Source: Pseudomonadota bacterium
GTDB lineage: Bacteria; Pseudomonadota; Alphaproteobacteria; Rickettsiales; SXRF01
Assembly (NCBI GenBank): GCA_038043465.1
Contig: JBBTBX010000006.1
Coordinates: 79,463 to 143,462 of the forward strand
Direction of reading: 5' to 3'
DNA length: 64,000 nt
Shown here: positions 1 through 64,000 of the stretch, piece after piece
Position numbering within the stretch: the first letter of the stretch is position 1
Layout: each line of letters opens with the position of its first letter
Program-made: the position numbers and the translations under genes
The notes under the pieces: model-generated
What the model was told of the DNA's origin: nothing
The model's database searches: none
Seen by the model: the letters and a program-made list of their open reading frames with translations, nothing else

Positions 1-795
1 GATCTTGCGGATAACTGGTCCTATCAGCGGCATTCTTAGCGACAGAGAATCCACCTTATATGCAAAGGATTCACTGGCACGATAAAATATCATTAATCCA
101 AAAATAAGCAAAACCGGCATGCCTAGAATAACGTACCAATAACTGGCAAATGCGTCAGAAACCGCTATGAGAGCCTTAGTGTGAATAGGTATTTCAAACC
201 CCTGCGATTTGATAAAATCAAGCATCTTGGGAACGGTAAACATCATTAAGGCGGTAATAACTCCTGATAAAACCAGAAGCAGGACAATAGGATAACGCGT
301 TGCTTTTTTAACTTTGCGCTTTAAATTATCTGACCATTTAAGATGCTCGCCAAGATGGATAAATGACATGGAAAGATTACCAGTTTTCTCACCTGCCGAA
401 ATCAACCCGACAAACACATCATTAAACACTCGCGGATACGCTGAAAGTGCTTTTGAAAATAACAGGCCGGTTTTCACCGATTCATAGACACCGGTAAGTA
501 TATCTTTAAGTTTTGCAGATTCCGTGCTGTCCCTTACATCCGCAATGGCATCATGCAGAGGAACGCCTGCTCGATCCAACTGCTCTAAATGCATACACAT
601 GATAATAAGGTCTTTGGTTTTTATCTTGCTGCTCTTCCCCACTCCTTTGCTGCGACTGCGAACTTCACGAGCACTTACCAGATCAAGCCCCAGATCCTTC
701 AGCCTGCTTTCCAGATCCATTTCATTTTCCGCCATTAAAGTGCCGCGGATATTATTACCTCTATCATTTATGGCACTATATTTATATGATGGCAT
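1..795 (-). CDS. Type II secretion / type IV pilus platform protein, GspF/PilC family (3' end lies outside the window)
   Basis: Absent from the ORF track because it runs off the window. My reverse-strand translation from the ATG at 795 gives MPSYKYSAINDRGNNIRGTLMAENEMDLESRLKDLGLDL...GLISAGEKTGNLSMSFIHLGEHLKW, a GspF-type repeat followed by hydrophobic segments. The start lies 8 nt downstream of the PilB-like stop codon. Confidence 0.75.
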   Translation of the reverse strand, partial: MPSYKYSAINDRGNNIRGTLMAENEMDLESRLKDLGLDLVSAREVRSRSKGVGKSSKIKTKDLIIMCMHLEQLDRAGVPLHDAIADVRDSTESAKLKDILTGVYESVKTGLLFSKALSAYPRVFNDVFVGLISAGEKTGNLSMSFIHLGEHLKWSDNLKRKVKKATRYPIVLLLVLSGVITALMMFTVPKMLDFIKSQGFEIPIHTKALIAVSDAFASYWYVILGMPVLLIFGLMIFYRASESFAYKVDSLSLRMPLIGPVIRKI

Positions 796-802
796 AATTA
801 AC

Positions 803-2590
803 CTACAACCTATCTGTGAAATCTATTGTCGCTATCAATTCTGCTATTGTAATTTCGCCAGCTAATACTTTAGATATTCCGTCTTCCTGCATGGTAAGGA
901 AACCTTGCGCCAACGCATGTTCCAAAATTACGCTGCGCGTAGCATGCGTAGATATCAACTCTTCCATCTTGCGATCAATACGCAATATTTCCACAATAGC
1001 AACCCGCCCTTTATAGCCTTTATTCTTGCATTTATCACAACCAACAGCATCATATATATCAGGGGGATTATCAGCATCTACGCCAAGTACCTGACAATCT
1101 TCAGCAGTGGCAGGGCGACGTCTGCGGCAGTGCGTGCATAATTTACGTGCCAGACGCTGGGCAAGAGCACCAATGAGCGAGCCTGCCAGCAGATGCCCCG
1201 GCACTCCTATGTCACCCAATCTTGGAATACAGCCTATAGCATCATTAGTGTGTAGGGTAGTAAACACCTGATGACCGGTAAGGGCAGCGCGAACTGCCAT
1301 AAGTGCCGTATCAGCATCGCGCACTTCGCCCACGAATATAATATCCGGATCCTGGCGCATCAGGGATTTCATACCACCAAGCCAGTCAAGTCCGGCACCC
1401 TCGCGTACACTGCTCTGGCGAATAAGCGGCAATTGATATTCCACCGGATCTTCCAGGGTCATGATATTGGTTTCAATATCATTAATATAGCTCAATATAG
1501 AATATAGCGTGGTGGTTTTACCGCTGCCAGTTGGCCCGGTAACAATAATAATCCCTTCAGGACGCTTGAGTAACTTCTTAAGTACCATGGTATTATGTTC
1601 AGAAAACCCGAGATCCGCCAAGGGAACCAGAGATTTTGCCTTATCCAGCAGACGCATTACTATATTCTCGCCATGAATAGTCGGCTGAGTAGCTACGCGA
1701 AAATCAACTTCACGTCCGAGTACGTTATAGGAAATACGACCATCCTGCGGATTACGCGATTCGGCTATATTCATACCTGACATAATTTTGATGCGAACCA
1801 CCATCGCACTCCAGTAATCACGGTGGAACGAGCGAATCTGCACCATCTGCCCATCAATACGGTAGCGCAGGCGCAGGAACGAACCTTCCGGCTCAAAATG
1901 TATATCCGACGCGCCGAATTTAATTGCATCAACCAATAGCGCATTCACCAGACGCACTGTAGGATTAACATATCCTTCCTGCCTGCCGTCTAATTTATTG
2001 CTATTGTCCCTTATACCGGTTTCAATTTCCTTTAAAATACCATCCACCGATATTTCATAATCATAATACTGGTCAATGAGCTCAAGGATTTCCGAATCCG
2101 TACAATAAACCGGCATAACCTTTGTGGTTTTATGCACGTAACGCCGCACCTGATCAATCGCCAAAACATTGTACACATCGCTCATAGCCAGCTGCAGAGT
2201 ATCTCCATCCAGCCCAACTGCAATAATCTTATAGCGAGTTGCCACTTCTTTAGGTATCAGCCGCACCACATTAGAATCAAGCATGGTGGATTTAGGGTCG
2301 AACTTCTGAGTTCCCGATGACTCAGCCAGAACCTCACCCAGCGCACTTTCTGTAAGGAAGCCCATATCCACAAGGATAGAACCCAGAAGTTTTTTGCTGG
2401 TTTTCTGCTCGGTCAGTACAATTTCCAACTGATCCGGAGATAGAAGACCAAGAGCAATAAGTTTTTCTCCTAAACGCATAGGCTTAGGTGCCGGCGCATG
2501 CTTCTCCAGCCTTACATCAGAAACAGTTCCGACAGCATTTAAATCATCTTTATCCATAGATTCTGGAATAGGAATCTCGTTATTTGACAT
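803..2590 (-). CDS. Type IV pilus / type II secretion assembly ATPase, PilB/GspE family
   Basis: 595-aa ORF. It has a Walker A (GPTGSGKTTTLYS), a T2SSE N-terminal-like LGEKLIALGLLSPDQLEIVL segment, and the C-terminal tetracysteine motif CTHC...CDKC typical of GspE/PilB. Confidence 0.9.
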   Translation of the reverse strand: MSNNEIPIPESMDKDDLNAVGTVSDVRLEKHAPAPKPMRLGEKLIALGLLSPDQLEIVLTEQKTSKKLLGSILVDMGFLTESALGEVLAESSGTQKFDPKSTMLDSNVVRLIPKEVATRYKIIAVGLDGDTLQLAMSDVYNVLAIDQVRRYVHKTTKVMPVYCTDSEILELIDQYYDYEISVDGILKEIETGIRDNSNKLDGRQEGYVNPTVRLVNALLVDAIKFGASDIHFEPEGSFLRLRYRIDGQMVQIRSFHRDYWSAMVVRIKIMSGMNIAESRNPQDGRISYNVLGREVDFRVATQPTIHGENIVMRLLDKAKSLVPLADLGFSEHNTMVLKKLLKRPEGIIIVTGPTGSGKTTTLYSILSYINDIETNIMTLEDPVEYQLPLIRQSSVREGAGLDWLGGMKSLMRQDPDIIFVGEVRDADTALMAVRAALTGHQVFTTLHTNDAIGCIPRLGDIGVPGHLLAGSLIGALAQRLARKLCTHCRRRRPATAEDCQVLGVDADNPPDIYDAVGCDKCKNKGYKGRVAIVEILRIDRKMEELISTHATRSVILEHALAQGFLTMQEDGISKVLAGEITIAELIATIDFTDRL

Positions 2591-2803
2591 ATATATAGCT
2601 GTTCAATCAAAGCATAAAAATTATACAAAAAAATCTCATGTCGAAACACCGTGCAAAATAGCACAACAAATAACTAAATACAAAAGATTGATATTTGATT
2701 AATATTTTCAATAATTAAATAGCTGTAAATAACAAAGCAGCCGAGGTTATTGACAATCTCGGTTTTTTCGCTATCAGTACCTCACCGATACTCATTAGTA
2801 AAA

Positions 2804-2880
<77 letters not shown>

Positions 2881-3103
2881 TAATTTTTGTTAGTTTTAGT
2901 ATTTTTAGACCCTTAGCTCTGAAACAGCACATTCTGCGGGCTTCAGCGGCGTTGTTTTTTATCCATGGGGGCAGAGAGAAGAAAATCGGGAGATTTTATA
3001 GCTCAAATATCCGGTTTTTCTCAAATGCTAAATTCAGCGACCCACACAGGGTCTATTTTAGAGTGGCTTTCAGGATAAAAAATGGGGATGGTACTGGCAG
3101 ACT

Positions 3104-4765
3104 TTAGGCAATCTGCAGCAAGGTCTTTTGCGCTTCCCAATCCATTGGAAGCGGCTGGCGTACCAGTTGACTGACATTGAGATTCCTCGGCTGAGTGCCA
3201 TTCATAATCATTGTTGTGATTTCAGGGGACAGATATTTCAGCCTCATAACATCTCCGGCATAGGTACGCTCGACTCTCTCTTTTTCGGCAATCTCTTTGA
3301 CGGATTTAATTTCACCGGACTCCAGCATCTTGTTCCACTTATAGGAACGGACGATGGCGCGGATCAGTGATTGGTCATGGTTGGTTTTGTTTATGCCGAT
3401 AGCACCGTGATTTGCTGAATATCCAATTTTACGTCCACCATAGCTCCTGAAGGTAATGCTCAGTATCACTTCAATCATGTCCGTTTTATCAAGCACTTCG
3501 ACATGCGCTGATTCTATCGCTGCCTTATCACTAACGCCATAATTTTTACTTCCGGCAATGATTTTCGATAGTTTAACCTTATCAATCATGATGGTGATTT
3601 TGTCCTCAAAAACAACTATTTTATCAACAGCTTCCCGCACAATAGCATCCACTGCTGCATGATATCTCGTGCAGATTTCGGCTTTACTAAGTTGGAGCAC
3701 TTCAAGTTTGATACGGTTTATATCCAGACTGGCAGTGCCATTGGTAATGATAGAATTGAGTTCAGCAATGCCGATCCGTGCCTTGCTGGTCTTGTTTAAA
3801 TAATAGTGATACCGCTTGCTACCGCGCTTGGTGTAAGTGGTAATAAATGGGTTGCCGGAGGCATCAGCCACCTTGCCCTTGAATAAAATTTCATGGTTCT
3901 GATTTTTTGCTGCTGTTCTTAACACAGAGTTATTTTGGAGTTGCGCCTGCACTTGGCTCCATAAGTCCTTATCAATAATAGCTTCATGCTCGCCATCATG
4001 GATGTGTTCCTTATGTCGAATTTTTCCAAGATAGAGGTAATTCGATAAAAGCGTTCTGACGCTTTGTTTTGAATGTTTGGCTGCTCCGCGCACATTACCA
4101 GATTGCGTCACCCAGCTTTTTGGTTTGTACCCATGCTGATGGAGATACTCTTTCAACAAATGTATGGATTTTAGCTCCAGATATTTTTTAAAGATGAATC
4201 TGACTTGTTCAGCTTCTGCAGGGTTAACCAGCAATTTACGATGTTGAACATCATATCCCAGCGGTATTATCCCACCCATCCACATACCTTTCTTTTTAGA
4301 TGCGGCGAATTTATCGCGGATGCGCTCACCTGTAACCTCACGTTCAAACTGCGCGAAGCTAAGCAGGATATTGAGGGTGAGCCTGCCCATGGAGTTAGTG
4401 GTGTTGAATGCTTGCGTGACCGATACGAAGGAAACATTGTTGGCATCAAAAATTTCTACCAGCTTGGAAAAATCCATCAGTGAGCGTGAGAGTCGGTCCA
4501 CCTTATAGACTACTATGACATCCACTTTTTCTTCCTTAATATCATCCAGCAGTCGCTGTAGTGCCGGGCGTTCGATTGTGCCGCCGCTGAAACCACCGTC
4601 ATCATAGCGAGTTGCAACCACCTCCCAGCCCTCATGCATCTGGCTTTGTATATACGCCTCTGCAGCAATGCGCTGTGCATCGAGGCTATTAAATTCCTGG
4701 TCCAGACCCTCCTCATGAGATTTGCGGGTATAAATTGCACAGCGTATTTTAGGAGGTTTTTTCAT
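3104..4765 (-). CDS. Large serine recombinase (resolvase/invertase catalytic domain plus recombinase domain)
   Basis: 553 aa. N-terminus KIRCAIYTRKSHEEGLDQEFNSLDAQR carries the catalytic Ser motif, followed by VVYKVDRLSRS and a long C-terminal recombinase/zinc-ribbon-type extension. Its start overlaps the upstream DUF2924 gene. Confidence 0.9.
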   Translation of the reverse strand: MKKPPKIRCAIYTRKSHEEGLDQEFNSLDAQRIAAEAYIQSQMHEGWEVVATRYDDGGFSGGTIERPALQRLLDDIKEEKVDVIVVYKVDRLSRSLMDFSKLVEIFDANNVSFVSVTQAFNTTNSMGRLTLNILLSFAQFEREVTGERIRDKFAASKKKGMWMGGIIPLGYDVQHRKLLVNPAEAEQVRFIFKKYLELKSIHLLKEYLHQHGYKPKSWVTQSGNVRGAAKHSKQSVRTLLSNYLYLGKIRHKEHIHDGEHEAIIDKDLWSQVQAQLQNNSVLRTAAKNQNHEILFKGKVADASGNPFITTYTKRGSKRYHYYLNKTSKARIGIAELNSIITNGTASLDINRIKLEVLQLSKAEICTRYHAAVDAIVREAVDKIVVFEDKITIMIDKVKLSKIIAGSKNYGVSDKAAIESAHVEVLDKTDMIEVILSITFRSYGGRKIGYSANHGAIGINKTNHDQSLIRAIVRSYKWNKMLESGEIKSVKEIAEKERVERTYAGDVMRLKYLSPEITTMIMNGTQPRNLNVSQLVRQPLPMDWEAQKTLLQIA

Positions 4766-5186
4766 ACGAACCTTTTTGTTTTTTAAGACCGAAGAAAAGT
4801 GGTCCAGACCATCTAGTGCCTGTTATCTCGCAGGCGATCTTGGAAAGACTGCGATAGGGCTTGCCCTTATACTCAAATCCATTTTCACAAACGGTTACGG
4901 CATGCTTAGTATCATTCCATTCCCGCACCAATTTTGTACCGTGGCTTAATGTGAATTTTTCTTGTGATTGCCGCTGCTCGCCGAACGCCATACGGTCGAG
5001 TTTATTTTTAATAGTTTGGCTTAATTGGCCATGGGCCTTTTCCTGAAGCCTGTATGAAATCTCAGCAACCATGAAGTCACGCCGTATTCGTTGTGGCGGG
5101 TGCCTAAAATGCTTCTCCCAAAGTTTCTGCAATTCTACCAGCGGCATGTCCTGCAATGCTGCTAGTTGTTCCTGTATCTTACCCAT
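4749..5186 (-). CDS. DUF2924-family protein (common partner of large serine recombinases)
   Basis: Start trimmed to the ATG at 5186, which is preceded by GGAGG. Motifs seen: LWEKHFRHPPQRIRRDFMVAEISYRLQE and GTKLVREW...GFEYKGKPYRSLSKIACEITGTRWSGPLFFGL. Confidence 0.75.
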   Translation of the reverse strand: MGKIQEQLAALQDMPLVELQKLWEKHFRHPPQRIRRDFMVAEISYRLQEKAHGQLSQTIKNKLDRMAFGEQRQSQEKFTLSHGTKLVREWNDTKHAVTVCENGFEYKGKPYRSLSKIACEITGTRWSGPLFFGLKKQKGSYEKTS

Positions 5187-5238
5187 ATTAACCTCCTGAC
5201 ACAGCAAGCAATGCTTACCGTGTCAGAGAAGTCGAGCA

Positions 5239-5628
5239 TTATAGTTCATTATCTTCATATTCTTCCAGTTCGTGCGCAAAATCCTTAGCAAGCTCTTCAC
5301 GACTGGGAATATAAGGCAGTATAACACTAATCTTGCCGTCGCTGAAACCGTATTTTTCCGCCATATTCTGCATCATTTTTGCTGCTTGTACATTTCCATT
5401 TATGGCGCTTTCGCTCATTTTCATAAGCATCATTTCCATATAATTAGTTGTGACAACTTGACCATTGATGCGTGCTTTTCGATCACCGAAGAAAATCTTT
5501 TCTATCATATCACATATTTGCTCATGCTCTTTCTTAGGTCTCCCCTTAGGATTACCGGATTGCCCCCGTTTAAATTGCGTGCTCTTTGGTGGTTTCCCAT
5601 ACCCTACTTCATAATCATTATTATTCAT
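5239..5628 (-). CDS. DUF5681-like small basic protein
   Basis: Start trimmed to the ATG at 5628 (GGAGG 5 nt upstream; 8-nt overlap with the methyltransferase stop). The motif GYGKPPKSTQFKRGQSGNPKGRPKK matches my memory of DUF5681. Confidence 0.55.
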   Translation of the reverse strand: MNNNDYEVGYGKPPKSTQFKRGQSGNPKGRPKKEHEQICDMIEKIFFGDRKARINGQVVTTNYMEMMLMKMSESAINGNVQAAKMMQNMAEKYGFSDGKISVILPYIPSREELAKDFAHELEEYEDNEL

Positions 5629-6925
5629 ATTTTCCTCCAGCCATTTCATTAAATGTGGCGAATGAGTCAAGGTTAAATGCATCCTTGCCTGTCAAAGCCT
5701 GCCAACGGCGGATAATGACATCGCAATATTTAGGGGCGAGTTCTATACAGCGGGCGATACGTCCTGTCTTTTCAGCAGCAATCAAAGTTGTGCCGGAGCC
5801 CGCAAATGGGTCGAGCACAATATGCCCTCGCTTAGTACAGTCTTTTATGGCATCTGCAACCAACGCCACTGGCTTTACTGTTGGGTGCATTTTTAGATCC
5901 GACTGTCTACCTGCAAAGCTGTTGACTCCTGCATAATCCCATACATTGGTGCGATAACGGCCGTATTTTCCTAGCTCAATATTGTTAATATGCGGGGCAG
6001 TACCATGTTTAAAAACAACGACAAACTCATGCTTGGAGCGATACAAAGCACCCATACCGCCATTGTCTTTATTCCAAACACAAATATTTTTTAGTTCGGC
6101 GAAACATTGCTTTCCTTCCAGGAGCAGCATGTCAATATGCCGCCAGTCCATGCAGATATAGTGCAGAGACCCATCTTGACTAAAAGCGCGGGTCTGTATC
6201 ATAAAGTTTTTCAAGAACTGCCGGAACTCTTGCTCGGTCATTTCACCTGAGGCCATGGCGAATTCATCATGCTTAATCTTGCCATTGCCGCATACATGCC
6301 CCTGAATTGGTACATTATATGGCGGATCGGTAAAAATCATCTGCGCATGTTGGCCACCCAGGAGCTGGTTATAAGTATCAGGTTTTGTTGAATCACCGCA
6401 TATCAGGAGATGTGATCCCAACTGCCAGACATCTCCTGGTTTGGTTATAGTAACTGTGTGATCGAGTTCAGGAATTTCCTCATGTGGTTCCAAGATTTCG
6501 GCCCCATCTATTAGAACATCAATCTCAGACATCTCAAACCCTGTCACTTCAATTTCGAAGTTTGTTTCCAGCGTAAGATACTGCAATTCGATGGCTAGAA
6601 TATCTTTATCCCAGCCTGCGTTTGCGGCAATTTTATTATCCGCTATGATATAGGCCTTTCTTTGGGCATCAGTAAGATGATCAGTGCGTATTACCGGTAT
6701 TGATTTCAAACCCAGCTTCTTCGCAGCTTCAATGCGGCCATGCCCCGCCATAACACCACCACATGAATCAATCAATGCGGGGTTCATAAACCCGAACTCC
6801 TTGATGCTATTGGCAATCTGCTGTATTTGTTTGGGAGAATGAATACGGGCGTTATTATTATAAGGCTTCAATACCTCAATCGGAACGATTTCAACCTTCA
6901 GGTCATACAAAAGTGATTCAGACAT
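5621..6925 (-). CDS. ParB-like nuclease N-terminal domain fused to an N6/N4 DNA methyltransferase
   Basis: Start trimmed to the ATG at 6925. ParB-N motif: LKPYNNNARIHSPKQIQQIANSIKEFGFMNPALID...GHGRIEAAKKLG. Methyltransferase motif IV: FTDPPYN. Motif I: VLDPFAGSGTTLIAAE. Confidence 0.85.
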   Translation of the reverse strand: MSESLLYDLKVEIVPIEVLKPYNNNARIHSPKQIQQIANSIKEFGFMNPALIDSCGGVMAGHGRIEAAKKLGLKSIPVIRTDHLTDAQRKAYIIADNKIAANAGWDKDILAIELQYLTLETNFEIEVTGFEMSEIDVLIDGAEILEPHEEIPELDHTVTITKPGDVWQLGSHLLICGDSTKPDTYNQLLGGQHAQMIFTDPPYNVPIQGHVCGNGKIKHDEFAMASGEMTEQEFRQFLKNFMIQTRAFSQDGSLHYICMDWRHIDMLLLEGKQCFAELKNICVWNKDNGGMGALYRSKHEFVVVFKHGTAPHINNIELGKYGRYRTNVWDYAGVNSFAGRQSDLKMHPTVKPVALVADAIKDCTKRGHIVLDPFAGSGTTLIAAEKTGRIARCIELAPKYCDVIIRRWQALTGKDAFNLDSFATFNEMAGGKYE

Positions 6926-7156
6926 ATAAGTCCTTTCAAAATAGGATAACACTCAAGCGCAACGGGAACCCCATACGACTGGTGTTATCAGGTGAATAAT
7001 TTTTTTTGAAAAGATTAATATGCCTAGCCTATTAATCGCCTCGACCTTGTCGAGTTATAGTCAGCCCTCAGCCGACACATTATTAACTGCCCTTAGCAAT
7101 TGAAGATTAATGTACCATCTTTTGTATGGTATCGCAATAATAATTAATAATTGAGA

Positions 7157-7879
7157 TCATAATTTGTATTTTATTGGATTGGCCGCACCACGCTTACGCA
7201 TACTATCTGGCAATCTTTTACGAAGATATATTTTTGCTATATCAGCGGCAGCCTCGCACCCGATAAAACCCCAGCGCATACCAAGTAGTGCCTCTCTTCC
7301 CATAAAATTTTCCGGAGTTGCCTCTAGCCATTTTTCTGCAATGAACACGCCCACCACTAATCCTTGTTGCATTGCTAACACCAATTCAGCTTGCCGTGCT
7401 TTTTTTGGATCAATCTTCCACGCATACCGGACTGCTTCATAGATACTTTCCTTTTCAGTAGCAGAACGACCGATATTAATCATTAATACTTTATGGTGGA
7501 ATACTATTTCCTCCGCTTGATATCGTTCAATAATCTGCTGGGCATGCATCACGCCACGATCATCGGTATCATGCCCGCTTATCAGATTTGCTGCTTCCGG
7601 GTAAGCATCAATCAGTGCTGACTCTACTTCAAATGCGGTTTGCTCATCTAGTCCATGCCGATGAATTACATGCGCAACATCAAATCCTGAAAGCCTGATT
7701 TCACGAATGCGCTGTAACTTAACGTTTATTGCATTATCGGCTGATTCGCTCTCACCCTTAACATGAGCAAAGACACGATTGCCTAACCCCTTGCCAATAT
7801 AAAAAGTCTGACCATTGCGGGGATCAATCAGTCGATAAACATAGTAGCGAAGATGCTCGGTTATTTCTGAAGTAAACAC
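7157..7879 (-). CDS. GIY-YIG-like domain protein (copy 1 of 2 in the window)
   Basis: 240 aa with a GTG start. N-terminal YYVYRLIDPRNGQTFYIGKGLGNRVFAH fits the GIY-(X10)-YIG spacing. It is about 70 percent identical by eye to ORF 31595..32314. Confidence 0.6.
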   Translation of the reverse strand: MFTSEITEHLRYYVYRLIDPRNGQTFYIGKGLGNRVFAHVKGESESADNAINVKLQRIREIRLSGFDVAHVIHRHGLDEQTAFEVESALIDAYPEAANLISGHDTDDRGVMHAQQIIERYQAEEIVFHHKVLMINIGRSATEKESIYEAVRYAWKIDPKKARQAELVLAMQQGLVVGVFIAEKWLEATPENFMGREALLGMRWGFIGCEAAADIAKIYLRKRLPDSMRKRGAANPIKYKL

Positions 7880-7925
7880 ATCATAATATCCTATTTTGGG
7901 ATAATCCGATAACAGGATTAACTCT

Positions 7926-7960
7926 CTGTGCGCAACTTATCAACTCCTTATTGCGCACAG
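7926..7960. promoter_or_regulatory. Perfect 10-bp inverted repeat (CTGTGCGCAA-N15-TTGCGCACAG), candidate operator
   Basis: Read directly from the sequence. It sits in the 82-bp divergent region between the GIY-YIG-like gene and the XRE-type HTH gene, ending 1 nt before the ATG at 7962. Confidence 0.35.
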
Positions 7961-7961
7961 T

Positions 7962-8192
7962 ATGAAGAAAAGCATTCATTCAGATAAATCGGCTCAATTA
8001 CAGGAGCTACTAATCAAAGCTCGTATTAATTCTGGACTTACTCAAAAGCAGTTAGCTGATAAGCTGGGTAAGCCTCAGTCATTTGTAGCAAAATATGAAG
8101 GCGGAGAACGTAGAATTGATGTAATTGAGTTTATAGAAGTGTGCCAACTGATTGGTGCAAAGGCTCAAGATATTATTAAGAAAATTCTTTGA
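7962..8192 (+). CDS. XRE-family helix-turn-helix transcriptional regulator
   Basis: 76 aa. The segment LIKARINSGLTQKQLADKLGKPQSFVAKYEGGERRIDVIEF is a classic Cro/C1-type HTH. Confidence 0.8.
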   Translation: MKKSIHSDKSAQLQELLIKARINSGLTQKQLADKLGKPQSFVAKYEGGERRIDVIEFIEVCQLIGAKAQDIIKKIL

Positions 8193-8254
8193 ATAGAGCA
8201 AATCAGCGCGGAATTCGCTACTTCACCTGGCACGGCGGCGAGGGAAATACAAAG

Positions 8255-11200
8255 TTATGATGGTAGTTCGAACAGTACTCCCACTACTTCTAACAGATTG
8301 CTAAGCCTTGGTAGACCATGAGTGCCATCAATACTCAAAATCTCGGCTGCAGTTGTGCCATCTGAATTTAAGCTCTCTAAAAGCAGCAGTTTATTCTTTA
8401 ACTGTAGACGTTTGAAGTAGCGAGCTCCGTTCTCGTCGATGGCAATAACCAGTCGACCATCCATTTTCTTCATATGCTCATTATCAAATGGCAAATCACG
8501 AGTAATCAGATATTGCCCATCCAGAGCAATAGGTTCAGCACTTCTGCCCTCTACTTTAAAGAGTCGAACATCCTTCAGTGCTTTTTCGAGAACAGAAAAG
8601 TTTTCCAGTGCAACCAGTTCAGCTGCTTCATTTTTTGGAGGAGTTGGTAGCAAATATGATGCAAAAATTGTTCCCACCACCTTCTTGCAATTGCGCTCAA
8701 TACTTTCTAGCGGAACAATAACTGGTTCAGGAACATTATATGGGTCAACGGATTGGCCACTCAGGATAGCAATTTGAGAATGGTCATCTGGTTGACTGTA
8801 ACGTCTCGCGAGCAAAGCATTTCCATGCGTAGCAACGACTAGATTGCGAGGATTAACTTTTGCATGATTACAGACAATTACAACATCTCCAATATTAGCT
8901 ATCGGATCAAAAGTTCCAGCAGCAAGCTGATAAACTTCGTGATTGGGCAGATTAATTTGTTGGAATGACTTCCATTCGGTTACCATGATTTCTCCGTCAC
9001 CAACACGACCATCTGTTTTCGCTGCAGCCGCGATTCCTGTTTGTTGCAGTTGTAATTTTTTCACCTCATCCTTAAAACCAGAAGGGAATTCAATTACATT
9101 ATCTGCCCAAGAGAATGTGCGTGGCTCACCATGAAACGATTCATACTTGTCATAAATATGGAAGGCTTCATGTATTTGTCTTTGCAATGTTTTTCCCCAA
9201 AAATCCTTAACATCAGAGGCCTCCGCCAAACCTATTGATTCATCATCTTTATGATGGGATTCATTAATTAGCTTTATGGGTTTACCTCCACCACCATTCA
9301 ATGTGTTGAAGAGACTAACGAATGCTTTTCTATTGAAAGGAGCAACATGCGCGTCTTGTAACCGCTTAAGTTCATTCTTGAGGGAGTCTAAACTCATATC
9401 GGGTATGGTAGGCCCTTCACCACGCAACATAAACTTGATTAGATCCTCGCAATAAATCCTCACATCGGAGATGTAATCACGCGCACGAGCATCATTGTTG
9501 TTGCTCTGAGCTTCATCTAAAACCCTCTGCAAACAGCCACCATTAACAATGGTGGCAACACCGGAGACTTTATTAACCCCGCCTATCAACCCTTGTTCCC
9601 CCTTCAGTTTTTCATGTTCTACGATGCATTGATAAAATTGTCGTTCATGGGTGGTGACTATCAATTGCATGTGTTGCGATTGATTTGGATTCAGATTTGC
9701 TAATCTGACAATTTCCTGCGCCCACTTTCTTTTATTGCGTGGGTCAAAAGTCGTTTGCGGGTCATCAAATACTACTAACGGGAATGGATTATATCCCAGA
9801 GTATCAAGCGTTTCTTCACGTAATGCCAAAATGAAAGACCATAAAATAGCTCTGAGCCAGGAGGTATTTGCTACCAACGCCGAGTTAATCGTTATGCCTT
9901 CTTCAAAGCTGCCCAAAACATTTACTAATTTTTTCTCTAGAGACGTATCCTCGTATTTTAATTTTTCACGCAGGTGTATTCTATCGAGTATGTCTTTAAT
10001 GCGTGTGGAAAGGCGAGCTATAGAGCTTGCAGTTTCAGCTCCAACCAAATTACGAAGTTCTTTGAGGGGCTCTAATGCTTTGGCGATTTTCTCTCGTAAT
10101 TCCTGCTCTTTTTGTATGACAGCCCATTTTGCAGTCGCATCCGCTGCTGCAGTAAGGTGCTTGGATAATGCGTCTAAAGGCTCGGCTTTTGCCAGCGCTT
10201 GCTCGAGGATAGTCAGCTGTCCTTCAATGCTTTCTGCGTCAAAAGTTCCATCGTCCTGTTTTTTACCTAGTACAGTGCTCCAGGCATTTACAAAAATCTC
10301 TCGATTCCCCCCCCACCATGTTACCAAGGCATCAAGTCTTTCTAGGGCATGCATTATACGGCGAAGATTTTGTGCCGATTCAGGTTCTTGCGTGTTGTTT
10401 TGGAACTGAGCATATGTGAACTGAGGCAACAATGCCTTCTGTGCTGCAACAATTCTTTTAGCACAGCCTGCTACGCCTGTTAGAACGTCATTAAATGGTG
10501 AATCTTCGCTGAATCTCTGCAGCACCGCTTCAGAAAAACTTTCCTTAGGATCCATAGTAACAAGCGTGTCTCGATGCTGTTTTATGGCTGATGGCAAAAG
10601 AGTGGTTAATTCCGCCTCAATTGACCGGCATACATCATCTATCTTTCTTTCCGCCGACATAGCCTGATTCTTTAACTCCGCTAATTCAGCGGCTAGCTTT
10701 TTTTGTTCTTCAGTTGAGAGGGCGGATAAACACAAGGGGCAATCGGTATTTTCATTATGCTCGTGCGGCATGATGTATGACTGAGCAGCCAAAGCCTTAA
10801 GACGGAACTTAGTATCCGCTTGCTGTTTGTTATGCCAAGATATGGCTGTTGCAAGAGTCGATCTTGCACTATTTATCGAGGCAGAGAGTTTTTTAAATTC
10901 TTCATTATCAGCAGCATCTTTTAAAGCAGCCCATGCCTCAAATACTATAATTCCTCTGGTTTTTTGATTTGCGTAGGCTCTAGCTGTTTCTACAGCTTTT
11001 TTTACTCTTTCTCTTCCGCCTGGAGTAGCCGTATCTATTTCTTGAGAAATCTCTGATTTTAATACCCCCAATTGATTCCCAGCCTGTGTGGAGAAATCCA
11101 ACGCAGCAGTCTGAAGGTTGACCACTGCATCCTTATGATTAAGTTCTATGTCTTTAGGTAAATCTACACTTAGCGTGGTGGCTAATTGGGTTGCAGCTTG

Positions 11201-12130
11201 TATTTTGTCATCATACTTATTTTTGTGAGTATCAATACCTTGATCTTTTCCATATTTCAAAAAGCGTCTGCCTGCATGTGTTAATACACCACACCCATCT
11301 GCAATATCAGCCAATTGATCAAGCCCAGTAAGCAGTTTTACGGCCTCATATAGAGATTGGCTTTTCTCGCCGAATCCAATTTTCGTTAATCGAGCAGGCA
11401 TTAAGAGGCCTGTTTCAATTAATTGAGGGGCCGAACTTAGTCTTTCATCAATCTCGACAGTTATGACTGGCGTTCCAGTGGCCTGGCAGGAAACTTGCCG
11501 ATATGCGGTGGCAATATCATTATTGCTATTCTTAAAGGTCAGACGCACCGAAACTTCTGCGGTTTTTTTCAGATCAGATACTTGAATTGGATAGGATACC
11601 ATTGGTGGCCATTTACCAATTTCTTTGCCATTTCCATCGTAGATAGGGGCATGTGTGCAATTATCTTCAATGGGGCCATCTTGATCTCGAATTCGCTTAC
11701 CCGTCAGCGTCCATAAAATCGCGCTTGCAAGCGAAGTTTTTCCTGAGCCGTTTTGTCCTTCCAGGCACCAATTGTTGCCACTTATCCATAAGTCGAAAGG
11801 CTTGCCGCCAAACTGAGTGAGCCCACCAAAACCTGACGCTTCGATTCTTTCCAGACGCCAAGACTCATTTTGACTGCCCGATTTTTCTGCGGACTCTTCA
11901 GCTGCAGGGTCATGCTTATCGTTATTCCACGCGTTAATAATTCCGGGAAACAGAGTTTCATCGCCTTGTGCAACCTTCTTAGAATCTTGTCCGAGCAGAT
12001 ACTCCATCAAGCGTCGCTGCGCGGGTAGATTTAGTGTTACATTGCCAGCTTTATGCTCAGCATATTTTGCCCACTTCAATTCCTTGCCGCTTAAAAGAGC
12101 AGTTATTGCTTCGCTTAATGAGATTGTCAT
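8255..12130 (-). CDS. Rad50/SbcC-like (AAA_13-type) ATPase with a CxxC hook, fused to two C-terminal LexA/S24-peptidase-like domains
   Basis: 1291 aa; ATG at 12130 with AAGGA upstream. Walker A GQNGSGKTSLASAILWTLTGKR; long helical middle region containing CPLC; Walker B-like PLVVFDDPQ followed by LIVTTHERQF. The C-terminus holds two repeats resembling S24: AAGTFDPIANIGDVVIV...LVVATHGNALLARRY and VEGRSAEPIALDGQYLI...DGRLVIAIDENGARYFKRL. Confidence 0.6.
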   Translation of the reverse strand: MTISLSEAITALLSGKELKWAKYAEHKAGNVTLNLPAQRRLMEYLLGQDSKKVAQGDETLFPGIINAWNNDKHDPAAEESAEKSGSQNESWRLERIEASGFGGLTQFGGKPFDLWISGNNWCLEGQNGSGKTSLASAILWTLTGKRIRDQDGPIEDNCTHAPIYDGNGKEIGKWPPMVSYPIQVSDLKKTAEVSVRLTFKNSNNDIATAYRQVSCQATGTPVITVEIDERLSSAPQLIETGLLMPARLTKIGFGEKSQSLYEAVKLLTGLDQLADIADGCGVLTHAGRRFLKYGKDQGIDTHKNKYDDKIQAATQLATTLSVDLPKDIELNHKDAVVNLQTAALDFSTQAGNQLGVLKSEISQEIDTATPGGRERVKKAVETARAYANQKTRGIIVFEAWAALKDAADNEEFKKLSASINSARSTLATAISWHNKQQADTKFRLKALAAQSYIMPHEHNENTDCPLCLSALSTEEQKKLAAELAELKNQAMSAERKIDDVCRSIEAELTTLLPSAIKQHRDTLVTMDPKESFSEAVLQRFSEDSPFNDVLTGVAGCAKRIVAAQKALLPQFTYAQFQNNTQEPESAQNLRRIMHALERLDALVTWWGGNREIFVNAWSTVLGKKQDDGTFDAESIEGQLTILEQALAKAEPLDALSKHLTAAADATAKWAVIQKEQELREKIAKALEPLKELRNLVGAETASSIARLSTRIKDILDRIHLREKLKYEDTSLEKKLVNVLGSFEEGITINSALVANTSWLRAILWSFILALREETLDTLGYNPFPLVVFDDPQTTFDPRNKRKWAQEIVRLANLNPNQSQHMQLIVTTHERQFYQCIVEHEKLKGEQGLIGGVNKVSGVATIVNGGCLQRVLDEAQSNNNDARARDYISDVRIYCEDLIKFMLRGEGPTIPDMSLDSLKNELKRLQDAHVAPFNRKAFVSLFNTLNGGGGKPIKLINESHHKDDESIGLAEASDVKDFWGKTLQRQIHEAFHIYDKYESFHGEPRTFSWADNVIEFPSGFKDEVKKLQLQQTGIAAAAKTDGRVGDGEIMVTEWKSFQQINLPNHEVYQLAAGTFDPIANIGDVVIVCNHAKVNPRNLVVATHGNALLARRYSQPDDHSQIAILSGQSVDPYNVPEPVIVPLESIERNCKKVVGTIFASYLLPTPPKNEAAELVALENFSVLEKALKDVRLFKVEGRSAEPIALDGQYLITRDLPFDNEHMKKMDGRLVIAIDENGARYFKRLQLKNKLLLLESLNSDGTTAAEILSIDGTHGLPRLSNLLEVVGVLFELPS

Positions 12131-12262
12131 GGTGTTATCCTTAAATTAATAGGCTTTATCAAAGTTATGCAGCCTCTATGTAAAAACCTAATCAAATTAG
12201 TTGAAGCGTACTTTCTTTTCCACTATTTTCAATACTATTACCTATTTTAGGACATATATTCC

Positions 12263-12451
12263 ATGGACCACGATGAAATCATAACGGTTAAAGAGCTTGC
12301 GGAGTACCTGAAGATTGCAGAAAAAACTGCATACAGATTCCTTGCTGAAGGAACGATTCCAGGGTTTAAAGTGGGCGGTTCATGGCGGTTTCGTAAAAAG
12401 GAAATCGATGAGTGGATTGCTCGTCAGACCGAAAAAAGATTAAGTATATGA
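12263..12451 (+). CDS. Excisionase/MerR-type helix-turn-helix DNA-binding protein
   Basis: 62 aa. VKELAEYLKIAEKTAYRFLAEGTIPGFKVGGSWRFRKKEIDEWI is the typical excisionase-family HTH. Its stop overlaps the next start (ATGA). Confidence 0.75.
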   Translation: MDHDEIITVKELAEYLKIAEKTAYRFLAEGTIPGFKVGGSWRFRKKEIDEWIARQTEKRLSI

Positions 12452-15400
12452 GTGGAACATTTTACGAAAAGCCTATTCTGAACTCTCCCTACTCTGAGCC
12501 TATGATGCATCATGCGCTTGATGCAGAAGGACAGCCCACCGATAATCCACCGATTAAGGGGCGACGTAGATCTGAGCTAATAACTCCTGTTCCCAAGCCA
12601 CGAAAGCGTAAAAGAGAGTCTGAAGCTACTCAGACTAAAATGGAGCTCCATTCAGATGATGGTATATCGTCGGCTGAGCAGGAATATAATCCGACTCCAA
12701 TTATTAATGAAATTCGCTCGCATGTTGCTCAGTGGAGAAAACTTGCCAATCAAACTGGGTGGGGTGTAACTCCGGCTACAGCTAGGTTACTGCAGCATTG
12801 GAGACACCATGAGTTCCAGGGGATACGACCGTTTTTCTGTCAGATCGAAGCTGTTGAAACCATTATTTGGCTTACAGAAGTTGCGCGTAATCAGAAACAA
12901 TACCGGAGATTTTGGGAGCACATTAATGGCGCTAATGAGCAGGCCAATCCTGAACTAATAAGATTGGCCATGAAAATGGCTACAGGCGCAGGAAAAACCA
13001 CTGTTATGGCCATGCTCATGGCATGGCAAACGGTCAATGCTGTACGCTCTCCCTCAAGCAAGCTCTATACGAGGGGATTTCTTATTGTTTCTCCAGGAAT
13101 TACGATTCGTGACCGCTTGCGTGTGCTCTTGCCCAATGATCCTAACAGTTATTACAAATCCCGTGAATTGGTTCCGGCAGATATGCTGGACGATATCAAC
13201 AAAGCAAAAATCGTCATCACAAATTACCATGCCTTCCAGCTGCGTGAGACGATGGATACTAATAAGGTTGGCAAATCACTTCTTCAAGGTCGTGGTGAAG
13301 AACTCAAAACCCTTGAGACGGAAGGCCAGATGGTTCGACGCGTAGCAGAAGAGTTGATGGGAATTAAGAATATCGTTGTAATCAACGATGAAGCGCACCA
13401 CTGCTATCGTGAGAAACCGAATAACGATGAGTTGGAAGAACTTAAAGGGGAAGAAAAGCAAGAGGCAGAAAAAGAGAACAAAGCAGCCAGGTTGTGGATT
13501 AATGGTCTGGAAGCATTCAATAGAAAGCTATGTGTACGTGCGGTCTATGATCTTTCAGCCACCCCATTCTTTTTGAGGGGCTCTGGCTGGGCTGAAGGCA
13601 CGCTATTTCCATGGACTGTAAGTGATTTTTCACTAATTGATGCTATTGAGTGCGGCATTGTGAAGCTGCCACGTGTTCCAGTAGCAGACAATATTCCCGG
13701 TGAAGAAATGCCTATCTTCCGTAATCTGTGGGATCATATCGGCAAAGACATGCCTAAAAAAGGTAAAACCACTGGTGATCCGAAAGAAATTCCTGACAAA
13801 CTTAAAACCGCATTACACGCACTTTATAAGCATTATTCGGAAACTTTTGAGAAGTGGGAGCGTGAGGGAATAGAATCCCCACCAGTCTTTATCGTGGTGT
13901 GCAATAACACATCCACGTCTAGGTTGGTTTATGAATATGTTTCAGGTTGGACGCGCCCCAATGACGATGGCGAAGAAATCCTCGAACATAAGGGACATCT
14001 CGAGCTTTTCCGTAACTTTGATGAGCATGGCAACCCGTACTCGCGTCCCAACACTTTGCTCATTGATAGTTATCAGATTGAATCAGGTGTGTTGGACAAA
14101 AATTTCCGCGAAATGGCAGCAAAAGAGATTGATCTCTTTAAACGGGAAATGAAACAGCGTACAGGCGCAGGCGACATTGGAGAGATCTCTGATGCTGAAT
14201 TATTGCGTGAAGTAATGAACACTGTAGGAAAGAAAGGCAAACTTGGAGAACAGGTACGCTGCGTTGTATCAGTATCAATGCTGACGGAGGGTTGGGATAC
14301 CAATACAGTAACGCATATTCTTGGTGTCCGTGCTTTTGGCACGCAACTACTATGTGAGCAAGTAGTTGGGCGAGGCCTCCGCCGTTATTCATATGACCTT
14401 AACGATGAAGGCCTATTCAATGTCGAATATGCAGACATTATGGGTATTCCATTTGACTTCACGGCGAAACCACAGATAGCTCCTGTAAAGCCACCTAAAA
14501 AGACAACGCGGGTACATGCAGTGAAGGAACGCTCATCTTTAGAAATCATTTTCCCCAGAGTCACAGGCTATCGGGTCGATTTACCTGAAGAACGGTTTTT
14601 AGCAAAATTTACAGCAGATTCCACTCTGGTTTTAACGCCGGAATCTGTTGGTCCAGGGCAGACACTCATGGAAGGTATTGTAGGTGAAGGCGTAACCATA
14701 TCAGCAGCTGAAGCACAGGCGAAAAGGCCAAGCACTATCGCCTTCGATCTGGCGAAATTACTCATGTATAAGCATTTCAAAGACAAGGATGGCGAGCCGA
14801 AGCTCCATCTTTTTGGGCAGCTAAAGCGTATTGCTAGGCAGTGGATTGATGAAGGCTATCTGGTTTGCAAGGGTGATACCGGTGCATGGATGCTGGAATA
14901 TCTCAGCATTGGTGGTCAGGCAGCAGATCATATATACAATGCTATCGTCGATGGCACCGCTGATGAGAAGATAGTTAAGGCAGTACTAGACCCGTACAAC
15001 CCAAAATCATCCACCATGCATGTAGGATTCTCCACAACTAAAGAACTATATCAAACCGACCCGCAAAAATCTCATGTGAATTATGTAGTGATCGATAGCG
15101 ACTGGGAGGCAGAATTTGCACGCGTGGCAGAACAGCACCCCAAGGTCATATCTTATGTAAAGAACCAAGGTCTAGGGCTGGAAGTGCCATACAAAGACGG
15201 TGTTATGTCGCGCATATATATCCCTGATTTTATTGTTCAGATTGATGACGGGCATGGAAAGGATAATCCGCTAAACTTGGTCGTAGAGGTTAAAGGCTAT
15301 CGCCATGAGAATGTTAAGCTGAAATCTGAAACTATGCGAACGCAGTGGGTTCCGGGTGTAAATAATCTTGGAACATATGGTCGTTGGTCATTTGAAGAAT

Positions 15401-15486
15401 TCAGCGACGTATTTGAGATGGACAAAGAATTCAAAGCACTCATCGCAAGAGTTATAGAAAATCACAAAAAGACAGAGGCAGCGTAA
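12448..15486 (+). CDS. Type III restriction enzyme Res subunit (SF2 helicase plus C-terminal PD-(D/E)xK nuclease)
   Basis: Start placed at the ATG at 12448 (MSGTFYEKPILNSPY), which forms an ATGA overlap with the HTH gene. Walker A MATGAGKTTVMA; DEAH box INDEAHHC; helicase motif VI-like VVGRGLRR; C-terminal nuclease-like IPDFIV...LVVEVKGY. Confidence 0.85.
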   Translation: MSGTFYEKPILNSPYSEPMMHHALDAEGQPTDNPPIKGRRRSELITPVPKPRKRKRESEATQTKMELHSDDGISSAEQEYNPTPIINEIRSHVAQWRKLANQTGWGVTPATARLLQHWRHHEFQGIRPFFCQIEAVETIIWLTEVARNQKQYRRFWEHINGANEQANPELIRLAMKMATGAGKTTVMAMLMAWQTVNAVRSPSSKLYTRGFLIVSPGITIRDRLRVLLPNDPNSYYKSRELVPADMLDDINKAKIVITNYHAFQLRETMDTNKVGKSLLQGRGEELKTLETEGQMVRRVAEELMGIKNIVVINDEAHHCYREKPNNDELEELKGEEKQEAEKENKAARLWINGLEAFNRKLCVRAVYDLSATPFFLRGSGWAEGTLFPWTVSDFSLIDAIECGIVKLPRVPVADNIPGEEMPIFRNLWDHIGKDMPKKGKTTGDPKEIPDKLKTALHALYKHYSETFEKWEREGIESPPVFIVVCNNTSTSRLVYEYVSGWTRPNDDGEEILEHKGHLELFRNFDEHGNPYSRPNTLLIDSYQIESGVLDKNFREMAAKEIDLFKREMKQRTGAGDIGEISDAELLREVMNTVGKKGKLGEQVRCVVSVSMLTEGWDTNTVTHILGVRAFGTQLLCEQVVGRGLRRYSYDLNDEGLFNVEYADIMGIPFDFTAKPQIAPVKPPKKTTRVHAVKERSSLEIIFPRVTGYRVDLPEERFLAKFTADSTLVLTPESVGPGQTLMEGIVGEGVTISAAEAQAKRPSTIAFDLAKLLMYKHFKDKDGEPKLHLFGQLKRIARQWIDEGYLVCKGDTGAWMLEYLSIGGQAADHIYNAIVDGTADEKIVKAVLDPYNPKSSTMHVGFSTTKELYQTDPQKSHVNYVVIDSDWEAEFARVAEQHPKVISYVKNQGLGLEVPYKDGVMSRIYIPDFIVQIDDGHGKDNPLNLVVEVKGYRHENVKLKSETMRTQWVPGVNNLGTYGRWSFEEFSDVFEMDKEFKALIARVIENHKKTEAA

Positions 15487-18407
15487 TGGCGAAACAAACC
15501 AAAAAATTGAAGCAGGTCGAAACGCTGACGCATGATGAAGCTAAGCGCCGCAACATCCCCACCGCTGAATTACAATCTGCCGCGCAACGCGCTGAAGAAA
15601 TGTACCCATTTGCGCCAGTGACCTACCAGCGCAAAGAGCCGCTGCCTGAAGGTGCAACTCGCCCACGCGATGGAGACCTCGATCCGCAAATTATTTGGAA
15701 AGGCGCAACCCTTCGCCTGAATGCAGAACAGATTGAACAACTCACAAAAACAGGAAAGCTGGAAATTGGTGACGCGCAGCTAGTATGGCGCGGAAAAGAT
15801 CAGCAGGACTGGTCAGACCTCGTTGTGCAAGCACCACCGCTTTACATTCAGGAAAAAATTCACCCCAAGGCGATTATAGATGATCTGAAACGCCAGACTA
15901 AAGAACGCAAGGATGAACAATCAGACATTGTTGACCTTTTTGGCGATTTCAACGGCATTGACCTCGAAGCAAAAACAGAATTCTACCAGCATGATCAACA
16001 TTGGTCGAACCGGATGATTCTGGGTGATAGCCTGCAAGTGATGGCGAGCCTCGCCGAACGCGAAGGCCTGCGTGGACAGGTGCAGTGTATATTCTTTGAT
16101 CCACCCTATGGCATTAAATTCAATTCAAACTGGCAAGTTTCAACGCGTTCTCGTGACGTAAAAGACGGGCAGCGAGACTATCTTGCTCGCGAGCCAGAAG
16201 TTGTTAAAGCATTCCGCGACACATGGAAAGATGGCATTCATTCCTATCTTACCTATCTACGCGACCGCATGACCGCAATGCGTGATTTATTGAGTGAAAG
16301 TGGCTCAATATTTGTACAAATTGGAGATGAGAATGTTCATCGTGTTAGATCGGTAATGGATGAAGTTTTTGGAGAGAAAAATTTTGTGAATGAGATAGCA
16401 TTTGCAAAAACAACTTCTTCTACCAGTGGCGATCTTTCTGGGGTCTATGACATCGTAATTTGGTATTCAAGAAATAAGGCAAATCTTAAATATAGACAGC
16501 TATATAAGAGCAAAGTAGCAGGGGGTGATGGAGGCACTGGTTATACCAGAGTCAAGTTAGAAAAGGGTGAGGTCTTACCAGTAAGCCAGTTCAAAAATTC
16601 TTCAGACGAAATCAGCCTTCCCAAAGGTGCTACATTGATATTTCCTGATTCAATACGCTCACAAAGCCCGGGGTCGCGATATGATGTCCATTACTGTGGT
16701 GATTTATACCGCCCTGAACCAAACTATTGGAAAACAGATGAAAAGAATATGCAACGCCTTCTTAAGGCAGATCGCCTACATGCGACAAAAAACAATCTAT
16801 CTTATCTAAGGCGCTATGATGATTTTCCAGTTTATCCAATGTCAAATTTTTGGGCAGATACACTGGGGCAGAACCAATTTGGAGGAGATAAGATTTATGT
16901 AGTCCAGACAGGTTTAACGGTTGTTCAGCGCTGTATTTTAATGACAACAGACCCAGGAGATCTTGTTCTTGATCCAACCTGTGGTTCAGGAACAGCAGCA
17001 GTTGTCTCAGAGCAGTGGGGGCGACGCTGGATTACAATCGATACCTCTCGCGTAGCTCTGGCACTAGCGAGGGCTAGGTTAATGGGAGCACGCTATCCGT
17101 ATTACTATTTGATTGATAGCCAAGATGGGCAGAAGAAAGAACAAAAGATAAGCGGAAAAATTCAACCTGATACCCCAACCCATGGAGATATTCGTCAGGG
17201 GTTTGTTTATGAGCGTGCGCCGCATATCATGCTCAAAACCATTGCCAATAACGCTGAGATTGATGTTATCTGGGATAATTATCAGCAAAAGTTGGAACCA
17301 TTGCGTGAAGCGCTTAACAAAACTCTGGGCAAAAAGTGGCAAGAATGGGAAATGCCGCGTGAAGTAGCCGACGACTGGACGAAGGACGCAAAAGACGCTC
17401 ACGTTAAATGGTGGGATTTGCGTATAAAGCGTCAACAGGAAATTGATAAATCCGTCGCACAAAAAGCGGATGTAGAATTGCTCTATGATCGCCCATATGA
17501 AGATAATTCTAAAGTACGCGTCGCCGGTCCATTTACGGTGGAAAGCCTCTCGCCTCACCGTGTGGTGCCTGCGGATGAAGAAGAGCTGATTGAATTAGTT
17601 GATGCTGCTGACGGCAAGCGCAAGCGTAAAGAAATACCTTTGCATGACTTTACCAAGATGGTGATAGAGAATCTCAAATCAGCAGGCGTACATCAGGCAG
17701 CAAAAGATGATCGAATCACCTTCACTGCTATTGAAGGCTGGCCAGGTCATTGGATTGCTGCAGCAGGCCGTTTCATGGAGGGCGAAAAAGAGCGTCGCGC
17801 CGCAATCTTTATTGGTCCAGAGTTTGGCTCAGTCACACGTGCAGACCTGACCGCCGCTGCGCGTGAAGCGAATGATGCACGGTTTGATGTGCTGATCGCC
17901 TGTGGATTTAACTTCGATGCACATACTGGCGATATCACCAAGATGGGACCATTACCTATCCTTAAGGCAAAAATGAACCCAGACCTGCATATGTCGGAAG
18001 AACTCAAAAATACCGGCGCAGGAAACTTGTTCGTCGTATTCGGTGAACCAGATATTGCGTGGGATTTTGATGATGATGGTAATGTCGTGGTAGAAGTGCT
18101 GGGCATCGACGTATTTGATCCCAAAACTGGGGAAGTGCGTGCCAGCGGGAAAGACGATATTGCCGCGTGGTTCATTGATACGAATTATAACGAAGAAAGT
18201 TTCTTTGTCCGTCACGCTTATTTTATGGGAGCAAATGATCCGTATAAAGCGCTTAAAACCAGCTTGAAGGCAGAGATTGATAAAGAGGCTTGGGAAACGC
18301 TCTATCGTGATACATCTCGCCCATTCGCGCGGCCCAGCAATGGAAGGTTTGCCGTGAAGGTCATCAACCACTTCGGCGATGAAGTGATGAAAGTGTTTGG
18401 AGTATAG
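15486..18407 (+). CDS. Site-specific DNA methyltransferase (type III Mod-like, N6/N4 class) with a long C-terminal extension
   Basis: 973 aa; its ATG overlaps the res stop (TAATG). Motif IV is FFDPPYGIKF and motif I is VLDPTCGSGTAAV. About 400 aa after the core have no motif I recognise. Confidence 0.85.
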   Translation: MAKQTKKLKQVETLTHDEAKRRNIPTAELQSAAQRAEEMYPFAPVTYQRKEPLPEGATRPRDGDLDPQIIWKGATLRLNAEQIEQLTKTGKLEIGDAQLVWRGKDQQDWSDLVVQAPPLYIQEKIHPKAIIDDLKRQTKERKDEQSDIVDLFGDFNGIDLEAKTEFYQHDQHWSNRMILGDSLQVMASLAEREGLRGQVQCIFFDPPYGIKFNSNWQVSTRSRDVKDGQRDYLAREPEVVKAFRDTWKDGIHSYLTYLRDRMTAMRDLLSESGSIFVQIGDENVHRVRSVMDEVFGEKNFVNEIAFAKTTSSTSGDLSGVYDIVIWYSRNKANLKYRQLYKSKVAGGDGGTGYTRVKLEKGEVLPVSQFKNSSDEISLPKGATLIFPDSIRSQSPGSRYDVHYCGDLYRPEPNYWKTDEKNMQRLLKADRLHATKNNLSYLRRYDDFPVYPMSNFWADTLGQNQFGGDKIYVVQTGLTVVQRCILMTTDPGDLVLDPTCGSGTAAVVSEQWGRRWITIDTSRVALALARARLMGARYPYYYLIDSQDGQKKEQKISGKIQPDTPTHGDIRQGFVYERAPHIMLKTIANNAEIDVIWDNYQQKLEPLREALNKTLGKKWQEWEMPREVADDWTKDAKDAHVKWWDLRIKRQQEIDKSVAQKADVELLYDRPYEDNSKVRVAGPFTVESLSPHRVVPADEEELIELVDAADGKRKRKEIPLHDFTKMVIENLKSAGVHQAAKDDRITFTAIEGWPGHWIAAAGRFMEGEKERRAAIFIGPEFGSVTRADLTAAAREANDARFDVLIACGFNFDAHTGDITKMGPLPILKAKMNPDLHMSEELKNTGAGNLFVVFGEPDIAWDFDDDGNVVVEVLGIDVFDPKTGEVRASGKDDIAAWFIDTNYNEESFFVRHAYFMGANDPYKALKTSLKAEIDKEAWETLYRDTSRPFARPSNGRFAVKVINHFGDEVMKVFGV

Positions 18408-18416
18408 GGGAATAAA

Positions 18417-19115
18417 ATGGCACAATATATTGTTACTGACTTAACGAGATTCAATGCTGAAGAGCAAGTCTGCACAGCTGTGATTGACATGGATAGTGGG
18501 CAATGTTTAAGGCCGATGCCTTATCTAACCAGTAAAAACGTCGAGGAGTTGAATATGCACCCCGGTGCCATACTAAGAGGTGATATTTCATTAGATCCTT
18601 CGGCTGTGAATCCACATGTTGAGGATGCAACAAGGGGTAAATTAGAGTACCATGGACCTGCATCTGGAATAGATTTTAAAGCGGTCTTAGATCGCTCATT
18701 ATCTAATTCTGTTGAATTAGGTTTTGGTATAACATTAACTGAAAACCAAAAGCATATTCCTTTTGGAGAGTATGCTAATTGTTCGATTGTTACAGTCAAA
18801 ATATCGCCAGAAGCACTAAGTATTCACGAAGATCAATACAAACCAGGAAGGATCAAAGCTTCTTTTACTGACGCGGAAGGTCATTACTTCAGTTATTTGC
18901 CTATAACAGATAGAGGCTTCTATGACTACGCAAAGAAACATCAAGATGATGGTCAACTCAGAAGTGTTAGGCAGTTTATAAAATCACAGGCGGAATTATA
19001 TTTGAGAGTCGGTGTTAGTAGGCGGCATCAAAGTGGGAATAGAGACGGATATTGGATTCAGGTAAATGGGATATATACGTTTCCAGGTTTCTTTGAAGAA
19101 ATAAGGAAGTATTAA
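18417..19115 (+). CDS. Hypothetical protein, 232 aa, no recognised motif
   Basis: Long ORF 9 nt after the mod stop and 1 nt before the next start. It is same-strand, tightly packed, and its amino-acid composition looks normal. Confidence 0.7.
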   Translation: MAQYIVTDLTRFNAEEQVCTAVIDMDSGQCLRPMPYLTSKNVEELNMHPGAILRGDISLDPSAVNPHVEDATRGKLEYHGPASGIDFKAVLDRSLSNSVELGFGITLTENQKHIPFGEYANCSIVTVKISPEALSIHEDQYKPGRIKASFTDAEGHYFSYLPITDRGFYDYAKKHQDDGQLRSVRQFIKSQAELYLRVGVSRRHQSGNRDGYWIQVNGIYTFPGFFEEIRKY

Positions 19116-19116
19116 C

Positions 19117-19746
19117 ATGAACAATACTATTTTCACGGTGGGCCATTCAACGCATGAGATCGGGAAATTTATGGATTTGCTGAAAATGCATGGCATTACA
19201 GCTATTTGTGATGTGCGCTCTTCGCCCTACAGTCGATTCAATTCTCAATACAACAGAGAAAATTTTAAATCCAGCCTCTGGGAAAATGACATTAAGTACG
19301 TTTTTCTGGGAAAAGAGCTTGGCGCTCGCAGTGACGATCCAAATTGCTATCAGGCTGGCAAAGTTCAATATGATCTACTTGCCAAAACAGAACTCTTTCA
19401 AAAGGGACTAGAACGGGTACTTCAAGGTGCAAAAGATTTTAATATAGCATTGGTTTGCGCAGAAAAAGATCCAATTGAATGCCACCGAACCATACTTGTT
19501 TCCAGGGAACTTGAAAGAAAGGGTTGCTCAATTTCTCATATTTTAGAGAATGGTGATATTCAGACTCATGATGAACTTGTTGCTAGACTAATCAAAGAGA
19601 TTAATAGTGGTCAAGCCCAAGATTTATTTATGACAGAAGTAGAAATTCGTAATCAAGCTTATAGAAAACAGGCAGATAAAATTTGTTATGCACTTCCAGA
19701 AGAGGAAGAAAATAAAGCATTAACAAAGATGGAGGCTACAAAATGA
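19117..19746 (+). CDS. DUF488-family protein (long form, 209 aa)
   Basis: IFTVGHSTHEIGKFMDLLKMHGITAICDVRSSPYSRF ... VFLGKELG ... ALVCAEKDPIECHRTILV matches the DUF488 signature as I remember it. Confidence 0.75.
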   Translation: MNNTIFTVGHSTHEIGKFMDLLKMHGITAICDVRSSPYSRFNSQYNRENFKSSLWENDIKYVFLGKELGARSDDPNCYQAGKVQYDLLAKTELFQKGLERVLQGAKDFNIALVCAEKDPIECHRTILVSRELERKGCSISHILENGDIQTHDELVARLIKEINSGQAQDLFMTEVEIRNQAYRKQADKICYALPEEEENKALTKMEATK

Positions 19747-20174
19747 AAATATTTACTATAGGCTTCACAAAAACAACGGCACAAAGTTTTTTTGACCGAC
19801 TAAGGAAATCTGGAGCAAAAAAAATAATTGACGTTCGTCTTAATAATGTTTCCCAATTAGCTGGCTTTGCCAAACAAGATGATCTTAAATACTTCGCAAA
19901 GGAGATTTGCTCAGTAAATTACAGGCACCTCCCAGAGCTAGCCCCAACCAAAGAAATGTTAGAACATTATAAAAAAAATAAAGGCTCTTGGGAAGAATAT
20001 GAAAAACGATTCAATGATCTAATGGCGCAACGCAAAATTGAACAGATTGATAGAGATATTATTGATGGTGGTTGTTTATTATGCAGTGAGGATAAGCCAC
20101 ACTTTTGCCATCGTCGATTGGTGGCTGAATATTTAAAGGACAAGTGGCATGATTTAGATATTGTACATCTTTAA
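19743..20174 (+). CDS. DUF488-family protein (short form, 143 aa)
   Basis: MKIFTIGFTKTTAQSFFDRLRKSGAKKIIDVRLNN ... LLCSEDKPHFCHRRLVAEYL. It has an ATGA overlap with the preceding DUF488 gene. Confidence 0.75.
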   Translation: MKIFTIGFTKTTAQSFFDRLRKSGAKKIIDVRLNNVSQLAGFAKQDDLKYFAKEICSVNYRHLPELAPTKEMLEHYKKNKGSWEEYEKRFNDLMAQRKIEQIDRDIIDGGCLLCSEDKPHFCHRRLVAEYLKDKWHDLDIVHL

Positions 20175-20204
20175 CTAATAATAAAATTTTGAAAAAATAA
20201 TCTT

Positions 20205-22295
20205 ATGCAGTTCCGGATCGCAGACAGTTTTACAAAGGCATTAGGCAAATTGGCTGCCCAAGAGCAATCTGCTGTCAAAATTACTGTGTTTGATCTCCAG
20301 CAGAACCCATCCGCGCCTGGGCTGCAATTCCATCGGATTGATAAATCTAAAGATGAGAATTTTTGGTCTATTCGTGCAAATCGGGACATCCGTTTGATTG
20401 TACATAAGACAGCAGATAGTTTCTTAATTTGTTATGTTGATCATCATGATGATGCCTATAAATGGGCAGAACGCAGGCGCATCGAAACACATCCAAAAAC
20501 GGGTGCGGCGCAAATTGTAGAAGTTCGTGAGCTCGTTCAAGAGATCGCGGTACCAGTTTATTCCCAGACAGGCGAAGTCGTCCCCACATTGCAGCCTAAA
20601 ACTATTGAAGCAGCGTTATTCATCAACTTGACAAAAGATGATCTGCTTGATGTTGGCGTTCCAGAAGACTGGATTGATGATGTTCAGCAATCCACAGAGG
20701 ATAAATTTTTTGAACTTACCAATCATATTCCTGCCGAAGCAGCTGAAGCTCTCTTAAATTACGCCACCACTGGAAAACTGCTGAAACCAGAGGCAGTACA
20801 GCTAAATGCTAGTCCCTTTGAGCACCCTGATGCACAGCGTCGCTTCCGTGTATTGGATAACAAAGAAGAATTGGAAAGAGCCTTGGAATATCCATGGGAT
20901 AAGTGGGCAATATTTCTACACCCAACTCAGCGTAACGTAGTTGAGCAAAAATTTAGCGGCCCTGCACGCGTTTCAGGTACTGCTGGTACAGGAAAAACAG
21001 TGGTTGCACTGCACCGCACTGCAAATATCCTAAAAAATAATCATGATGCTAGAATTCTTCTGACGACATTTTCTTCCCCATTGGCAAATGCGTTAAAACA
21101 CAAACTGAAATTGCTAACTGGCATTGATAGCGAGGATGGATCGAAGGTTAGCATCCGTTCTTTTGAGGGAGTGGCACAAGATCTATTTACCTTGGCTTAT
21201 GGACATACACCACGCGCTGCATCCAAAGATCAGGTGAAGGGTGTTCTAGAGTCTGCCAAAAAAGAACTGGGTGATACTGAATTCACTATCCGTTTCCTTG
21301 TTTCCGAATGGCAGAGCGTAATAGATGCATGGCAAATTGAGAGCCTAGAAGCCTACCGCGATGTGCCACGTCTAGGCCGAAAAAATAGACTTGGCTCTAT
21401 GCAGCGTGAACGGGTATGGCCAATTTTTACGAAGGCCAGAGAAATATTTCAATCACAAGGCATGGATACCTGGTCTGGTATTTTTTCAGCTGTGACGAAA
21501 CACTATGCAGATAAAGCTCATAAGCCATTTACGCATATTATCGTTGATGAAGCGCAGGATTTAGGAGTGCCAGAACTACGTATGCTCGCTGCGATCTCTG
21601 AATATACAGCCGATGCTTTGTTCTTTGCGGGTGACTTAGGGCAGCGGATTTTCCAGGAGCCATTCTCTTGGAAAACTCTTGGTATCGATATTCGTGGCCG
21701 CTCTCAAACATTAAAGGTTAATTACAGAACATCTCATCAAATACGCCAAAAGGCAGATAGGTTATTGCCTGCAACTGTTCGTGACGTAGATGGAAACGAA
21801 GAAGATCGCAGAGGCGCGGTTTCTGTTTTTAATGGCCCTGAGCCAGTAGTTACTATCTGCACGGACATCAATGACGAAAAGTTGGCAATTGCGAAATGGA
21901 TTAAACAGATCGTGTCTGAGGGCGTGGAGCCTGACGAAATTGGATTGTTCGTTAGGAGTAACGATGAACTCTTACGTGCAAGAAATGCTGCGAAGGAGGC
22001 TGGTTACAAGGTTTTAGAACTGTCTGATCGCGTAGAGGAGCGTAATAGCCGTATTTCGATTGGAACCATGCACCTTGCGAAAGGACTGGAGTTTAAGGCT
22101 GTAGGAGTTATTGCATGCGATGATGATATTTTGCCAAAACAAGATCGAATTGAAAACGTTGCAGATGAGGCGGAGTTAGATGAGGTTTATGATACCGAAA
22201 GGCATCTGTTCTATGTGGCCTGTACTCGTGCAAGAGATCGTTTATTCATTTCTGGTGTAGATCCTGGATCTGAATTTATAGCTGATATTAATTAA
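20205..22295 (+). CDS. UvrD/Rep-like SF1 helicase with an N-terminal RelE/ParE-toxin-like domain
   Basis: 696 aa. Walker A GTAGTGKTVVALHR; Walker B IIVDEAQDL; C-terminal HLFYVACTRARDRLFISG. The first ~90 aa (FWSIRANRDIRLIVHKTADSFLICYVDHHDDAYKW) resemble the RelE/ParE core motif. Confidence 0.8.
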   Translation: MQFRIADSFTKALGKLAAQEQSAVKITVFDLQQNPSAPGLQFHRIDKSKDENFWSIRANRDIRLIVHKTADSFLICYVDHHDDAYKWAERRRIETHPKTGAAQIVEVRELVQEIAVPVYSQTGEVVPTLQPKTIEAALFINLTKDDLLDVGVPEDWIDDVQQSTEDKFFELTNHIPAEAAEALLNYATTGKLLKPEAVQLNASPFEHPDAQRRFRVLDNKEELERALEYPWDKWAIFLHPTQRNVVEQKFSGPARVSGTAGTGKTVVALHRTANILKNNHDARILLTTFSSPLANALKHKLKLLTGIDSEDGSKVSIRSFEGVAQDLFTLAYGHTPRAASKDQVKGVLESAKKELGDTEFTIRFLVSEWQSVIDAWQIESLEAYRDVPRLGRKNRLGSMQRERVWPIFTKAREIFQSQGMDTWSGIFSAVTKHYADKAHKPFTHIIVDEAQDLGVPELRMLAAISEYTADALFFAGDLGQRIFQEPFSWKTLGIDIRGRSQTLKVNYRTSHQIRQKADRLLPATVRDVDGNEEDRRGAVSVFNGPEPVVTICTDINDEKLAIAKWIKQIVSEGVEPDEIGLFVRSNDELLRARNAAKEAGYKVLELSDRVEERNSRISIGTMHLAKGLEFKAVGVIACDDDILPKQDRIENVADEAELDEVYDTERHLFYVACTRARDRLFISGVDPGSEFIADIN

Positions 22296-22518
22296 GAATC
22301 TTTGTATATTGCTCAGATATTCTAATACAAACTTTTTTAAGTTATAGGTTATTTAGTATATATGAAATAATATGATGGGCTCCGAGCGGGTTCGCCGCCA
22401 TCCCCACCTCCGTACTTGATCTGCAACTCGTGCAGCTTCTCCTACGGTCCCGGCGCTTATGGGTCCCGGTCCCCGTCATGGGCGCTCAAGGTTGCCCGAG
22501 CATCAACCATATTCTAAA

Positions 22519-23403
22519 TCATAGGGAAACATCACCATTGCCCAATAAGGTCATTTCGGTAATTTTCTTAAATTCCGTTAAATATTCTGGGTACTGTTGA
22601 GTAATGTATTTCACTATACGAGTATTACTAAGTAGGCTTGATAGGTAAGTTTTAGAAACCGCTAGAATTAGTACATTGGGGCCAAAGCTCTCTTCAATTA
22701 AGCGGTATTGGTTATGCAAACTCCCCATTTCCGCTTCCATCCGCGATATTTGCTCATCAGTCAGTCCTTTAATTTTCTTTGGTTGTGATGGATCAAGCAA
22801 TTGCATTTTCGGTGTTGCCGCTAATAATGCCCTGATGTAAGAAAATGAGTAAATATTAGCATCACGCATTAGAGTGGCAGCCTCAATCTGCCGTACTGGC
22901 TTCATTCTCCGTAATACGCTGAATACATTAGCGGCTACCATTTTATCCTTAAGCAATTCTACTGCTTCCGGACAAATACCCTTAAGTAAGTCACGCTTAC
23001 GGATAATATTGTTCACGTTGAGATTGAGTGCCCTCGCCAGCTTTTCTTCAGAAACCCCGCGTTTTATTGCCGTCAGTATCATACGATGTTCCTGAATAGT
23101 AGATATGCGGCTGATATGCTTATTGTAAGTATAGGTTTCGTCATCAGTCGATACTAGGCAGGCGGTTTCCTTCTCACCAACTTCTTTCAGGGCTTCAATT
23201 CGTGAATGCCCGTCGAGAAGCATATATTTTCTCTGACCTTTGCTAGGTGGTGCTACCACAGGAAGCTCTATGATACCGACCTCTTTTATAGAAGTCAGTA
23301 TCTGCTTATATTTTGCACCATCACGCATTGCCGGAGTAATGATCTTAAGAGGTGAAATATCCTCTAATTTTAACGTGACGGTAGTAGTTTCAAAACCCAA
23401 CAT
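22519..23403 (-). CDS. ParB/Srx N-terminal domain protein (second ParB-like gene of the recombinase trio)
   Basis: 294 aa. LKIITPAMRDGAKYKQILTSIKEVGIIELPVVAP...YMLLDGHSRIEALKEVG is ParB-N-like, followed by an HTH-like segment GVSEEKLARALNLNVNNIIRKRDLL. Confidence 0.7.
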   Translation of the reverse strand: MLGFETTTVTLKLEDISPLKIITPAMRDGAKYKQILTSIKEVGIIELPVVAPPSKGQRKYMLLDGHSRIEALKEVGEKETACLVSTDDETYTYNKHISRISTIQEHRMILTAIKRGVSEEKLARALNLNVNNIIRKRDLLKGICPEAVELLKDKMVAANVFSVLRRMKPVRQIEAATLMRDANIYSFSYIRALLAATPKMQLLDPSQPKKIKGLTDEQISRMEAEMGSLHNQYRLIEESFGPNVLILAVSKTYLSSLLSNTRIVKYITQQYPEYLTEFKKITEMTLLGNGDVSL

Positions 23404-23456
23404 ATAAGATGCTCACCATTTTTATTTTGTTAATTTTTTTATATTTTTAATTGGTG

Positions 23457-24347
23457 TTATTTACCTGATATCAATGTTGCCAGTTGTTTAGGCATGGTAT
23501 CCAGACTCTCCGCTCGCAGGAGGGTAGTAAAATGTTCTTGCTGCATCAGACTACGCATAGCTTCCTTAAGAAACATCAGCCGGTTATTTACCAAGTCCGC
23601 TTTACGTTCCACCAACTGCTTGCGGGCTACTTCGCGTTTATAGGTCCTGATAATATTCTGACCGAAATCAGAAACATTGTTCCCTGAATGAGTCTTGCTT
23701 CTTGCACCACGCAGTGTTTTTCCAGCACGCCTACGATCTTCAAAGAGGCGCTTGGCAGCCATAAACTTACTACCGCTTAGATGGCCTTTTTCATAGGCTT
23801 CTTGGAGAACTTCTTGCTCGTTTTTAGGAGAACTGGCAATATTTATAGCAAGCATAATAGGGATATTGCCCGATTCAACTGCTGCGACTAATCGTTCCTC
23901 GCCCTGTTCAAGCAATGTAATGATATTATTTATATAATCTGTGCTGTGTCCTATCTTGGCGGCAATGGCTTTTGCATTATATCCTTGCCTGAGCAATATT
24001 TCCACGCCTTGCAATAAATCCATTGCTCGGTGTTTACGCCGCGCAACATTTTCTACCAAGCTCATGATAAGTGCTTTTTCCTCACTAGCATCAATTATCA
24101 TGGCAGGAATCATTTTTTGGCCACAAGCCATGAATGCTTCCAGTCTTCCTTGCCCGCATACTAAATCATAGTCTTTACCTCCTGTTTTAGAATGACAGGC
24201 TGTAACAGTGATAGGACGTTTAAGCCCAACCTTGGCAATATTTTGCACAATGCCCTCGAACAGTTTAGGATTACGGTAACGGGGATTCATAATATTGATC
24301 TGATCTACTGGAATCATGCCGATAGTTGGCGTGTTTTTTACAGTCAT
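23457..24347 (-). CDS. ParB-like partition/nuclease domain protein
   Basis: 296 aa. IPVDQINIMNPRYRNPKLFEGIVQNIAKVGLKRPITV...DLVCGQGRLEAFMACG followed by ENVARR and an HTH (AKAIAAKIGHSTDYINNIITLL). Its start overlaps the recombinase stop (ATGA). Confidence 0.75.
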   Translation of the reverse strand: MTVKNTPTIGMIPVDQINIMNPRYRNPKLFEGIVQNIAKVGLKRPITVTACHSKTGGKDYDLVCGQGRLEAFMACGQKMIPAMIIDASEEKALIMSLVENVARRKHRAMDLLQGVEILLRQGYNAKAIAAKIGHSTDYINNIITLLEQGEERLVAAVESGNIPIMLAINIASSPKNEQEVLQEAYEKGHLSGSKFMAAKRLFEDRRRAGKTLRGARSKTHSGNNVSDFGQNIIRTYKREVARKQLVERKADLVNNRLMFLKEAMRSLMQQEHFTTLLRAESLDTMPKQLATLISGK

Positions 24348-25906
24348 GCAATCTCCTGTATAAACACTCGTTCAGTCAGCAAAAAGAATGCTTCCAGATC
24401 TTCAAATCGGTAGGCATCAAGGGCAAGGCCGTTATGTTCCGAGAGCCGCATCTTGGGATTTTCAATATCAATGGCAGGCAGCAAGTAATAATCGTAAGCG
24501 TTTTCGTTTTCTGCATCCATGCGGATGGCAATCGTGATGTCTGGAAGCAGACCGCTATCGAGATGGATTTTCCAACGGAATGAACCCGAATCAGTTTGTT
24601 TGCAGCGGCAAATAACAACCGAAGCTCTTAGTTCTTCATTGATAATCAATAGCTCTGAGGATTCTTCCTGACGAACTTTACCGCCTAGTTCTTCTATTTT
24701 ACGGATAGTCTCAGCAATAACTTCCTTATGAATTCCTCTTAGACGACGGTTGATTTCTATAAAGCTATAATCATGGTCAGGAGTAAAACCAATAAGCTCA
24801 TAGGCTCTTATTAGACTGCCAAACCTATGAGAATAGGCAGTCGAGGATGGCATGCCATCAGCTTCATTGATAACTATACCCGATAGCCAACCATGCTGCT
24901 CATGTAATTTACGGAGCTTCTCTAGCATTTCCTCATCTGTGAACTTACGGCTGCGTTCCCGGATAATGCCTTGCGCAGTATAATAATAGCGAGCTTCTAC
25001 TATTGCCTCGAACACACCATCCTTGCGTACCCACATCTCTGGAGTATTAACTACATGTCGTTTCTTCAGTTTGAAGGAAGTGCGGTTAAATACATTATTA
25101 CCTATGTATTTTTCGTTGGTCAGCACCTCATGCACAGTACCATTGGTCCATTTACGCCCTAGGTCAGTTAATACACCACGTTGGTTTAATAGAGCGGCAA
25201 TCTGGCTCTCGCGCATTCCTTCTTCGGTAAATGCCTTATACATCCAGCACACATTTTCCACCTCATCCTCTGGCCCAGGCACAAGAATAACTCTATCAGT
25301 TTGCAGACTCTTGTGCTCACCGCGCTTAAGCTCGGCTTTTTGCCGACCATGTTCGTCAATCAATACCCGGCGTAAGCCATATCCGGCGGGTCCGCCTTGA
25401 CGGTAGCCAAGTTCTATCAAACGGCATTGTCCGGCGAATACTTTGCTAGATAGCTCACGGCTATATTCACCAGCCATTGCTCGCTTCACACCTTTAACAA
25501 TGGTTGAAACTGGACTGCCATCATTTTCAAATTGCTCAGCTACGTACTGAACGTCAATTCCAGCGCGGCGGCAGATATATTCATAATAGGCACTTTCATC
25601 CGCATCCTGAAACCTGCCCCAACGGGTTATGTCCAATACCAGTATCATGTTGAACTTAGCATTTTCGGTTTGCACATCATCAATGAGCTGTTTCAGCGCA
25701 TCACGGCCATCAATGCTCAACCCACTTTTTCCGGAATCGGTATAAATTTGAATAATTTCAATATTATAACGTGCGGCATATTCACGAATGGCATCCGCCT
25801 GATTTTCAGTAGAATATTTCTGGTGATCAGTGGACATACGCACATACATGGCAGCGCGGCGAATAGGGTTATTATAGCTGGTATAGTTTTTCACATTAGA
25901 GCCCAT
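24344..25906 (-). CDS. Large serine recombinase (second copy, different subfamily from 3104..4765)
   Basis: 520 aa. RAAMYVRMSTDHQKYSTENQ carries the catalytic Ser, followed by LVLDITRWGRF and recombinase-domain motifs (GYGLRRVLID...). Confidence 0.9.
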   Translation of the reverse strand: MGSNVKNYTSYNNPIRRAAMYVRMSTDHQKYSTENQADAIREYAARYNIEIIQIYTDSGKSGLSIDGRDALKQLIDDVQTENAKFNMILVLDITRWGRFQDADESAYYEYICRRAGIDVQYVAEQFENDGSPVSTIVKGVKRAMAGEYSRELSSKVFAGQCRLIELGYRQGGPAGYGLRRVLIDEHGRQKAELKRGEHKSLQTDRVILVPGPEDEVENVCWMYKAFTEEGMRESQIAALLNQRGVLTDLGRKWTNGTVHEVLTNEKYIGNNVFNRTSFKLKKRHVVNTPEMWVRKDGVFEAIVEARYYYTAQGIIRERSRKFTDEEMLEKLRKLHEQHGWLSGIVINEADGMPSSTAYSHRFGSLIRAYELIGFTPDHDYSFIEINRRLRGIHKEVIAETIRKIEELGGKVRQEESSELLIINEELRASVVICRCKQTDSGSFRWKIHLDSGLLPDITIAIRMDAENENAYDYYLLPAIDIENPKMRLSEHNGLALDAYRFEDLEAFFLLTERVFIQEIA

Positions 25907-25976
25907 ATATTAGGAATGTCATCGAGATGCCAATTGGTTGGCTGATTACCGTTAATTATAGTAACGGAGAATCATT

Positions 25977-26567
25977 ATGTCAGTCCCAAAAAATGACCAA
26001 ATTTTAACCACGATTATTACCGATATAGAACTAACTAATTTGATTAAGAAAATACTACGTCAGGAATATAAAGATCAAAGCTCAGCGGTGAAAAGAATCA
26101 GCAATAAAACCGGTATTGAATTACGAGCAATTCGCGATTGGTACGAAGGTCGCAAACCCCCTAAATCTATACATTTGCTATTACTTGCCAGTCATTATAA
26201 TGAGATTTTTAACCAGCTAATAATTTTGACTGGCAATTCACATTTATTGGAGTTGTATGAACAAAAAATTAGCTTTCAAAATCTGCTTTCAAAAATTAGC
26301 AAAAGTGCAGAATCTGATGAAATTTATAGTGCAAGATATTGCACTATAAATGTGGGAGTCGATTTTGAAAAAGCTAAAAATTTGAATAAACGCCAATTAT
26401 GGTATTTGGGATTGTTACAAAATGGGCATAAAGTAAAAATTGCCGATATAATGGTATTTTGGAAAGTATCGGCTCGCACAGCTAAATATGATATATCAAT
26501 GCTTGCCAAACAGGGGCTTGTGCAATTTGTTGGTTCTCGCAAAATCGGGCATCATAAATCCATATGA
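25977..26567 (+). CDS. Putative DNA-binding protein (N-terminal HTH-like, C-terminal winged-helix-like)
   Basis: 196 aa, divergent from recombinase 2. HTH-like segments: SAVKRISNKTGIELRAIRDWYEGRKPP and IADIMVFWKVSARTAKYDISMLAKQGLV. This is a weak motif-level call. Confidence 0.45.
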   Translation: MSVPKNDQILTTIITDIELTNLIKKILRQEYKDQSSAVKRISNKTGIELRAIRDWYEGRKPPKSIHLLLLASHYNEIFNQLIILTGNSHLLELYEQKISFQNLLSKISKSAESDEIYSARYCTINVGVDFEKAKNLNKRQLWYLGLLQNGHKVKIADIMVFWKVSARTAKYDISMLAKQGLVQFVGSRKIGHHKSI

Positions 26568-26951
26568 ATTCCCTGTTATTTCCCGGATACGATTTTTGGC
26601 AAATTCAAGGAAATCCACAGCCATTCTATAAATTTAACAATAAATCACTCCTGATTCCCAGTAAAAATTGAAATTTACGCTGTATTTTGACCTGTATCAG
26701 GGTAATACTGAGATGGGTGTTAGCAAGTGATGATTCACTCCACCAATACTTTTTATGTATTCCTGTTTTATACCACCCTTTCGTAGAACCAGCGCTGTGT
26801 GCGGGGCTTGCGGGGACAAATATTTCTTGCCCAAACATCCCGACCCGTTTTTGCGCTAAAATAGCCCACTAAATCGGTGCGTACATCGATTCGAAATTTG
26901 CGGCGACCGGTTTGGGGTGATTCAGGTGAGTAATATAACTAAGGCTACCGC

Positions 26952-27398
26952 CTAATCTAAATCCTTCCGCTGAATATTTATGCTTCGTAGCAGCGAAGGG
27001 AGCGTAGCTGACCAAAGCAATGCAAGGCTTGCCACAGCACCAAATACACCTGAAATAACCTTTACATAAATCTGTGCATTTTCAAGACCAGTGCCTTGAA
27101 CGCTAATCCACTTAAAAAGTAAGGCGAATATGAGTGCGGCATAGTAAAGCCAAAAAACTAGGTTCTGCCCATCGATTAGTGAGCGATCATCATGTTTGAG
27201 GATTTTCTCAATCCGTTTTTTCTCTTCCTCGGTCGTATAACTGCTGTTGCCTACGCTTGGGCGACTGGATAGCACAGCGGAAATTGCCAGCGAGATGCCT
27301 ATTAATATGGATACAATAGTAGCGAGCAAGTCTATCAGAGGTGTGAACTTTTCTGGTTGCTGATATGCTTCGTGTCCTACAACGCTGGAGGCATGCAA
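26952..27398 (-). CDS. Hypothetical membrane protein (about 3 TM segments); 5' end possibly truncated
   Basis: 148-aa ORF with hydrophobic stretches LLATIVSILIGISLAISAVL, LVFWLYYAALIFALLF and VISGVFGAVASLALLW. Only a TTG start is available, and it lies exactly at the compositional junction near 27400. Confidence 0.4.
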   Translation of the reverse strand: MHASSVVGHEAYQQPEKFTPLIDLLATIVSILIGISLAISAVLSSRPSVGNSSYTTEEEKKRIEKILKHDDRSLIDGQNLVFWLYYAALIFALLFKWISVQGTGLENAQIYVKVISGVFGAVASLALLWSATLPSLLRSINIQRKDLD

Positions 27399-27620
27399 AG
27401 GAATGGGCTAGGCGGTCAATTGCTCCTATCTGCTGGTCGGCGTGGTCTCCATGCCTCTCAAGAGGTCGGAGGCGTGGCATTGCTGATTGATGCCAAAAAT
27501 GAGGGTGTCGCGCGGTGGTATGCAAGCTATGGCGCGTTACCACTTCTGGATACGCCTCTTTCTCTGCTTCTGCCTCTGGCAACCATCCAACAGGCGTTAG
27601 AAGCCACCGACAAACTATAA
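27390..27620 (+). pseudogene. C-terminal fragment of a GNAT-family acetyltransferase toxin (TacT-like)
   Basis: QRNGLGGQLLLSAGRRGLHASQEVGGVALLIDAKNEGVARWYASYGALPLLDTPLSLLLPLATI resembles the C-terminal half of DUF1778-associated GNAT toxins. The N-terminal half is missing, and the patch is high-GC. Confidence 0.5.
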
Positions 27621-27744
27621 GTCAGTCGTGGCGCACAAAAGAAATTCTTTAGGCAGGAATCCACTCGAAGTTGGTCACCATTATTAGGACCACTTGTGGA
27701 ATATAAGAAAACCCGCAAGGCCGAAGCCCTGCGGGTCTGGCGAG

Positions 27745-27957
27745 TTATGCGTTGTCGTCGTCCCTGCGGTCGGCAAGGGGATAGATAGTGAGGTCACCAT
27801 CGAGAGGCAGGCAGGTGAGCTTGATGTTGAAGCCCTTCCCGCCCCGATGCGCCCAGGCTACGCCAAGCTTCGTCCATTCGGAGCGTTGCTCGCTGCCGGT
27901 TGTGTAGGCGCGGATTGAGTACACGCCGTGAGTCGGTTTCTTGTTTTCGTATGACAT
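27745..27957 (-). CDS. Small conserved-looking hypothetical protein (70 aa) in the high-GC patch
   Basis: Start trimmed to the ATG at 27957, which has AAGGAAA upstream. Sequence MSYENKKPTHGVYSIRAYTTGSEQRSEWTKLGVAWAHRGGKGFNIKLTCLPLDGDLTIYPL. I cannot name the family. Confidence 0.45.
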   Translation of the reverse strand: MSYENKKPTHGVYSIRAYTTGSEQRSEWTKLGVAWAHRGGKGFNIKLTCLPLDGDLTIYPLADRRDDDNA

Positions 27958-28100
27958 AGTTTGTTTCCTTTCATGTTCCGGCGGGCACCATTGCCAGCCT
28001 TGTGACTTTCGTAACGCCGCGCGCTGCACCGGATGCAAGGGTTCACACGGTCACTGGTGCGGGCCGCCCTTGCAGCCATGAGGGGCAGGGCGGGGCAGGG

Positions 28101-28824
28101 TCACAAGTAAATGCTGGTTGGTGGTGATGGCTGCCGGGTGAAAGGAGTTTCCACGTAACTATTCTGTGAACCAGCGCCTGGGTTTTCCCTGGGACGGCGC
28201 AGAATATGGGTGAAGATATGCAAATTCAGGCCAATGTTGCCAAACTGCCTGTTATTCGTGGTTGGAGCTATGGTTTGTTCGTCAACCATCCCGCCCGTCT
28301 GCTCTGCAATATTGTTTTCGGTGATCACATTATTACCGGGGTAAATGCTAATCAATTCTTGTCCCCCAGAAGTGCACCCCCCAGAGAATCCATAATTACA
28401 ATTCCATCCACCTGAAGGCTGAGGATTGTCGCGGGAGTTAGCATAATTCCGGCGAAAAACATTGCGGTCGCCATATTTATTTATATTGGCATGCCGATGG
28501 AAATTATAAGTTTCGTTTTCTTCTACCAAACTGTCATCCACGTAATGAAAAAGTACACCTATGTCCCCATTAACATAGCGATTGCTTCTATTGAAGAGAT
28601 TGCGGCGGATGGTAATATGGTTCGAGTGCTTAATATCAATACCGCTTATAGATAGTACTTTACCAGGATCGTTGTCCTGACTCTGAATGGTAAGAATAGG
28701 TGGCGGCGTGGGCGGAAACGGCGATAGAGAGGCTAAGCAAAAGGACTGTCAGCAGAATGGAAAGCTGGCGGCATGGGAACCTAAATCGACTGGCACAGAC
28801 AGAAAGCACAAAACTGAACCGCAA
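28101..28824 (-). pseudogene. Secreted parallel beta-helix-repeat-like protein, frameshifted
   Basis: My translation finds a signal-peptide-like frame (..RQLSILLTVLLLSLSIAVSAHAA) that shifts near 28698-28712 into a frame reading ILTIQSQDNDPGKVLSISGIDIKHSNHITIRRNLFNRSNRYVNGDIGVLFHYVDDSLVEENETYNFHRH... The ORF track reports only the distal part (28101..28541). Confidence 0.35.
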
Positions 28825-29093
28825 AGTTGAGACATATAATACATAATATATTACTTAATAGTTAGTGCAAGTATTTAGTTGATGAATGTTAACAATTACA
28901 CATCCTTTTTATGTGGTATTCGCACGGTCGCGGAAGCTCTTAAGCGTAAGCGACGGTGCTATCCGAACTGGACACGGTGCGCCCCGCACGGTGCCACCCA
29001 TCCGGTATCCTTCCGTTGTCTTAACTCTTGACAGAGAATGGATTAAGGATTAATTGTTGGGCTTCTGAAAAAGAATCAACATTGTGCCGTCCC

Positions 29094-29867
29094 ATGCCCG
29101 CCCGTAACATAACAAAAGGATTCACCCTCATCGAGCTGTCACTAGTCTTGGTCATTATCGGACTGATTGTAGGCGGCGTACTGGTGGGGAGAGATTTGAT
29201 AAAAAGTGCGGAAATCCGTGCCCAGATAAAACAGGTTGAACAATATACTTTAGCCTATAATACCTTTAAGCTGAAATATGCTTGCATTCCCGGCGATTGT
29301 AAAAACGCCACAGATTATTTTACCGGAACAGCCAATGGCGATGGCGATGGAATAGTTGAGAGCTCCTTTGGTTATTCGCCGGATGTAGAATTTGATCTTG
29401 AGCAATCACGTTTCTTTGAGCAGCTTTCACTTGCTAATCTCATTCCGGGTAAATTTTCTTCTTCTTTAACTCTCGGGATCGGCTTCCCTGCAACTATCCT
29501 GGCACCAAAAAAAGGATTTGTGGCAGGTAAAGCACGGTCAACCAACGTTAGTAGTTGCATAACGAGCACATACTCTTACGACTGTTTTGCTGCTGGTAAG
29601 TGGAACACTGGCTTGTTCTTCTTTGTGGGCAATCCGACCGATACGCCTTGGACGAATACAAATGATTCATACGGACTGTTTACACCAGCGCAAACGCAAT
29701 CCATCGACCAGAAACTAGATGATGGTTTTCCACATAGTGGCGTATTAAGAGGTGGAGAAGCGTGGGACAGCCTTAATGGCAGATGTTCAACTGGTTCTTC
29801 TCCACCATCAACCTATTTAGTGACCAATACCGACACTGCCTGTGTGTTTGCATGGAAGCTCGACTAG
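29094..29867 (+). CDS. Prepilin-type N-terminal cleavage/methylation domain protein (type IV pilin / pseudopilin-like)
   Basis: Start trimmed to the ATG at 29094. MPARNITKGFTLIELSLVLVIIGLIVGGVLVG is the canonical prepilin leader (G/F cleavage site) plus hydrophobic helix. Confidence 0.7.
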   Translation: MPARNITKGFTLIELSLVLVIIGLIVGGVLVGRDLIKSAEIRAQIKQVEQYTLAYNTFKLKYACIPGDCKNATDYFTGTANGDGDGIVESSFGYSPDVEFDLEQSRFFEQLSLANLIPGKFSSSLTLGIGFPATILAPKKGFVAGKARSTNVSSCITSTYSYDCFAAGKWNTGLFFFVGNPTDTPWTNTNDSYGLFTPAQTQSIDQKLDDGFPHSGVLRGGEAWDSLNGRCSTGSSPPSTYLVTNTDTACVFAWKLD

Positions 29868-29904
29868 AAAGTACGCTTCACACATGTTCATGTTGTACCG
29901 CTGC

Positions 29905-30825
29905 TTATCCGTCACAGGCGTAACCCTTCCTGTGTCCATATCGACTCGTGACCAAATATAATGTTGGTGGGTTCTGCCTCCCCGCTCCCCTCCGAACATG
30001 TTTTGATTCTAGGGTGATGAAGGTCGATTTTGGGTGGATCTCGGCACGGTCACGACGCCAGCGGCAAAGTGAGTGTTTATGCTCACATGCATTGAGCAAG
30101 AATTCATAGAATTGGCTGTCACTCATTTCACCCGATGCCATAGCAAACTCAGCATGTTTTACTTTGCCATTGCCACACACGTGGCCATCGATTGGCACAT
30201 TATAGGGCGGGTCAGTAAATACCATATCCACTTTTATCTCGCCGAGTAATATGCGGTAGGTTTCTGGTTGGAGCGCATCACCGCATATCAGCCGATGTTT
30301 CCCCATGATCCAAACGTCACCAGGCTGCGTAATAGCTGGCGCGGCAGCCACATCTGGGATAACATCAGCGGGATCGTTTTCTTGCGGCGCATCCATAATC
30401 AGGTCAATTTCCGCCACTTCAAAGCCAGTGTCTTCGATATCAAAACCCTCAGTATCTATTTTACACAGATGCTCAAATTCAATGGATAATATATTTGTAT
30501 CCCAATCAGCATTTTCAGCAATTTTATTGTCGGCAATAATAAATGCGCGAACCTGATCCTTGCTCAAATGCCGCGTACTAATAATTGGCACTTGCGCCAT
30601 ACCCAATTTCTTTGCCGCTTCCACCCTGCCATGCCCGGCCATAATCATGTATTTATCATTGACCAATACTGGATTGATGAAACCAAACTTGGTGATGCTG
30701 TTAGCGATCTGTTGAATCTGTTTGGCAGGGTGAATTCGCGCGTTATTTTTATAGGGCTGGAGCTGCTCGATCGGAGCATAGCGAACAGTCAGCCTGTCTA
30801 TTGTATCATTTATAGTTTCATTCAT
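29905..30825 (-). pseudogene. Truncated paralogue of the ParB-DNA methyltransferase fusion (lacks the SAM-binding motif I region)
   Basis: The first ~250 aa parallel ORF 5621..6925 (LQPYKNNARIHPAKQIQQIANSITKFGF..., FTDPPYNVPIDGHVCGNGKVKHAEFAMASGEM). After ...FLLNACEHKHS the sequence is unrelated, and no DPFxGSGTT motif follows. Confidence 0.65.
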
Positions 30826-30866
30826 ATTATAGCTCCCTATGGTGCTTATTATTGATAAAAAATATA

Positions 30867-31532
30867 TTATGCTGCCGGTCTACCCCTCCCAGCCGCTGGG
30901 ATGGCGCTCAACAAAGCTGGCAAGGTGAGCGCAATATCGGCGAGCTCAATAGCGGTAAACGCCGTATATAAATTTGGATAAGTATGTAGTTCTTTTTTCA
31001 GCCCCTCTAAACCTTTTACGAACACGGGGCACATAATGATTGGGTTGTCGCCTGAAAGCGCAGGAACAGTTTCCTGCATTTCCACACGGTTGATCAGCAT
31101 AAAATGGCTTACGGCATTTTCGATTTCGCTGCGGTTGGCCCCCCAGATGGGTGCCACGTCCCCACTAGAACGAATTTGGTTATATCGTTTCTTAATGTCC
31201 TGTTGGGTGTGTTGCAGAAAGAATATAATCTCTGACTGCTTGAAGCCGATATTCAGCATGTACAGAGCAATACCCATCATAAACACATGAAAGTCACTGT
31301 ATGACTCTTGGGTGCCTGTCCCCTCACCGGCAGATTCAAAAAACACCCAATTGTTTTTTTCTGCACCACTGGCCCTGTCAATGTTGAGCAGCTTCTTTAC
31401 ACGTGATTTAAATACTTTTGGCATCTCAGGGACATGATCCGTATTACCCCATTGTGGCAGCGCGCATATGTATTTCCATAGCGCTTCTTCCATTTGGTTG
31501 CGTAACCACTGATTCGTATAATAAGCTTTCAT
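30867..31532 (-). CDS. Hypothetical protein, 221 aa
   Basis: Long ORF between the truncated methyltransferase and GIY-YIG copy 2, on the same strand. No motif recognised. Confidence 0.55.
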   Translation of the reverse strand: MKAYYTNQWLRNQMEEALWKYICALPQWGNTDHVPEMPKVFKSRVKKLLNIDRASGAEKNNWVFFESAGEGTGTQESYSDFHVFMMGIALYMLNIGFKQSEIIFFLQHTQQDIKKRYNQIRSSGDVAPIWGANRSEIENAVSHFMLINRVEMQETVPALSGDNPIIMCPVFVKGLEGLKKELHTYPNLYTAFTAIELADIALTLPALLSAIPAAGRGRPAA

Positions 31533-31594
31533 AGGTGCTATAATATAATAAGCTCCTTATGGTGTCAATATAAATATGTCATAAATATGTCATG

Positions 31595-32314
31595 CTATAT
31601 TTTATATTTCACAGGATTGGCAGCACCGCGCTTTCGCATGGAATCAGGCAGCCTTTTTCGAATATATAGCTTAGTAATTTCTTCTGAAGCCTCATGCCCC
31701 ACGAATCCCCACCTGCCTTCTCTAAATTCTTTGCCTGGGAAATTTTCTGAATTCGCCTCCAACCATTTACCTGGCACAAATACCCCGATCACCACCCCTT
31801 GCTGCATCGCCAGCACCAACTCGGATTTTCTTGCCTTCTGCGGATCAAGCCTCCATGCATATCGCACCGCCTCATATACATTTTCTCTTTCCAAAGCAGA
31901 TTTATTCACATTGATCATCAGTACCCTGTGTTGAAAATCGATTTCTACTGCTTGGTAGTTTTCGATGATTTGCTTGGAGTGCATGACACCGCGTTCGTCA
32001 GAATATCTCCCGCCCACAATATTTGTCACTTCTGGGTAGGCATCAATTAATGCTGCCTCGACTTCAAATGCCGTTTTCTCATCCATACCATGTCGATGAA
32101 TGACATGCGCCGCCTCAAAACCACTAATCCGAATTTCTCTTATGCGCTGCAACTTATCGCCGATGTCATCCTCAATTGAATCGGCCTCACCTTTCACGTG
32201 AGCAAAAACCCTGTTTCCCCTACCCTTTCCAACATAAAATGTCTGACCATTGCGAGGGTCAATGAGCCTGTACACATAGTACTGCAATTGCTCTATAACT
32301 TCAGGTGTGAACAT
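31595..32314 (-). CDS. GIY-YIG-like domain protein (copy 2)
   Basis: 239 aa. YYVYRLIDPRNGQTFYVGKGRGNRVFAHVKGE. It is collinear with, and similar along its full length to, ORF 7157..7879. Confidence 0.6.
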   Translation of the reverse strand: MFTPEVIEQLQYYVYRLIDPRNGQTFYVGKGRGNRVFAHVKGEADSIEDDIGDKLQRIREIRISGFEAAHVIHRHGMDEKTAFEVEAALIDAYPEVTNIVGGRYSDERGVMHSKQIIENYQAVEIDFQHRVLMINVNKSALERENVYEAVRYAWRLDPQKARKSELVLAMQQGVVIGVFVPGKWLEANSENFPGKEFREGRWGFVGHEASEEITKLYIRKRLPDSMRKRGAANPVKYKI

Positions 32315-32682
32315 TCTGCCTCCCTACAGCAAACTAGAAGGTCACCAGATTGCTCTGGTGACCGGGAGTTTAGAAGTTGCGTTAAGACAACCGCGACGAT
32401 CTTTACCGCGAGGCTGGACATACATCGTCGCCTCCCAGCCATAAGGCCGAAAGGCGACATCATTGCGGCTGATGTCAGCCGCTTAACGCAGGATTCTAAA
32501 GCCCCGGCGAGCACAGATGTGCTCACGCAAAAACGTTATCTCTAATAAGGGATTAACTCAAGGGAATAGTGATATACTCACCAAATATCTAAAGTACAAA
32601 AACACGCTGAGATTTGTTGATTAATCAGGTCAGTGTAACTTGTGTGGAAGCACATACTTGAAAAGCTGTAACCAAGAGGCAA

Positions 32683-33063
32683 ATGAATGATGAAGAAGTT
32701 TTAGAAAAGCCTGCTGCTCATGTGCCGCCTGTAGCCGTGGCAGGAACAAAACTCGAAGAAAAAGCTGTTGGTGCGAGTATCTCTGCTTTCGATAAAATAA
32801 AAGGGCTCGGTGTCTTTCCTAACTTTGTTTGGCCTAGTGGCTTGGAGCATTTTAAGACTTTTAACTTGTTTTATGGCTGGAACGGCTGCGGTAAAACCAC
32901 CTTATCACGCCTACTTCGCTATCTGGAGGACAACAAGTTTCTGCCAGAAGATTGGTACCCAGAGTTCAAAAGCAAAACCAGCACGGGATACCCTTCACAT
33001 TACAGCATCTCATTTTTCGTCCGCAGCTATTCGGCTATGACCGACAGTTACCGACGATTCTGA
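32683..33063 (+). pseudogene. N-terminal fragment of an AAA_13-type (PrrC/RloC-like) ATPase
   Basis: IKGLGVFPNFVWPSGLEHFKTFNLFYGWNGCGKTTLSRLLRYLE is the typical N-terminus plus Walker A of this family. The ORF ends after 126 aa, with no coiled coil or Walker B. Confidence 0.5.
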
Positions 33064-33184
33064 CGGTATAAATGACAATATATTTTTATTGTTAAATTTC
33101 TAAAACAGTATGTATATCAACGTTATAACTCTTCAATGTTTATTCCTTAGGGATCAGCACTGCGTTTATAACAGTCGAAATGAA

Positions 33185-34392
33185 CTACCCATCTTTTCCA
33201 TCCAACCGTGGGCGCAGGAGAATGGGGGCGTAGACCACCACATAGATAGCAAAAGCGATTAGCCAGAGTGCGGACGATGCTTCCAGAAAACGCATGGTGA
33301 GTGAGGGAAATAGCCAGATACCAAATACACGACAGAAGGCTGCAAGATTGATGGCGGCAAAAACCATCATCATCGCTTTTCCAACCGCCAGTGGCCTGCC
33401 GCTATGGCCAAGCGAGACTCTGGCCATCATGCCCAGTGTCAACACACCGATACCACCTGCCGTGAAAGCGTGGGTTGCTGCAATGGCAGGAACATCCACA
33501 CCCAGCAGCTCCAGCCCTTTGATGACAAAGCCCACAACAATCCACCCATAGCCTAAATGAAGCACCCAAAGTAGCGGTGTTTTCACCGTCCGCAGGCTTT
33601 GCCAGCCCGATAGACGCCAGCCATTGACAAAACCTGCCGCAAGACAGGCCACACCTGCCGCGATGGAAGAAAGCTCCGCCGCATCCGCACCGAGCGCAAT
33701 AATAGATGTAAGCAGCGCTGCTTTCTCAAGCGGCGGTTTGCGCGGAATACTCAGCCCCAGCGGTCTTTCAGTGAAGAATGGAATCACCCGCCCACCAATA
33801 ATCACTATCATCATAATGATAATCGCAAGGGCAATGCGGATGCCGAGTGCAGAAAGTTCTGCGTCCTCTTCGCTGTAGGTGTGTGTCAGCACATTGGCAA
33901 TGGAAAGTCCAAGCAGCAACACGATAAAAAAGTAGTTGCGCTTATTTTTCGATTTAAGGAGTGCGGGGGCAATGCCTGCTGCACAGGTCAAAAAAACGAG
34001 CAATCTACCACCGCCACCAGCCCCGATGGTAAGTAGGATGAGAATAACAAAGCGATGCGCCCTGCAAGCCACAGGCCAACTATAGCGGCGAGTGGCGTGC
34101 CCTTGGGGGTTGGATGCCCTGTCCAGTTTGGCACAGCGGTGAGCAGAAACCCTGCGATGATCGCACCCGCATAGCCAAACAGCATCTCGTGGCGATGCCA
34201 GATGAGCGCATCCCATGCGCTTGTCCATTCGCTAACGGCTCCAGACATCCATAGAATGAAATAGCCCAGCGCAAAAATACTAAAGAGTGATCCGAACAAA
34301 AAAAACGGCCTGAACCCCAACCGAAACAGCGCAAGTTCACGGCGAGAATTCTGGGGTGATTGCGGCTCTTTGATAGGTAGTAATGTGCTCAA
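33185..34392 (-). pseudogene. nnrS: NnrS family haem-copper membrane protein, split by a frameshift in an A7/T7 run
   Basis: Track ORFs 33988..34392 (WHRHEMLFGYAGAIIAGFLLTAVPNW) and 33185..34228 (many TM helices) lie in different frames. Together they give a full-length NnrS. Adding one T to the run at 33990-33996 joins ...VVDCSFF to LTCAAGIAPALL. Confidence 0.75.
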
Positions 34393-34596
34393 AATATCAC
34401 TCTTGCCGCTGGTTGGAGGTATATATCAGAAGTCCGGCGAAACATTTCTTCTGAACTTTAGCCAGATAAATTGGTTTTAACCAGCATGATACCACCACTC
34501 CGCCAGCCAATATATTTTTGAGTTACGCTTGCTTTACAGCGTAAAATTAAATCTCTAGTGGTCTTTCGGACTCGATTTTCATAACATTGGGTTTAC

Positions 34597-34821
34597 CTAC
34601 GGCCTCTCGTGTCCCCATGAATCCACCCAGTTATGACACCAAAATCGGTGCATTTCTTTGTCATAATAAAAATTGTCGGGGTGGAACATTGGGCATGGCT
34701 TTTGCCCACTGCAGTAGCTGCGGGGCTCAACGCTACGATCCGTCAGTGAGCACCCTGGGCAAATATCAACGGCTAAAGCCAAACCCACCCGCATCGCCAC
34801 ATTTTCAGCATCTTCTTTCAT
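34597..34821 (-). CDS. Small Cys/His/Trp-rich hypothetical protein (74 aa) behind an FNR-type box
   Basis: Start trimmed to the ATG at 34821 (AAAGG upstream). It has five Cys (ICPGCS...CSGQKPCP...WCHNW). A perfect TTGAT-N4-ATCAA box is centred about 73 nt upstream. Confidence 0.4.
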   Translation of the reverse strand: MKEDAENVAMRVGLALAVDICPGCSLTDRSVEPRSYCSGQKPCPMFHPDNFYYDKEMHRFWCHNWVDSWGHERP

Positions 34822-34887
34822 AAGAACCTGCCTTTCTAGGGGATACAACTCCCACGATGAGCCTTACACAGAAAATCACAAAAGGCT

Positions 34888-34901
34888 TTGATCTGGATCA
34901 A
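34888..34901. promoter_or_regulatory. FNR/Anr/Dnr-type box TTGATCTGGATCAA
   Basis: Perfect palindromic half-sites read directly from the sequence. It is intergenic, upstream of the small ORF / nnrS unit on the minus strand. Confidence 0.7.
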
Positions 34902-34939
34902 TGCGCTAATGATTTGTTTATGCTACACAGCGCGAGATT

Positions 34940-35410
34940 CTACTGCACCAGCGGGTTATCTGTCCCTTCCAGATGAATCCCTGCGATGTGGGCTTTGCCA
35001 ACCAGCACTTTCAGATATTGCTTCACTGCCGTTTGCCATGATGCCTCTTTGAGATAGGCAGCGATGGTCGTCTGAACATATTCAAATAGCACAGGATTCC
35101 CCTCCGTGTCGCGGAAGGTTTTGCGGTTTTGTTCGTAGTAACGTTGGCAGCTCACCGCATCAGGTTCAGGGGTGATGACCTCCTGTTCCAGCAATCTACT
35201 GATAACATAGTCTTCCTGCGTTTCCTCGCTCGCCGTCGCATCTGGCGCGGTTATTCCTAGCCGCGTGGCTTCCTGCAATAGAAGTTCCCGAATTGCTAGA
35301 GCCTGTGCGGCTTTTTCCTGTGCTTCGGGTAGCGAAGATGCTGGGTGGTATTGCATCTCTGCAAACACCTGTTCGTCGCTAATCTCAGTGTTGTTAACGT
35401 AAAGGGGCAT
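34940..35410 (-). CDS. SurA-N/PpiC-associated chaperone-like protein, translationally coupled to narI
   Basis: 156 aa; its start overlaps the narI stop by 1 nt. The N-terminus MPLYVNNTEISDEQVFAEMQYHP...ALAIRELLLQEA resembles the N-terminal chaperone part of the PpiC-type proteins found after narI in pseudomonads. No rotamase domain is present. Confidence 0.45.
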   Translation of the reverse strand: MPLYVNNTEISDEQVFAEMQYHPASSLPEAQEKAAQALAIRELLLQEATRLGITAPDATASEETQEDYVISRLLEQEVITPEPDAVSCQRYYEQNRKTFRDTEGNPVLFEYVQTTIAAYLKEASWQTAVKQYLKVLVGKAHIAGIHLEGTDNPLVQ

Positions 35411-36099
35411 TATCTGCGAGCCCCACGGCTACGAACCACCTGATACGGCCTGCCGATATATTTCACCGGCGCACTAAGTATATGGACTAAACGGGTGAAC
35501 GGGAAGATCAGAAAAATCGTCATCCCCAGAATCAAATGCACCTGAAACGGCCAGTCTGTGCCTTTGATGAACTCCGAAGCACCGCTTCGGAAAGTCACTA
35601 TATGCTGCGCCCATTCCGAAAGCTGAATCATGATGCTTGCGTCATGGTGTGACAGTGAGAATGGAATGGTGATCATCCCCAGCGTGATCTGCACCCAGAA
35701 GATAAAGACCACAAGAATATCCATAGTCGAACTGGTAGCGCGGATTCTAGCCACGAACATGCGACGGAACACCAGAATAGTGAGACCGATAAAGCCAATC
35801 GTCCCTGCAATGCCGCCTGCGATAATCGCCAGCAATTGCTTCTGTTCGGCAGTGACGAAATGCTCATACACCGCGTGCGGGGTCAGCAGCCCGACCAGAT
35901 GCCCGAAGAAAATGAAAATCACGCCGATATGGAACATGACATTGCCAATTTTCAGCCCTTTATCCGCCAGTAACTGGCTGGAGGATGCTCGCCAGCTATA
36001 TTGCTCGCGGTCATAGCGAATCAACGTTCCCAGAGCGAAAATAGTCAGGCAGATGTAAGGATACATACCAAAAAAGAAGGAATAGTAGTAATCGCTCAT
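35410..36099 (-). CDS. narI: Respiratory nitrate reductase gamma subunit
   Basis: Start trimmed to the ATG at 36099 (ATGA overlap with narJ). 229 aa with five TM helices and conserved His residues (NVMFHIGVIFIFFGHLVG, FTRLVHILS). Confidence 0.9.
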   Translation of the reverse strand: MSDYYYSFFFGMYPYICLTIFALGTLIRYDREQYSWRASSSQLLADKGLKIGNVMFHIGVIFIFFGHLVGLLTPHAVYEHFVTAEQKQLLAIIAGGIAGTIGFIGLTILVFRRMFVARIRATSSTMDILVVFIFWVQITLGMITIPFSLSHHDASIMIQLSEWAQHIVTFRSGASEFIKGTDWPFQVHLILGMTIFLIFPFTRLVHILSAPVKYIGRPYQVVRSRGARR

Positions 36100-36806
36100 G
36101 GTCTTGCTCCTTGCATCATTTTTTCCAGTGGTTTTGCTGTGCCGCCACCGCAGCCACCACTGCCACATCCGCCACTGCCACAGCCCCCCGCTTTGGGAGC
36201 TTCCGCACCGAGAAAATCAATCGGCTTTTCTTCCCATTCTTTGTCGAGCTGCTCGAAATTTACTACTACAGGCGCCTTACGCTCCACTTTTTCTGGCGTT
36301 TTACCCGCCAGCAACGTGAGCGTATCCAGCACCGCACTATACGGGCTGCCACGTTCGGCAAGGCGCTTGCCCAGCGCGACAAGAATGTGGCCTGTATTGG
36401 CGAGTTCTTCGAGTGCTTCTTCTTTCGGTATCATTGAGAGGTATTCGAGGAACACCGGCAGATAATCGGGCAATTCACTGGCGGCGAGGCTGAAGCCTTG
36501 CTCCTTATAACGCTCAGCCAAATCGACCATCGCCTGTCCGCGATCTCGTGATTCGCCATGCACATGCTCGAATAAATGCAAGCTGAGTGAGCGCACACGG
36601 TCAAACGTATCCACATAATCCTCTTGCAAATCCAGCAAATCTTCTCTCTGGAGCTGTGCCGTGAGTGAACGTAAGCCTGTCACCTGCTCCTTACTCACCA
36701 ACGCTTCCTGCTCAATCAGGTCGCATAAATCGGAAGTGCCCTGAAGCCACTCTTCATTCGGATACCACAGCAGGATACCTAGTGCTTTAAAGGTTTTAAC
36801 TGGCAT
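36096..36806 (-). CDS. narJ: Nitrate reductase molybdenum cofactor assembly chaperone, with a Cys-Gly-rich C-terminal tail
   Basis: Start trimmed to the ATG at 36806 (MPVKTFKALGILLWYPNEEW). NarJ-like motifs DYVDTFD and ELPDYLPVFLEYL. The tail reads GGCGSGGCGSGGCGGG. Confidence 0.85.
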   Translation of the reverse strand: MPVKTFKALGILLWYPNEEWLQGTSDLCDLIEQEALVSKEQVTGLRSLTAQLQREDLLDLQEDYVDTFDRVRSLSLHLFEHVHGESRDRGQAMVDLAERYKEQGFSLAASELPDYLPVFLEYLSMIPKEEALEELANTGHILVALGKRLAERGSPYSAVLDTLTLLAGKTPEKVERKAPVVVNFEQLDKEWEEKPIDFLGAEAPKAGGCGSGGCGSGGCGGGTAKPLEKMMQGARP

Positions 36807-38322
36807 GAGTGCCTCCAAATAGATTTTTGCGTTTAGGTTTGTCGAACAGCTGTGCCTCGGAATTGCCGCCAGAGCAGCCATTGCCGAAACTGAAACCGCA
36901 GCCGGAACGAATATCGAACGCTTTCTCCGCATATTCACGGTGCGAAGTGGGGATCACATAGCGGTCTTCGTAATTCGCAATCGCCATGTAGCGGTACATA
37001 TCCTCGACCAGTGCCTGATTCAACCCGACCTGCTCTAGAAGTTCGTTGTTCTGAACTCCGTCCACATGCCGACCGCGCATATAAGCACGCATGGCAAGCA
37101 TACGTTCAAGTGCTACGCGCACTGGTTTTTCTTCGCCTGCCGTGAGCAGGTTAGCAAGATAGGTGAGTGGAATACGCAAGGACTTCACGTCAGGGATCAC
37201 CCCGTTCATGCCCATCTCACCACTTTCGGCAGCATTCTGGATGGGCGAGAGTGGCGGGATATACCAGACCATCGGCAGCGTGCGGTATTCTGGGTGAAGC
37301 GGAAAGGCAATCTTCCATTCCATCGCCATTTTATAGACGGGCGATTTTCTGGCAGATTCCAGCCAGCTTTCGGGAATCCCCTCGGCACGTGCGGCTTTGA
37401 TAACCTCTGGATCATTCGGATCAAGGAACATCTCCAGCTGCGCGTGGTATAGATTCTGCTCATCTTCCACCGAAGCGGCAGCCTCGATTTTATCGGCATC
37501 ATAAAGCAGCACGCCAAGATAGCGGATACGACCTACGCAGGTTTCGGAACACACGGTCGGTTCACCGTTTTCGATGCGCGGATAACAGAAGGTGCATTTT
37601 TCGGACTTGCCCGATTCCCAATTGAAGTAAATCTTCTTGTAGGGGCATGCCGATACGCACATGCGCCAGCCACGGCACTTGTCCTGATCAATCAGCACAA
37701 TGCCATCTTCCTCGCGCTTGTAGATTGCTCCAGATGGGCACGCTGCAACGCAGGCGGGGTTTAGGCAATGCTCGCATAGACGCGGCAGATACATCATGAA
37801 GGTGTTCTCAAACTGGCCATACATTTCTTTTTGGATGTTCTCGAAGTTGTAATCCTTGCTGCGATGCTCAAACTCACCGCCGAGGATTTCCTCCCAGTTT
37901 GGCCCGCCGACGATTTTATCCATCTTCTTGCCGGTAATCACCGAAACGGGACGTGCGGTTGGCATCGTTTTCGCTTCGGGTGATTTATGCAGATGTTCGT
38001 AATCGAAGGTGAATGGCTCGTAATAATCGTCGATAGATGGCAGGTTGGGGTTGGCAAATATATTCGCCAGCGCACGCCATTTTCCGCCCTGCTTGGGGTG
38101 GATTTTGCCGTTCTTCTTGCGCTCCCATCCACCTTTCCAACGATCCTGATTTTCCCAGTCTTTAGGGTAACCAATGCCGGGTTTGGTTTCGACGTTGTTG
38201 AACCACGCATATTCCACGCCACGACGCGAAGTCCAGACGTTTTTACAGGTGACGGAACAGGTATGACAGCCGATACATTTATCGAGGTTCAACACCATGC
38301 CAATTTGTGCTCTTACTTTCAT
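36796..38322 (-). CDS. narH: Respiratory nitrate reductase beta subunit (Fe-S)
   Basis: Start trimmed to the ATG at 38322 (MKVRAQIGMVLNLDKCIGCHTCSVTCKNVW). It has multiple ferredoxin-type Cys clusters and the WYIPPLSP motif. Confidence 0.95.
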   Translation of the reverse strand: MKVRAQIGMVLNLDKCIGCHTCSVTCKNVWTSRRGVEYAWFNNVETKPGIGYPKDWENQDRWKGGWERKKNGKIHPKQGGKWRALANIFANPNLPSIDDYYEPFTFDYEHLHKSPEAKTMPTARPVSVITGKKMDKIVGGPNWEEILGGEFEHRSKDYNFENIQKEMYGQFENTFMMYLPRLCEHCLNPACVAACPSGAIYKREEDGIVLIDQDKCRGWRMCVSACPYKKIYFNWESGKSEKCTFCYPRIENGEPTVCSETCVGRIRYLGVLLYDADKIEAAASVEDEQNLYHAQLEMFLDPNDPEVIKAARAEGIPESWLESARKSPVYKMAMEWKIAFPLHPEYRTLPMVWYIPPLSPIQNAAESGEMGMNGVIPDVKSLRIPLTYLANLLTAGEEKPVRVALERMLAMRAYMRGRHVDGVQNNELLEQVGLNQALVEDMYRYMAIANYEDRYVIPTSHREYAEKAFDIRSGCGFSFGNGCSGGNSEAQLFDKPKRKNLFGGTHAS

Positions 38323-38332
38323 GGTATTTCCC

Positions 38333-41300
38333 CTATTTCGCTGCCGATTCGAGTCTAGGCATTTCACCGCCTAAAGCCGCACCATAATTATCTTCGTTCA
38401 TCCAGTCTATTTTCTCCATTTTGCGAAGGATAATAAACTCATCGCGATTACAGCCGACCGTGCCATAGTAATTAAAATCATAGGCAAGCTGTGCATATCC
38501 GCCGATCATGTGAGTAGGTTTCAACACCGTGCGGGTGACAGAATTGTGAATGCCGCCACGCAGACCTGTGATTTCACTACCCGGCACGTTGATGATTTTC
38601 TCCTGCGCGTGATACATCATAATCATACCTTCTGGCACACGCTGGCTTACCACCGCCCGCGCAGTGAGTGCGCCGTTGGTGTTGTAGGCTTCAACCCAGT
38701 CATTATCGATCACGCCGATTTTCTTGGCATCAATTTCCGAAATCCAAACAATCGGCCCGCCGCGCGAGAGCGTAAGCATCAGCAAATTATCCGTATAGGT
38801 CGAGTGGATGCCCCATTTCTGGTGCGGCGTGATGAAGTTCAGCAGCACCTGCTTGCGGCCTTTGCCGAATTTCTCGATCACGCTTTCGGTGGTTTTCATA
38901 TCCACCGGTGGTTTATATACGCAGAGCGATTCGCCGAAGGCACGCATCCAGCTATGATCCTGATAGAGCTGCTGACGCCCCGTGAGCGTGCGCCACGGAA
39001 TCAACTCATGCACGTTGGTATAACCCGCCGTATAGCTGACATGCTCGGACTCAATCCCGCTCCATGTTGGCGAGGAAATAATCTTCCTCGGCTGTGCCTG
39101 AATATCACGGAAGCGGATTTTTTCATCCTCCCGCGTATCCGCAAGGTGGGCGTGCTCACGGCCTGTGGCTTCGCTCAGCGCATTCCATGCTTTCACCGCC
39201 ACATGACCATTGGTTTCCGGTGCTAGTGTGAGGATAATTTCTGCCGCATCAATCGCGGATTCGATTTTTGGCAGACCTTTGGAAACGCCTTCTTCCGTGA
39301 CGGTGTAATTCAGCTCCGCCAGCAGTTTCAACTCATATTCCGTATTCCAGTTGATACCTTTGCCGCCATTGCCCAGCTTGGCGAGCAGTGGCCCAAGCGA
39401 GGTGAATTTTTTGTAGGTACTCGGGTAATCACGCTCGACTAGGAAGACATTCGGCATGGTTTTACCAGGTATCGGCTCACATTCGCCTTTTTTCCAGTCC
39501 TTCACATCGAAGGCTTGCGCGATTTCATTCGCCGTATCGTGCTTGATCGGGTTCATCACCACATCTTGCTCTACGCCTAGATGCCCGATGCAAACTTCGG
39601 AGAATTTCTTGGCGAGACCTTTGTAAATATCCCAGTCACTGCGCGATTCCCACGCGGGATCAACCGCTGCCGAAAGCGGGTGAATGAATGGGTGCATGTC
39701 GGAAGTATTGAGATCGTTTTTCTCGTACCAGGTCGCGGTTGGCAAGACGATGTCCGAATACATGCAGGTGGTGGACATGCGGAAATCGAGCGTCACCAGC
39801 AGGTCGAGCTTGCCTTCAGGTGCGGTCTCATGCCACACGACATCTTTGGGCTTAGTACCACCAAATTTACCAAGGTCAACGCCTTGCACACCGTGGCTGG
39901 TGCCGAGTAGATGCTTGAGGAAATACTCATGACCTTTGCCACTGGAGCCGAGAATATTCGAACGCCAGACGAACATGTTGCGCGGCCAGTTCTGTGGCGC
40001 ATCTGGGTCATTGCAGGAGAGTTTGAGGTCGCCTGACTTTAACCCTTCGGCGACAGCCTCACCGACATTACGCCCCGATTTTTTGATACTCGCCCCTACT
40101 TCCAGAGGATTGCGCTCTAATTGCGGAGCAGATGGCAGCCAGCCCATACGTTCAGATTTCACATTGCAGTCGATAAACGAAAGCTCTTTCCACTCTGGGT
40201 TATCTTCCAGCGGCGACAAAATCCCCTCTATTGAAAGCCGTTCATAACGCCACTGGTCGGTATGGGCATAGAAGAACGATGTTGAATTCTGTTGACGCGG
40301 CGGGCGGTTCCAGTCGGTTGCAAATGCCAGTGGTGCCCAGCCCGTTTGCGGACGCAGCTTTTCCTGACCCACATAATGACTCCAACCACCGCCAGATTTG
40401 CCGATACAACCGCACATCACCAGCATGTTGATGATAGCGCGGTAGTTCATATCCATGTGATACCAGTGGTTCATCGCCGCACCGATGATCACCATCGATT
40501 TACCATGGGTTTTATGTGCGTTCTCGGCAAATTGACGAGCGACGTTGATGACATGCTCGCGCTTCACGCCGGTGATATGCTCCTGCCACGCCGGTGTGTA
40601 AGGGGTATCATCGTCAAACGAGGTGGCAACATTCGCACCACCCAGCCCGCGATCTACGCCGTAATTTGCAATAAAAAGATCATAGACGGTGGCGACATAC
40701 GCCTCACCCTCTTTGAGCTTCATTTTTACAACAGGCACATTGCGCTCAAGAATGCTGGCGTGATCGGTGCTATTAAAATGTTCATGTTCGATATTCCCAA
40801 AATAAGGGAATGCGACAGAGCCTATTTCTTTTTTGCTATGCTCGATGAGCGACAGCAACGGCCAGATTTCCTCGCCCGTTACTTCATCTTTTGGCTCTAG
40901 GTTCCATTTGCCTTTTTGCCCCCAGCGCGAGCCAACAGTGCCATTGGGGATACGCACGCGTTCTTCTTTGCCGCAGATGATGACGGGTTTCCAATCGGGA
41001 TTGTTATCGGTATTGAGATTTTTATCAAAATCTGAAGCGCGCAGCATACGTTCCGGCACCAGCGCATCGCCGCGCTTCACCATCCGCACGAGGAAGGGCA
41101 TATCAGTATATTGGCGGCAGTAATCGTCGAAATAGTCGCTTTTTCCATTCACATGCCACTCGGACATGATGACATGCCCCATTGCCATCGCAAGCGCGGC
41201 ATCGGTGCCTTGTTTCGGGTGCATCCAGAGATCCGCCAGCTTGGCGACTTCCGAATAATCAGGCGTGACCGCAACCGTTTTAGCACCTTTGTAACGCACC

Positions 41301-42109
41301 TCGGTGAAGAAGTGGGCATCGGGCGTGCGCGTTTGTGGCACGTTGGAACCCCAAGCGATAATAAAGCTGGAGTTATACCAATCCGCTGATTCCGGCACGT
41401 CCGTCTGCTCACCCCAAGTTTGTGGGCTGGAGGGAGGCAAATCGCAGTACCAGTCATAAAAACTCATGCACACACCGCCAATCAGCGATAGGTAGCGGCT
41501 GCCCGCAGCATAGGATACCATCGACATCGCGGGGATGGGCGAGAAGCCGATAATGCGGTCGGGACCGTGTTTCTTTGCGGTATAAACGTTGGCTGCCACA
41601 ATGATCTCATTCACTTCTTCCCAATCGGCGCGTACAAACCCGCCCTTGCCACGCACCTGTTGGTACGATTTGCGGGTGGCTTCGTTGGTGACGATGGATT
41701 CCCATGCATTCACGGGATCTTTGGCGATCACTTTTGCGACACGCCACGCTTTAAGAAGACGGCTACGTACCAACGGATATTTCATTCGGTTGGCACTATA
41801 GAGATACCATGAATAGCTTGCGCCGCGTGAGCAACCGCGCGGTTCATGGTTGGGCATATCAGGGCGGGTGCGCGGATAATCCGTCTGCTGGGTTTCCCAC
41901 GTCACAAGACCGTTTTTGACATAGATTTTCCAACTGCACGAGCCAGTGCAATTCACACCATGCGTCGAGCGCACAATTTTGTCATGCTGCCAACGGCTAC
42001 GGTAAGACTGCTCCCAACCACGCGACTCATCGGTCATCACCCCATGATCGCCCGAGAAATTCTCTGTCTCACGTTTGAAGAAGGTCAGTTTGTCGATAAT
42101 ATGGCTCAT
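38333..42109 (-). CDS. narG: Respiratory nitrate reductase alpha subunit (Mo-bisMGD)
   Basis: 1258 aa. The N-terminus carries the HGVNCTGSCSW FS0 cluster motif, and length and motifs are typical of NarG. Confidence 0.95.
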   Translation of the reverse strand: MSHIIDKLTFFKRETENFSGDHGVMTDESRGWEQSYRSRWQHDKIVRSTHGVNCTGSCSWKIYVKNGLVTWETQQTDYPRTRPDMPNHEPRGCSRGASYSWYLYSANRMKYPLVRSRLLKAWRVAKVIAKDPVNAWESIVTNEATRKSYQQVRGKGGFVRADWEEVNEIIVAANVYTAKKHGPDRIIGFSPIPAMSMVSYAAGSRYLSLIGGVCMSFYDWYCDLPPSSPQTWGEQTDVPESADWYNSSFIIAWGSNVPQTRTPDAHFFTEVRYKGAKTVAVTPDYSEVAKLADLWMHPKQGTDAALAMAMGHVIMSEWHVNGKSDYFDDYCRQYTDMPFLVRMVKRGDALVPERMLRASDFDKNLNTDNNPDWKPVIICGKEERVRIPNGTVGSRWGQKGKWNLEPKDEVTGEEIWPLLSLIEHSKKEIGSVAFPYFGNIEHEHFNSTDHASILERNVPVVKMKLKEGEAYVATVYDLFIANYGVDRGLGGANVATSFDDDTPYTPAWQEHITGVKREHVINVARQFAENAHKTHGKSMVIIGAAMNHWYHMDMNYRAIINMLVMCGCIGKSGGGWSHYVGQEKLRPQTGWAPLAFATDWNRPPRQQNSTSFFYAHTDQWRYERLSIEGILSPLEDNPEWKELSFIDCNVKSERMGWLPSAPQLERNPLEVGASIKKSGRNVGEAVAEGLKSGDLKLSCNDPDAPQNWPRNMFVWRSNILGSSGKGHEYFLKHLLGTSHGVQGVDLGKFGGTKPKDVVWHETAPEGKLDLLVTLDFRMSTTCMYSDIVLPTATWYEKNDLNTSDMHPFIHPLSAAVDPAWESRSDWDIYKGLAKKFSEVCIGHLGVEQDVVMNPIKHDTANEIAQAFDVKDWKKGECEPIPGKTMPNVFLVERDYPSTYKKFTSLGPLLAKLGNGGKGINWNTEYELKLLAELNYTVTEEGVSKGLPKIESAIDAAEIILTLAPETNGHVAVKAWNALSEATGREHAHLADTREDEKIRFRDIQAQPRKIISSPTWSGIESEHVSYTAGYTNVHELIPWRTLTGRQQLYQDHSWMRAFGESLCVYKPPVDMKTTESVIEKFGKGRKQVLLNFITPHQKWGIHSTYTDNLLMLTLSRGGPIVWISEIDAKKIGVIDNDWVEAYNTNGALTARAVVSQRVPEGMIMMYHAQEKIINVPGSEITGLRGGIHNSVTRTVLKPTHMIGGYAQLAYDFNYYGTVGCNRDEFIILRKMEKIDWMNEDNYGAALGGEMPRLESAAK

Positions 42110-42169
42110 GGTCTTCTATCCTTGTATGTTTTGCTGGGGGGATGCTAGGGCGTATCCCCCCGATTGAGA

Positions 42170-42183
42170 TTGATATGGATCAA
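42170..42183. promoter_or_regulatory. FNR/Anr/Dnr-type box TTGATATGGATCAA upstream of narG
   Basis: Perfect box in the 79-nt gap between narK and narG, centred about 67 nt upstream of the narG ATG. Confidence 0.7.
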
Positions 42184-42188
42184 CTACC

Positions 42189-43796
42189 CTATGGATTTTG
42201 TACATAGGCATTTTTGCGTAGGTAGAACCACCAGTTGATGACGATGCACAGCGCATAGAATATGGCGAATCCGTAGAGTGCATTTTCTGGCGTGGTGGCT
42301 TTAATCTGCTCACCAAATACCTGCGGAATAATGAAAGCACCGTAGGCCGCCACCGCCGATGTCCAGCCCAACACGGGGCCAGCTTGCTCTTTGTCGAACA
42401 CCACCGCAACGGTGCGGAATGTCGAGCCATTGCCAATGCCTGATGCAAAAAACAAGAGTAGGAACAATAACAGGAACGGAATAAAGTAAACTTCTGGTGT
42501 TGCCGATGCGTAGGCCTGTTTCATGTAATAGGCTACACCCAGCGCACCACCCACCATAAGGAAGGAGATAATTTGCGTGACTTTCGCACCTCCCATTTTA
42601 TCAGCAATCCAGCCACCGATGGGGCGGATAATGGCACCGATGAACGGCCCCATCCACGCATACATTAGCGCGCTGGGGGCGTTGGGGTTCGCGGTGGTGT
42701 GCGTCATCACGCCGTCCACCATCAGATGCTGGAAGCCGAAGATTACTTGAATCGCCAGAGCCAGCGCGGCGGAGTAACCGATAAACGAACCGAAGGTCAT
42801 AGTATAAATGATCGTCATCGCCCAAGTATGCTTGTTATTGAAAATTTTGTACTGGCGAGAAAGATTCTGTTTATAAAGATCTCCAGCAGGAACAAGTTTC
42901 AACAAGAATAATGTGGCAACGATGACGACAGGAATCACCAGCCACTTACTCAGACCATATCCACCGGCTTCTGGTGGTTGCATGAGTATAAATCCAGCCG
43001 CCGCCGTAAATAGCCCAGTGAACAGCATCGCAAAGATCCGTGTAAACGCGCTAAGCAATGACCCTGGATTTGGCGTAACATGAGGAACAACCAGATTATT
43101 CATCCTTGTCCATGTCAGGAAGAAAAGCGGAATCAATAGCACCAGCCACACATAACCAGCATTGTGGATATAGGTTTCGGCACCAGCAGGTATCTTACCA
43201 AATAACCAACCGCTGGCCGATTTCAATATCATTGAGTCCCCGCCGAACACAGCACTTGTCATGACCAGCGGAATGAGAATCTGCATGGTGGTTACACCAA
43301 AATTTCCTAACCCTGCATTCAACCCTAACGCCAACCCCTGCATTTTTTTAGGGAAGAAAAAGCTGATATTTGACATGGAGGAAGCAAAGTTTCCCCCACC
43401 AATCCCAGAAAGCAGCGCGAGCATTTGATACGCCCAAAGAGGAGTATTTGGATTTTGCAGTGCCATGCCTGTCCCTATGGCAGGAATCATCAATAAGGAC
43501 GTTGTCAGGAAGATGGTGTTGCGTCCCCCAGCGATACGAATCATAAACGAACTTGGAATACGCAGTGTTGCGCCAGCCAGACCACCAATCCCCGCCAGCG
43601 TAAACAGTTCCGAAGGCGTAAATGGAAAGCCTAGATTGAGCATCTGCACAGTGACAATGCTCCAATACATCCACACCGCAAAACCACAAAGCAGGCATGG
43701 AATGGAAATCCATAAATTGTTATAGGCGACGAACTTGCCTTCTTTGTGCCAAAATCCCTCGTGATCTGGATCCCAGTGTGTAATCATTGCATTCAT
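42189..43796 (-). CDS. narK: MFS nitrate/nitrite transporter, NarK2-like
   Basis: 535 aa and polytopic. NNP-family glycine-rich motifs are present (GGLAGATLRIP, GGNFASSM...FFP), and it lies immediately upstream of narG. Confidence 0.85.
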   Translation of the reverse strand: MNAMITHWDPDHEGFWHKEGKFVAYNNLWISIPCLLCGFAVWMYWSIVTVQMLNLGFPFTPSELFTLAGIGGLAGATLRIPSSFMIRIAGGRNTIFLTTSLLMIPAIGTGMALQNPNTPLWAYQMLALLSGIGGGNFASSMSNISFFFPKKMQGLALGLNAGLGNFGVTTMQILIPLVMTSAVFGGDSMILKSASGWLFGKIPAGAETYIHNAGYVWLVLLIPLFFLTWTRMNNLVVPHVTPNPGSLLSAFTRIFAMLFTGLFTAAAGFILMQPPEAGGYGLSKWLVIPVVIVATLFLLKLVPAGDLYKQNLSRQYKIFNNKHTWAMTIIYTMTFGSFIGYSAALALAIQVIFGFQHLMVDGVMTHTTANPNAPSALMYAWMGPFIGAIIRPIGGWIADKMGGAKVTQIISFLMVGGALGVAYYMKQAYASATPEVYFIPFLLLFLLLFFASGIGNGSTFRTVAVVFDKEQAGPVLGWTSAVAAYGAFIIPQVFGEQIKATTPENALYGFAIFYALCIVINWWFYLRKNAYVQNP

Positions 43797-43829
43797 ACGA
43801 TCTCCTTTGTTGGCACTTAAAAAATGTGA

Positions 43830-45155
43830 TTAGTGATGTCGGCTACGTCCAGAAGGAGCAGCATCCATTTCAGGGAAGAAGTGCGGACCAGCAAGATCCG
43901 GATGTTGTCTACGCTCCATCAGCATGATGGCGAAATGCATCCAAGTGAGCGCAATAGAAACCAGCAGGAACAGCAGCATGAAGCAGCTTGTCCATACGTT
44001 CGTCAGGTCGTTTAAGATGCCAAAGGCAAGGGGCAAAAAGAACCCGCCCAATCCGCCAATCAGCCCCACTATACCAGCAACAGAGCCTACATTATCAGGA
44101 TAATATACAGGAATATGTTTATAGACAGCGGCCTTGCCAAACGACATAAACAGCCCCATCACAAATACAATCACGGTAAATGGAATAAAACCAAGCCCAG
44201 CACTGAAGCTGATGTCACCCTTAATTCCATGAATTACATAATCAGTTGGAGGATAGCTAAGGACAAAGCAGCACAGAATACAGACAGAAAACGTCCAGTA
44301 CATAACTCTGCGCGCTCCATATTTGTCGGAAAGATAGCCCCCAACAGCGCGAAAGGCAGAACCCGCTACAGAGAAAGCAGCAGCTAGCATTCCCGCTTGT
44401 TTAATATCCATGCCATAAGCCCCCACATAGTAACGTGGCAGCCACAAAGCAAGCGCAACAAACCCGCCAAACACAAAGAAATAATACATAGAGAAACGCC
44501 ATACCTGAAGTTTCTTAAGTGGTTCCAGTGCCATTTTAGTGGTCTTTTTGGCGGCACCTATTTTACGACGCTCTACCAGCTCAGGTTCATCCTTCGTGAC
44601 TATCCAATAGATGATAGCGGTTGCAAACAATACCGTCGCCCATACCTGCGCCACCATGTGCCAGCCATAGGCCACCATCACGAAGGGAGCGATGAATTTA
44701 GTGACCGCTGCACCGATATTGCCCATTCCATAAATGCCAAGTGCCGTGCCCTGACGTTCTTTGCCGTACCATTTGGAGAGATAGGAAATGCCCACCACAA
44801 AGCTGCCACCGGAAATACCCACACCGAGCGCAGTGAGTAGCAGCATATTATAAGTATCCGCATAGGTCAGCATCCAGGTGCTAATCGCAGATGAAATCAT
44901 GACCATCAGCAGGATTGGTCTACCACCATACTGGTCTGCCCAGATGCCAAGCGTCAGACGGATGATCGATCCGGTCAGGATAGGCGTACCGATCAGTAGG
45001 CTGAACTGGGTTTCGGTGAGTCCTAAATCCTGTTTAATCTGCACACCGATAATGGCGAAAATAGTCCATACGGCGAAGCAGATGGTAAAAGCAAAGGTGG
45101 TGCTTGATAGTGCCATTACCTGATCAAATTTTGAAACATTTTTTAGGTCGACCAT
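43830..45155 (-). CDS. narK: MFS nitrate/nitrite transporter, NarK1-like
   Basis: 441 aa, 12 TM-like segments, containing GIWADQYGGRP and GISGGSFVVGISYLSKW. It is the first gene of the nar operon. Confidence 0.85.
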   Translation of the reverse strand: MVDLKNVSKFDQVMALSSTTFAFTICFAVWTIFAIIGVQIKQDLGLTETQFSLLIGTPILTGSIIRLTLGIWADQYGGRPILLMVMISSAISTWMLTYADTYNMLLLTALGVGISGGSFVVGISYLSKWYGKERQGTALGIYGMGNIGAAVTKFIAPFVMVAYGWHMVAQVWATVLFATAIIYWIVTKDEPELVERRKIGAAKKTTKMALEPLKKLQVWRFSMYYFFVFGGFVALALWLPRYYVGAYGMDIKQAGMLAAAFSVAGSAFRAVGGYLSDKYGARRVMYWTFSVCILCCFVLSYPPTDYVIHGIKGDISFSAGLGFIPFTVIVFVMGLFMSFGKAAVYKHIPVYYPDNVGSVAGIVGLIGGLGGFFLPLAFGILNDLTNVWTSCFMLLFLLVSIALTWMHFAIMLMERRQHPDLAGPHFFPEMDAAPSGRSRHH

Positions 45156-45217
45156 AATTAAATCCCAGACGTAATTGAACTGGCTGGAACATCACATGGA
45201 ACCAGTAAATCCGAGAT

Positions 45218-45231
45218 TGATCTGGATCAAT
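45218..45231. promoter_or_regulatory. FNR/Anr/Dnr-type box TTGATCTGGATCAA in the narK / NIT-Fnr divergent region
   Basis: Perfect box, identical to the one at 34888. It is centred about 69 nt upstream of the narK1-like ATG and about 148 nt upstream of the ATG at 45373. Confidence 0.7.
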
Positions 45232-45372
45232 CATCGTGTTTTTTCTTTAGCCTTGCAGGAAATACGGCAGATTTAGGTCAAAAAAACAAAACTCGGCGTT
45301 GCCTTCATATTCTATTGATAATTTTGCCGTTCTGGCTATTTTGGGGGGCTATATCCATGAAATGAAGGTTGT

Positions 45373-46926
45373 ATGACTAACACATTGAACAATCTATGTG
45401 ATTTTATTCACGAAGCGCAGAAAGAGCGCGGTTCGGTGTCCCTTTATCTGCGTAGCAAAAATGGTGAACATTCAGAAGCGATGGAATCACAATTTGCAGT
45501 GGTGGATGAAGTCAGCAAAGCATTAAATAAATTACCGAAGAAGCAAAGCTCCCGCATTGAGCCGTTTTTGAATGCAATTCACTATCTGCCCGCCAAGCGA
45601 AAATATGTAATCGCCAGAATGCTGGAGCCAACAGAAGCTCTGTCTTTTTACACCCGCGATATTGTCGCTCCTGCGATTGAGATTGTGCAGGAACTGGCAG
45701 TACTCGAACCGGGCAACAACCCCGCAAAAGTTTCGGCTTTTATTAATTTTCTTTATTGGAAAGAGCGCGTGGGGCTGGAGCGTGCGCTTGGCACACAACT
45801 GGTCAATATGGATTGGTCGGAAACGCATGATTTCAAAAATCGACTTGAATATATCGTGTCCGAACAACGGGCTTATGAGCGCATGTTTTTAGCGTTGGCA
45901 GATGAAAATGGCCGCAAGGCGGTGGAGGCACTGGAGCGTGATAACGGCATATTCCGCAGGATTCAGGAGATTAACGATAGTCTTGCCAAGGGGAATAGCC
46001 AACAAATTACCAAAACGATTACGGCGGAAGAATGGTTCAACCTGTTTACCGCAAAAATGGATCTGTTGCACGAAGTAGGAAAAAGCATCGCTGGCAATCT
46101 TGCCGCTTCTATTCAGGAGTCCAAACCCAGAGACACCCCAGCAATAAAGGCACTCACCGACGAGCAAGCAGGTATCGAAAGCGGCGTGCGTAGCTACATG
46201 GGCACAATTCAGGCATTACCGTTGTTTGCAGGTCTTGCACCTGATGCCCTGCAAGACATTCTGAAATATGCCCGCGTTGTCAGCCACAACAAAGGGGCGA
46301 TGATTTTCCTGCAAGGCGAACAAGCCTCGCGTTTTTATATTATTCTCGATGGTTGGGTGAAGCTGTTCAAAGGCAATGTCGATGGTCAAGAAGCTGTGCT
46401 TCAGGTGATGACGGTTGGTGAAACGCTTCTTGAAACGGTAATTTTCAGCAATTCCCCTTTCCCCGTAACGGCGCAGGCAGTGGAGCCTGTGAAGCTGCTC
46501 TCCATTCCTGCAACCATTGTGCGCGAGAAACTCCAGAACAATAAAGAACTGGCTATCAATATGCTTTCGACAGTGGCAGGACGCTCGCAGGCACTCATCA
46601 ACCAGTTCGAACAACTCACACTCAAAACCGTCACGCAGCGCGTGGGATGGTTTCTGCTGAAATTGTTTTTAGAAAATGGCGAGCATACTAAAAACATCAA
46701 ACTGCCTTACGATAAATCGCTGATTGCTGGCTATCTGGGCATGAAACCAGAGACTTTCTCGCGCACGCTGCAAGCCTTGAAAGAACAAGGAATTGATATT
46801 GATAAAAACTACGTAAACCTCCCAGATGTCTTCGCACTTTGTGATTATTGCGACATGGAGATGGCCGAAAAATGCAGTCGTGCAGGTACAAAAGAGTGCG
46901 CAAATCCCGAATGTGCCAACGCTTGA
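45373..46926 (+). CDS. NIT (nitrate/nitrite-sensing) domain fused to a Crp/Fnr-family regulator with a C-terminal Cys-rich tail
   Basis: 517 aa. NIT-like motifs: FIHEAQKERGSVSLYL and FINFLYWKERVGLERALG. cNMP-binding-like: FYIILDGWVKLFKGNVDGQEAVLQV. HTH with the FNR-type recognition motif: GYLGMKPETFSRTL. Tail: CDYCDMEMAEKCSRAGTKECANPEC. Confidence 0.75.
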   Translation: MTNTLNNLCDFIHEAQKERGSVSLYLRSKNGEHSEAMESQFAVVDEVSKALNKLPKKQSSRIEPFLNAIHYLPAKRKYVIARMLEPTEALSFYTRDIVAPAIEIVQELAVLEPGNNPAKVSAFINFLYWKERVGLERALGTQLVNMDWSETHDFKNRLEYIVSEQRAYERMFLALADENGRKAVEALERDNGIFRRIQEINDSLAKGNSQQITKTITAEEWFNLFTAKMDLLHEVGKSIAGNLAASIQESKPRDTPAIKALTDEQAGIESGVRSYMGTIQALPLFAGLAPDALQDILKYARVVSHNKGAMIFLQGEQASRFYIILDGWVKLFKGNVDGQEAVLQVMTVGETLLETVIFSNSPFPVTAQAVEPVKLLSIPATIVREKLQNNKELAINMLSTVAGRSQALINQFEQLTLKTVTQRVGWFLLKLFLENGEHTKNIKLPYDKSLIAGYLGMKPETFSRTLQALKEQGIDIDKNYVNLPDVFALCDYCDMEMAEKCSRAGTKECANPECANA

Positions 46927-46940
46927 TCTTGGATGATTAG

Positions 46941-46954
46941 TTGATCCACATCAA
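46941..46954. promoter_or_regulatory. FNR/Anr/Dnr-type box TTGATCCACATCAA upstream of moaA
   Basis: Perfect box centred about 160 nt upstream of the moaA ATG. A class II start site would fall just 5' of the riboswitch candidate. Confidence 0.7.
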
Positions 46955-47009
46955 TTGCAGAACATCCTTTTCCTTTTAGCTTCCCCTTATCCGAAGCCTT
47001 AAAGACCTA

Positions 47010-47104
47010 AGCAGACGCGCCGTGTTTGTATGGTTTTCAGGCCGTAATCCTAAGATTACCGGGTAGCGGCGGAAACGCCACTGCCTCCCGCGTTTGGAAA
47101 GGAT
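47010..47104 (+). promoter_or_regulatory. Molybdenum cofactor (Moco) riboswitch candidate in the moaA leader
   Basis: The 3' part CTGCCTCCCGCGTTTGGAAAGGATGTTATG closely parallels my memory of the E. coli moaA motif (..CGCCUCCCGUAUCUGGAAAGGUGUACAUG). P1 is possible between 47013-47019 and 47089-47095. Internal hairpins: GTAATC-CTAA-GATTAC and GGCG-GAAA-CGCC. The RBS lies inside the conserved GGAAAGG. Confidence 0.6.
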
Positions 47105-47107
47105 GTT

Positions 47108-48166
47108 ATGAATATTGCACATATTGAGCGGTCAGCAGACCGTGCCAGCCTTGAGCTCCGCTCCATTGCAAAATCAGGAGATTTTGCAGGGAGCAGACTG
47201 CAAGATGCATTTGGGAGAAAATTCCCGTATCTACGCTTGTCTGTCACGGAAGTGTGCAACTTCCGCTGCACCTATTGCTTGCCTAATGGTTATCAGAAAA
47301 CGGAACGTGATTTCTTAACACTGCCTGAAATCCGCAGGTTGGCTTCAGCCTTTGCTGAGCTTGACACGCAGAAAATTCGTTTAACCGGCGGTGAACCAAC
47401 GCTACGCCGAGATTTGACCAACATTGCCCAGGCAGTGAATGGCATCCTAGGCATTCGCACCGTCGCACTTACCACCAATGGTTACAACCTCAAGGAGAAT
47501 GCCAAGGCTTATTTTGATGCGGGCATTAATGCGCTGAATGTCAGCGTGGATAGCCTTGATCCAGCACGTTTCCACGCCATCACTGGGCAGAATAAGTTAG
47601 CACATGTACTGGAAGGTATTGAAGCAGCAAAGACAGCAGGTTTTACAAAAATCAAGGTTAACAGTGTGCTGCTCAAGGAAGTCACAGATCATACACTGCC
47701 CGATTTTCTGGCGTGGATTAAACGTGATGCGCTTTCGGTGCGCTTTATCGAGCTTATGCAAACGGGTGAAAATCTAGCCTTCTTCAAGCAACACCATATT
47801 AGCGCAGGTATTATTATTCAGCAATTGCTGGAGCATGGATTTATACCCGCCATTCGCAAGCCAGACGCTGGACCAGCGCAGGAATTTACTCATCCAGATT
47901 ATGTTGGGTCGATTGGGGTTATCGCCCCCTACTCCAAGGATTTCTGCAAAAGCTGCAACCGCCTGCGCGTAACCTCACGCGGCAAGCTCATGCTCTGCCT
48001 ATTTGGTGAAGGCGGTTATGATTTGCGTCCATATTTGCAGCACGATGATCAACGTGACGAGTTGATTAATGCCATCGCATCGGCACTACATTTCAAACAT
48101 GAGAGCCATTCCCTGCATCAGGGTTTGACTGGCTCAACACCCCATCTCGCATCGCTCGGAGGATAA
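47108..48166 (+). CDS. moaA: GTP 3',8-cyclase (radical SAM)
   Basis: 352 aa. Contains the CNFRCTYCLP radical-SAM motif and a C-terminal CKSCNRLRVTSRGKLMLCLF cluster. Confidence 0.9.
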   Translation: MNIAHIERSADRASLELRSIAKSGDFAGSRLQDAFGRKFPYLRLSVTEVCNFRCTYCLPNGYQKTERDFLTLPEIRRLASAFAELDTQKIRLTGGEPTLRRDLTNIAQAVNGILGIRTVALTTNGYNLKENAKAYFDAGINALNVSVDSLDPARFHAITGQNKLAHVLEGIEAAKTAGFTKIKVNSVLLKEVTDHTLPDFLAWIKRDALSVRFIELMQTGENLAFFKQHHISAGIIIQQLLEHGFIPAIRKPDAGPAQEFTHPDYVGSIGVIAPYSKDFCKSCNRLRVTSRGKLMLCLFGEGGYDLRPYLQHDDQRDELINAIASALHFKHESHSLHQGLTGSTPHLASLGG

Positions 48167-49150
48167 ATGAAGCCAGCATTTCAAATGATAGACGTAGGAA
48201 ACAAACCCGTGACGCATCGCGTTGCGGTCGCCAGTGGTAAGATCGTCGTCGGGGCGGAAGCCTTCGCGCTAATACGTGACCGCAAGCTGCCCAAGGGTGA
48301 TGTGCTGATGCTGGCGGAAATCGCGGGCATTCAGGGTGCGAAAAAAGCCTATGAGATGATTCCGCTCTGCCACCCGATGGGGCTGGATATGGTGCGCGTT
48401 TTTACGGAACTATTGCCAGAGGAAAATGCCGTGCGCGTGTTCTGCGTTGCCTCGGTGCATGCTAAAACCGGTATTGAGATGGAGGTGCTTGCGGGGGTGA
48501 ATGCCGCGCTGCTTACCATCTGGGATTTGAGCAAAATGATCGAAGCCAATCTTGCCATGCGCAACATTAAACTTCTCGCTAAGAAAGGCGGAAAATCTGG
48601 TCTATGGCTGAACCCTTCTGGTGTTCCTGATTGGGTGATGGAACTGGTCAAGCCACCCGCGCCGAAATTGCTGGCAGGTCGTAAAGCAGCGGTGCTGACG
48701 TTAAGTGACCGTGCCGCCAAGGGCGAATATGAGGATGTTTCGGGCACATCACTCAAGGCGATATTGGAAGAAGCTGGATGTGCCATCTGTGATTATCGCG
48801 TCATCCCCGATGATAAAGAGGGCATTGCCGCCACGGTTCGGGAGATAGTGCAAAACCACACGCCGCATCTTTTGATTACTACCGGTGGCACGGGCGTTTC
48901 ACCGCGTGACTACACACCCGAAGCCTTGCAACCGCTGTTCGATAAAGAAATCCCCGGCGTGGGTGAATTGCTGCGACATGACGGCGCACAGTACACTCCG
49001 CTTTCGTGGAGCAGCCGTGCCGTGGGCGGTATTATCGGAAAAACGCTGGTGATAACGCTGCCAGGCAACCCTGCGGCAGTGAAGGAAGGATTGAGTGCGC
49101 TGTTACCCAAACTGATTCCGCACCTCATCCGCATCATTCACAATGAATGA
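48167..49150 (+). CDS. Fused cyclic pyranopterin monophosphate synthase (MoaC) and MoaB/MogA-type domain
   Basis: 327 aa. The N-terminal half is MoaC-like (MIDVGNKPVTHRVA..., IPLCHPM). The C-terminal half is MogA/MoaB-like (AAVLTLSDRAAKGEYEDVSG, ITTGGTGVSPRD). Confidence 0.85.
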   Translation: MKPAFQMIDVGNKPVTHRVAVASGKIVVGAEAFALIRDRKLPKGDVLMLAEIAGIQGAKKAYEMIPLCHPMGLDMVRVFTELLPEENAVRVFCVASVHAKTGIEMEVLAGVNAALLTIWDLSKMIEANLAMRNIKLLAKKGGKSGLWLNPSGVPDWVMELVKPPAPKLLAGRKAAVLTLSDRAAKGEYEDVSGTSLKAILEEAGCAICDYRVIPDDKEGIAATVREIVQNHTPHLLITTGGTGVSPRDYTPEALQPLFDKEIPGVGELLRHDGAQYTPLSWSSRAVGGIIGKTLVITLPGNPAAVKEGLSALLPKLIPHLIRIIHNE

Positions 49151-49215
49151 TGCTTTATTAATAATGCGCATGGCCGCCCCGCCAACCCCATGCGCGTAAC
49201 GAATGGAGAGAAATA

Positions 49216-50475
49216 ATGAGCATGATTTCCTATGACGATGCGCTGGCGATTGTTCTGACACATGCCAGACAAAGTGCCACCCAGAAACTGCCACTGCTCG
49301 ATGCGCTGGATAAAATAGCTGCGTGCGATGTGCAAAGCCTCATTCAGGTGCCGAGCTTCCGCAACAGCGCGATGGATGGTTTTGCAGTGGTCAGCAGCCA
49401 GCTTGATTCGGCTAGCGAATCGAACCCAATCACGCTGGAAGTTACTTCCGCTATTGCCGCAGGGGATGATGTAGCGACAGCGGATGCAGCCAAAGCCGTG
49501 CAGATCATGACGGGGGCTGCCGTGCCAGAACCTTATGATGCGGTGATTCCAGTGGAGATGGTGGCGCACGTTGACAGCGAAGTCACCTTCACCAAGCCAC
49601 CGCGCCAAGGCGACCATATTCGGCATGCAGGAGAAGATGTCGCACTTGGGCAATGCATTCTTCGCAAAGGCGAACGCATCACGCCAGAAATCATCATGTT
49701 GCTTTCGGCCGTGGGCATTTGCGAGGTGGAAGTAATGCGCCTGTCGCGCTTGCACATTCTCAGCACGGGCAATGAAATCAGTGATGACTATGCCGTGCCT
49801 CTAAAAGGATCGCAGATTTATAACTCCAATGCGCCATATTTATTGGCGGCAGCGCGGCAGCAAAGCCTAGAAGCGCAGTATGAAGGCATCGTGCGCGATG
49901 AACCAGCACTGTTTGAGGCGAAGCTAACTGCCATCACCGAACCTGCGATTATCATCAGCACAGGAGCGGTTTCCAAAGGTGTGTGGGACTTTATTCCTGA
50001 TAGCCTCAAGAAACTGGGCGCAACCATCCATTTCCACCGCGTCAATATCCGCCCTGGCAAGCCGGTGCTGTTTGCGACTCTGCCCAATGGTAGTTATTAT
50101 TTCGGTTTACCGGGAAATCCTATCTCCGCAGCGATTGGGTTTAGTTTTTTTGTGATGCCACTGGTGCGTGCGTTGCATTGTATCGCACAGCCTGCACTGC
50201 TCACCGCTAAACTTGCAGGCAGTTTCACCAAGAAAGGCAATTTCCTCCAATTCCTGAAAGCGGCTCTTGCGGTGGATGCGGATGGGCAACTCATCGCTGA
50301 TATTTCTGAGGGACAGGAATCGTTCAAGATCAGCCCGATGGCTGCAAATAATGCGTGGGTGGTGCTGGATGGAGCCAAGAACCAGTGGAGTGCTGGCGAC
50401 ACAGTGGTGGTGATTCCTTACGGTGAAATCATTCCAAACACACGCAGGGAGGCAGCCGTATGTCAGGCAGCATAA
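49216..50475 (+). CDS. moeA: Molybdopterin molybdenumtransferase
   Basis: 419 aa. Contains SFRNSAMDGFAV, STGNEI, ISTGAVSKG and IRPGKPVLFA, as in MoeA. Confidence 0.9.
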   Translation: MSMISYDDALAIVLTHARQSATQKLPLLDALDKIAACDVQSLIQVPSFRNSAMDGFAVVSSQLDSASESNPITLEVTSAIAAGDDVATADAAKAVQIMTGAAVPEPYDAVIPVEMVAHVDSEVTFTKPPRQGDHIRHAGEDVALGQCILRKGERITPEIIMLLSAVGICEVEVMRLSRLHILSTGNEISDDYAVPLKGSQIYNSNAPYLLAAARQQSLEAQYEGIVRDEPALFEAKLTAITEPAIIISTGAVSKGVWDFIPDSLKKLGATIHFHRVNIRPGKPVLFATLPNGSYYFGLPGNPISAAIGFSFFVMPLVRALHCIAQPALLTAKLAGSFTKKGNFLQFLKAALAVDADGQLIADISEGQESFKISPMAANNAWVVLDGAKNQWSAGDTVVVIPYGEIIPNTRREAAVCQAA

Positions 50476-50735
50476 CCCTTACCATCAGCCTGTTCGGCGC
50501 GTTCAGACCGTATGGCAACGGCGAAACAATGACGCTGGAAGTACCGCAAGGTGTGAATGTCAGAGAAGTAAAAAACCATCTGAAAGTAGCGTTGAAAAAA
50601 GCACGAGCAGATTTTGATAAGGCGGCACTGGTGGATGAATCGGCATTGGCAGACGATACGCAAATCCTGGCCGAAGATATGACGATAAGCACCAGCACCA
50701 CATTGGCTATTTTGCCGCCCGTGTGTGGGGGATAA
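50460..50735 (+). CDS. moaD: Molybdopterin synthase sulfur carrier subunit
   Basis: 91 aa ending in the PPVCGG C-terminal Gly-Gly, positioned between moeA and moaE. Confidence 0.8.
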   Translation: MSGSITLTISLFGAFRPYGNGETMTLEVPQGVNVREVKNHLKVALKKARADFDKAALVDESALADDTQILAEDMTISTSTTLAILPPVCGG

Positions 50736-50736
50736 C

Positions 50737-51189
50737 ATGACGGAATCCATCTATACTGGCATTAGTGAAGAGCCACTTTCCATCCAGAAGGCAGCAGATT
50801 TTGTTGATGTGGCGGAGAATGGCGCGCTGAATATGTTTATCGGCAAGGTGCGTAATCACAATATGGGCAAAGCCGTAAATGCCGTAAGTTACGATGTATT
50901 TGCCCCGCTCGCCTGCAATGTATTTCATGAATTGTGCGCGGAAGCGAAGGCGCAATTCGGCGAGCGTCTACGGCTGTATATCGAGCATTACAAAGGGAGG
51001 CTTACGATTGGTGGCATCAGCGTCATCATTGCTGTCGGCTCACCACACCGTGATGAATCTTTTAAGGCCTGTCGTTATCTCATCGAACAGCTAAAAATCC
51101 GTGCGCCGGTGTGGAAGCAAGAGCATTATGTGGACGGCGATAGCGAGTGGGTAAAAGGCCATGCGCTTTGTGGGCATCACCATGACTGA
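50737..51189 (+). CDS. moaE: Molybdopterin synthase catalytic subunit
   Basis: Start placed at the ATG at 50737, 2 nt after the moaD stop. Contains GALNMFIGKVRNHN and APVWKQEHY, as in MoaE. Confidence 0.85.
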   Translation: MTESIYTGISEEPLSIQKAADFVDVAENGALNMFIGKVRNHNMGKAVNAVSYDVFAPLACNVFHELCAEAKAQFGERLRLYIEHYKGRLTIGGISVIIAVGSPHRDESFKACRYLIEQLKIRAPVWKQEHYVDGDSEWVKGHALCGHHHD

Positions 51190-51766
51190 TATGGCCGCCG
51201 TCATTTTGGTCGGGGGAAAATCCTCGCGCATGGGGCGGGATAAGGCAACACTGCCCTATCGCGACAAACGACTGGTGGATGTGGTAGCTGGTGTGGTTCG
51301 CGATGCTGGCATAAAAGACATTTATGTCAGTGGCGAAATGGAAGGATATTCTTCATTGCCCGATCTCATTGCAGAATGCGGGCCGGTCGGTGGCATCTGC
51401 TCCAGTGCAGTGAGGCTGTATAAAACCCATGCCAGCGCATTATTTATTCCCGTGGACATGCCACGCTTGAACACAGAATTACTGCGCCACTTCATCAGCG
51501 CATATCACGGGAATGCCTGTCATTTTGAAGATCATCCGCTGCCTTGCATCCTAACATTGGATAGAAAAATCATGCGGCACATCGATGAAGCTGCACAAAC
51601 GCTCGCCTGTAAACAAAAGCTATCGGTGCGAGCGTTTCTGAACAGTGCTGAAGCAGAAATGATTCCTGTTCCAGAACACCTGAAACTAGCACTTACCAAC
51701 ACTAATACGCCAGAAGAATGGCAGGAGGCCCAATGGGATATGGTTCATGAATCTACGCATCAGTGA
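51182..51766 (+). CDS. mobA: Molybdenum cofactor guanylyltransferase
   Basis: AAVILVGGKSSRMGRDKATLPY is the N-terminal MobA motif. The start could be either 51182 or 51191. Confidence 0.8.
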   Translation: MTDMAAVILVGGKSSRMGRDKATLPYRDKRLVDVVAGVVRDAGIKDIYVSGEMEGYSSLPDLIAECGPVGGICSSAVRLYKTHASALFIPVDMPRLNTELLRHFISAYHGNACHFEDHPLPCILTLDRKIMRHIDEAAQTLACKQKLSVRAFLNSAEAEMIPVPEHLKLALTNTNTPEEWQEAQWDMVHESTHQ

Positions 51767-52076
51767 AAACCAGCTTCGGTTTCGTATTACGCAAGGTGAA
51801 ACGGAATTACTGAAGTGCGATGGCTCGCTATCGTTCGCGCTTAATCTTGGCAGCCAAACGGCAGAATATGCTATTTCGCTTGCCGATCTTGAACAACCTC
51901 TAGATTTGGAAGTGGATAAAAATGCATGGAAGCTGCTGGTAGATCGTAAAGATTTCAGCCAGTTTATAGCGTCTCTCCCTTCACGTGAAGGTATCGAACA
52001 AAATATTTCGATGAATGGCACTCAGTTGACATTGGTGCTTGAAGTGGACGTGCGCCGTAAACGGGTGGTAGCCTAA
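51747..52076 (+). CDS. Hypothetical protein (109 aa) overlapping the mobA 3' end
   Basis: ORF with a 20-nt overlap with mobA, on the same strand. No motif recognised. Confidence 0.45.
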   Translation: MNLRISENQLRFRITQGETELLKCDGSLSFALNLGSQTAEYAISLADLEQPLDLEVDKNAWKLLVDRKDFSQFIASLPSREGIEQNISMNGTQLTLVLEVDVRRKRVVA

Positions 52077-52083
52077 GAGCCTT

Positions 52084-53184
52084 CTAAGCCAGATCGCCCT
52101 TCCAGCAAACGATACCGCCTGCAATATGCGCGACATTGGTGAAGCCCAGCGAAAGCAAGTGCGACGCTGCAGAAAAACTACGCATGCCATGCTGGCAATA
52201 CACCACTACATCAGTACCGGAGGTGATGTCACCCACCGTATCTTTATCTCCCAGCAAAGTTCCAAGCGGAATATGGAGCGCGTCAGGAATTTTGCCCGAT
52301 GCTAGTTCGTGTGCCTCGCGCACATCGATGAATATGGCTTTGCCGATGCGCGTTGCTGCTTCCTCTGCACTAATATTTTGCACACCAGACCCACCCCCGC
52401 AGCTTTCTGCTAAATCCTCCAAAACGATAGTATCAGGATTCACCGAACACACCGGGCATGCGCGCCGTTTATGCACTTTCAGTAATTTCGTCTCCATGTT
52501 ACGCGCATCCAGCATCCAAAGTTTGCCAAGAAGCGGCTCTAACCCCTTTTCTTTGCACCAATCCAGCCCCAGCAGCATTTTTATGGCCTCTAGTGCCTGC
52601 ACCGTACCAGCGATTCCAGCCATAGCCCCGATCACACCAGCCTCCGCACAGTTGGGAATATGTCCACTTGGCGGTTTGGGATAAAGGCAACGGTAGCACG
52701 AACCATGCTCTGCCCAAAACACAGCAACCTGCGCCACAAACCCCAAGATAGAGCCATAAACAAGCGGCTTGCCGAATTTCACGCAAGCATCGTTTATCAA
52801 GAATTTACTGCTGAAATTGTCCGTGCCGTCGATCACGACATCATAATTCTTAATCAGCGATTCCGCATTGGTGGCGGTCAGGCGCACGTGATGCGCTTCA
52901 ATCTGGCAGATGCTATTCAGGGCAGAAAGTGCCGCATGACCTGCTTGTGCTTTCGCTACTCCCTGATCGGCTTCTTTGAACAATACCTGCCGCTGCAAAT
53001 TGCTGACATCCACTGTGTCATCGTCTACCAAGCCGATTCGACCAACCCCAGTCGCTGCCAGATATAGCAGCGCGGGCGAACCAAGCCCGCCTGCACCAAT
53101 GCAGAGAACCGAAGCCTCGGCGAGGCGTTTTTGTCCCTCAATTCCAAGTTCGGGTAGCGCGGTTTGTCTAGCATATCTTAACAT
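52084..53184 (-). CDS. moeB: Molybdopterin-synthase adenylyltransferase (MoeB/ThiF) fused to a rhodanese domain (MoeZ-like)
   Basis: 366 aa. Contains CIGAGGLGSPALLYLAATGVGRIGLVDDDTVDVSNLQRQ and CxxC pairs. The C-terminal rhodanese domain has the active-site loop VVYCQHGMRS. Confidence 0.85.
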   Translation of the reverse strand: MLRYARQTALPELGIEGQKRLAEASVLCIGAGGLGSPALLYLAATGVGRIGLVDDDTVDVSNLQRQVLFKEADQGVAKAQAGHAALSALNSICQIEAHHVRLTATNAESLIKNYDVVIDGTDNFSSKFLINDACVKFGKPLVYGSILGFVAQVAVFWAEHGSCYRCLYPKPPSGHIPNCAEAGVIGAMAGIAGTVQALEAIKMLLGLDWCKEKGLEPLLGKLWMLDARNMETKLLKVHKRRACPVCSVNPDTIVLEDLAESCGGGSGVQNISAEEAATRIGKAIFIDVREAHELASGKIPDALHIPLGTLLGDKDTVGDITSGTDVVVYCQHGMRSFSAASHLLSLGFTNVAHIAGGIVCWKGDLA

Positions 53185-53219
53185 GTGCGAAGCATAAGAT
53201 ATGCAGCTACCCCATGTGG

Positions 53220-53233
53220 TTGATACAGATCAA
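53220..53233. promoter_or_regulatory. FNR/Anr/Dnr-type box TTGATACAGATCAA in the moeB / tauE divergent region
   Basis: Perfect box, centred about 56 nt upstream of the ATG at 53283 and about 42 nt upstream of the moeB ATG. Confidence 0.65.
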
Positions 53234-53282
53234 TCTCTCAGAAATAGTCACATTATAACTATAGCCGATACAAGGAATACTT

Positions 53283-54026
53283 ATGCCCATTGATGAACCC
53301 GCATTAACAGTCCTGATTTTTATCGCTGCCACGCTGTATTCTTCGGTGGGACATGCAGGCGCATCTGGCTATCTCGCGGCGATGGCTTTGTTTGGCATCG
53401 CTCCAGAAACTATGCGCCCTGCCGCACTTGCGCTGAATGTTCTGGTAGCTTCGCTTGCGACATTTCGCTTCACACGCGCCGGTCAGAACGATCTTAAACT
53501 ACTCTTACCTTTTGTTATTGCCTCCATCCCCGCCGCATTTATCGGAGGCATGATCCATATACCACCTGCCTTTTATAAGCCTTTGATTGGCATCATACTA
53601 CTACTCTCGGCATTTCAACTTTTACGTACAGCTAGAACATCCAAACAAAAAGATCGGAAGATGCAACGACCTCCGCTTGCAGCGTCACTGGCAACAGGCG
53701 CAGGACTTGGCTTGCTTGCAGGGCTAAGCGGCACAGGTGGCGGAATCTTCCTTAGCCCGCTGCTGTTATTCATGGGCTGGGCACCAACGCGCAATGTGTC
53801 AGGAATTGCAGCCAGCTTTATTCTTGTTAATTCTATTGCGGGATTGCTTGGGAATATGTCTTCGCTTCAGGCTCTGCCACCCACACTTCCGGTATGGGCA
53901 GGCGCAGTGCTGCTGGGCGGACTAATTGGCACGCAGCTCGGCACACGCACCCTTACCATCCCAGGCATCCGCATCATGCTGGCACTGGTATTAGTGATTG
54001 CGGGCGGAAAGATGCTGCTCACCTAG
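53283..54026 (+). CDS. TauE/SafE (DUF81) family anion exporter
   Basis: 247 aa, polytopic, with duplicated halves carrying G-rich motifs (VGHAGASGYL, GTGGGIFLSPLLLF). Confidence 0.8.
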   Translation: MPIDEPALTVLIFIAATLYSSVGHAGASGYLAAMALFGIAPETMRPAALALNVLVASLATFRFTRAGQNDLKLLLPFVIASIPAAFIGGMIHIPPAFYKPLIGIILLLSAFQLLRTARTSKQKDRKMQRPPLAASLATGAGLGLLAGLSGTGGGIFLSPLLLFMGWAPTRNVSGIAASFILVNSIAGLLGNMSSLQALPPTLPVWAGAVLLGGLIGTQLGTRTLTIPGIRIMLALVLVIAGGKMLLT

Positions 54027-54295
54027 AGATAATACTATCCACTAATGACCTGCTTGACCAACCCCCTTGTTCCCTGCTTTATCCGCACACCATTCCCTGC
54101 TATAAATTTTAGGGAACTTTTGAGAAAACGACGACTGAGCCTGTAGTATAAAGCGATAAAATATACTGGAAAAATAGATATCACTGCTATCTCTTGTATT
54201 TTCCCTGTAAATCTACTGATAACAGGGAATTACTGATGGCAAAGAGATCAACCTAATATTGCTCCACCAATTTTTCTTATATTACAGCATATTAG

Positions 54296-54450
54296 ATATG
54301 TGTCGCGTGTGTCGCCTACCCGCCTCTTCCTCCACCATGTCACCAGCTTTACGTACCCAGTGATGCACCAGCTGAAACAGCACGCCAAGAACTCTGCCAA
54401 TTGAACGAAATCCTACATTGTTCAGATACTTTTCCACTCTTCCATAATTA
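54296..54450 (-). pseudogene. Short relic of an IS-type transposase HTH region (IS1-family-like)
   Basis: My translation gives ..YGRVEKYLNNVGFRSIGRVLGVLFQLVHHWVRKAGDMVEE.., which resembles the HTH segment of IS1-family transposases. There is no start codon and no catalytic region. Confidence 0.3.
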
Positions 54451-54536
54451 ATTATATGCTTTCAGCTAGCTGTTGCTGGAATATTGGTATAAAAAACATC
54501 AGTTGTTTTGACTAACAAGATTCTTATGAAACACCT

Positions 54537-55262
54537 ATGGAACTAAAATTATCACCCTTACCATTGCTTGCCGCACATCCTCTTTTTGATAAAAACCCAG
54601 AGTTTTGGCAGCAGGTTGCGCAATATATAAAAACCAAGCGTTTCGATAAAGATGATGTGGTGGTGCATCACGGTGATGCAGCGGGTAGTCTGTGGCTAGT
54701 ACTTTCCGGCTGGGTAAAGCTCACGCGGCAGACGCCCGATGGCAAAGAAAGCATCATAGGTCTGTGCACTGGGGGTGATGTGTTTGGCGAGGCGGCATTG
54801 TTCCAACATGCCAACTATCCTTATACCGCCGAGATAGTGAGTAGCAGTGCAGAGCTAGTTTCTATTCCATCCACAACGATTCGCACTCTGATTGCCAAAG
54901 AACCTAAGCTTTCCGCCCATGTGATGTCTTTGCTTAATGACCGGACTTCACAAGCACGGCTTAAACTCGAACACATGACGACAATGTCTGCAGCGCAGCG
55001 GCTTGGGTGCTTTCTGTTGCGTCTGTGCCATACGCAGGCGAATGGCTCCAAGACCATTGAAATACCGGTGGAAAAACATATTCTCGCGGCGTATTTGGGT
55101 ATGAAACCAGAAACGCTTTCGCGCAGCCAACAGCAATTAAAGCCATTGGGAATCAGTGTTGCAGGTCATGGTATTACCATCGGTCATATCGAGAAACTAC
55201 GCGAATTTGTGTGCAATAGCTGCTCCGAATCAGGCAGTTGCGATGCGGAAACGGCAAGTTAA
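54537..55262 (+). CDS. Crp/Fnr-family regulator with a C-terminal Cys cluster (Bacillus-Fnr-like arrangement)
   Basis: 241 aa. cNMP-like LWLVLSGWVKLTRQTPDGKESIIGL; HTH AAYLGMKPETLSRSQQ (E-SR recognition motif); C-terminal CNSCSESGSC. No N-terminal Cys cluster is present. Confidence 0.85.
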   Translation: MELKLSPLPLLAAHPLFDKNPEFWQQVAQYIKTKRFDKDDVVVHHGDAAGSLWLVLSGWVKLTRQTPDGKESIIGLCTGGDVFGEAALFQHANYPYTAEIVSSSAELVSIPSTTIRTLIAKEPKLSAHVMSLLNDRTSQARLKLEHMTTMSAAQRLGCFLLRLCHTQANGSKTIEIPVEKHILAAYLGMKPETLSRSQQQLKPLGISVAGHGITIGHIEKLREFVCNSCSESGSCDAETAS

Positions 55263-55678
55263 GCCGCAAAAATTCCTTCAAGTGCGTATGTCAGATTGAC
55301 CAGTGGCAGGGGCTGCTTGAACCATGCAGGCAACAGCGGATACTCAATCTCAGCCACAATATGGCGCATGGCGGGAGCGGGTAGTGATGCATGAATCCAT
55401 GCAATATCGTTGCTGCTGCCGATGATGACAAGCTGGTCAAACGCATGGGCATTTTCGGCTTTATCCATCGATTTTTGGAAAGCATCCAGTGACGAAAAAA
55501 CGATCTGGTTATCTTGTAGTTTGGGCGAAAACGAACCTTGTGGGGTTTTTTCAAATAATGAAATCATCCCCTCACAGGCAGCCACCACCCAAGTTTTTGG
55601 CACAGCACCACACAAGCTGCTCTTGCATTTGCCTGAGCAGGCTTTCGTTTTGATGGGCAAGATGTTGCAGTCAGACAT
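55259..55678 (-). CDS. Hypothetical protein, possibly of the host-attachment-protein family
   Basis: 139 aa. TWVVAACEGMISLFEK and the C-terminal half loosely resemble the family. This is a weak call. Confidence 0.3.
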   Translation of the reverse strand: MSDCNILPIKTKACSGKCKSSLCGAVPKTWVVAACEGMISLFEKTPQGSFSPKLQDNQIVFSSLDAFQKSMDKAENAHAFDQLVIIGSSNDIAWIHASLPAPAMRHIVAEIEYPLLPAWFKQPLPLVNLTYALEGIFAA

Positions 55679-55680
55679 AG

Positions 55681-56289
55681 CTAGAACTTATAACCAATGC
55701 CTACACCGATCAACCACGGATCGATATCCACATCGGCTGTTACTGTACCGTTGCTAAATTTAACATCGGTGCTGATGAAGACTTTTTTCACATCTACGTT
55801 AAAGTACCAATTGTCTTGGATAGGAACATCCACACCCGCTTGCAACGCAGCACCAAAGCTATCATCATATTTAGCATTCACCAAAGCACCAGGCTTCTCA
55901 TCATAAAAATGCGTGTAGTTTACACCCACTCCCAGATAGGGTTTTGCAAATGAAAAATCGGTGAAGTGATATTGTAGCGTGAGTGTCGGTGGCAACAACC
56001 ATGAACTTCCGGCATCAATACCGCTGCTGGTGGTGACATCATGCGGTGTCACTGCTGCAATCAGCTCAGCCGAAATATTTGGCGTAAAGAAGTATGTAAA
56101 ATCAAGCTCTGGCACCACACTGTCATTGATTCTTACGGAGTCGCCATTTGAAACACGTCCATCCTCATCAGCTAAAACTCCGAGTGCCCGTGCGCGGATC
56201 ATGAAATCGCCCGCCTTAAAATCACCGGCTGCAAATACAGGACTAGAAAGTGTAAGCATTGCTGCAGTGGTTAGAAGAATTTTTTTCAT
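55681..56289 (-). CDS. ompW: Outer membrane protein W
   Basis: 202 aa with signal peptide MKKILLTTAAMLTLSSPVFA. It shows a beta-barrel pattern and ends in GVGIGYKF, as OmpW does. Confidence 0.85.
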   Translation of the reverse strand: MKKILLTTAAMLTLSSPVFAAGDFKAGDFMIRARALGVLADEDGRVSNGDSVRINDSVVPELDFTYFFTPNISAELIAAVTPHDVTTSSGIDAGSSWLLPPTLTLQYHFTDFSFAKPYLGVGVNYTHFYDEKPGALVNAKYDDSFGAALQAGVDVPIQDNWYFNVDVKKVFISTDVKFSNGTVTADVDIDPWLIGVGIGYKF

Positions 56290-56343
56290 ACATGATCCTT
56301 TGTAATTATTGAGTTGAAACTAGCGGAAAAAACCACTCATTCC

Positions 56344-56357
56344 TTGATTTGCATCAA
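56344..56357. promoter_or_regulatory. FNR/Anr/Dnr-type box TTGATTTGCATCAA in the ompW / ydcH divergent region
   Basis: Perfect box centred about 61 nt upstream of the ompW ATG and about 64 nt upstream of the ydcH-like ATG. Confidence 0.65.
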
Positions 56358-56414
56358 GCACCCATACTTTTCTTTGGCTATATACTTTAAGGAAATCAAC
56401 AAAGGAGAAAACAT

Positions 56415-56657
56415 ATGCCACTTGAGAATCACAGCCTAATCAATGAATTTCCCGAAATGCGTGAACATATCCATCAGATGAAAACGTCAAATAATCATTT
56501 CGCACGTTTATTTGCCGAATATGACGCGGTGGAGCATGATGTACATCGCATTGAATCGGGCGCAGAAGCCGCCAGCGATGAACGTCTAGAAGGACTAAAG
56601 AAACAGCGTCTACATTTGAAAGATGAGCTGTTTGGGTTGCTAAAAAAAGCAGCTTAG
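56415..56657 (+). CDS. ydcH: DUF465 (YdcH-like) protein
   Basis: 80 aa. NEFPEMREHIHQMKTSNNHFARLFAEYDAVEHDVHRIE matches the DUF465 pattern. Confidence 0.8.
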   Translation: MPLENHSLINEFPEMREHIHQMKTSNNHFARLFAEYDAVEHDVHRIESGAEAASDERLEGLKKQRLHLKDELFGLLKKAA

Positions 56658-56803
56658 TTCTCTTCCTCATCGTCACGCAAAATTCGGTGCGGTGCGCCGT
56701 CTAAATCTTCAAACTGGCCGCTTTTCATCGCCCAGAAAAAGGCGACAAGTCCAACTAGACCAAGCGTCAGCGCGATGGGTATGAGGTAAAGCAGGATGTT
56801 CAT
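56654..56803 (-). CDS. ccoS: cbb3-type cytochrome oxidase maturation protein CcoS/FixS
   Basis: Below the ORF-track size cutoff. My translation gives MNILLYLIPIALTLGLVGLVAFFWAMKSGQFEDLDGAPHRILRDDEEEN (49 aa), the canonical FixS motif WAxKSGQFDDLD. It lies directly downstream of ccoI. Confidence 0.75.
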   Translation of the reverse strand: MNILLYLIPIALTLGLVGLVAFFWAMKSGQFEDLDGAPHRILRDDEEEN

Positions 56804-56816
56804 GATGACTCTCTTT

Positions 56817-59078
56817 CTACCGCGAAGATTTTAAGGGTTGGTGTGGTGGCTTAAAATCTTTGCGGTCACTAAAATTCAATCGCATTGCATTACCAATGAC
56901 CAGCAGCGATGAGCTAGACATCGCAATGGCAGCAATCAGTGGCGTGACGTAACCAGCAACCGCTAGCGGAATCGCAATCACATTATAACCAATAGCAAGC
57001 AGGAAATTCTGGCGGATCAGTATTTGTGAGAATTTTGCAGTGTCTATAGTAGTGAGCACAGGTTGTAATTTATCACCCTGAAACACAATATCTGCCGCAT
57101 TTTGAGTGATGTCCATCGCCGAAGCAGGAGACATAGAAATAGTTGCTGAAGCAAGCGAGGGTGCATCATTCAACCCATCGCCCACCATCAACACATTCGC
57201 GCCACTTGCTTTCAATGCAGCAATTTTTTCTGCTTTCTCTACAGGTGTGAGTGCGCCCTGAAATGTTGCAATGCCAAGTGTTTCAGCGATTGTCTTCGTA
57301 ACTTCCGGCCGATCACCAGAGAGTAGCAAAGTGTTGATACCTTGCCCATGCAGCGCAGCAATTATTTCTTTCGCATCTTCGCGGAGTTCATCGGCAAAGG
57401 TGAAACGCACTGGAGTTTTACCTTCTTCAGCAAGCCAGAGTTCCAATTCCTCCACCCGTAGGAGGGAGGTTAGGAGGGGGGCATTCTTGCCCAATTGCGA
57501 ATTATCGAGCAAGCCCGCCCCCACCCCAACCCTCCCCCTGTGGGAGAGGGAGTTAACCCACTCCCTTTTCCCCAACCTCACCCCATCCACCTCCAGCCCT
57601 GAGCCTTGTATCTCGTGTACATTCGAACGTGGCGTGATATTCGGACACGCGCGCACAAGAGCCTGAGAAAGTGGATGCTTACTGTTGGCAGCAAGTGATG
57701 CTGCTAGCTCCAATTCACGAATCTCGAACCCTGAATCCTGTAACACTGGCTTACCAACAGTCAGCGTGCCTGTTTTATCAAAGACCGCATGGGTGATGGT
57801 GGCAAGACGCTCGAGTGCACTGCCGCTTTTCAGTAAAATTCCAGAGCGCATCAACTTGCCGCTAGCGAGCACCTGCACCACAGGCACAGCAAGCCCCAGA
57901 GCGCATGGGCAGGTGATGATGAGCACTGTTGCCGCATATAAAAGTGCCAACTGCCATTCGATAGTGCCAAACACCATCCAGCCGATAAATGTGGCAGCCG
58001 CAAGCGCGTGTACGGTAGGCGTGTACCACCCTGAAATACGGTCAGCTAGTGTTACATATTTCGCCTGAGATTGCTCAGCGGTTTCCATCAATTTCACAAT
58101 TTCCGAAAGCAGCGAACACTCGCCTGCCTTGGTGATGCGGATGGTGAGCGGGGAAGCCATATTCACCGTGCCAGCAAAGACTTTCGCGCCCACGCCCACG
58201 CGCGCGGGCAGAGTTTCACCTGTAATCAGGCTGGTATCAAGCTCCGATTCACCGCTCGTAATTTCGCCATCTGCCCCGATTTTTTCACCCACCGCAACCA
58301 GCAATGTCATACCTTCTTTTAATTCCGATAGTGGAACGGTTTCTTGCTTGCCATCTTTTACAATCGTCGAAAATCCCGTCATCATCTGCAACAAATCATG
58401 CGCCGCACTGCGCGCGCGGCCTTTGGCATGGGCTTCGAGATACCGCCCGATGAGCAGGAAAAATAGCAGCATAACGCCGGAATCAAAATAGGAATGCCGC
58501 CCGAATGTCGCAGTTTCGTAAATGCTCATCAATGTGGCGAGAATCACCGCCACGGAAATAGGCACATCCATATTCGTTTTGCGCTGCGAAAGGGCTTTCC
58601 ACGCTGATTTGTAAAATGGCAAGCCTGAGTAGGCGATGGCTGGAATGGCAATGGCAGCTTGCACCCAGTGGAAAAATGTGCGCGTGGCCTCGCCCATTTG
58701 CACCGTATCGCTGCTCCAGAGTGGCACGGAAAACAGCATCAGATTGCCGCTGGCAAATCCCGCTACCGCGAGGCAGCGCAGCAAAAATTTCTCTTCTTTC
58801 TTTTCGGAGGTTTCAGCTGTGGCGGGGTCAAACGGCACTGCGCGGTAACCCATACCGTTAATAAGACTCACCCACTCATCACCAAGTTCCACCGCACCTT
58901 TCCACGCAACGCGCAGACGCTTGGTGGAAAGGTTGAGACGTGCATTTTCAACTGCTTCTTGCTTTTTTAGGGCATTTTCAATGATAGCAACACATGATGG
59001 ACAGTGCATACCATCCACCAGAAGATTGAGGCTGTATGTGCCATCGGATTCGTTAGTGATGAAGGGTTTGGCGGTCAT
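56817..59078 (-). CDS. ccoI: Copper-translocating P1B-type ATPase CcoI/FixI
   Basis: 753 aa. N-terminal HMA motif GMHCPSCV; TM CPC; phosphorylation site DKTGTLT; GDGLNDAP hinge. It follows ccoH. Confidence 0.9.
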   Translation of the reverse strand: MTAKPFITNESDGTYSLNLLVDGMHCPSCVAIIENALKKQEAVENARLNLSTKRLRVAWKGAVELGDEWVSLINGMGYRAVPFDPATAETSEKKEEKFLLRCLAVAGFASGNLMLFSVPLWSSDTVQMGEATRTFFHWVQAAIAIPAIAYSGLPFYKSAWKALSQRKTNMDVPISVAVILATLMSIYETATFGRHSYFDSGVMLLFFLLIGRYLEAHAKGRARSAAHDLLQMMTGFSTIVKDGKQETVPLSELKEGMTLLVAVGEKIGADGEITSGESELDTSLITGETLPARVGVGAKVFAGTVNMASPLTIRITKAGECSLLSEIVKLMETAEQSQAKYVTLADRISGWYTPTVHALAAATFIGWMVFGTIEWQLALLYAATVLIITCPCALGLAVPVVQVLASGKLMRSGILLKSGSALERLATITHAVFDKTGTLTVGKPVLQDSGFEIRELELAASLAANSKHPLSQALVRACPNITPRSNVHEIQGSGLEVDGVRLGKREWVNSLSHRGRVGVGAGLLDNSQLGKNAPLLTSLLRVEELELWLAEEGKTPVRFTFADELREDAKEIIAALHGQGINTLLLSGDRPEVTKTIAETLGIATFQGALTPVEKAEKIAALKASGANVLMVGDGLNDAPSLASATISMSPASAMDITQNAADIVFQGDKLQPVLTTIDTAKFSQILIRQNFLLAIGYNVIAIPLAVAGYVTPLIAAIAMSSSSLLVIGNAMRLNFSDRKDFKPPHQPLKSSR
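57450..57551. repeat. GC-rich imperfect palindromic element lying in-frame inside ccoI
   Basis: The G-rich arm CTCCACCCGTAGGAGGGAGGTTAGGAGGGGGG (57450-57481) can pair with the C-rich arm GCCCGCCCCCACCCCAACCCTCCCCCTGTGGGAGAGGGAG (57512-57551) around a 30-nt loop. It encodes ..SLSHRGRVGVGAGLLDNSQLGKNAPLLTSLLRVE.. in the nucleotide-binding domain region. Confidence 0.5.
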
Positions 59079-59512
59079 TCAACAACAATCCGTTTCGATT
59101 GCTGAAAATTTTTATCCCCCACCACCGCATCCACCCGCACATGCCAGATGCCCTTGGCAGAGAACGTGACGGGCGTTTGTTCGCCTTGTAATTCAACCGA
59201 AAAATCTATACCCGATTGTGTGGGGCGGGTGAATGTAGCTTTGGCGTTGTCGGGGGTGATGGTAGTGCCGTTTTTGTCTTTGAGTATGAAAACTATCAAG
59301 TCATCGGCATAGCGAATCTCACCTTGCCACCCCAATGCTGCTTGTGCATTTTCAGCTTCTACCACCTGATTATATGCCAGCCCTTTTTCATACGGATGAT
59401 CGGTCACCGTGCCACTATGCGTGCGGATGGCAAGCGTCATCATCACCGCATTCACCGCAGCGATAAAGCCGAAAAATGCAATGAAATACCATGCTACGCG
59501 CTTTCCCGTCAT
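59075..59512 (-). CDS. ccoH: CcoH/FixH family protein
   Basis: 145 aa. It has an N-terminal TM segment (WYFIAFFGFIAAVNAVMMTLAI) followed by HPYEKGLAYNQVVE...LGWQ, as in FixH. ATGA overlap with ccoI. Confidence 0.75.
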   Translation of the reverse strand: MTGKRVAWYFIAFFGFIAAVNAVMMTLAIRTHSGTVTDHPYEKGLAYNQVVEAENAQAALGWQGEIRYADDLIVFILKDKNGTTITPDNAKATFTRPTQSGIDFSVELQGEQTPVTFSAKGIWHVRVDAVVGDKNFQQSKRIVVE

Positions 59513-60972
59513 CGCCCCTCACTTATAAAGACCGTGTCTTTCGCCTGAGTGATATTACTGCCATTTTCAATGAGTTGAAACGTAATTTCTTGGCGCGGCT
59601 CTGCTTGTTTTTTAGCCGTAAGAAACACACGGAAATGCCCAACGGAGTTAGCAAACACTGGCAAATGCTCGGCTGGAATATCGCTGCTGGCTTGCACGCG
59701 TATTTCTTTATTCTCCAGTCCTTCCACGCTGAGCGCATAGCTTTTATCTTCGTGGTGCTTGTTGATAATGGTGATGTTGTAGCCGTTACGAATCGAGTCA
59801 TCGGAGAGCTTTACAAATAACGGGTTGCGGTCGTGAATCACGTTTATTTCGAGCGGTGAGCGCGTGAGTAAGCTATAGAGCATCAAGCAACCAACAATGG
59901 AGATGATGCCACCATACCAGAATGTGCGCGGACGCAGCGGATTGAATTTCTTTTTGCTCTCCGTGTCATAGCGTATCAGACCTTTGGGCAGACCGATTTT
60001 CTCCATCACATTATCGCACGCATCAATGCAAAGTCCGCAGGCAATGCAATCCATTTGTAATCCTTCGCGAATGTCGATACCCATGGGGCAGACGGCAACG
60101 CAGCCATCGCAATCAATGCAATGACCCTGTTTTTGTTGCTCCCAGCTCGGACTACTGTCCTCGCTATGGAGCGCAGCGTTCGCTGGCTCATGGCTGGCGC
60201 GGTCTGCTGACCGCGCAAGTTGCGCCTGTAAATTCTTCCACTTTCCGCGTGGCTCACCGCGCTGTTCGTCATAGGCAATAATCAGCGTGTCTTTGTCAAA
60301 CATGGCAGATTGAAACCGCGCATACGGGCACATATAGGTGCAGACCTGCTCGCGCGCGAAACCGGCCATGAGATAGGTGGAGAATGTAAGCCCAAGAATC
60401 CAACCGCCGACGCTCCATGGCACGTCAAAATGGATGATCTGATCAAGCAATGTCGGTGCATCGTTGAAATAAAACACCCAGGCACCGCCAGTGCATAGGC
60501 CGATGAGTATCCAGATGATGTGCGTAAGGCCTTTTTTGCGGATTTTTTCAAATGTCCACGGCGATTCATCGAGTTTTTTGCGAGCGTTGCGGTCACCTTG
60601 CACGATGCGTTCAACCCACACAAATAAGTCCGTCCACACCGTTTGCGGGCAAGCATAGCCACACCACACACGACCAAACAGTGAGGTGACGAAGAACAAC
60701 CCCACTGCTGCTAAAATCAAAATACCCGTGAGGTAATAGACTTCCTGCGGCCAGATTTCGATACCGAAGAAATAGGCTCGGGTGTGTGCCATGTCGATGA
60801 GTATCGCTTGGCTAGGTGATGATTCTCCTCTATCCCAGCGCAGCCACGGCGCACCATAATAAATAACTAGCAGCGTAATCATGGAAAGCCATTTCAGTTT
60901 ACGAAACGTTCCCCACACGCGACGCGGATAAATCTTCTTCTGCTTGGCAAACAGCTGAATATCGTCGCTCAT
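59509..60972 (-). CDS. ccoG: cbb3 oxidase accessory 4Fe-4S protein CcoG/FixG
   Basis: 487 aa. Contains WCGYACPQTVW and two ferredoxin motifs, CIDCDGCVAVCP and CIACGLCIDAC. Confidence 0.9.
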   Translation of the reverse strand: MSDDIQLFAKQKKIYPRRVWGTFRKLKWLSMITLLVIYYGAPWLRWDRGESSPSQAILIDMAHTRAYFFGIEIWPQEVYYLTGILILAAVGLFFVTSLFGRVWCGYACPQTVWTDLFVWVERIVQGDRNARKKLDESPWTFEKIRKKGLTHIIWILIGLCTGGAWVFYFNDAPTLLDQIIHFDVPWSVGGWILGLTFSTYLMAGFAREQVCTYMCPYARFQSAMFDKDTLIIAYDEQRGEPRGKWKNLQAQLARSADRASHEPANAALHSEDSSPSWEQQKQGHCIDCDGCVAVCPMGIDIREGLQMDCIACGLCIDACDNVMEKIGLPKGLIRYDTESKKKFNPLRPRTFWYGGIISIVGCLMLYSLLTRSPLEINVIHDRNPLFVKLSDDSIRNGYNITIINKHHEDKSYALSVEGLENKEIRVQASSDIPAEHLPVFANSVGHFRVFLTAKKQAEPRQEITFQLIENGSNITQAKDTVFISEGR

Positions 60973-61823
60973 TCCCCGCCGCCTAGTGAGTGCACATATA
61001 TCGTCAGCTGCTTGATGGTCTCATCCGATAGGCGCGTTTCCCACGCGGGCATCACACCATGTTTGGGATTGGAAATCTGCTGCGCTAGGCTTGCTTTGTC
61101 AGCACCATAGAGAGCGATTGCATCCGCCAGATTCGGCGCGCCAAATTCACGACCACCTTTGCCATCCACGCCGTGGCAAGAAGAACAGTTGGTTGCAAAT
61201 AATCCTGCACCTTGCTCATTCGAATTGCTTTTGCCAGAAAGGGAGAGCACGTGCTGCGCGATCGCATCAATTTCTTCACGCTTTAGGCTTGCATCAAAGG
61301 CAGGCATTTGCGAATCACGCGCCTGTGCGTGACCAGAACGCACACCCACTTTGAGCGTGGTATATATATCCTCGAGTTTACCGCCCCACAGCCAATCATC
61401 ATCATTCAGGTTCGGATAGCCCTTACCACCTGCCGCCCCCGTGCCATGGCAGGCCGCACAATTTTCTTTGAACATGGTTTTACCTCCCGCCACCGCAAAG
61501 GCATAAAGCTCAGGATCTTTCTGGATTTCATTTAAGCTACGCGCTTTAATTCTCGCTGCGAATTCACCACGACGCAGGGTAATTTCTTCCTGTTCTGCTT
61601 TAAGCTTGGTGTATTGAGTCCAGCCCGCTGTGCCTTTCGTATTTCCTGAAAGCGTTGGCCAGGCGGGATAGATCACCCAATAGCCGACTGCCCAGATGCA
61701 GGTAATAAAAAACACCCACAACCACCAGCGCGGTGCGGGGTTGTTGAGTTCTTTTATTCCGTCCCAATCATGGCCAGTGGTTTCAACACCGGAGTGCTTG
61801 TCTATTTCTTTGTTATCAGTCAT
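60969..61823 (-). CDS. ccoP: cbb3-type cytochrome c oxidase subunit P (dihaem c)
   Basis: Start trimmed to the ATG at 61823 (GAGGA upstream). Two CxxCH motifs (CAACHG, CSSCHG) and an N-terminal TM segment. Confidence 0.9.
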   Translation of the reverse strand: MTDNKEIDKHSGVETTGHDWDGIKELNNPAPRWWLWVFFITCIWAVGYWVIYPAWPTLSGNTKGTAGWTQYTKLKAEQEEITLRRGEFAARIKARSLNEIQKDPELYAFAVAGGKTMFKENCAACHGTGAAGGKGYPNLNDDDWLWGGKLEDIYTTLKVGVRSGHAQARDSQMPAFDASLKREEIDAIAQHVLSLSGKSNSNEQGAGLFATNCSSCHGVDGKGGREFGAPNLADAIALYGADKASLAQQISNPKHGVMPAWETRLSDETIKQLTIYVHSLGGGE

Positions 61824-61968
61824 TGGAATCCTCATTGAGCGGAATGTTTCCATAATTCTGCATCTGTTGTTTCGCGCTTGGGCGATAGGTGCGATAGGCT
61901 ACCCACAGAAAGAATGTGAAGAAGAAAATCAGGCCAGTGGTTGGGGCATATTCATAGATAAGGTTCAT
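61816..61968 (-). CDS. ccoQ: cbb3-type cytochrome c oxidase subunit Q
   Basis: Below the ORF-track cutoff. My translation gives [50 protein letters not shown] (50 aa). ATGA overlap with the ccoO stop and an 8-nt overlap with the ccoP start. Confidence 0.6.
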
Positions 61969-62720
61969 GGTTTTGCCTCCCCAGCCTTCACGGCACTTGA
62001 GTCGTTATTTAGCTGGTAATCCTTGATATCCGCCAGTGTGCCAAGGGACTGCAGATAAGCGACCAGCGCATCCATTTCGGAAACAAAGTTTTTCTGCCCA
62101 TCAAAATCACGCACATTCACCTTTTTGCCATAACGCGCGGTAATGCCTGCCGTATCAGAATCGGCGCGGGCTTGCGCCATTGCATCGTTATAGGCATGCT
62201 CAATCATCTCATCCGTATAAGGCACCCCCACCGTGCGGTGTGCTTTCATGAGCTTAGAAATTTTGCCAATGTCAGCCGCTTGATTCATCATGAAGCTATA
62301 GGACGGCATGATGGATTCTGGCACAACATCGCGCGGGCGAATCATGTGTGCAGTGTGCCATTCGTCGGAGTATTTTCCGCCCACGCGCGCCAAATCCGGC
62401 CCGATGCGTTTGCTACCCCAGAGAAACGGATGGTCATACATGCTTTCCGCGGCGAGCGAATAATGCCCGTAGCGTTCCACTTCGTCACGTAGCGGACGAA
62501 TCTGTTGACTATGACATGAATTGCAGTTTTCACGAATGTAAATCTGCTGACCCGCAAGCTCAATCGGTGTATAGGGACGTATACCACTCACTTTCTCAAT
62601 CGTGGTTTCAATGCGAAACAGCGGCACAATTTCCACCAAGCCGCCAATAGAAATCGCAACGATAGTAAACACCAGCATGAGGATAGAATTACGTTCCAGT
62701 TTTCCGTGATGCTTAAACAT
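61965..62720 (-). CDS. ccoO: cbb3-type cytochrome c oxidase subunit O (monohaem c)
   Basis: 251 aa. [16 protein letters not shown] segment, [11 protein letters not shown] haem motif and [16 protein letters not shown]. Confidence 0.95.
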
Positions 62721-64000
62721 ACGCTGCCTCCTTTGCTACTGCCACTTTCGGAGGGTTCACTGTGCGCCAGCAATTATACACCATGATGAGCATACCCGCG
62801 AGATAGAGCAGACCGCCAAGTGCGCGGATGAGATAGTATGGATGCATCGCCTCCACTGTTTCCACAAAGGAATATTCAAGGAAGCCCATGGAATCATACG
62901 CACGCCACATGAGACCTTGCATAATCCCCGAAATCCACATGGCGGTGATGTAGAACACGATGCCGATCGTGGCCACCCACAGATGGATACTGATAAGGCG
63001 CATCGAATACATCTCCTTCTTTTTCCACAGTACAGGAACTAGATGGTAGATTGCGCCAAAGCTTATGAACGCCACCCAGCCGAGTGCACCGGAATGCACG
63101 TGACCAATACCCCAATCGGTATAATGCGAGAGCGAATTCACCGCTTTGATTGACATAAGCGGGCCTTCAAACGTGCTCATACCATAAAATGCGAGCGCAA
63201 CGATCATGAACTGCAACACAGGATCATCTCGCAATTTGTGCCACGCGCCTGAGAGCGTCATCACGCCATTGATCATGCCGCCCCAAGAAGGCATCCACAG
63301 CATGATGGAAAAGGTCATGCCGAGTGTTTGCGCCCAGTCTGGCAGGGCGGTGTAATGTAGATGATGCGGCCCTGCCCAAATGTAGATGAAGATGAGAGAC
63401 CAGAAATGGAGAATCGAAAGGCGGTAAGAATAGACTGGGCGATTCGTGCGTTTGGGAATGAAATAATACATGATGCCAAGAAAGCCAGCGGTCAGGAAAA
63501 ACCCCACCGCATTATGACCATACCACCACTGAATGAGCGCGGCTTGTACCCCGCCCCACACCGGCACTGATTTTGCGCCGAGACCTGATACAGGAACGCT
63601 TGCACCATTCACCAAATGGAGGATAGCGACGGTTGCAATGAACGCCAAGAAGAACCAGTTTGCCACATAAATATGTGGCTCTTTGCGGTTTTTCAGCGTC
63701 ATCATAAACACAACCAGATACGCCACCCAAACCACAGTGAGCCATAGATCTGCATACCATTCTGGTTCCGCATATTCTTTGCCTTGCGTCACACCCAGCA
63801 CATAACCAAGTGCCGCCATCACGATAAACGCTTGATAACCCCAGAAGGTGAAGTTAGCGAGCTTGTCATTCCACAGCCGTGTTTGGCAGGTGCGCTGCAC
63901 GACAAAATACGAGGTGGCGAACAACACGCTGCCGCCAAAAGCAAAAATTACCCCCGATGTATGCACAGGGCGCAGACGACCAAAAGAAAAATACGGTTCA
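62713..64000 (-). CDS. ccoN: cbb3-type cytochrome c oxidase subunit N (5' end outside the window)
   Basis: The open frame continues to the window edge. Polytopic, with haem-copper oxidase His motifs ([21 protein letters not shown]). Its stop overlaps the ccoO start. Confidence 0.95.

Follow-up and report, generated by a model that had tools for sequence, protein, structure and literature searches.

The window, by which we mean the whole 64,000-nucleotide stretch of DNA analysed here, carries a 1291-residue open reading frame that begins with ATG, is divergent from a type III R-M operon, and lies inside an island. The original prediction had placed the frame correctly while leaving its strand unstated, and all of the motifs it quoted are present, their residue coordinates having been checked. 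The features of this frame are collected in Table 1.

Table 1. Features of the ATPase/S24 gene and its product, with positions counted from the first nucleotide of the window.
Feature	Position	Strand	Basis
Whole ORF, single-gene module	8255..12130	-	ORF translation and homologue search
N-terminal conserved extension, residues 1-91, small alpha/beta domain	11858..12130	-	Conserved residues and model
ABC ATPase head, N-lobe, residues 92-298	11237..11857	-	Pfam SMC_N and AAA_23; Rad50/SMC fold
Walker A GQNGSGKTS, residues 125-133	11732-11758	-	Invariant
Long helical (coiled-coil) insert, residues 299-720	9971..11236	-	AF2 secondary structure; PADLOC LmuB model over 303-849
CPLC (C464, C467), residues 464-467, candidate zinc hook	10730..10741	-	Conservation and apex position
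ABC ATPase head, C-lobe, residues 721-850, signature-like ANTSWLR	9581..9970	-	Conserved motifs
Walker B/D-loop LVVFDDPQTTFD	9755-9778	-	Within ATPase C-lobe
H-loop TTHERQF	9635-9655	-	Within ATPase C-lobe
Helical domain, residues 865-1000, candidate HEPN/anticodon-nuclease-like effector	9131..9538	-	Model and conservation
R891-x3-E895(-x3-K899)	9434-9460	-	R891, E895 invariant
N956-x3-H960	9251-9265	-	H960 invariant
Beta hairpin, residues 1028-1059, candidate cleavage-site region	8954..9049	-	Model and conservation
Proximal S24-like domain, residues 1060-1156	8663..8953	-	hhalign
Thr1073, dyad position of proximal repeat	8912-8914	-	hhalign
Arg1109, dyad position of proximal repeat	8804-8806	-	hhalign
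Distal S24 domain, residues 1172-1291	8258..8617	-	Pfam PF00717; fold; dyad
Ser1197	8540-8542	-	Invariant, distal dyad
Lys1240	8411-8413	-	Invariant, distal dyad

Homologue searches retrieved 298 relatives at E<=1e-5, and the best 120 of these 298 are nearly all about 1290 residues long and mostly full-length; the layout is common to several hundred homologues, whose sole existing label is "AAA family ATPase". The protein is absent from the named families of PADLOC, Pfam and NCBIfam, the PADLOC v2 models yielded no significant match apart from partial, ATPase-level ones, and no paper describing it was found, all in keeping with the earlier view that no named system has such an architecture. 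Its occurrence is rare and patchy, with 58 loci among 185,579 species. The window protein is 91-93% identical to copies in two other assemblies, and a Beijerinckiaceae MAG carries a fragment 93% identical to it, identities that together point to horizontal transfer. The ATPase/S24 protein is a rare, uncharacterised, stand-alone family.

Across the 48 loci whose neighbours were surveyed, no gene family is common to more than 6 and none occupies a fixed position. The lack of a conserved partner agrees with the proposed single-gene system, and the adjacent type III R-M operon, while real at the window locus, is specific to the window and not a conserved link. A mobile, defence-associated setting had also been proposed, and this holds more widely: one homologue is flanked by hsdS and hsdR within a type I R-M operon, one resides on an ICE, 16 are on plasmids (10 of them conjugative), and the genes nearby include type ISP and type III R-M systems, nSTAND3, reverse transcriptases/DRT, SLATT with RT, and Shedu. 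In 4 of the 48 loci a YhaN-like AAA_27 ATPase and an uncharacterised gene of ~420 aa lie next door, an arrangement that, judged by layout alone, we take to resemble an SbcCD-like pair. The same 48 loci hold no conserved Mre11/SbcD-type partner and no LmuA- or LmuC-like neighbour, and no SOS box was found upstream of the gene. From neighbourhood and mobility we infer a role in defence.

Rad50-like head and coiled coil

Residues 1-860 are modelled as a Rad50/SMC/LmuB-type ABC ATPase (pLDDT 89.5), for which the top structural matches in the PDB are Rad50 (7zr1, E 8e-12), SMC heads, and Lamassu LmuB. The ABC ATPase motifs are all present, namely Walker A, a degenerate signature (ANTSWLR), the Walker B/D-loop (LVVFDDPQ, residues 785-792), and the H-loop (THERQF, residues 827-832). 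Counted over 80 homologues with identities down to about 20%, the Gly, Asn, Gly and Lys of Walker A together with C464, C467, and D789 are invariant or nearly so, and N755, R760, D789, and D796 are invariant within the C-lobe. The first half of the earlier designation "Rad50/AAA_13-like" is borne out by this fold and by SMC_N and AAA_23 as the best Pfam families; the second half is weak, AAA_13 reaching 8.9 bits (E 0.73) where Pfam requires 36. Preceding the head, the N-terminal extension (modelled at pLDDT 80-94) has no family match and bears conserved L33, R39, R40, W68, D74, P75, and W91.

Both cysteines of the CPLC motif are kept in 80/80 homologues, and in the AF2 model the motif sits in a non-helical apex (residues 450-473) between long helical arms, which makes it a candidate for the zinc hook originally described; the Pfam Rad50_zn_hook model reaches 17.9 bits, below its cut-off of 24.3. 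The CxxC at the apex of a coiled coil is thus shared with Rad50/SbcC, but the family differs from these proteins in its shorter arms, its extra C-terminal domains, its mobile and patchy distribution, and the want of an Mre11/SbcD partner. Among defence databases the best match is the PADLOC LmuB model (PDLC03859, E 6.6e-19), and the head and coiled-coil fold resembles that of LmuB from Lamassu LmuACB/DdmABC (9hqx, 9uxh, 9nyg); Lamassu, however, depends on LmuA as a separate effector and in most cases on LmuC, whereas here one polypeptide carries both a candidate effector and a candidate regulator. PADLOC matches to PrrC and AriA fall on the ATPase C-lobe, that of PrrC aligning only residues 762-839. 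No RloC model was matched at E<=1, and the family protein is about 500 residues longer than RloC, which has about 800.

Helical domain and tandem S24 module

Following the ATPase C-lobe is an all-helical domain (predicted model, pLDDT about 88-90), in which only R891, E895, and H960 are invariant among 32 diverse family members. The R-x3-E motif lies in predicted helix 2, the N-x3-H motif closes the short helix that immediately precedes the final, long one, and position 899 is Lys or Arg in most of the main clade. The catalytic triad of RloC and PrrC is Arg-X3-Glu-X36-52-His (PMC2610378), and the HEPN topology provided a further comparison (PMC3710099). On the basis of its residues and model, the helical domain probably fits this anticodon-nuclease (HEPN) triad pattern and is a putative RNase, although the 64 residues between E895 and H960 exceed the 36-52 of RloC and the Arg position of a canonical HEPN Rx4-6H motif, ahead of N956-x3-H960, holds Ile, Leu or Met. 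Neither the profiles nor the structures of HEPN, PrrC or RloC gave a statistically significant match: helical domains from 10 members searched against Pfam, and from 32 members against PADLOC, matched nothing relevant, and a Foldseek search of the PDB with residues 851-1291 listed no HEPN structure. This 135-residue domain, whose only invariant residues follow the RloC/PrrC pattern, is more likely the effector than the ATPase or the protease, one or other of which the original prediction had taken for the output.

The last ~260 residues are, by sequence comparison and modelling, two homologous LexA/S24-fold domains. Pfam Peptidase_S24 (PF00717) scores 27.1 bits on the whole protein (cut-off 23.3) and 31.2 bits on the C-terminal fragment, where it covers the distal repeat only, and is matched by 21 of 22 homologous C-terminal fragments (E<=0.01). 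Given an AlphaFold model that covers residues 851-1291 (pLDDT 80.7), Foldseek retrieved the LexA C-terminal domain and lambda cI from the PDB (probability 1.0, TM 0.5-0.63, rmsd about 3 A) and phage CI/LexA-like proteins from BFVD (E 6e-6); phmmer and a family profile did not reach LexA in the PDB, the sequence being too divergent. In hhalign comparisons the two repeats align with each other at 95% probability (E 2.7e-8), and the proximal repeat aligns with a LexA/UmuD/cI alignment at E 1.8e-5. The tandem module has 190 matches among 1.84 billion representatives, all of them C-terminal and in the ATPase/S24 family only.

In the distal domain, which contains GRSAEP (residues 1195-1200) and YFKRL (residues 1238-1242), Ser1197 and Lys1240 are present in 80/80 homologues and Pro1200 is likewise invariant; hhalign pairs the dyad with LexA S119 and K156. 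In the proximal domain the positions equivalent to Ser1197 and Lys1240 are Thr1073 and Arg1109 (Thr1073 is kept in 69/80 homologues and Arg1110 in 80/80), and the domain is probably a pseudo-protease. The tandem arrangement, the intact distal dyad and the Thr and Arg of the proximal repeat had all been read correctly at the outset.

A beta hairpin ahead of the proximal repeat had gone unmentioned. In the predicted model it consists of strands 1028-1036 and 1047-1059 joined by a low-pLDDT tip (1037-1047), and it carries the conserved loop IAAAAKTDGRxGDG, whose Ala run is kept in 68-77 of 80 homologues. Its position corresponds to that of the LexA cleavage region, making it a candidate cleavage loop, and hhalign lays AAAA|K (A1037-K1038) on LexA VAA|G (A84-G85) with low posterior. 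No invariant Ala-Gly or Cys-Gly bond is found in the loop among the 80 homologues, and the loop varies in divergent relatives.

The module as a whole resembles LexA, UmuD, and lambda cI in fold, in the motifs G-x-S-[AM]-x-P and [FV]-K-[RK]-L, and in the strand-loop-strand that precedes the catalytic core; its Ser and Lys are 43 residues apart, as in lambda cI, compared with 37 in LexA and UmuD. Unlike those proteins, it is a tandem duplicate with one copy probably inactivated, it is fused to an ATPase in place of a DNA-binding domain, and its candidate scissile loop reads Ala-Ala-Ala-x in place of Ala-Gly or Cys-Gly.

Possible modes of action

Judged by its architecture, the protein may be an immune sensor that self-cleavage activates. 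With RloC and PrrC the protein shares a single polypeptide built on a Rad50-like ABC head with a DDP-type Walker B/D-loop and an H-loop, a helical domain with an Arg-x3-Glu...His core at the place of their nuclease domain, and, with RloC, a coiled-coil insert bearing a CxxC zinc hook. Occasional embedding in type I or III R-M loci and a suggested link to DNA damage are further likenesses (PMC2610378, PMC3874168, PMC3710099). The N-terminal 90-aa extension and the 260-aa tandem S24 module set it apart, neither being described in the cited RloC and PrrC papers. Our main reading, to which we assign a probability of about 0.4, is that the protein is an RloC-like abortive-infection or stress-response nuclease with a self-cleaving S24 safety catch.

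For this S24-tailed ATPase we infer an RNase activity, a cleavage site, a trigger, and a defence phenotype, which could be connected as follows. By analogy with Rad50, RloC, and Lamassu LmuB, the ABC ATPase and its zinc-hook coiled coil would act as the sensor, recognising DNA that is foreign or damaged, or the ends of DNA. The effector role would fall to the helical domain, as a HEPN-type metal-independent RNase that would use Arg891, Glu895, and His960 to cut tRNA or other RNA and so shut down translation. The tandem S24 module would keep this effector off as an intramolecular pseudo-dimer, in which the catalytically dead proximal domain would present the LexA-like cleavage-loop hairpin and the distal Ser1197/Lys1240 dyad would do the cutting. 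Activation might come from RecA-ssDNA filaments formed during phage replication or DNA damage, from an ATPase-driven conformational change, or from both; the distal site would then cut the Ala-rich loop close to Ala1037-Lys1038, a trans cut inside the pseudo-dimer like that of UmuD2, and departure of a C-terminal piece of ~28 kDa would allow the RNase domains to pair and act. RloC is activated by DNA breaks (PMC3874168), with which a RecA-filament input would fit. The fully specified scheme, in which a Rad50-like sensor and RecA-filament-triggered S24 self-cleavage free a fused HEPN-like RNase within one polypeptide, the duplicated S24 fold having split into a substrate half (Thr/Arg and cleavage loop) and an enzyme half (Ser/Lys), is more tentative than the general reading.

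An unlikely alternative is that the tandem S24 module never cleaves and is instead an adaptor that docks the ATPase on RecA filaments or oligomerises, the output being ATPase-driven processing of DNA or RNA. The lost proximal dyad and the unconserved Ala-Gly site would both be expected of an adaptor, and LexA, UmuD, and lambda cI attach to the RecA filament groove through the S24 fold (PMC9926225). However, S24-like domains without catalytic activity have mostly lost the dyad, the proximal repeat among them, and the retention of Ser1197, Lys1240, and Pro1200 at identities down to about 20% is hard to explain without catalysis.

The same intact dyad admits a somewhat less probable reading, in which the protein is a protease-armed sensor whose distal S24 domain cuts a host or phage protein in trans, with the helical domain serving as a linker or regulator. 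Proteases serve as effectors in other defence systems, and profiles and folds lend the helical domain no backing as a nuclease. Against this, the characterised S24 peptidases (LexA, UmuD, and cI) cleave themselves and are not general proteases, the same chain contains a hairpin resembling the LexA substrate region, and the helical domain's invariant Arg, Glu, and His make up a set such as active sites typically have.

It is improbable that the protein serves DNA repair or chromosome maintenance, as a Rad50/RecN-like factor with SOS-type self-cleavage adjusting its level or activity. While Rad50 and SMC heads are the best structural matches, S24 domains are part of the DNA-damage response, and the AAA_27 pair adjoins the gene at a few loci, the family is very rare and patchy, shows identities that point to horizontal transfer, is carried by plasmids, ICEs, and islands as well as within R-M operons, and has no conserved Mre11/SbcD-type partner in the 48 loci. 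A degenerate Lamassu-type system, with LmuA and LmuC encoded elsewhere, is very improbable: LmuB is the best PADLOC match and is among the top fold matches, but no LmuA/LmuC-like or any other conserved neighbour accompanies the gene in the 48 loci, and the LmuB model stops at residue 849, ahead of a 440-residue C-terminal extension that LmuB lacks.

If the reading of an S24-restrained, RloC-like nuclease is true, the family would represent a new way of arming an abortive-infection nuclease, with an irreversible, SOS-derived proteolytic switch inside the effector, and under the fully specified scheme would provide the first example in which SOS-style cleavage targets a defence effector directly and not a repressor. 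It would join RecA/LexA signalling with the SMC/Rad50-type immune sensors exemplified by RloC and Lamassu, in a compact one-gene system whose sensing, licensing, and killing would be separable by point mutations (Walker A, CxxC, R891/E895/H960, and S1197/K1240). Finally, UmuD-type trans cleavage would have a natural model in its tandem of one active and one inactive S24 domain.

ATPase core and tandem S24 tail

The minus-strand ORF under study encodes 1291 aa, and every motif quoted in the original prediction was found in it, both in the N-terminal part (GQNGSGKTS, 125-133; CPLC, 464-467; LVVFDDPQ, 785-792; THERQF, 827-832) and in the C-terminal part (GRSAEP, 1195-1200; YFKRL, 1238-1242). Searching 5.8 billion proteins gave 298 homologues at E<=1e-5. 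The best 120 of these are nearly all ~1290 aa long, and most align over their whole length (51-93% identity), which shows the long ORF to be a real, conserved gene rather than a fusion that arose locally; these 120 are annotated at most as "AAA family ATPase" or "hypothetical protein". In an alignment of 81 sequences, with identity down to ~20%, the Walker A Gly, Asn, Gly and Lys, both Cys residues of the CxxC, N755, R760, D789, Ser1197, Pro1200 and Lys1240 are invariant, and D790 (78/80) and Q792 (79/80) are nearly so.

Residues 1-860 are a coiled-coil ABC ATPase of the Rad50/SMC class. Pfam SMC_N and AAA_23 match the protein, with AAA_15, AAA_21 and Rad50_zn_hook below threshold; the earlier label "AAA_13-like" is weak: Pfam AAA_13 reaches just 8.9 bits, with its cut-off at 36. 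The AlphaFold model built from the 81 sequences (pLDDT 89.5) has a small N-terminal domain followed by an ABC head interrupted by ~420 mostly helical residues; its apex is non-helical (450-473) and holds C464 and C467, a probable zinc hook in the coiled coil. By Foldseek against the PDB, Rad50 ranks first (7zr1, E 8e-12), followed by SMC heads, Lamassu LmuB (9hqx, 9uxh, 9nyg), JetC and MukB. The top PADLOC match is LmuB (E 6.6e-19, residues 303-849), and PrrC, AriA and others match more weakly, on the C-lobe.

Residues 851-1291, modelled by AlphaFold (pLDDT 80.7), contain two beta-rich domains. In the PDB they match lambda cI and the LexA C-terminal domain best (probability 1.0; TM 0.5-0.63, rmsd ~3 A over ~100 residues), bearing out the S24/LexA fold proposed for the C-terminus; among viral structures, phage CI and LexA-like repressors come closest (E 6e-6). 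Pfam Peptidase_S24 scores above its curated threshold and matches 21 of 22 homologous tails. The proximal (1060-1156) and distal (1172-1291) repeats align with one another profile to profile (probability 95%, E 2.7e-8), placing Ser1197 opposite Thr1073 and Lys1240 opposite Arg1109, and each aligns with a three-sequence LexA/UmuD/cI alignment (E ~2-5e-5, hhalign), Ser1197 falling on Ser119 of LexA and Lys1240 on Lys156. With LexA or UmuD taken singly, hhalign was uninformative; it needed family alignments of greater diversity together with the S24 alignment. Sequence searches of the PDB, by phmmer with the C-terminus or whole protein and by hmmsearch with the C-terminal family profile, returned nothing meaningful. 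Only the Pfam model, alignment of profile with profile and the comparison of folds reveal kinship with LexA, and we class the tail as a divergent S24 peptidase. Ser and Lys of the distal repeat are spaced by 43, as in lambda cI, whereas LexA and UmuD have 37. Divergent plasmid-borne relatives carry GDS or GES in the proximal repeat, yet have Arg-Arg where Lys is expected, and they retain the distal Ser and Lys.

Ahead of the proximal repeat, AlphaFold predicts a beta hairpin (strands 1028-1036 and 1047-1059) whose low-confidence tip is the conserved run I-A-A-A-A-K-T-D-G-R-x-G-D-G, at the same position as the strand-loop-strand cleavage region of LexA; hhalign aligns its AAAA/K with VAA/G of LexA, with low posterior. 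No such hairpin precedes the distal repeat, so that the module's active site and its candidate substrate loop each occur once. When 1.84 billion representatives were scanned in full by HMMER with residues 1023-1291, just 190 proteins matched; the full-length matches are all ~1230-1350 aa with the module C-terminal, and the tandem S24 module belongs to this family alone.

A helical domain between head and hairpin

Residues 865-1000, on which the original prediction was silent, form an all-helical domain (pLDDT ~88-90) that follows the ATPase head and precedes the hairpin. Across 32 diverse sequences, nothing in it is invariant except Arg891, Glu895 and His960. His959 and Asn956 are mostly conserved. 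The Arg-x3-Glu lies in predicted helix 2, with Lys/Arg at +4 in most of the main clade, and the Asn-x3-His closes a short helix immediately before the final long one; two additional helices intervene between these elements. In the anticodon nucleases RloC and PrrC, the triad is Arg-X3-Glu-X36-52-His, often with a small residue before the His, and in RloC every triad residue is essential (PMC2610378). Both have been assigned to the HEPN superfamily, in which the catalytic His lies where helix 3 ends and an acidic residue sits within helix 2, commonly as Ex3[KR], inserts between helices 2 and 3 are frequent, and some families take the motif Arg from elsewhere (PMC3710099). The comparison, made by published motif, also reveals differences: the Glu-to-His spacing is 64 residues and not 36-52, and the position of the canonical HEPN Arg is hydrophobic. 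Searches of Pfam (10 diverse members) and PADLOC (32 members), and of the 5.8-billion-protein collection with a profile of the domain, yielded only chance matches or fragments of the family itself, and no profile, PDB or fold search ties the domain to any HEPN protein; HEPN/RloC homology is therefore unproven. Residue pattern, topology and placement right behind an ABC head that bears a zinc hook nonetheless give good reason to regard it as a putative RloC-like RNase domain.

Genomic setting of the gene and its homologues

The gene sits within a stretch of lower GC (41-47% as far as ~32 kb, ~50% beyond; see table), and both the island and the divergent type III R-M operon described earlier are there. 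The rise to ~50% falls at roughly 32-34 kb and fits the end of an acquired region; a search of the window for an attR repeat of the 3' end of tRNA-Ala found none. Toward the end of its reading frame the shorter methylase has lost its resemblance to the first one; truncation or a frameshift may have produced it, and it may mark either a second element or the far end of the island. The genes following mod, among them a UvrD-like helicase with an N-terminal extension, may form a further accessory or defence module. In the divergent intergenic region, a 62-aa ORF with an excisionase/MerR-type helix-turn-helix look (ITVKELAEYLKIAEKTAYRFLAEGTIPGFKVGGSWRFRKKEIDEW) overlaps the start of res, for which ATG 12448 (MSGTFYEKP...) is more likely than GTG 12412, and may encode a controller of the R-M operon. 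The GIY-YIG gene is not conserved beside homologues and so is probably independent. A weak terminator-like hairpin follows the target's stop codon; a search upstream of the gene for an SOS box (CTGT-N8-ACAG, up to one mismatch) found none, and such boxes are rarer in the window than expected by chance.

Features of the window around the ATPase-S24 gene
Feature	Position	Strand	Remark
tRNA-Ala(GGC)	2804-2879		start of low-GC stretch
Large serine recombinase	3104-4765		directly after tRNA-Ala
ParB-N-terminal/N6-N4 DNA methylase	5621-6952	-
LEM-3-like GIY-YIG nuclease-domain protein	7157-7879	-	240 aa; 375 bp downstream of target
ATPase-S24 gene (target)	8255-12130	-	1291 aa
62-aa ORF	12263-12451	+
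Type III res-mod operon			divergent; adjoins target
Weak DuOB-like, DUF488 (Pfam), 143-aa ORF, UvrD-like helicase	18417-22295	+	directly after type III mod
Two ParB-like genes and second serine recombinase	22519-25906
Second ParB-N-terminal/N6-N4 DNA methylase	29905-30825	-	shorter, 306 aa
DUF2924 and DUF5681 genes			in low-GC stretch
1258-aa ORF	38333-42109	-	beyond GC rise

A scan of 185,579 species, one genome each, identified 58 homologue loci, mostly in Alphaproteobacteria, with some in Gammaproteobacteria, Nitrospirota and Acidobacteriota. All-against-all clustering of flanking ORFs at 48 loci found no neighbour common to more than six and none fixed in position, which rules out a conserved operon partner of the Lamassu or Rad50-Mre11 kind, and the window's res and mod recur at no homologue locus, disposing of a conserved type III R-M link. 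The gene is a stand-alone module. One homologue is flanked by hsdS and hsdR inside a type I R-M operon, one adjoins ICE genes for T4SS, relaxase and ArdC, one has a DUF4011 helicase and Fic beside it, one adjoins SLATT and a reverse transcriptase, and one lies near Shedu; other flanks include type ISP R-M, nSTAND3, RT/DRT, PDC-S31 and integrases. Sixteen homologues are plasmid-borne, 10 of them on conjugative plasmids. Judged from individual loci, these contexts are what is usually seen around a mobile gene for defence.

Several local associations were also observed. In Sinorhizobium glycinis (locus L014), the same module of two ParB-like genes and a serine recombinase (45-49% identity) lies directly beside the homologue, which suggests a family of recombinase-borne elements with the target gene as cargo. 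Near-identical copies in other public assemblies (91-93% amino-acid identity; L051, a partial copy on a Beijerinckiaceae MAG contig, and proteins P0001 and P0002), after which relatives fall to ~63% identity or less, suggest recent horizontal transfer of the window's allele; for homologue P0104, the contig location was not found. At four of the 48 loci (L007, L038, L042 and one more), a ~1170-aa AAA_27 (YhaN-like) ATPase adjoins the homologue, with a ~420-aa gene of one cluster beside it, the pair usually upstream and on the same strand; it recalls SbcCD by layout alone, and the two Rad50-like ATPases are thus associated only now and then. In two Bradyrhizobium loci (L004, L015), a large S8 subtilase (~1170 aa) is encoded shortly downstream, and an S8 peptidase adjoining a Shedu nuclease lies near a Methylorubrum plasmid copy (L065).

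A working model and its alternatives

Starting from domains whose identity and conservation were observed directly, the best-supported model, to which we assign a probability of roughly 40%, is a DNA-sensing ATPase with an RNase held off by a self-cleaving S24 tail. We infer the trigger, the cut site, the RNase activity and how the steps follow one another: foreign DNA or DNA ends would be sensed by the Rad50-like head and hook; the helical domain with its Arg, Glu and His would act as a toxic RNase; and the tandem S24 module, as an intramolecular pseudo-dimer, would keep it off until the Ala-rich loop is cut by the Ser1197/Lys1240 site, perhaps on RecA filaments or after ATP-driven rearrangement, freeing ~254 residues.

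It is unlikely, though the strongest alternative, that the tandem, one repeat of which has Thr and Arg at the dyad positions and the other an invariant Ser and Lys, is a non-cleaving adaptor. Somewhat less probable is a protease acting in trans, with the same dyad cutting another protein in place of the hairpin that only the proximal repeat carries. A repair factor, which would accord with the Rad50-like fold but less with the mobile, defence-like contexts, is improbable. That the protein is an orphan Lamassu ATPase is very improbable: LmuB is the nearest known system by sequence, but membership in Lamassu fails, the gene being without partners.

The proposed self-cleaving, RNase-bearing sensor finds its closest known counterpart, by function and layout, in RloC, although membership in RloC/PrrC fails by sequence; by fold the closest is Rad50. 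The statement that no named defence system has this architecture agrees with the PADLOC, Pfam and NCBIfam libraries, in which no matching model was found. The literature searched on S24/LexA-like domains with SMC, Rad50, RloC or defence, a search outside which the ABC ATPase classification of Krishnan et al. 2020 lay, does not describe it. We rate the protein as a putative ABC-ATPase-plus-nuclease abortive-infection protein, of which the added LexA-type module is the unprecedented part.

Follow-up and report, generated by a model that had tools for sequence, protein, structure and literature searches.

A type III-like restriction-modification operon with a recurrent UvrD-like helicase that probably carries an independent candidate phage-defence cassette

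The current analysis concerns seven genes within a stretch of 64,000 nucleotides of DNA (the window), which probably represent a type III-like restriction-modification operon and its helper helicase, interrupted by the insertion of a distinct, three-gene candidate phage-defence cassette. The catalytic motifs of Res, Mod, the helicase and both DUF488 proteins are intact. All seven co-directional ORFs reported in the initial annotation are present, every junction listed there could be verified from the sequence or the ORF coordinates, and Res does precede Mod (Table 1). Similarly tight, overlapping junctions are seen again in related operons, and the cluster would presumably be co-transcribed. 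Promoter and terminator predictions occur at chance level (18 found versus 22.5 expected and 10 versus 9.5, respectively).

Table 1. Genes, junctions and cargo slot of the seven-gene cluster (window coordinates; the mechanical ORF for Res starts with GTG at 12412)
Feature	Position	Strand	Length or description
Small HTH gene	12263..12451	+	62 aa
Res	12448..15486	+	1012 aa, counted from ATG
Mod	15486..18407	+	973 aa
DuOB	18417..19115	+	232 aa
Long DUF488	19117..19746	+	209 aa
Short DUF488	19743..20174	+	143 aa
UvrD-like helicase	20205..22295	+	696 aa
HTH/Res junction	12448-12451		ATGA overlap (HTH stop, Res start)
Res/Mod junction	15484-15488		TAATG
Mod to DuOB junction	18408-18416		9-nt gap
DuOB to long DUF488 junction	19116		1-nt gap
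Long/short DUF488 junction	19743-19746		ATGA overlap
Short DUF488 to helicase junction	20175-20204		30-nt gap, AT-rich
Slot 2 (Mod stop to helicase start)	18408..20204	+	filled here by the three-gene cassette

Res belongs to the BPTD_3080 family of restriction endonucleases (NCBIfam NF046055; 1320 bits against a cut-off of 800) and combines an SF2 DEAH helicase (Pfam ResIII, residues 132-322) with a C-terminal PD-(D/E)XK nuclease (RE_endonuc, residues 874-966). Its Walker A (G180-T184), DEAH (314-318), SAT (370-372) and QxxGRxxRR (638-646) motifs are invariant in alignment A5, the nuclease motif PDF...VVEVKG is read directly from the sequence, and its only PADLOC matches are to four REase_III models. 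As Res has no detectable sequence match among solved structures, EcoP15I Res included, the “type III-like” label, which had been proposed from the outset, rests on the domain architecture of Res and on the likeness of Mod to EcoP15I Mod. Judging from its sequence, Mod is a beta-class N6/N4 DNA methyltransferase, with a Pfam N6_N4_Mtase domain (residues 199-526), a full-length PADLOC match to MTase_III PDLC03632 (1296 bits) and invariant DPPY (205-208) and DPTCGSGTT (496-503) motifs. Furthermore, the Mod family profile matches the EcoP15I Mod structures 4zcf (E 9e-21) and 6k0w (E 9e-23). The long unassigned C-terminal sequence noted earlier in Mod is real as well: the remaining 447 residues have no Pfam match, and this C-terminal half of approximately 450 aa is conserved throughout the family.

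When the cluster is placed among a comparison set of about 110 related loci, it is evident that a common layout, Res-[slot 1]-Mod-[slot 2]-helicase, extends over 10 plasmid and 80 metagenome loci, with one cargo slot between Res and Mod and another between Mod and the helicase. A length of 300 bp or more is reached by slot 1 in 31 of 76 loci and by slot 2 in 41 of 54. The shortest slot 2 among the relatives spans 5 bp and the longest 5.2 kb; in 13 loci this slot is no longer than 36 bp, and in the emptiest of these the helicase ATG overlaps the Mod stop codon. The cargo itself is highly diverse, as 219 ORFs fall into 187 clusters, and it is largely co-directional with the operon (84 of 93 ORFs of at least 100 aa, versus 32 of 67 in downstream regions that served as controls). 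Among the recognizable types are GmrSD, AAA_21/AAA_15 proteins with RloB, Fic, HepT, UPF0175, CBASS (patatin, AGS_C), HerA, AEP-TOTE with a reverse transcriptase (RT), a deaminase, toxin–antitoxin pairs and ABC ATPases, and PADLOC matches include HEC-06, AriA, PtuA and SspE.

The gene that closes this layout encodes an SF1, UvrD-like helicase (Pfam UvrD-helicase and UvrD_C) with invariant Walker A (258-265), DExQD (448-452) and TRAR (674-677) motifs, preceded by a conserved N-terminal domain of approximately 100 aa that is weakly RelE/HigB-like (HigB-like, E 0.007; RelE3 3bpq, E 0.039). Where 6 kb or more of sequence follows Mod, 25 of 36 loci encode this helicase at 49-71% identity, making it a recurrent third gene of the BPTD_3080-type Res-Mod family. 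It is not obligatory, since it is absent from the other 11 of these loci and from a more distant Res clade (≤46% identity). On plasmids, all cross-checked helicase homologues of at least 47% identity share a record with Res. The initial annotation implied that the four genes downstream of Mod might be a single added block and the seven genes one conserved system. Neither proposal fits the distribution, because co-occurrence with res-mod is frequent for the helicase but not for the DuOB/DUF488 trio, which a single one of about 90 related operons carries, and because no homologue of the HTH gene lies upstream of Res in any of the 54 other loci checked. The HTH gene is thus specific to the window locus and outside the family core. 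Its product (Pfam HTH_17, 66 bits; NCBIfam antiphage_MADS1, 82.1 bits against a cut-off of 80; PADLOC match mad1) is probably a local transcriptional regulator.

The trio, in turn, is a self-standing, lower-GC unit independent of the Res-Mod operon. Where a genome locus extends 3 kb or more upstream, the cassette lies outside such an operon in 14 of 15 cases, and the genes flanking DuOB cassettes are unrelated from locus to locus. The internal composition is nonetheless regular: in 18 of 20 genome loci, DuOB is followed by a short DUF488 protein accompanied by one further protein, a long DUF488 or, in a sister cassette type, mSLOG-DUF4326. For DUF4326, the domain of this alternative partner, a role in processing the terminal phosphates of ribose in ADP-ribose derivatives has been suggested (PMC9503650). 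Within the window, the GC content of the cassette in slot 2 (0.35-0.39; GC3 0.29-0.31) lies below that of Res, Mod and the helicase (0.44-0.46; GC3 0.36-0.42).

At the protein level, the DuOB of the window is only weakly linked to canonical DuOB (Pfam DuOB, 23 bits, E 7e-5, under the cut-off of 27), and it matches none of the four PADLOC PDC-M45A models. A total of 369 homologues share 55-77% identity with it; the majority carry a precomputed PF22557 assignment, and the cassette is patchily distributed across phyla over this identity range. An AlphaFold model (pLDDT 88.5) contains two beta-barrels whose fold matches in the PDB are to the OB proteins Teb1, RPA70N and SSB, albeit weakly and below significance; DuOB may therefore bind single-stranded nucleic acid or DNA ends. 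The long DUF488 protein (Pfam DUF488, 85 bits; PADLOC PDC-M45B, 275 bits) keeps a C..E...CHR motif and ends in a tail of approximately 80 aa without assignment. The short one (Pfam DUF488, 88 bits; PADLOC PDC-M45C, 241 bits) also matches DUF488-N3a (42 bits), the “active N3a” subclade, its Cys/His/Arg motif CLLCSE..PHxCHR is invariant in alignment A4, and it is presumed to be the catalytic subunit. The two share 24% identity with the motif LVCAEKDPIECHR aligned. The short protein was modelled with a pLDDT of 86.8, and the DUF488 fold matches in the PDB are to PTP, PRL and PFA-DSP phosphatases, likewise weak and below significance.

Based upon these features, several proposals can be made regarding function. 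The host system would be an ATP-dependent restriction-modification system, in which Mod would mark self DNA by methylating adenine (or N4-cytosine) at recognition sites and Res would cut unmarked DNA with its DEAH motor and PD..EVK nuclease. The helicase, normally translationally coupled to Mod, may unwind or clear DNA at restriction complexes or cut ends. Slot 2 in the window lineage would hold an independently mobile three-gene cassette, a variant of the candidate system PDC-M45, serving as a second and autonomous defence layer; the earlier suggestion that the extra genes form a second immunity layer is plausible in this respect. DuOB would engage single-stranded DNA or DNA ends, whereas the DUF488 pair, Cys/His/Arg enzymes placed in the rhodanese-phosphatase superfamily, would act by removal or transfer of a terminal phosphate or ribose-phosphate group, their substrate being the end of a nucleic acid or a molecule derived from a nucleotide. 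Embedding would allow the cassette to be co-transferred and co-expressed with the restriction system, and the locally acquired MAD1-like HTH protein probably represses the shared promoter.

Could the seven genes instead constitute one integrated system, in which DuOB, the DUF488 proteins and the helicase serve as accessory subunits, none working alone, and act on the DNA ends that Res generates, for instance through an end modification blocking the repair of cut phage DNA? The junctions are tight and overlapping throughout the cluster, and Burroughs and Aravind reportedly predicted, in 2023, DNA-end-processing enzymes within the DUF488 clade. In addition, the order Mod-DuOB-DUF488-DUF488-helicase is repeated in a Planctomycetaceae MAG (L005) at 59-75% protein identity; this operon, itself 71-75% identical and with the same cassette in slot 2, shows stable co-inheritance, which is compatible with functional coupling too. 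Even so, we regard such integration as improbable, given that the trio is missing from about 89 of 90 related operons and sits in unrelated contexts in nearly all genome loci with enough upstream sequence, that many unrelated cargos take the same slot, that the GC content of the cassette is unlike that of the host genes, and that the HTH gene is not conserved.

A looser coupling would have a cassette of autonomous origin held inactive by the restriction complex, as with PrrC in the EcoprrI type I system, and fire once Res or Mod has been inactivated by a phage-encoded anti-restriction protein. Embedding in a restriction operon is the PrrC pattern, cargo genes share the orientation of the operon and are translationally coupled to Mod, and the cassette has been stably co-inherited in two diverged operons. 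PrrC, however, is found almost exclusively within type I systems, whereas this cassette mostly occurs without the present Res-Mod host, and the cargo of the family is too diverse to suggest a common sensing interface, which makes a guard or back-up role rather unlikely. It is also conceivable that the cassette has no immune function at all and that it instead serves nucleic-acid repair or nucleotide metabolism, or is a selfish element, happening to occupy a recombination-permissive gap. DUF488 is indeed very widespread (at least 8000 homologue candidates), its fold is carried by phages too (the short protein matches phage DUF488 proteins, E 7e-5), and some DuOB cassettes adjoin housekeeping genes (sirohaem synthase, short-chain dehydrogenase, TGT, PrmA). 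Nevertheless, other neighbours are integrases, OLD/AAA_21 ATPases, HipA, a type ISP restriction enzyme, an Mrr-like nuclease and ArdC, the distribution of the cassette is patchy, and several known defence genes occur among the identified co-slot cargos of sister operons; a non-immune role accordingly seems to us a poor candidate.

The preferred reading, an autonomous cassette within a restriction operon, has parallels among several known systems. The cluster resembles MANTIS (Gao_RL) and MADS, methylation-based multi-gene defences built from a methyltransferase and a helicase-nuclease with additional ATPases, and its first gene exceeds the NCBIfam MAD1 cut-off. However, its Mod is type III-like rather than PglX-like, none of the seven genes matches the PADLOC models mad2 to mad8, and Gao_RL models are absent from the PADLOC matches of Res and from the best 25 families for Mod and the helicase. 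A divergent ATPase upstream has weak mad3/mad8 P-loop matches only. The RptR-regulated island, a type I system with embedded DarTG2 (PMC12255303), is likewise a seven-ORF, operon-like arrangement: its first gene encodes a small DNA-binding regulator, and the restriction-modification genes behind it enclose a second defence system, although the restriction type, regulator family and embedded system all differ. With the EcoP15I type III system, the cluster shares a beta-class Mod with DPPY before the SAM-binding motif, supported by the profile match, and a Res whose N-terminal DEAH helicase and C-terminal PD-(D/E)XK nuclease are positioned alike along the protein. It is distinct in its res-then-mod order, in the extra conserved C-terminal half of Mod, and in the recurrent helicase and two cargo slots of its family.

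The closest parallels are found in embedded defence. PDC-M45 (PADLOC candidate, CAS_00153) is a candidate three-gene cassette derived by “guilt-by-embedding” from BREX, DISARM and type I hosts (Payne et al. 2024, bioRxiv 10.1101/2024.01.29.577857). It has the same gene order as the window cassette, its B and C models match the DUF488 pair and its A models are DuOB-family, whereas the window DuOB represents a different subfamily. The hosts named in that study are Hma, BREX, DISARM and type I systems. As in those hosts, extra genes are nested here inside a multi-gene, methylation-based system, the cargo is diverse, largely defensive or of unknown type and also occurs outside the host, and some cargo families, such as HEC-06/GmrSD-like proteins, are held in common. 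Hma differs in that its methylase is of the m5C type, while the window Mod has DPPY, and the type III-like family was not among the hosts analysed. The Res-Mod-helicase family is thus a new host family for the published pattern of embedded defence.

The initial annotation had described seven co-directional ORFs joined by six tight junctions, and both the ORF coordinates and a reading of the sequence bear this out in every particular; a scan of the cluster for promoters and terminators returned hits at chance level. The best-supported reading of this arrangement is that it combines two layers within one operon. One layer would be a type III-like restriction-modification system (Res and Mod) with a helper SF1 helicase, while the other would be an autonomous cassette of one DuOB and two DUF488 genes, in which the tandem-OB protein would deliver single-stranded DNA or DNA ends to the two DUF488 enzymes, which carry a Cys/His/Arg motif. 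We infer all of the biochemistry of both layers. Coordinates of the features discussed below are collected in the table.

Features of the window, features of related loci (L-numbers) and gap contents of plasmid Res-Mod operons
Feature	Location	Strand	Observation
Seven-gene cluster	12263-22295	+	
DuOB/DUF488 cassette	18417-20174	+	
HTH/Res junction	12448-12451	+	ATGA in common (sequence)
Res/Mod junction	15484-15488	+	TAATG in common (sequence)
Mod to DuOB (232-aa gene) junction		+	9-nt gap
DuOB to first DUF488 junction		+	1-nt gap
DUF488/DUF488 junction	19743-19746	+	ATGA in common (sequence)
Second DUF488 to helicase junction		+	AT-rich gap, 30 nt
Helicase N-terminal region	20205-20516	+	~100 residues
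Left part of low-GC region	2804-7879		tRNA-Ala(GGC), then large serine recombinase, DUF2924, DUF5681, ParB-methylase fusion, GIY-YIG gene
ATPase-S24 fusion	8255-12130	-	1291 aa
Right part of low-GC region	22519-32314		second large serine recombinase (24344-25906) and two RepB/ParB genes
Second ParB and GIY-YIG set	29905-32314		
126-aa ORF	32683-33063		right edge of low-GC region
L007	11147-11752		mSLOG-DUF4326 fusion
L053	1284-2777		cytidine deaminase-HATPase_c_4 fusion, slot 1
L091	12799-17949		AEP-TOTE primase/reverse-transcriptase fusion, slot 2
L116	8974-11088		UvrD-like relative of the helicase
L117	8989-10995		UvrD-like relative of the helicase
Methylomagnum plasmid pRS11DPr6 (L030)	15684-18192		CBASS directly 3' of Mod: CapV (cGAMP-activated phospholipase) and CD-NTase
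P. avellanae plasmid			Res-Mod-helicase, both gaps empty
Gemmobacter plasmid			one small gene per gap
Rhizobium plasmid			one gene in first gap, two in second
Sphingomonas plasmid			DUF3883 gene and small gene
Picosynechococcus pAQ5			UPF0175/DUF3368 pair in Res-Mod gap

Res is a full-length member of the BPTD_3080 family of restriction endonucleases (NCBIfam NF046055; 1320 bits, cut-off 800), its residues 7-998 aligning with positions 2-969 of the 970 in the model. An N-terminal DEAH helicase is joined to a C-terminal PD..EVK nuclease, and every motif is intact in the window protein. Type III Res models match it only weakly and locally (NF012027, E 4e-7; PADLOC REase_III, ~1e-6), and searches of the PDB by sequence and by profile gave no match. 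Mod is a methylase of 973 aa in which DPPY (205-208) precedes an FxGxG-type SAM-binding motif (496-503), both being invariant in the family alignment. This motif order, together with a family profile that matches EcoP15I Mod (4zcf, E 9e-21; 6k0w, E 9e-23), identifies it as a beta-class N6-adenine methylase related to EcoP15I Mod, and the PADLOC MTase_III model PDLC03632 covers it at full length. The C-terminal ~450 residues lack a domain assignment, yet they are conserved in the family. The two-gene, mod-then-res order of type III systems is not seen here: the window and every relative have Res 5' of Mod. The HTH_17 gene at the head of the cluster is barely above the cut-off of the NCBIfam MAD1 model from the MADS system (82.1 vs 80 bits), and this HTH gene was found 5' of Res in none of 54 other loci.

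By sequence comparison, the helicase is part of the Res-Mod host system as well. It is an SF1 UvrD-like protein with a full motif set and a conserved, weakly RelE/HigB-like N-terminal region, and it forms the third gene in 25 of the 36 loci where the sequence extends for 6 kb or more 3' of Mod (plasmid loci pooled with the metagenome loci listed). Plasmid homologues of at least 47% identity occurred in the same records as Res wherever this was cross-checked. More distant relatives (29-36% full-length identity, N-terminal domain included) constitute the last gene of another operon type, in which a type IIG-like enzyme is followed by a DruE-like helicase of 1800-2100 aa and then by the UvrD-like relative; such operons were found on E. 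coli IncFIB and Thermus plasmids (L116 and L117). Because it also closes these type IIG/DruE-like operons, the helicase family appears to recur as an accessory in restriction-like systems based on methylation.

The gaps on either side of Mod vary greatly in content. Homologues of Res are present in 43 plasmid records, and the annotated neighbourhoods of ten were inspected; the Methylomagnum operon among the plasmid examples is without a helicase. A metagenome scan with the Mod alignment confirmed at least 580 related stretches, and the 80 loci listed were pooled with the plasmid loci. In this pooled set, the Res-Mod gap (slot 1) measures 300 bp or more in 31 of 76 loci, and the Mod-helicase gap (slot 2) does so in 41 of 54, extending from 5 bp to 5.2 kb. 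When slot 2 is empty, the Mod stop codon overlaps the helicase ATG; when it is occupied, the Mod stop is often overlapped by the first cargo gene. Inspection of the slot boundaries revealed no conserved recombination site, and the sequence beside the helicase start is cargo-specific. The cargo from ~90 loci (metagenome loci again being those listed) comprises 219 ORFs in 187 clusters, and 84 of the 93 ORFs of at least 100 aa run in the same direction as the operon, compared with 32 of 67 in control regions 3' of Mod without a helicase. The identified cargo is typical conflict material: GmrSD, AAA_21/AAA_15 ATPases with RloB, Fic, HepT, UPF0175, RmuC, YhcG-type nucleases, HerA, CBASS, AEP-TOTE/reverse-transcriptase and cytidine deaminase-HATPase_c_4 proteins. 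For many cargo proteins there is no Pfam match. The deaminase fusion (5 loci, e.g. L053) and an ORF6N protein (4 loci) recur in slot 1, and the AEP-TOTE primase/reverse-transcriptase fusion in slot 2 of L091 reaches 1716 aa.

The distribution of the DuOB/DUF488 trio among genomes indicates that it is a self-standing cassette. When the DuOB alignment was compared with one genome per species, 20 loci were obtained, the ORFs of which were then compared by tblastn and clustering. The short DUF488 follows DuOB in 18 of these loci, the other two holding a truncated DuOB only, and the third gene of the cassette is a long DUF488 in six, as in the window, and an mSLOG-DUF4326 fusion in 12. The flanks are unrelated between loci; some neighbours are integrases, transposases, OLD/AAA_21 ATPases, HipA, a type ISP restriction enzyme, an Mrr-like nuclease and ArdC, and others are plain housekeeping genes. 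The context seen in the window recurs in a single locus of the 20, from a Planctomycetaceae MAG (L005), with identities of 75% for Mod, 71% for the helicase and 59-73% for the cassette proteins. It is this recurrence of the DuOB-DUF488 set amid unrelated flanks, with the window's context found in L005 only, that leads us to regard the trio as self-standing. DuOB was found in none of the other Res-Mod loci of the pooled set, one of which (L096) has a lone DUF488-like gene 3' of Mod. At 0.35-0.39 (GC3 ~0.30), the GC content of the cassette is below the 0.44-0.46 (GC3 0.36-0.42) measured for Res, Mod and the helicase. Since viral contigs hold just two DuOB loci, the cassette is not chiefly phage-borne. 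The commoner type of DuOB cassette, with the mSLOG-DUF4326 fusion in place of the long DUF488 (L007 and 11 other genome loci), joins a nucleotide-sensor-like domain to a phosphatase-like domain in that protein, and one locus (L018) contains two different DuOB genes within one cassette.

These results uphold one part of the earlier interpretation, namely that extra genes beside the type III-like Res-Mod plausibly form a second immunity layer, and they go against the other, that the seven genes are one system, as the cassette lies outside this Res-Mod system in 14 of the 15 genome loci with at least 3 kb of upstream sequence. Closely packed as the genes are, a fully integrated seven-gene system is less likely. 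A guard-type coupling of the cassette to the restriction complex is likewise the less probable reading. In the window the cassette sits between Mod and the conserved helicase, and its homologues also occur outside the host system, which is the pattern expected of embedded genes. Two layers sharing one operon remains our preferred reading.

Gene 4, previously left as an unknown, was recognized as a DuOB (dual OB) protein by comparison with homologues and Pfam, its score against Pfam DuOB being only 23 bits. The predicted model contains two beta-barrels (pLDDT 88.5), and its fold matches in the PDB are weak and confined to OB-fold single-strand-binding proteins. Models of PDC-M45A, the first gene of a PADLOC candidate system, did not match it even at E up to 10; they match the canonical DuOB of L018 at 131 bits, and an hhalign comparison of the window-type and canonical DuOB profiles was not significant. 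Genes 5 and 6 encode DUF488 paralogues that are 24% identical and both keep the C..E...CHR motif. In PADLOC, they match PDC-M45B (long DUF488, 275 bits) and PDC-M45C (short DUF488, 241 bits), adjacent and in order. The short DUF488 model (pLDDT 86.8) matches phage DUF488 proteins (E 7e-5); its similarity to cysteine phosphatases, rhodanese, DUF4326 and RapZ-C stays below significance. For DuOB and DUF488, fold searches of the PDB gave nothing at E <=0.001 and sequence searches no match. [quoted passage not shown] A search for literature on the function of DUF488, DuOB, PDC-M45, BPTD_3080, mSLOG and DUF4326 found none, save one DUF4326 proposal (PMC9503650). By analogy with this proposal, and given the phosphatase-like fold, terminal phosphate or ribose-phosphate groups may be the targets of the DUF488 enzymes.

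The window comes from a contig of a groundwater metagenome (ENA ERZ1292633, 468 kb), and the cluster resides in a stretch with a GC content of 0.437, vs 0.50 beyond ~32.6 kb. The start of this low-GC stretch after a tRNA-Ala gene, its two large serine recombinases and a number of ParB/RepB-like and GIY-YIG genes mark it as one or two integrative elements, probably two in tandem. A search for direct repeats of 25 nt or longer bounding the island found none, and the region has no DNA match in E. coli genomes. The 126-aa ORF at its right edge matches only the first ~40 of 713 positions of the AAA_13 profile and may be a gene remnant at the element boundary. The gene divergent from the HTH gene encodes an unusual fusion, in which an SMC/Rad50-like ATPase carries an S24 (LexA-like) peptidase domain at its C-terminus; it gives weak LmuB-like matches.

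Taken more broadly, BPTD_3080-type Res-Mod(-helicase) operons may constitute a widespread, undescribed two-slot platform for defence genes, with DuOB/DUF488 as a new kind of effector and the RelE-like UvrD helicase as a shared accessory, a reading that we advance tentatively and find slightly easier to doubt than to accept. The operons would then be comparable to Hma or type I systems, with cargo in two defined slots, and the DuOB/DUF488 effector would be a phosphatase-like enzyme, Cys-dependent and guided by the tandem-OB protein, with nucleic-acid ends or ribose-phosphate adducts as its substrates. The cargo is largely uncharacterised and may be a source of new defence genes. The nested-defence pattern extends to a type III-like family in which cargo enters at two fixed positions, and this makes the BPTD_3080-type operons a new and easily searched anchor for unknown immune genes. 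Neither annotation nor cloning should take the seven genes as a single system, and the helicase should be assigned to Res-Mod. DUF488 domains are very common, and a cassette found both embedded and free is well suited to asking what part they play in virus-host conflict.

Several known systems invite comparison. Hma was rejected, as it consists of a helicase, an m5C methyltransferase and an ATPase, whereas the window Mod is an N6/N4 (DPPY) methylase; Hma models were also absent among the PADLOC matches listed for Res, Mod and the helicase. MADS (mad1-mad8) was rejected in turn, since only MAD1 matches and the other six cluster genes match no mad models; the divergent upstream ATPase gives only weak P-loop matches to mad3 and mad8. 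MANTIS/Gao_RL, which have other components, were rejected on gene content. In a literature search of limited reach, neither the BPTD_3080 family nor embedding in type III-like systems turned up as the subject of a paper. Defence genes nested in Hma, BREX, DISARM and type I restriction operons are known and have been used for discovery, and the 145 candidates obtained in this way include PDC-M45, recorded as a three-gene cassette with the order A>>B>>C in the supplement (Payne et al. 2024, 10.1101/2024.01.29.577857). The B and C models of PDC-M45 match the DUF488 pair of the window, whereas the A models, although of the DuOB family, miss the subfamily to which the window DuOB belongs. A close organisational analogue is the RptR island (PMC12255303), a regulator-first island of seven ORFs that combines type I restriction-modification with an embedded DarTG2. 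As far as its sequence indicates, the present locus is likewise an instance of defence embedded in a restriction operon, and its novelty would lie in the type III-like host, the conserved helicase and the two slots.

Follow-up and report, generated by a model that had tools for sequence, protein, structure and literature searches.

Model bacteria rely on two regulators for nitrate respiration, FNR for oxygen and a second sensor for nitrate, which is NarXL or, in Paracoccus, NarR. To our knowledge, neither of these nitrate sensors is known in many environmental bacteria. In E. coli, where FNR acts with NarXL/NarQP, nar output needs both anoxia and nitrate and the promoters carry FNR-type boxes, as in the model proposed below for a regulator encoded in the window, that is, the whole 64,000-nucleotide stretch of alphaproteobacterial DNA analysed here. 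However, E. coli senses nitrate in the periplasm through a membrane kinase and its FNR carries an N-terminal C-x2-C-x5-C motif plus a fourth Cys, whereas this regulator would sense nitrate in the cytoplasm as one soluble protein and has its Cys cluster at the C-terminus.

In Alphaproteobacteria without NarXL, the FNR-type protein NarR activates nar genes in response to nitrate or nitrite (PMC8139620). No explanation of how NarR senses nitrate was found in the accessible literature. Like the regulator, NarR of Paracoccus pantotrophus and P. denitrificans, an activator of narKGHJI, is a Crp/Fnr protein whose gene diverges from narK across an intergenic region that contains an FNR-type box, and its E-x2-SR helix reads PESLSR where that of the regulator reads PETFSR. 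By gene context, both fill the slot of the nitrate signal where NarXL is unseen. However, NarR (~233-255 aa) has neither a NIT domain nor C-terminal cysteines, whereas the regulator has both, and the Crp modules share 27% identity. With the NCBIfam model NF006901 ('FtrB'), P. pantotrophus NarR, whose sequence was taken from an unannotated replicon, scored 337.2 bits and the regulator 120.6 bits against a cut-off of 211; on this score, the sequence identity and the missing NIT domain and Cys tail of NarR, orthology was rejected.

NasR of Klebsiella oxytoca (PDB 4AKK) is like the regulator in joining a cytoplasmic N-terminal NIT domain through a disordered linker to a nucleic-acid-binding output. 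In NasR this output is an ANTAR RNA-binding domain and the protein is tied to assimilatory nas genes, whereas the regulator has a Crp/Fnr DNA-binding module and is tied to respiratory nar genes; its four-Cys tail is an extra relative to NasR. A C-terminal Cys cluster straight after the winged helix-turn-helix (wHTH) is known from the Fnr proteins of B. subtilis and B. cereus (PMC3520743; PMC12937710), and in Bacillus Fnr it holds an O2-sensing [4Fe-4S] cluster (PMC3520743). These proteins belong to Firmicutes and lack a NIT domain, whereas the regulator is proteobacterial and has one. Compared by motif description, B. subtilis Fnr has C-x2-C-x4-C plus Asp141, and the regulator four Cys spaced x2/x7/x7. 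We know of no characterised Fe-S regulator motif with the latter spacing.

The closest solved or annotated relatives of the Crp module are DNR, NnrR-type proteins and SPOA0323, with E-values of 1.6e-56 (~36% identity) for Ruegeria SPOA0323 (PDB 3FX3/3H3Z) and 6.5e-45 for P. aeruginosa DNR (PDB 3DKW). They share with the regulator the E-x2-SR helix and its presumed role of controlling N-oxide respiration, but are proteins of ~230 aa without NIT domain or Cys tail, compared with 517 aa and both elements here. These relatives respond to NO, in the DNR/NnrR type by way of haem, and are encoded beside nor and nnrS genes, whereas the context of the regulator is nar/moa; in a plasmid search, the annotated relatives were NnrR/Dnr-like genes beside nor, nnrS and hmp, not nar. 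A literature search found no paper on a NIT-Crp/Fnr fusion, in agreement with the preliminary description of this locus, which knew of no characterised example.

Architecture of the regulator

The domain composition, folds, conservation, synteny and boxes of the regulator locus were computed here, and the features are collected in Table 1. The open reading frame starts with ATG and lies exactly where the preliminary description had placed it; the 517-aa product is soluble, with 0 membrane segments. The NIT domain, cNMP-binding-like barrel and HTH that had been claimed each score above the Pfam curated cut-off, and the translation contains the two NIT hallmark motifs (AQKERGSVSLYL, aa 15-26; WKERVGLERALG, aa 129-140) and, at aa 459-464, the PETFSR motif ascribed to an FNR-type HTH. 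The Cys-rich tail CDYCDMEMAEKCSRAGTKECANPEC does hold five Cys (490, 493, 501, 509 and 514), but they span 25 residues rather than the 24 given originally.

Table 1. Features of the regulator locus, with positions counted from the first nucleotide of the window
Feature	Position	Strand	Evidence or remark
NIT-Crp/Fnr-4Cys regulator gene	45373..46926 (including stop codon)	+	ORF; three Pfam domains; identical protein on 10 contigs
NIT domain, aa 10-243	45400..46101	+	Pfam NIT; family profile vs NasR; NIT-only AF2 model and Foldseek
Variable NIT-Crp linker, aa ~244-275	46102..46197	+	Predicted disordered at aa 247-261 (pLDDT < 50)
cNMP-binding-like beta-barrel (aa 304-390) and long C-helix (aa 391-417)	46282..46623	+	Pfam; DSSP; Foldseek
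Crp-type winged HTH, aa 422-491	46636..46845	+	Pfam HTH_Crp_2, E 2.9e-11
Recognition helix, K458-P-E460-T-F-S463-R464	46744-46764	+	Within the winged HTH
Cys motif, C490-x2-C493-x7-C501-x7-C509, and variable C514	46840..46914	+	32- and 82-sequence alignments
narK1 (43830-45155) and narK2 (42189-43796), MFS nitrate/nitrite transporters	42189..45155	-	Pfam MFS_1
narGHJI, respiratory nitrate reductase	35410..42109	-	Pfam alpha, beta, delta and gamma subunits
moaA, moaC-moaB/mog fusion, moeA, moaE, mobA (molybdenum-cofactor synthesis)	47108..51766	+	Pfam; synteny kept
Moco riboswitch, moaA leader	46977..47120	+	Rfam RF01055, full-length match
Stand-alone Crp/Fnr paralogue, 241 aa, PETLSR, C-terminal C-x2-C-x5-C	54537..55262	+
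Perfect box TTGATCTGGATCAA, narK1/regulator intergenic region	45217..45230	.	Box scan
Perfect box TTGATCCACATCAA, 15 bp past the regulator stop codon, upstream of the moa operon	46941..46954	.
Perfect box between narK2 and narG	42170..42183	.	Lineage-specific

The NIT domain matches PF08376 over profile positions 1-238 of 239 (E 1.3e-29, 104.7 bits with a cut-off of 24.9). The model of the NIT region alone (pLDDT 92, pTM 0.91) shows the all-helical double four-helix bundle of NasR, and NasR 4AKK is its sole Foldseek match at E <= 0.001 (TM 0.76, probability 1.0). The preliminary description had made this assignment depend on profile searches, and both the Pfam match and the fold search support it. 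The relation to NasR is distant, with ~21% identity between the NIT domains: a family profile matched 4AKK with an E-value of 4.5e-19, while phmmer with the single-sequence NIT region against the PDB gave just a weak NasR match (E 0.079). Detection needed both the family profile and the NIT-only model, as Foldseek with the full-length model was swamped by Crp matches. Conserved residues of the domain in the regulator are H13, Q16, E18, R19, K130, E131, G134, E136, R137 and W221, and the predicted nitrate-pocket residues of NasR are kept. R19, invariant in the family alignments, aligns with NasR R50, which is said to have a role in the pocket (work attributed to Boudes et al. 2012). E136 and R137, at least 90% conserved, align with E175 and R176, which also have a pocket role in NasR (PMC7496416). 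The linker that follows varies in length and sequence, yet is present throughout the alignment.

The C-terminal half has the barrel, the dimerisation C-helix and the C-terminal wHTH that characterise the Crp/Fnr superfamily. The barrel is recognised by Pfam cNMP_binding (E 1.6e-18), DSSP places strands at 301-379 ahead of the long helix, and Foldseek aligns the module with GlxR, Mtb CRP and A. fischeri FNR with TMt values of 0.8-0.86. The full-length monomer model has a pTM of 0.56, and its domain packing is unreliable. In the recognition helix, T461, S463 and R464 do not vary in the alignments of 32 and 82 sequences; K458 and E460 are likewise invariant in the smaller alignment and show conservation of at least 90% in the larger. 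The FNR-box-reading E-x2-SR signature (E460, S463, R464) is kept family-wide, in the variants PETFSR, REVFSR and REGFSR, the SUP05 members having REVFSR. The regulator is neither an E. coli-type FNR nor a cAMP-binding CRP by the corresponding models, scoring 35 bits with the Fnr model NF008365 (cut-off 228) and 38 bits with NF008732 (cut-off 266), and the N-terminal Cys ligands of FNR are absent, the sole Cys outside the tail being the non-conserved C9.

The first four Cys of the tail are invariant in both alignments, while the fifth varies. The four-Cys tail is found in 116/116 full-length close homologues and in 27/28 further 50%-identity clusters, and this strict co-occurrence with the NIT domain suggests that it matters for function. 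The four Cys probably bind a metal centre, and this centre may add O2/NO sensing.

Gene neighbourhood, FNR-type boxes and distribution

As described originally, the regulator is divergent from narK, with narK1 on the minus strand beyond a 217-bp intergenic region. The riboswitch in the moaA leader matches RF01055 with 70 bits (gathering score 36, E 8e-15). The absence of narXL from the window was borne out in that Pfam detected no histidine-kinase or response-regulator domain in the 44 window ORFs of at least 150 aa that were scanned; the six others overlap annotated genes. Further downstream, the stand-alone Crp/Fnr paralogue adjoins cbb3 oxidase genes.

The architecture is shared by more than 140 sequence clusters of equal length and kept down to ~25% identity. 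Mapping of the fusion, as suggested earlier, traced it from Alphaproteobacteria to Gammaproteobacteria. Synteny around narK1/narK2 and the regulator is kept in about 45 loci, and the layout in which narGH, narK2 and narK1 point away from the regulator and moaA follows it is found in Alphaproteobacteria, including the cultured Asticcacaulis and Pseudaquidulcibacter, and in Gammaproteobacteria (SUP05 symbionts). Genomes with the gene include OZ244129.1, OZ244955.1 and OY821614.1. The related regulators almost invariably adjoin nitrate transporter and nitrate reductase genes, not nir or nor. In one related locus (L065), the regulator is fragmented, as are the neighbouring genes. The sequencing runs that hold the regulator gene are all groundwater or aquifer DNA metagenomes, with no RNA run among them.

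The TTGAT-N4-ATCAA boxes named in the preliminary description occur as six perfect copies in the window, all between ORFs, compared with 0.075 expected from shuffles. Measured from its centre, the narK1/regulator box lies 68.5 bp away from the ATG of narK1 and 149.5 bp away from that of the regulator, and read on the opposite strand it has the same sequence as the narR-narK box of P. pantotrophus. In 29/44 related loci, this intergenic region contains a box with no more than one mismatch, for the most part at 58-88 bp from narK1; the other 15, which include the three SUP05-type loci, have none there. The box after the regulator stop codon is present in 31/68 related loci; the background rate of FNR-type boxes is 0.07 per 400 bp. 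The narK2-narG box is kept in just 1/45 related loci and was rejected as part of the core design of the family. The paralogue has the same E-x2-SR helix, so that the boxes are not assignable to the regulator alone; by its sequence, the paralogue could be a competing or co-operating reader of them.

Proposed mode of action and alternatives

We infer the ligand, the metal, the regulatory direction and the allosteric route of the regulator as follows. On balance, it is fairly likely that the protein is a cytoplasmic one-component transcription factor that activates narK1-narK2-narGHJI and the moa genes when nitrate or nitrite is in the cell. The N-terminal NIT domain would bind nitrate or nitrite imported by NarK through the conserved NasR-like Arg/Glu positions, and the flexible linker would relay this signal to the Crp/Fnr module. 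With NasR as the model, the ligand would relieve autoinhibition; with the N-terminal sensor of FNR as the model, it could favour the DNA-binding dimer. The E-x2-SR helix would then bind the TTGAT-N4-ATCAA boxes, of which one lies upstream of narK1 at a class-II-like distance and another upstream of the moaA Moco riboswitch. The tail beside the HTH would most likely bind a metal, with an O2-/NO-labile [4Fe-4S] cluster, as in Bacillus-type Fnr, as the favoured candidate. With such a cluster, one polypeptide would need both nitrate and anoxia. We put forward tentatively, as a reading that may well not hold, that the regulator is a two-input AND gate combining nitrate/nitrite sensing by the NIT domain with an O2/NO-labile Fe-S cluster in the four-Cys tail.

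A somewhat unlikely possibility is a nitrate-only sensor, in which the NIT domain responds to nitrate or nitrite and the tail binds zinc in a purely structural way, stabilising the end of the wHTH without relaying any redox signal. In that case, oxygen would be sensed elsewhere, e.g. by the paralogue, following the FnrP and NarR logic of Paracoccus. That paralogue has its own C-terminal C-x2-C-x5-C motif and adjoins oxidase genes, NarR functions without any cluster (PMC8139620), and four invariant Cys with one CxxC knuckle would fit Zn(Cys)4, a structural zinc fitting as well. However, classic zinc ribbons have two such knuckles, and single Cys 7 residues apart look more like Fe-S regulator motifs. 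The one characterised C-terminal Cys cluster of the Crp/Fnr family is an O2-sensing [4Fe-4S] (PMC3520743), and the strict pairing of NIT domain and tail also speaks for a functionally important tail.

It is improbable that the NIT domain, rather than binding nitrate or nitrite, recognises another small molecule or acts as a scaffold for dimerisation or autoinhibition, with the N-oxide signal entering elsewhere, e.g. as NO at a Cys-bound cluster or at a DNR-like barrel. Precedent exists in P. aeruginosa PA4520, which has a NIT domain that does not bind either anion, and a superfamily with diverse ligands has been proposed for NIT domains (PMC6381276); membership is no guarantee of nitrate binding. 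This reading is also in keeping with a Crp module nearest to NO-responsive DNR/NnrR-type proteins (3dkw, E-value as above) and with nearest annotated relatives (37-40% identity) that adjoin nor, nnrS and hmp. It is opposed by the near-invariable company of nitrate transporter and reductase genes, by the conserved NasR pocket positions and by NasR being the only significant structural match.

We regard as highly doubtful a repressor or anti-activator role, in which the regulator, without nitrate, would hold the boxes or heterodimerise with the paralogue and thus block activation until nitrate releases it. Two proteins with the same recognition signature facing one set of boxes would suit such a role, as would the distance of the intergenic box from the regulator start, which is odd for self-activation. 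However, a box ~58-88 bp away from the ATG of narK1 is placed as expected for class-II activation, and most characterised Crp/Fnr members that control nitrate use and denitrification, such as FNR, DNR, NnrR and NarR, are activators (PMC8139620). Finally, that two adjacent genes were joined by a frameshift or misassembly, an artefact considered in the preliminary description, can be dismissed given the continuous reading frame, the identical 517-aa protein on 10 independently assembled contigs and an architecture that persists across the clusters and identities given above.

Implications for nitrate respiration

Judged from its sequences, the regulator belongs to a real, widely conserved and apparently unstudied family that combines a NIT domain, an FNR-type module and a four-Cys tail. 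The family is a testable candidate for the nitrate switch in a broad range of nitrate reducers, with groundwater Alphaproteobacteria at one end and SUP05-type symbionts and relatives at the other, and the cultured hosts Asticcacaulis tiandongensis, Asticcacaulis sp. W401b and Pseudaquidulcibacter saccharophilus SZ9 make it accessible to experiment. In such nitrate reducers, the NIT domain of a soluble protein would itself read cytoplasmic nitrate and drive an FNR-type DNA-binding module. In metagenomes, the gene would serve well to mark and predict nar expression inducible by nitrate, and the compact protein is a candidate component of nitrate biosensors.

Should the tail carry an Fe-S cluster, a single protein would combine the nitrate and oxygen signals, and a cluster placement at the C-terminus that is known only from Bacillus-type Fnr would extend to Proteobacteria, where this would be its first Fnr-like representative. 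Were the two-input AND gate to prove true, it would replace the two-regulator logic of model bacteria (FNR with NarXL, or FnrP with NarR) and would act as the main switch of nar genes in groundwater and marine Alphaproteobacteria that are abundant and uncultured, as well as in SUP05-type sulfur oxidisers.

A soluble NIT-Crp/Fnr protein with a four-cysteine tail

By computation, the ORF divergent from narK1 encodes a soluble NIT-Crp/Fnr protein (hereafter the regulator) in which the pocket residues of NasR are conserved, with a helix of the type reading FNR boxes and an invariant four-Cys tail. Every motif quoted in the preliminary description was found in its translation, and the NIT domain, cNMP-binding-like barrel and HTH named there all match Pfam above the curated thresholds (see table). 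The five Cys attributed to the tail are also present (C490, C493, C501, C509 and C514), although they span 25 residues instead of 24. Hydrophobicity over 19-residue stretches peaks at a Kyte-Doolittle value of 1.34, too low for a membrane helix, so that the protein is predicted to be cytoplasmic.

The full-length AlphaFold2 model has a mean pLDDT of 83.6, with the C-terminal tail modelled with fair confidence; because the pTM is 0.56, the relative placement of the domains is not reliable. The C-terminal half matches Crp/FNR structures in Foldseek; the structures nearest to the family profile are Ruegeria SPOA0323 (3FX3/3H3Z, E 1.6e-56) and P. aeruginosa DNR (E 6.5e-45). The NIT domain modelled separately reaches a pLDDT of 92 and a pTM of 0.91; its sole significant structural neighbour in the PDB is NasR (4AKK, TM 0.76, probability 1.0), which the family profile also matches with an E-value of 4.5e-19.

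Residue conservation was read from two alignments, of 32 and 82 family members. In both, H13, Q16, E18, R19, Y93, K130 and W221 of the NIT domain are invariant and conservation at E131, E136 and R137 is at least 90%, while G134 is invariant among the 32 and at least 90% conserved among the 82. The phmmer alignment pairs R19 with R77 of the NasR chain and E136-R137 with E202-R203. As chain Q201-E202-R203 corresponds to native Q174-E175-R176, the chain numbering is native + 27; E175 and R176 are pocket residues of NasR (PMC7496416). The equivalent of R19 is R50 in native numbering, reportedly described by Boudes and colleagues in 2012 as the other pocket arginine of NasR. The recognition helix K458-P-E460-T-F-S463-R464 is conserved in both alignments; E-x2-SR is the signature of proteins reading TTGAT-N4-ATCAA boxes. 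The Cys-rich tail, noted already in the preliminary description, has C490, C493, C501 and C509 invariant in both alignments, and the pattern C-x2-C-x(5-9)-C-x(5-9)-C occurs in 116/116 full-length homologues from the first search and in 27 of 28 additional clusters.

Features of the regulator and of the window (nucleotide positions unless marked aa)
Feature	Position	Strand	Detail
Regulator gene	45373..46926	+	517 aa, ATG start (ORF listing)
NIT domain	aa 10-243		profile 1-238 of 239; Pfam E 1.3e-29
cNMP_binding	aa 304-390		Pfam E 1.6e-18
HTH_Crp_2	aa 422-491		Pfam E 2.9e-11
All-helical N-terminal domain	aa 2-240		AlphaFold2 pLDDT about 90
Linker	aa 247-261		disordered, length-variable; AlphaFold2 pLDDT below 50
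Beta-barrel	aa 301-379		full-length AlphaFold2 model
Long C-helix	aa 391-417		full-length AlphaFold2 model
Winged HTH	aa 420-482		full-length AlphaFold2 model
Perfect box	45217		between narK1 and regulator
Perfect box	46941-46954		15 bp after regulator stop codon
Perfect box	42170		between narK2 and narG
Perfect box	53220-53233		between moeB (ThiF/rhodanese) and TauE-like exporter gene
Perfect box	56344-56357		upstream of ompW
Perfect box	34888-34901		downstream of 156-aa ORF after narI; about 500 bp upstream of nnrS
Moco riboswitch RF01055	46977-47120	+	full-length, moaA leader; 70 bits
Crp/Fnr paralogue	54537-55262	+	241 aa, PETLSR, C-terminal C-x2-C-x5-C
Serine recombinases (two)	3104-4765, 24344-25906		within 1-33000
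Type III restriction helicase and methylase	12412-18407		within 1-33000
SMC/AAA protein	8255-12130		1291 aa; C-terminal S24-peptidase match weak, sub-threshold

Spread and genomic setting of the family

Identical copies of the regulator occur on 10 contigs from separate assemblies, one of them a 468-kb groundwater metagenome contig, and every public run containing the locus is a DNA metagenome from groundwater or an aquifer. A word-indexed protein search returned 262 relatives, and more than 110 clusters (505-547 aa, 37-91% identity) share the three Pfam domains; together with the identical copies, this shared architecture rules out an artefactual fusion. An exhaustive NIT-only search added more clusters (50% identity, 490-550 aa), and all ten of these picked for failing the motif regular expression have the NIT-cNMP-HTH_Crp architecture. 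NIT-Crp/Fnr proteins with a four-Cys tail constitute a family, whose members carry generic database names ('CRP-like cAMP-binding protein', 'nitrate- and nitrite sensing domain-containing protein'). The domains are already known, and their combination is widespread and uncharacterised: the preliminary description knew of no characterised fusion, and no account of one emerged from a full-text search of literature that included few subscription papers.

In a rough neighbour-joining tree (no bootstrap), the four-Cys Crp modules form one clade apart from NarR and NnrR-like proteins, and a few short forms lacking NIT nested within it suggest an ancestral NIT fusion with occasional loss. One of these short forms, a 266-aa Crp/Fnr protein from a Cardiobacteriaceae MAG (locus L074, 7911-8711) that has RETFSR and shares the four-Cys tail, occupies the same slot, with narK2-narGHJ on one side and moaA on the other, and offers a natural 'minus-NIT' comparator. 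The copy in the 'Rickettsiales' MAG STL-PRO43 (L065, ~7996-9300) is fragmented; as the adjoining moa genes are broken too, an indel-rich assembly is indicated rather than a true pseudogene. Next to nar, an Emcibacteraceae MAG (L024, 8001-9557 and 11095-12645) has a pair of NIT-Crp-type genes separated by about 1.5 kb, which suggests a recent duplication.

The regulator gene neighbours nar and moa, and FNR-type boxes are conserved at the locus. In the window it is indeed divergent from narK, with narK1-narK2-narGHJI on the opposite side and moaA, moaC/B, moeA, moaE and mobA downstream. Surveying one genome per GTDB species, with neighbours mapped by tblastn, gave 79 loci, most with narH, narG, narK2 and narK1 in this order up to the divergent regulator, followed by moaA. 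Carriers include the cultured alphaproteobacteria Asticcacaulis and Pseudaquidulcibacter saccharophilus, alphaproteobacterial MAGs labelled Emcibacter, Kordiimonadaceae, Robiginitomaculum, Hyphomonadaceae, Sphingomonadales and 'Rickettsiales', and, among gammaproteobacteria, SUP05, Thiodubiliella, a Bathymodiolus symbiont, and Alcanivoracaceae and Lysobacterales MAGs. Two other layouts occur: in two MAGs (L017/L062, ~7989-9521) the regulator is placed after narI, both on one strand, and in Sphingomonadales MAGs (L018/L019) it is followed by mobA, then by another Crp-like gene in the opposite orientation, and then by narK1-narK2-narG on its own strand.

Mainly because the gene is almost always linked to those for a nitrate transporter and nitrate reductase, the ligand is probably nitrate or nitrite. 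The argument from context is needed because NIT membership alone does not prove such a ligand: P. aeruginosa PA4520 has a NIT domain that bound neither anion (PMC6381276), which favours the main rival view of a different ligand, against which the linkage speaks.

Directly after narI, a 156-aa ORF without Pfam match (34940-35410, minus strand) is suggested by its position to be a nar accessory gene. The first 33000 nt of the window have a GC content of 0.40-0.46 versus about 0.50 and look like a mobile element integrated next to a tRNA gene (2804-2876); besides the tabulated genes, they hold a ParB-methylase, a UvrD-like helicase, RepB/ParB pairs and GIY-YIG proteins.

FNR-type boxes and the stand-alone paralogue

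The TTGAT-N4-ATCAA boxes of the preliminary description are present as six perfect copies in the window, compared to 0.075 expected, all between ORFs; allowing one mismatch gives 14 versus 4.5. Counting boxes with up to one mismatch, 37/66 related loci have one in the 400 bp upstream of the regulator and 31/68 have one just after its stop codon, for a background of 0.07 per 400 bp. In 29 of the 44 cases with narK1 as divergent neighbour, the intergenic region has a box, mostly 58-88 bp away from the start of narK1 (68.5 bp in the window), a spacing that fits class-II activation and a short leader. The main rival on this point makes the regulator a repressor or anti-activator. The narK2-narG box is lineage-specific (1/45 loci).

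The box after the regulator stop codon is followed by a full-length Moco riboswitch, so that the moa operon has its own FNR-type promoter and riboswitch, joining an anaerobic promoter to cofactor feedback. E. coli moaABCDE couples the two likewise. Together, the nar, moa, nnrS, moeB/TauE-like and ompW boxes outline a small anaerobic regulon within the window. The nnrS gene (33185-34392, minus strand) is split over two frames by a frameshift (N-terminal part 33988-34392, remainder 33185-34228), as a pseudogene or through a sequence error; between it and the box at 34888-34901 lies only an unsupported 83-aa Cys-rich ORF (34597-34848) without Pfam hit.

The paralogue, 30% identical to the regulator's Crp module, adjoins ccoG, a P-type ATPase gene and ccoNOP (cbb3 oxidase). 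It lacks an N-terminal Cys cluster; its Cys motif has the N-terminal spacing of E. coli FNR but the C-terminal placement of Bacillus Fnr, and its best NCBIfam match, FtrB, scores 103 bits, below the cut-off. The paralogue may well serve the organism as its general oxygen sensor and could bind the same boxes, which are thus not assignable to the NIT protein alone.

Relation to NarR and proposed mechanism

Paracoccus NarR is an FNR-type, nitrate/nitrite-responsive nar activator said to replace NarXL in Alphaproteobacteria (PMC8139620). In P. pantotrophus, NarR (about 233-255 aa, PESLSR) is likewise divergent from narK, and the box TTGATCCAGATCAA between the two genes, once reverse-complemented, is identical to the narK1/regulator box; however, NarR lacks NIT and C-terminal Cys. 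It shares only 27% identity with the regulator's Crp module, and on NCBIfam NF006901 ('FtrB', cut-off 211) NarR scores 337 bits and the regulator 120.6, which excludes orthology. With the NarR-like position and box but low identity and score, the family is an analogue of NarR in position and probably also in function. The nearest annotated relatives (37-40% identity) adjoin nor, nnrS and hmp genes and are therefore NnrR/Dnr-type.

NasR, autoinhibited as a NIT-linker-output protein until nitrate binds (PMC12591593, PMC7496416), provides the mechanistic analogy for the regulator's design. For the tail, the precedent is Bacillus Fnr, where a C-terminal C-x2-C-x4-C and Asp141 hold an O2-sensing [4Fe-4S] cluster (PMC3520743); according to a 2026 review, clusters are N-terminal in the Gram-negative pattern and C-terminal in the Gram-positive one (PMC12937710). 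The main rival here is a structural Zn in the tail, with oxygen sensed by the paralogue.

In the mechanism that we propose, nitrate or nitrite imported by NarK would bind the NIT domain and thereby relieve inhibition or promote an active dimer. The regulator would then activate narK1-narK2-narGHJI and moa from class-II-like sites, while its four-Cys tail would bind a metal, most likely an Fe-S cluster adding O2 or NO sensitivity.
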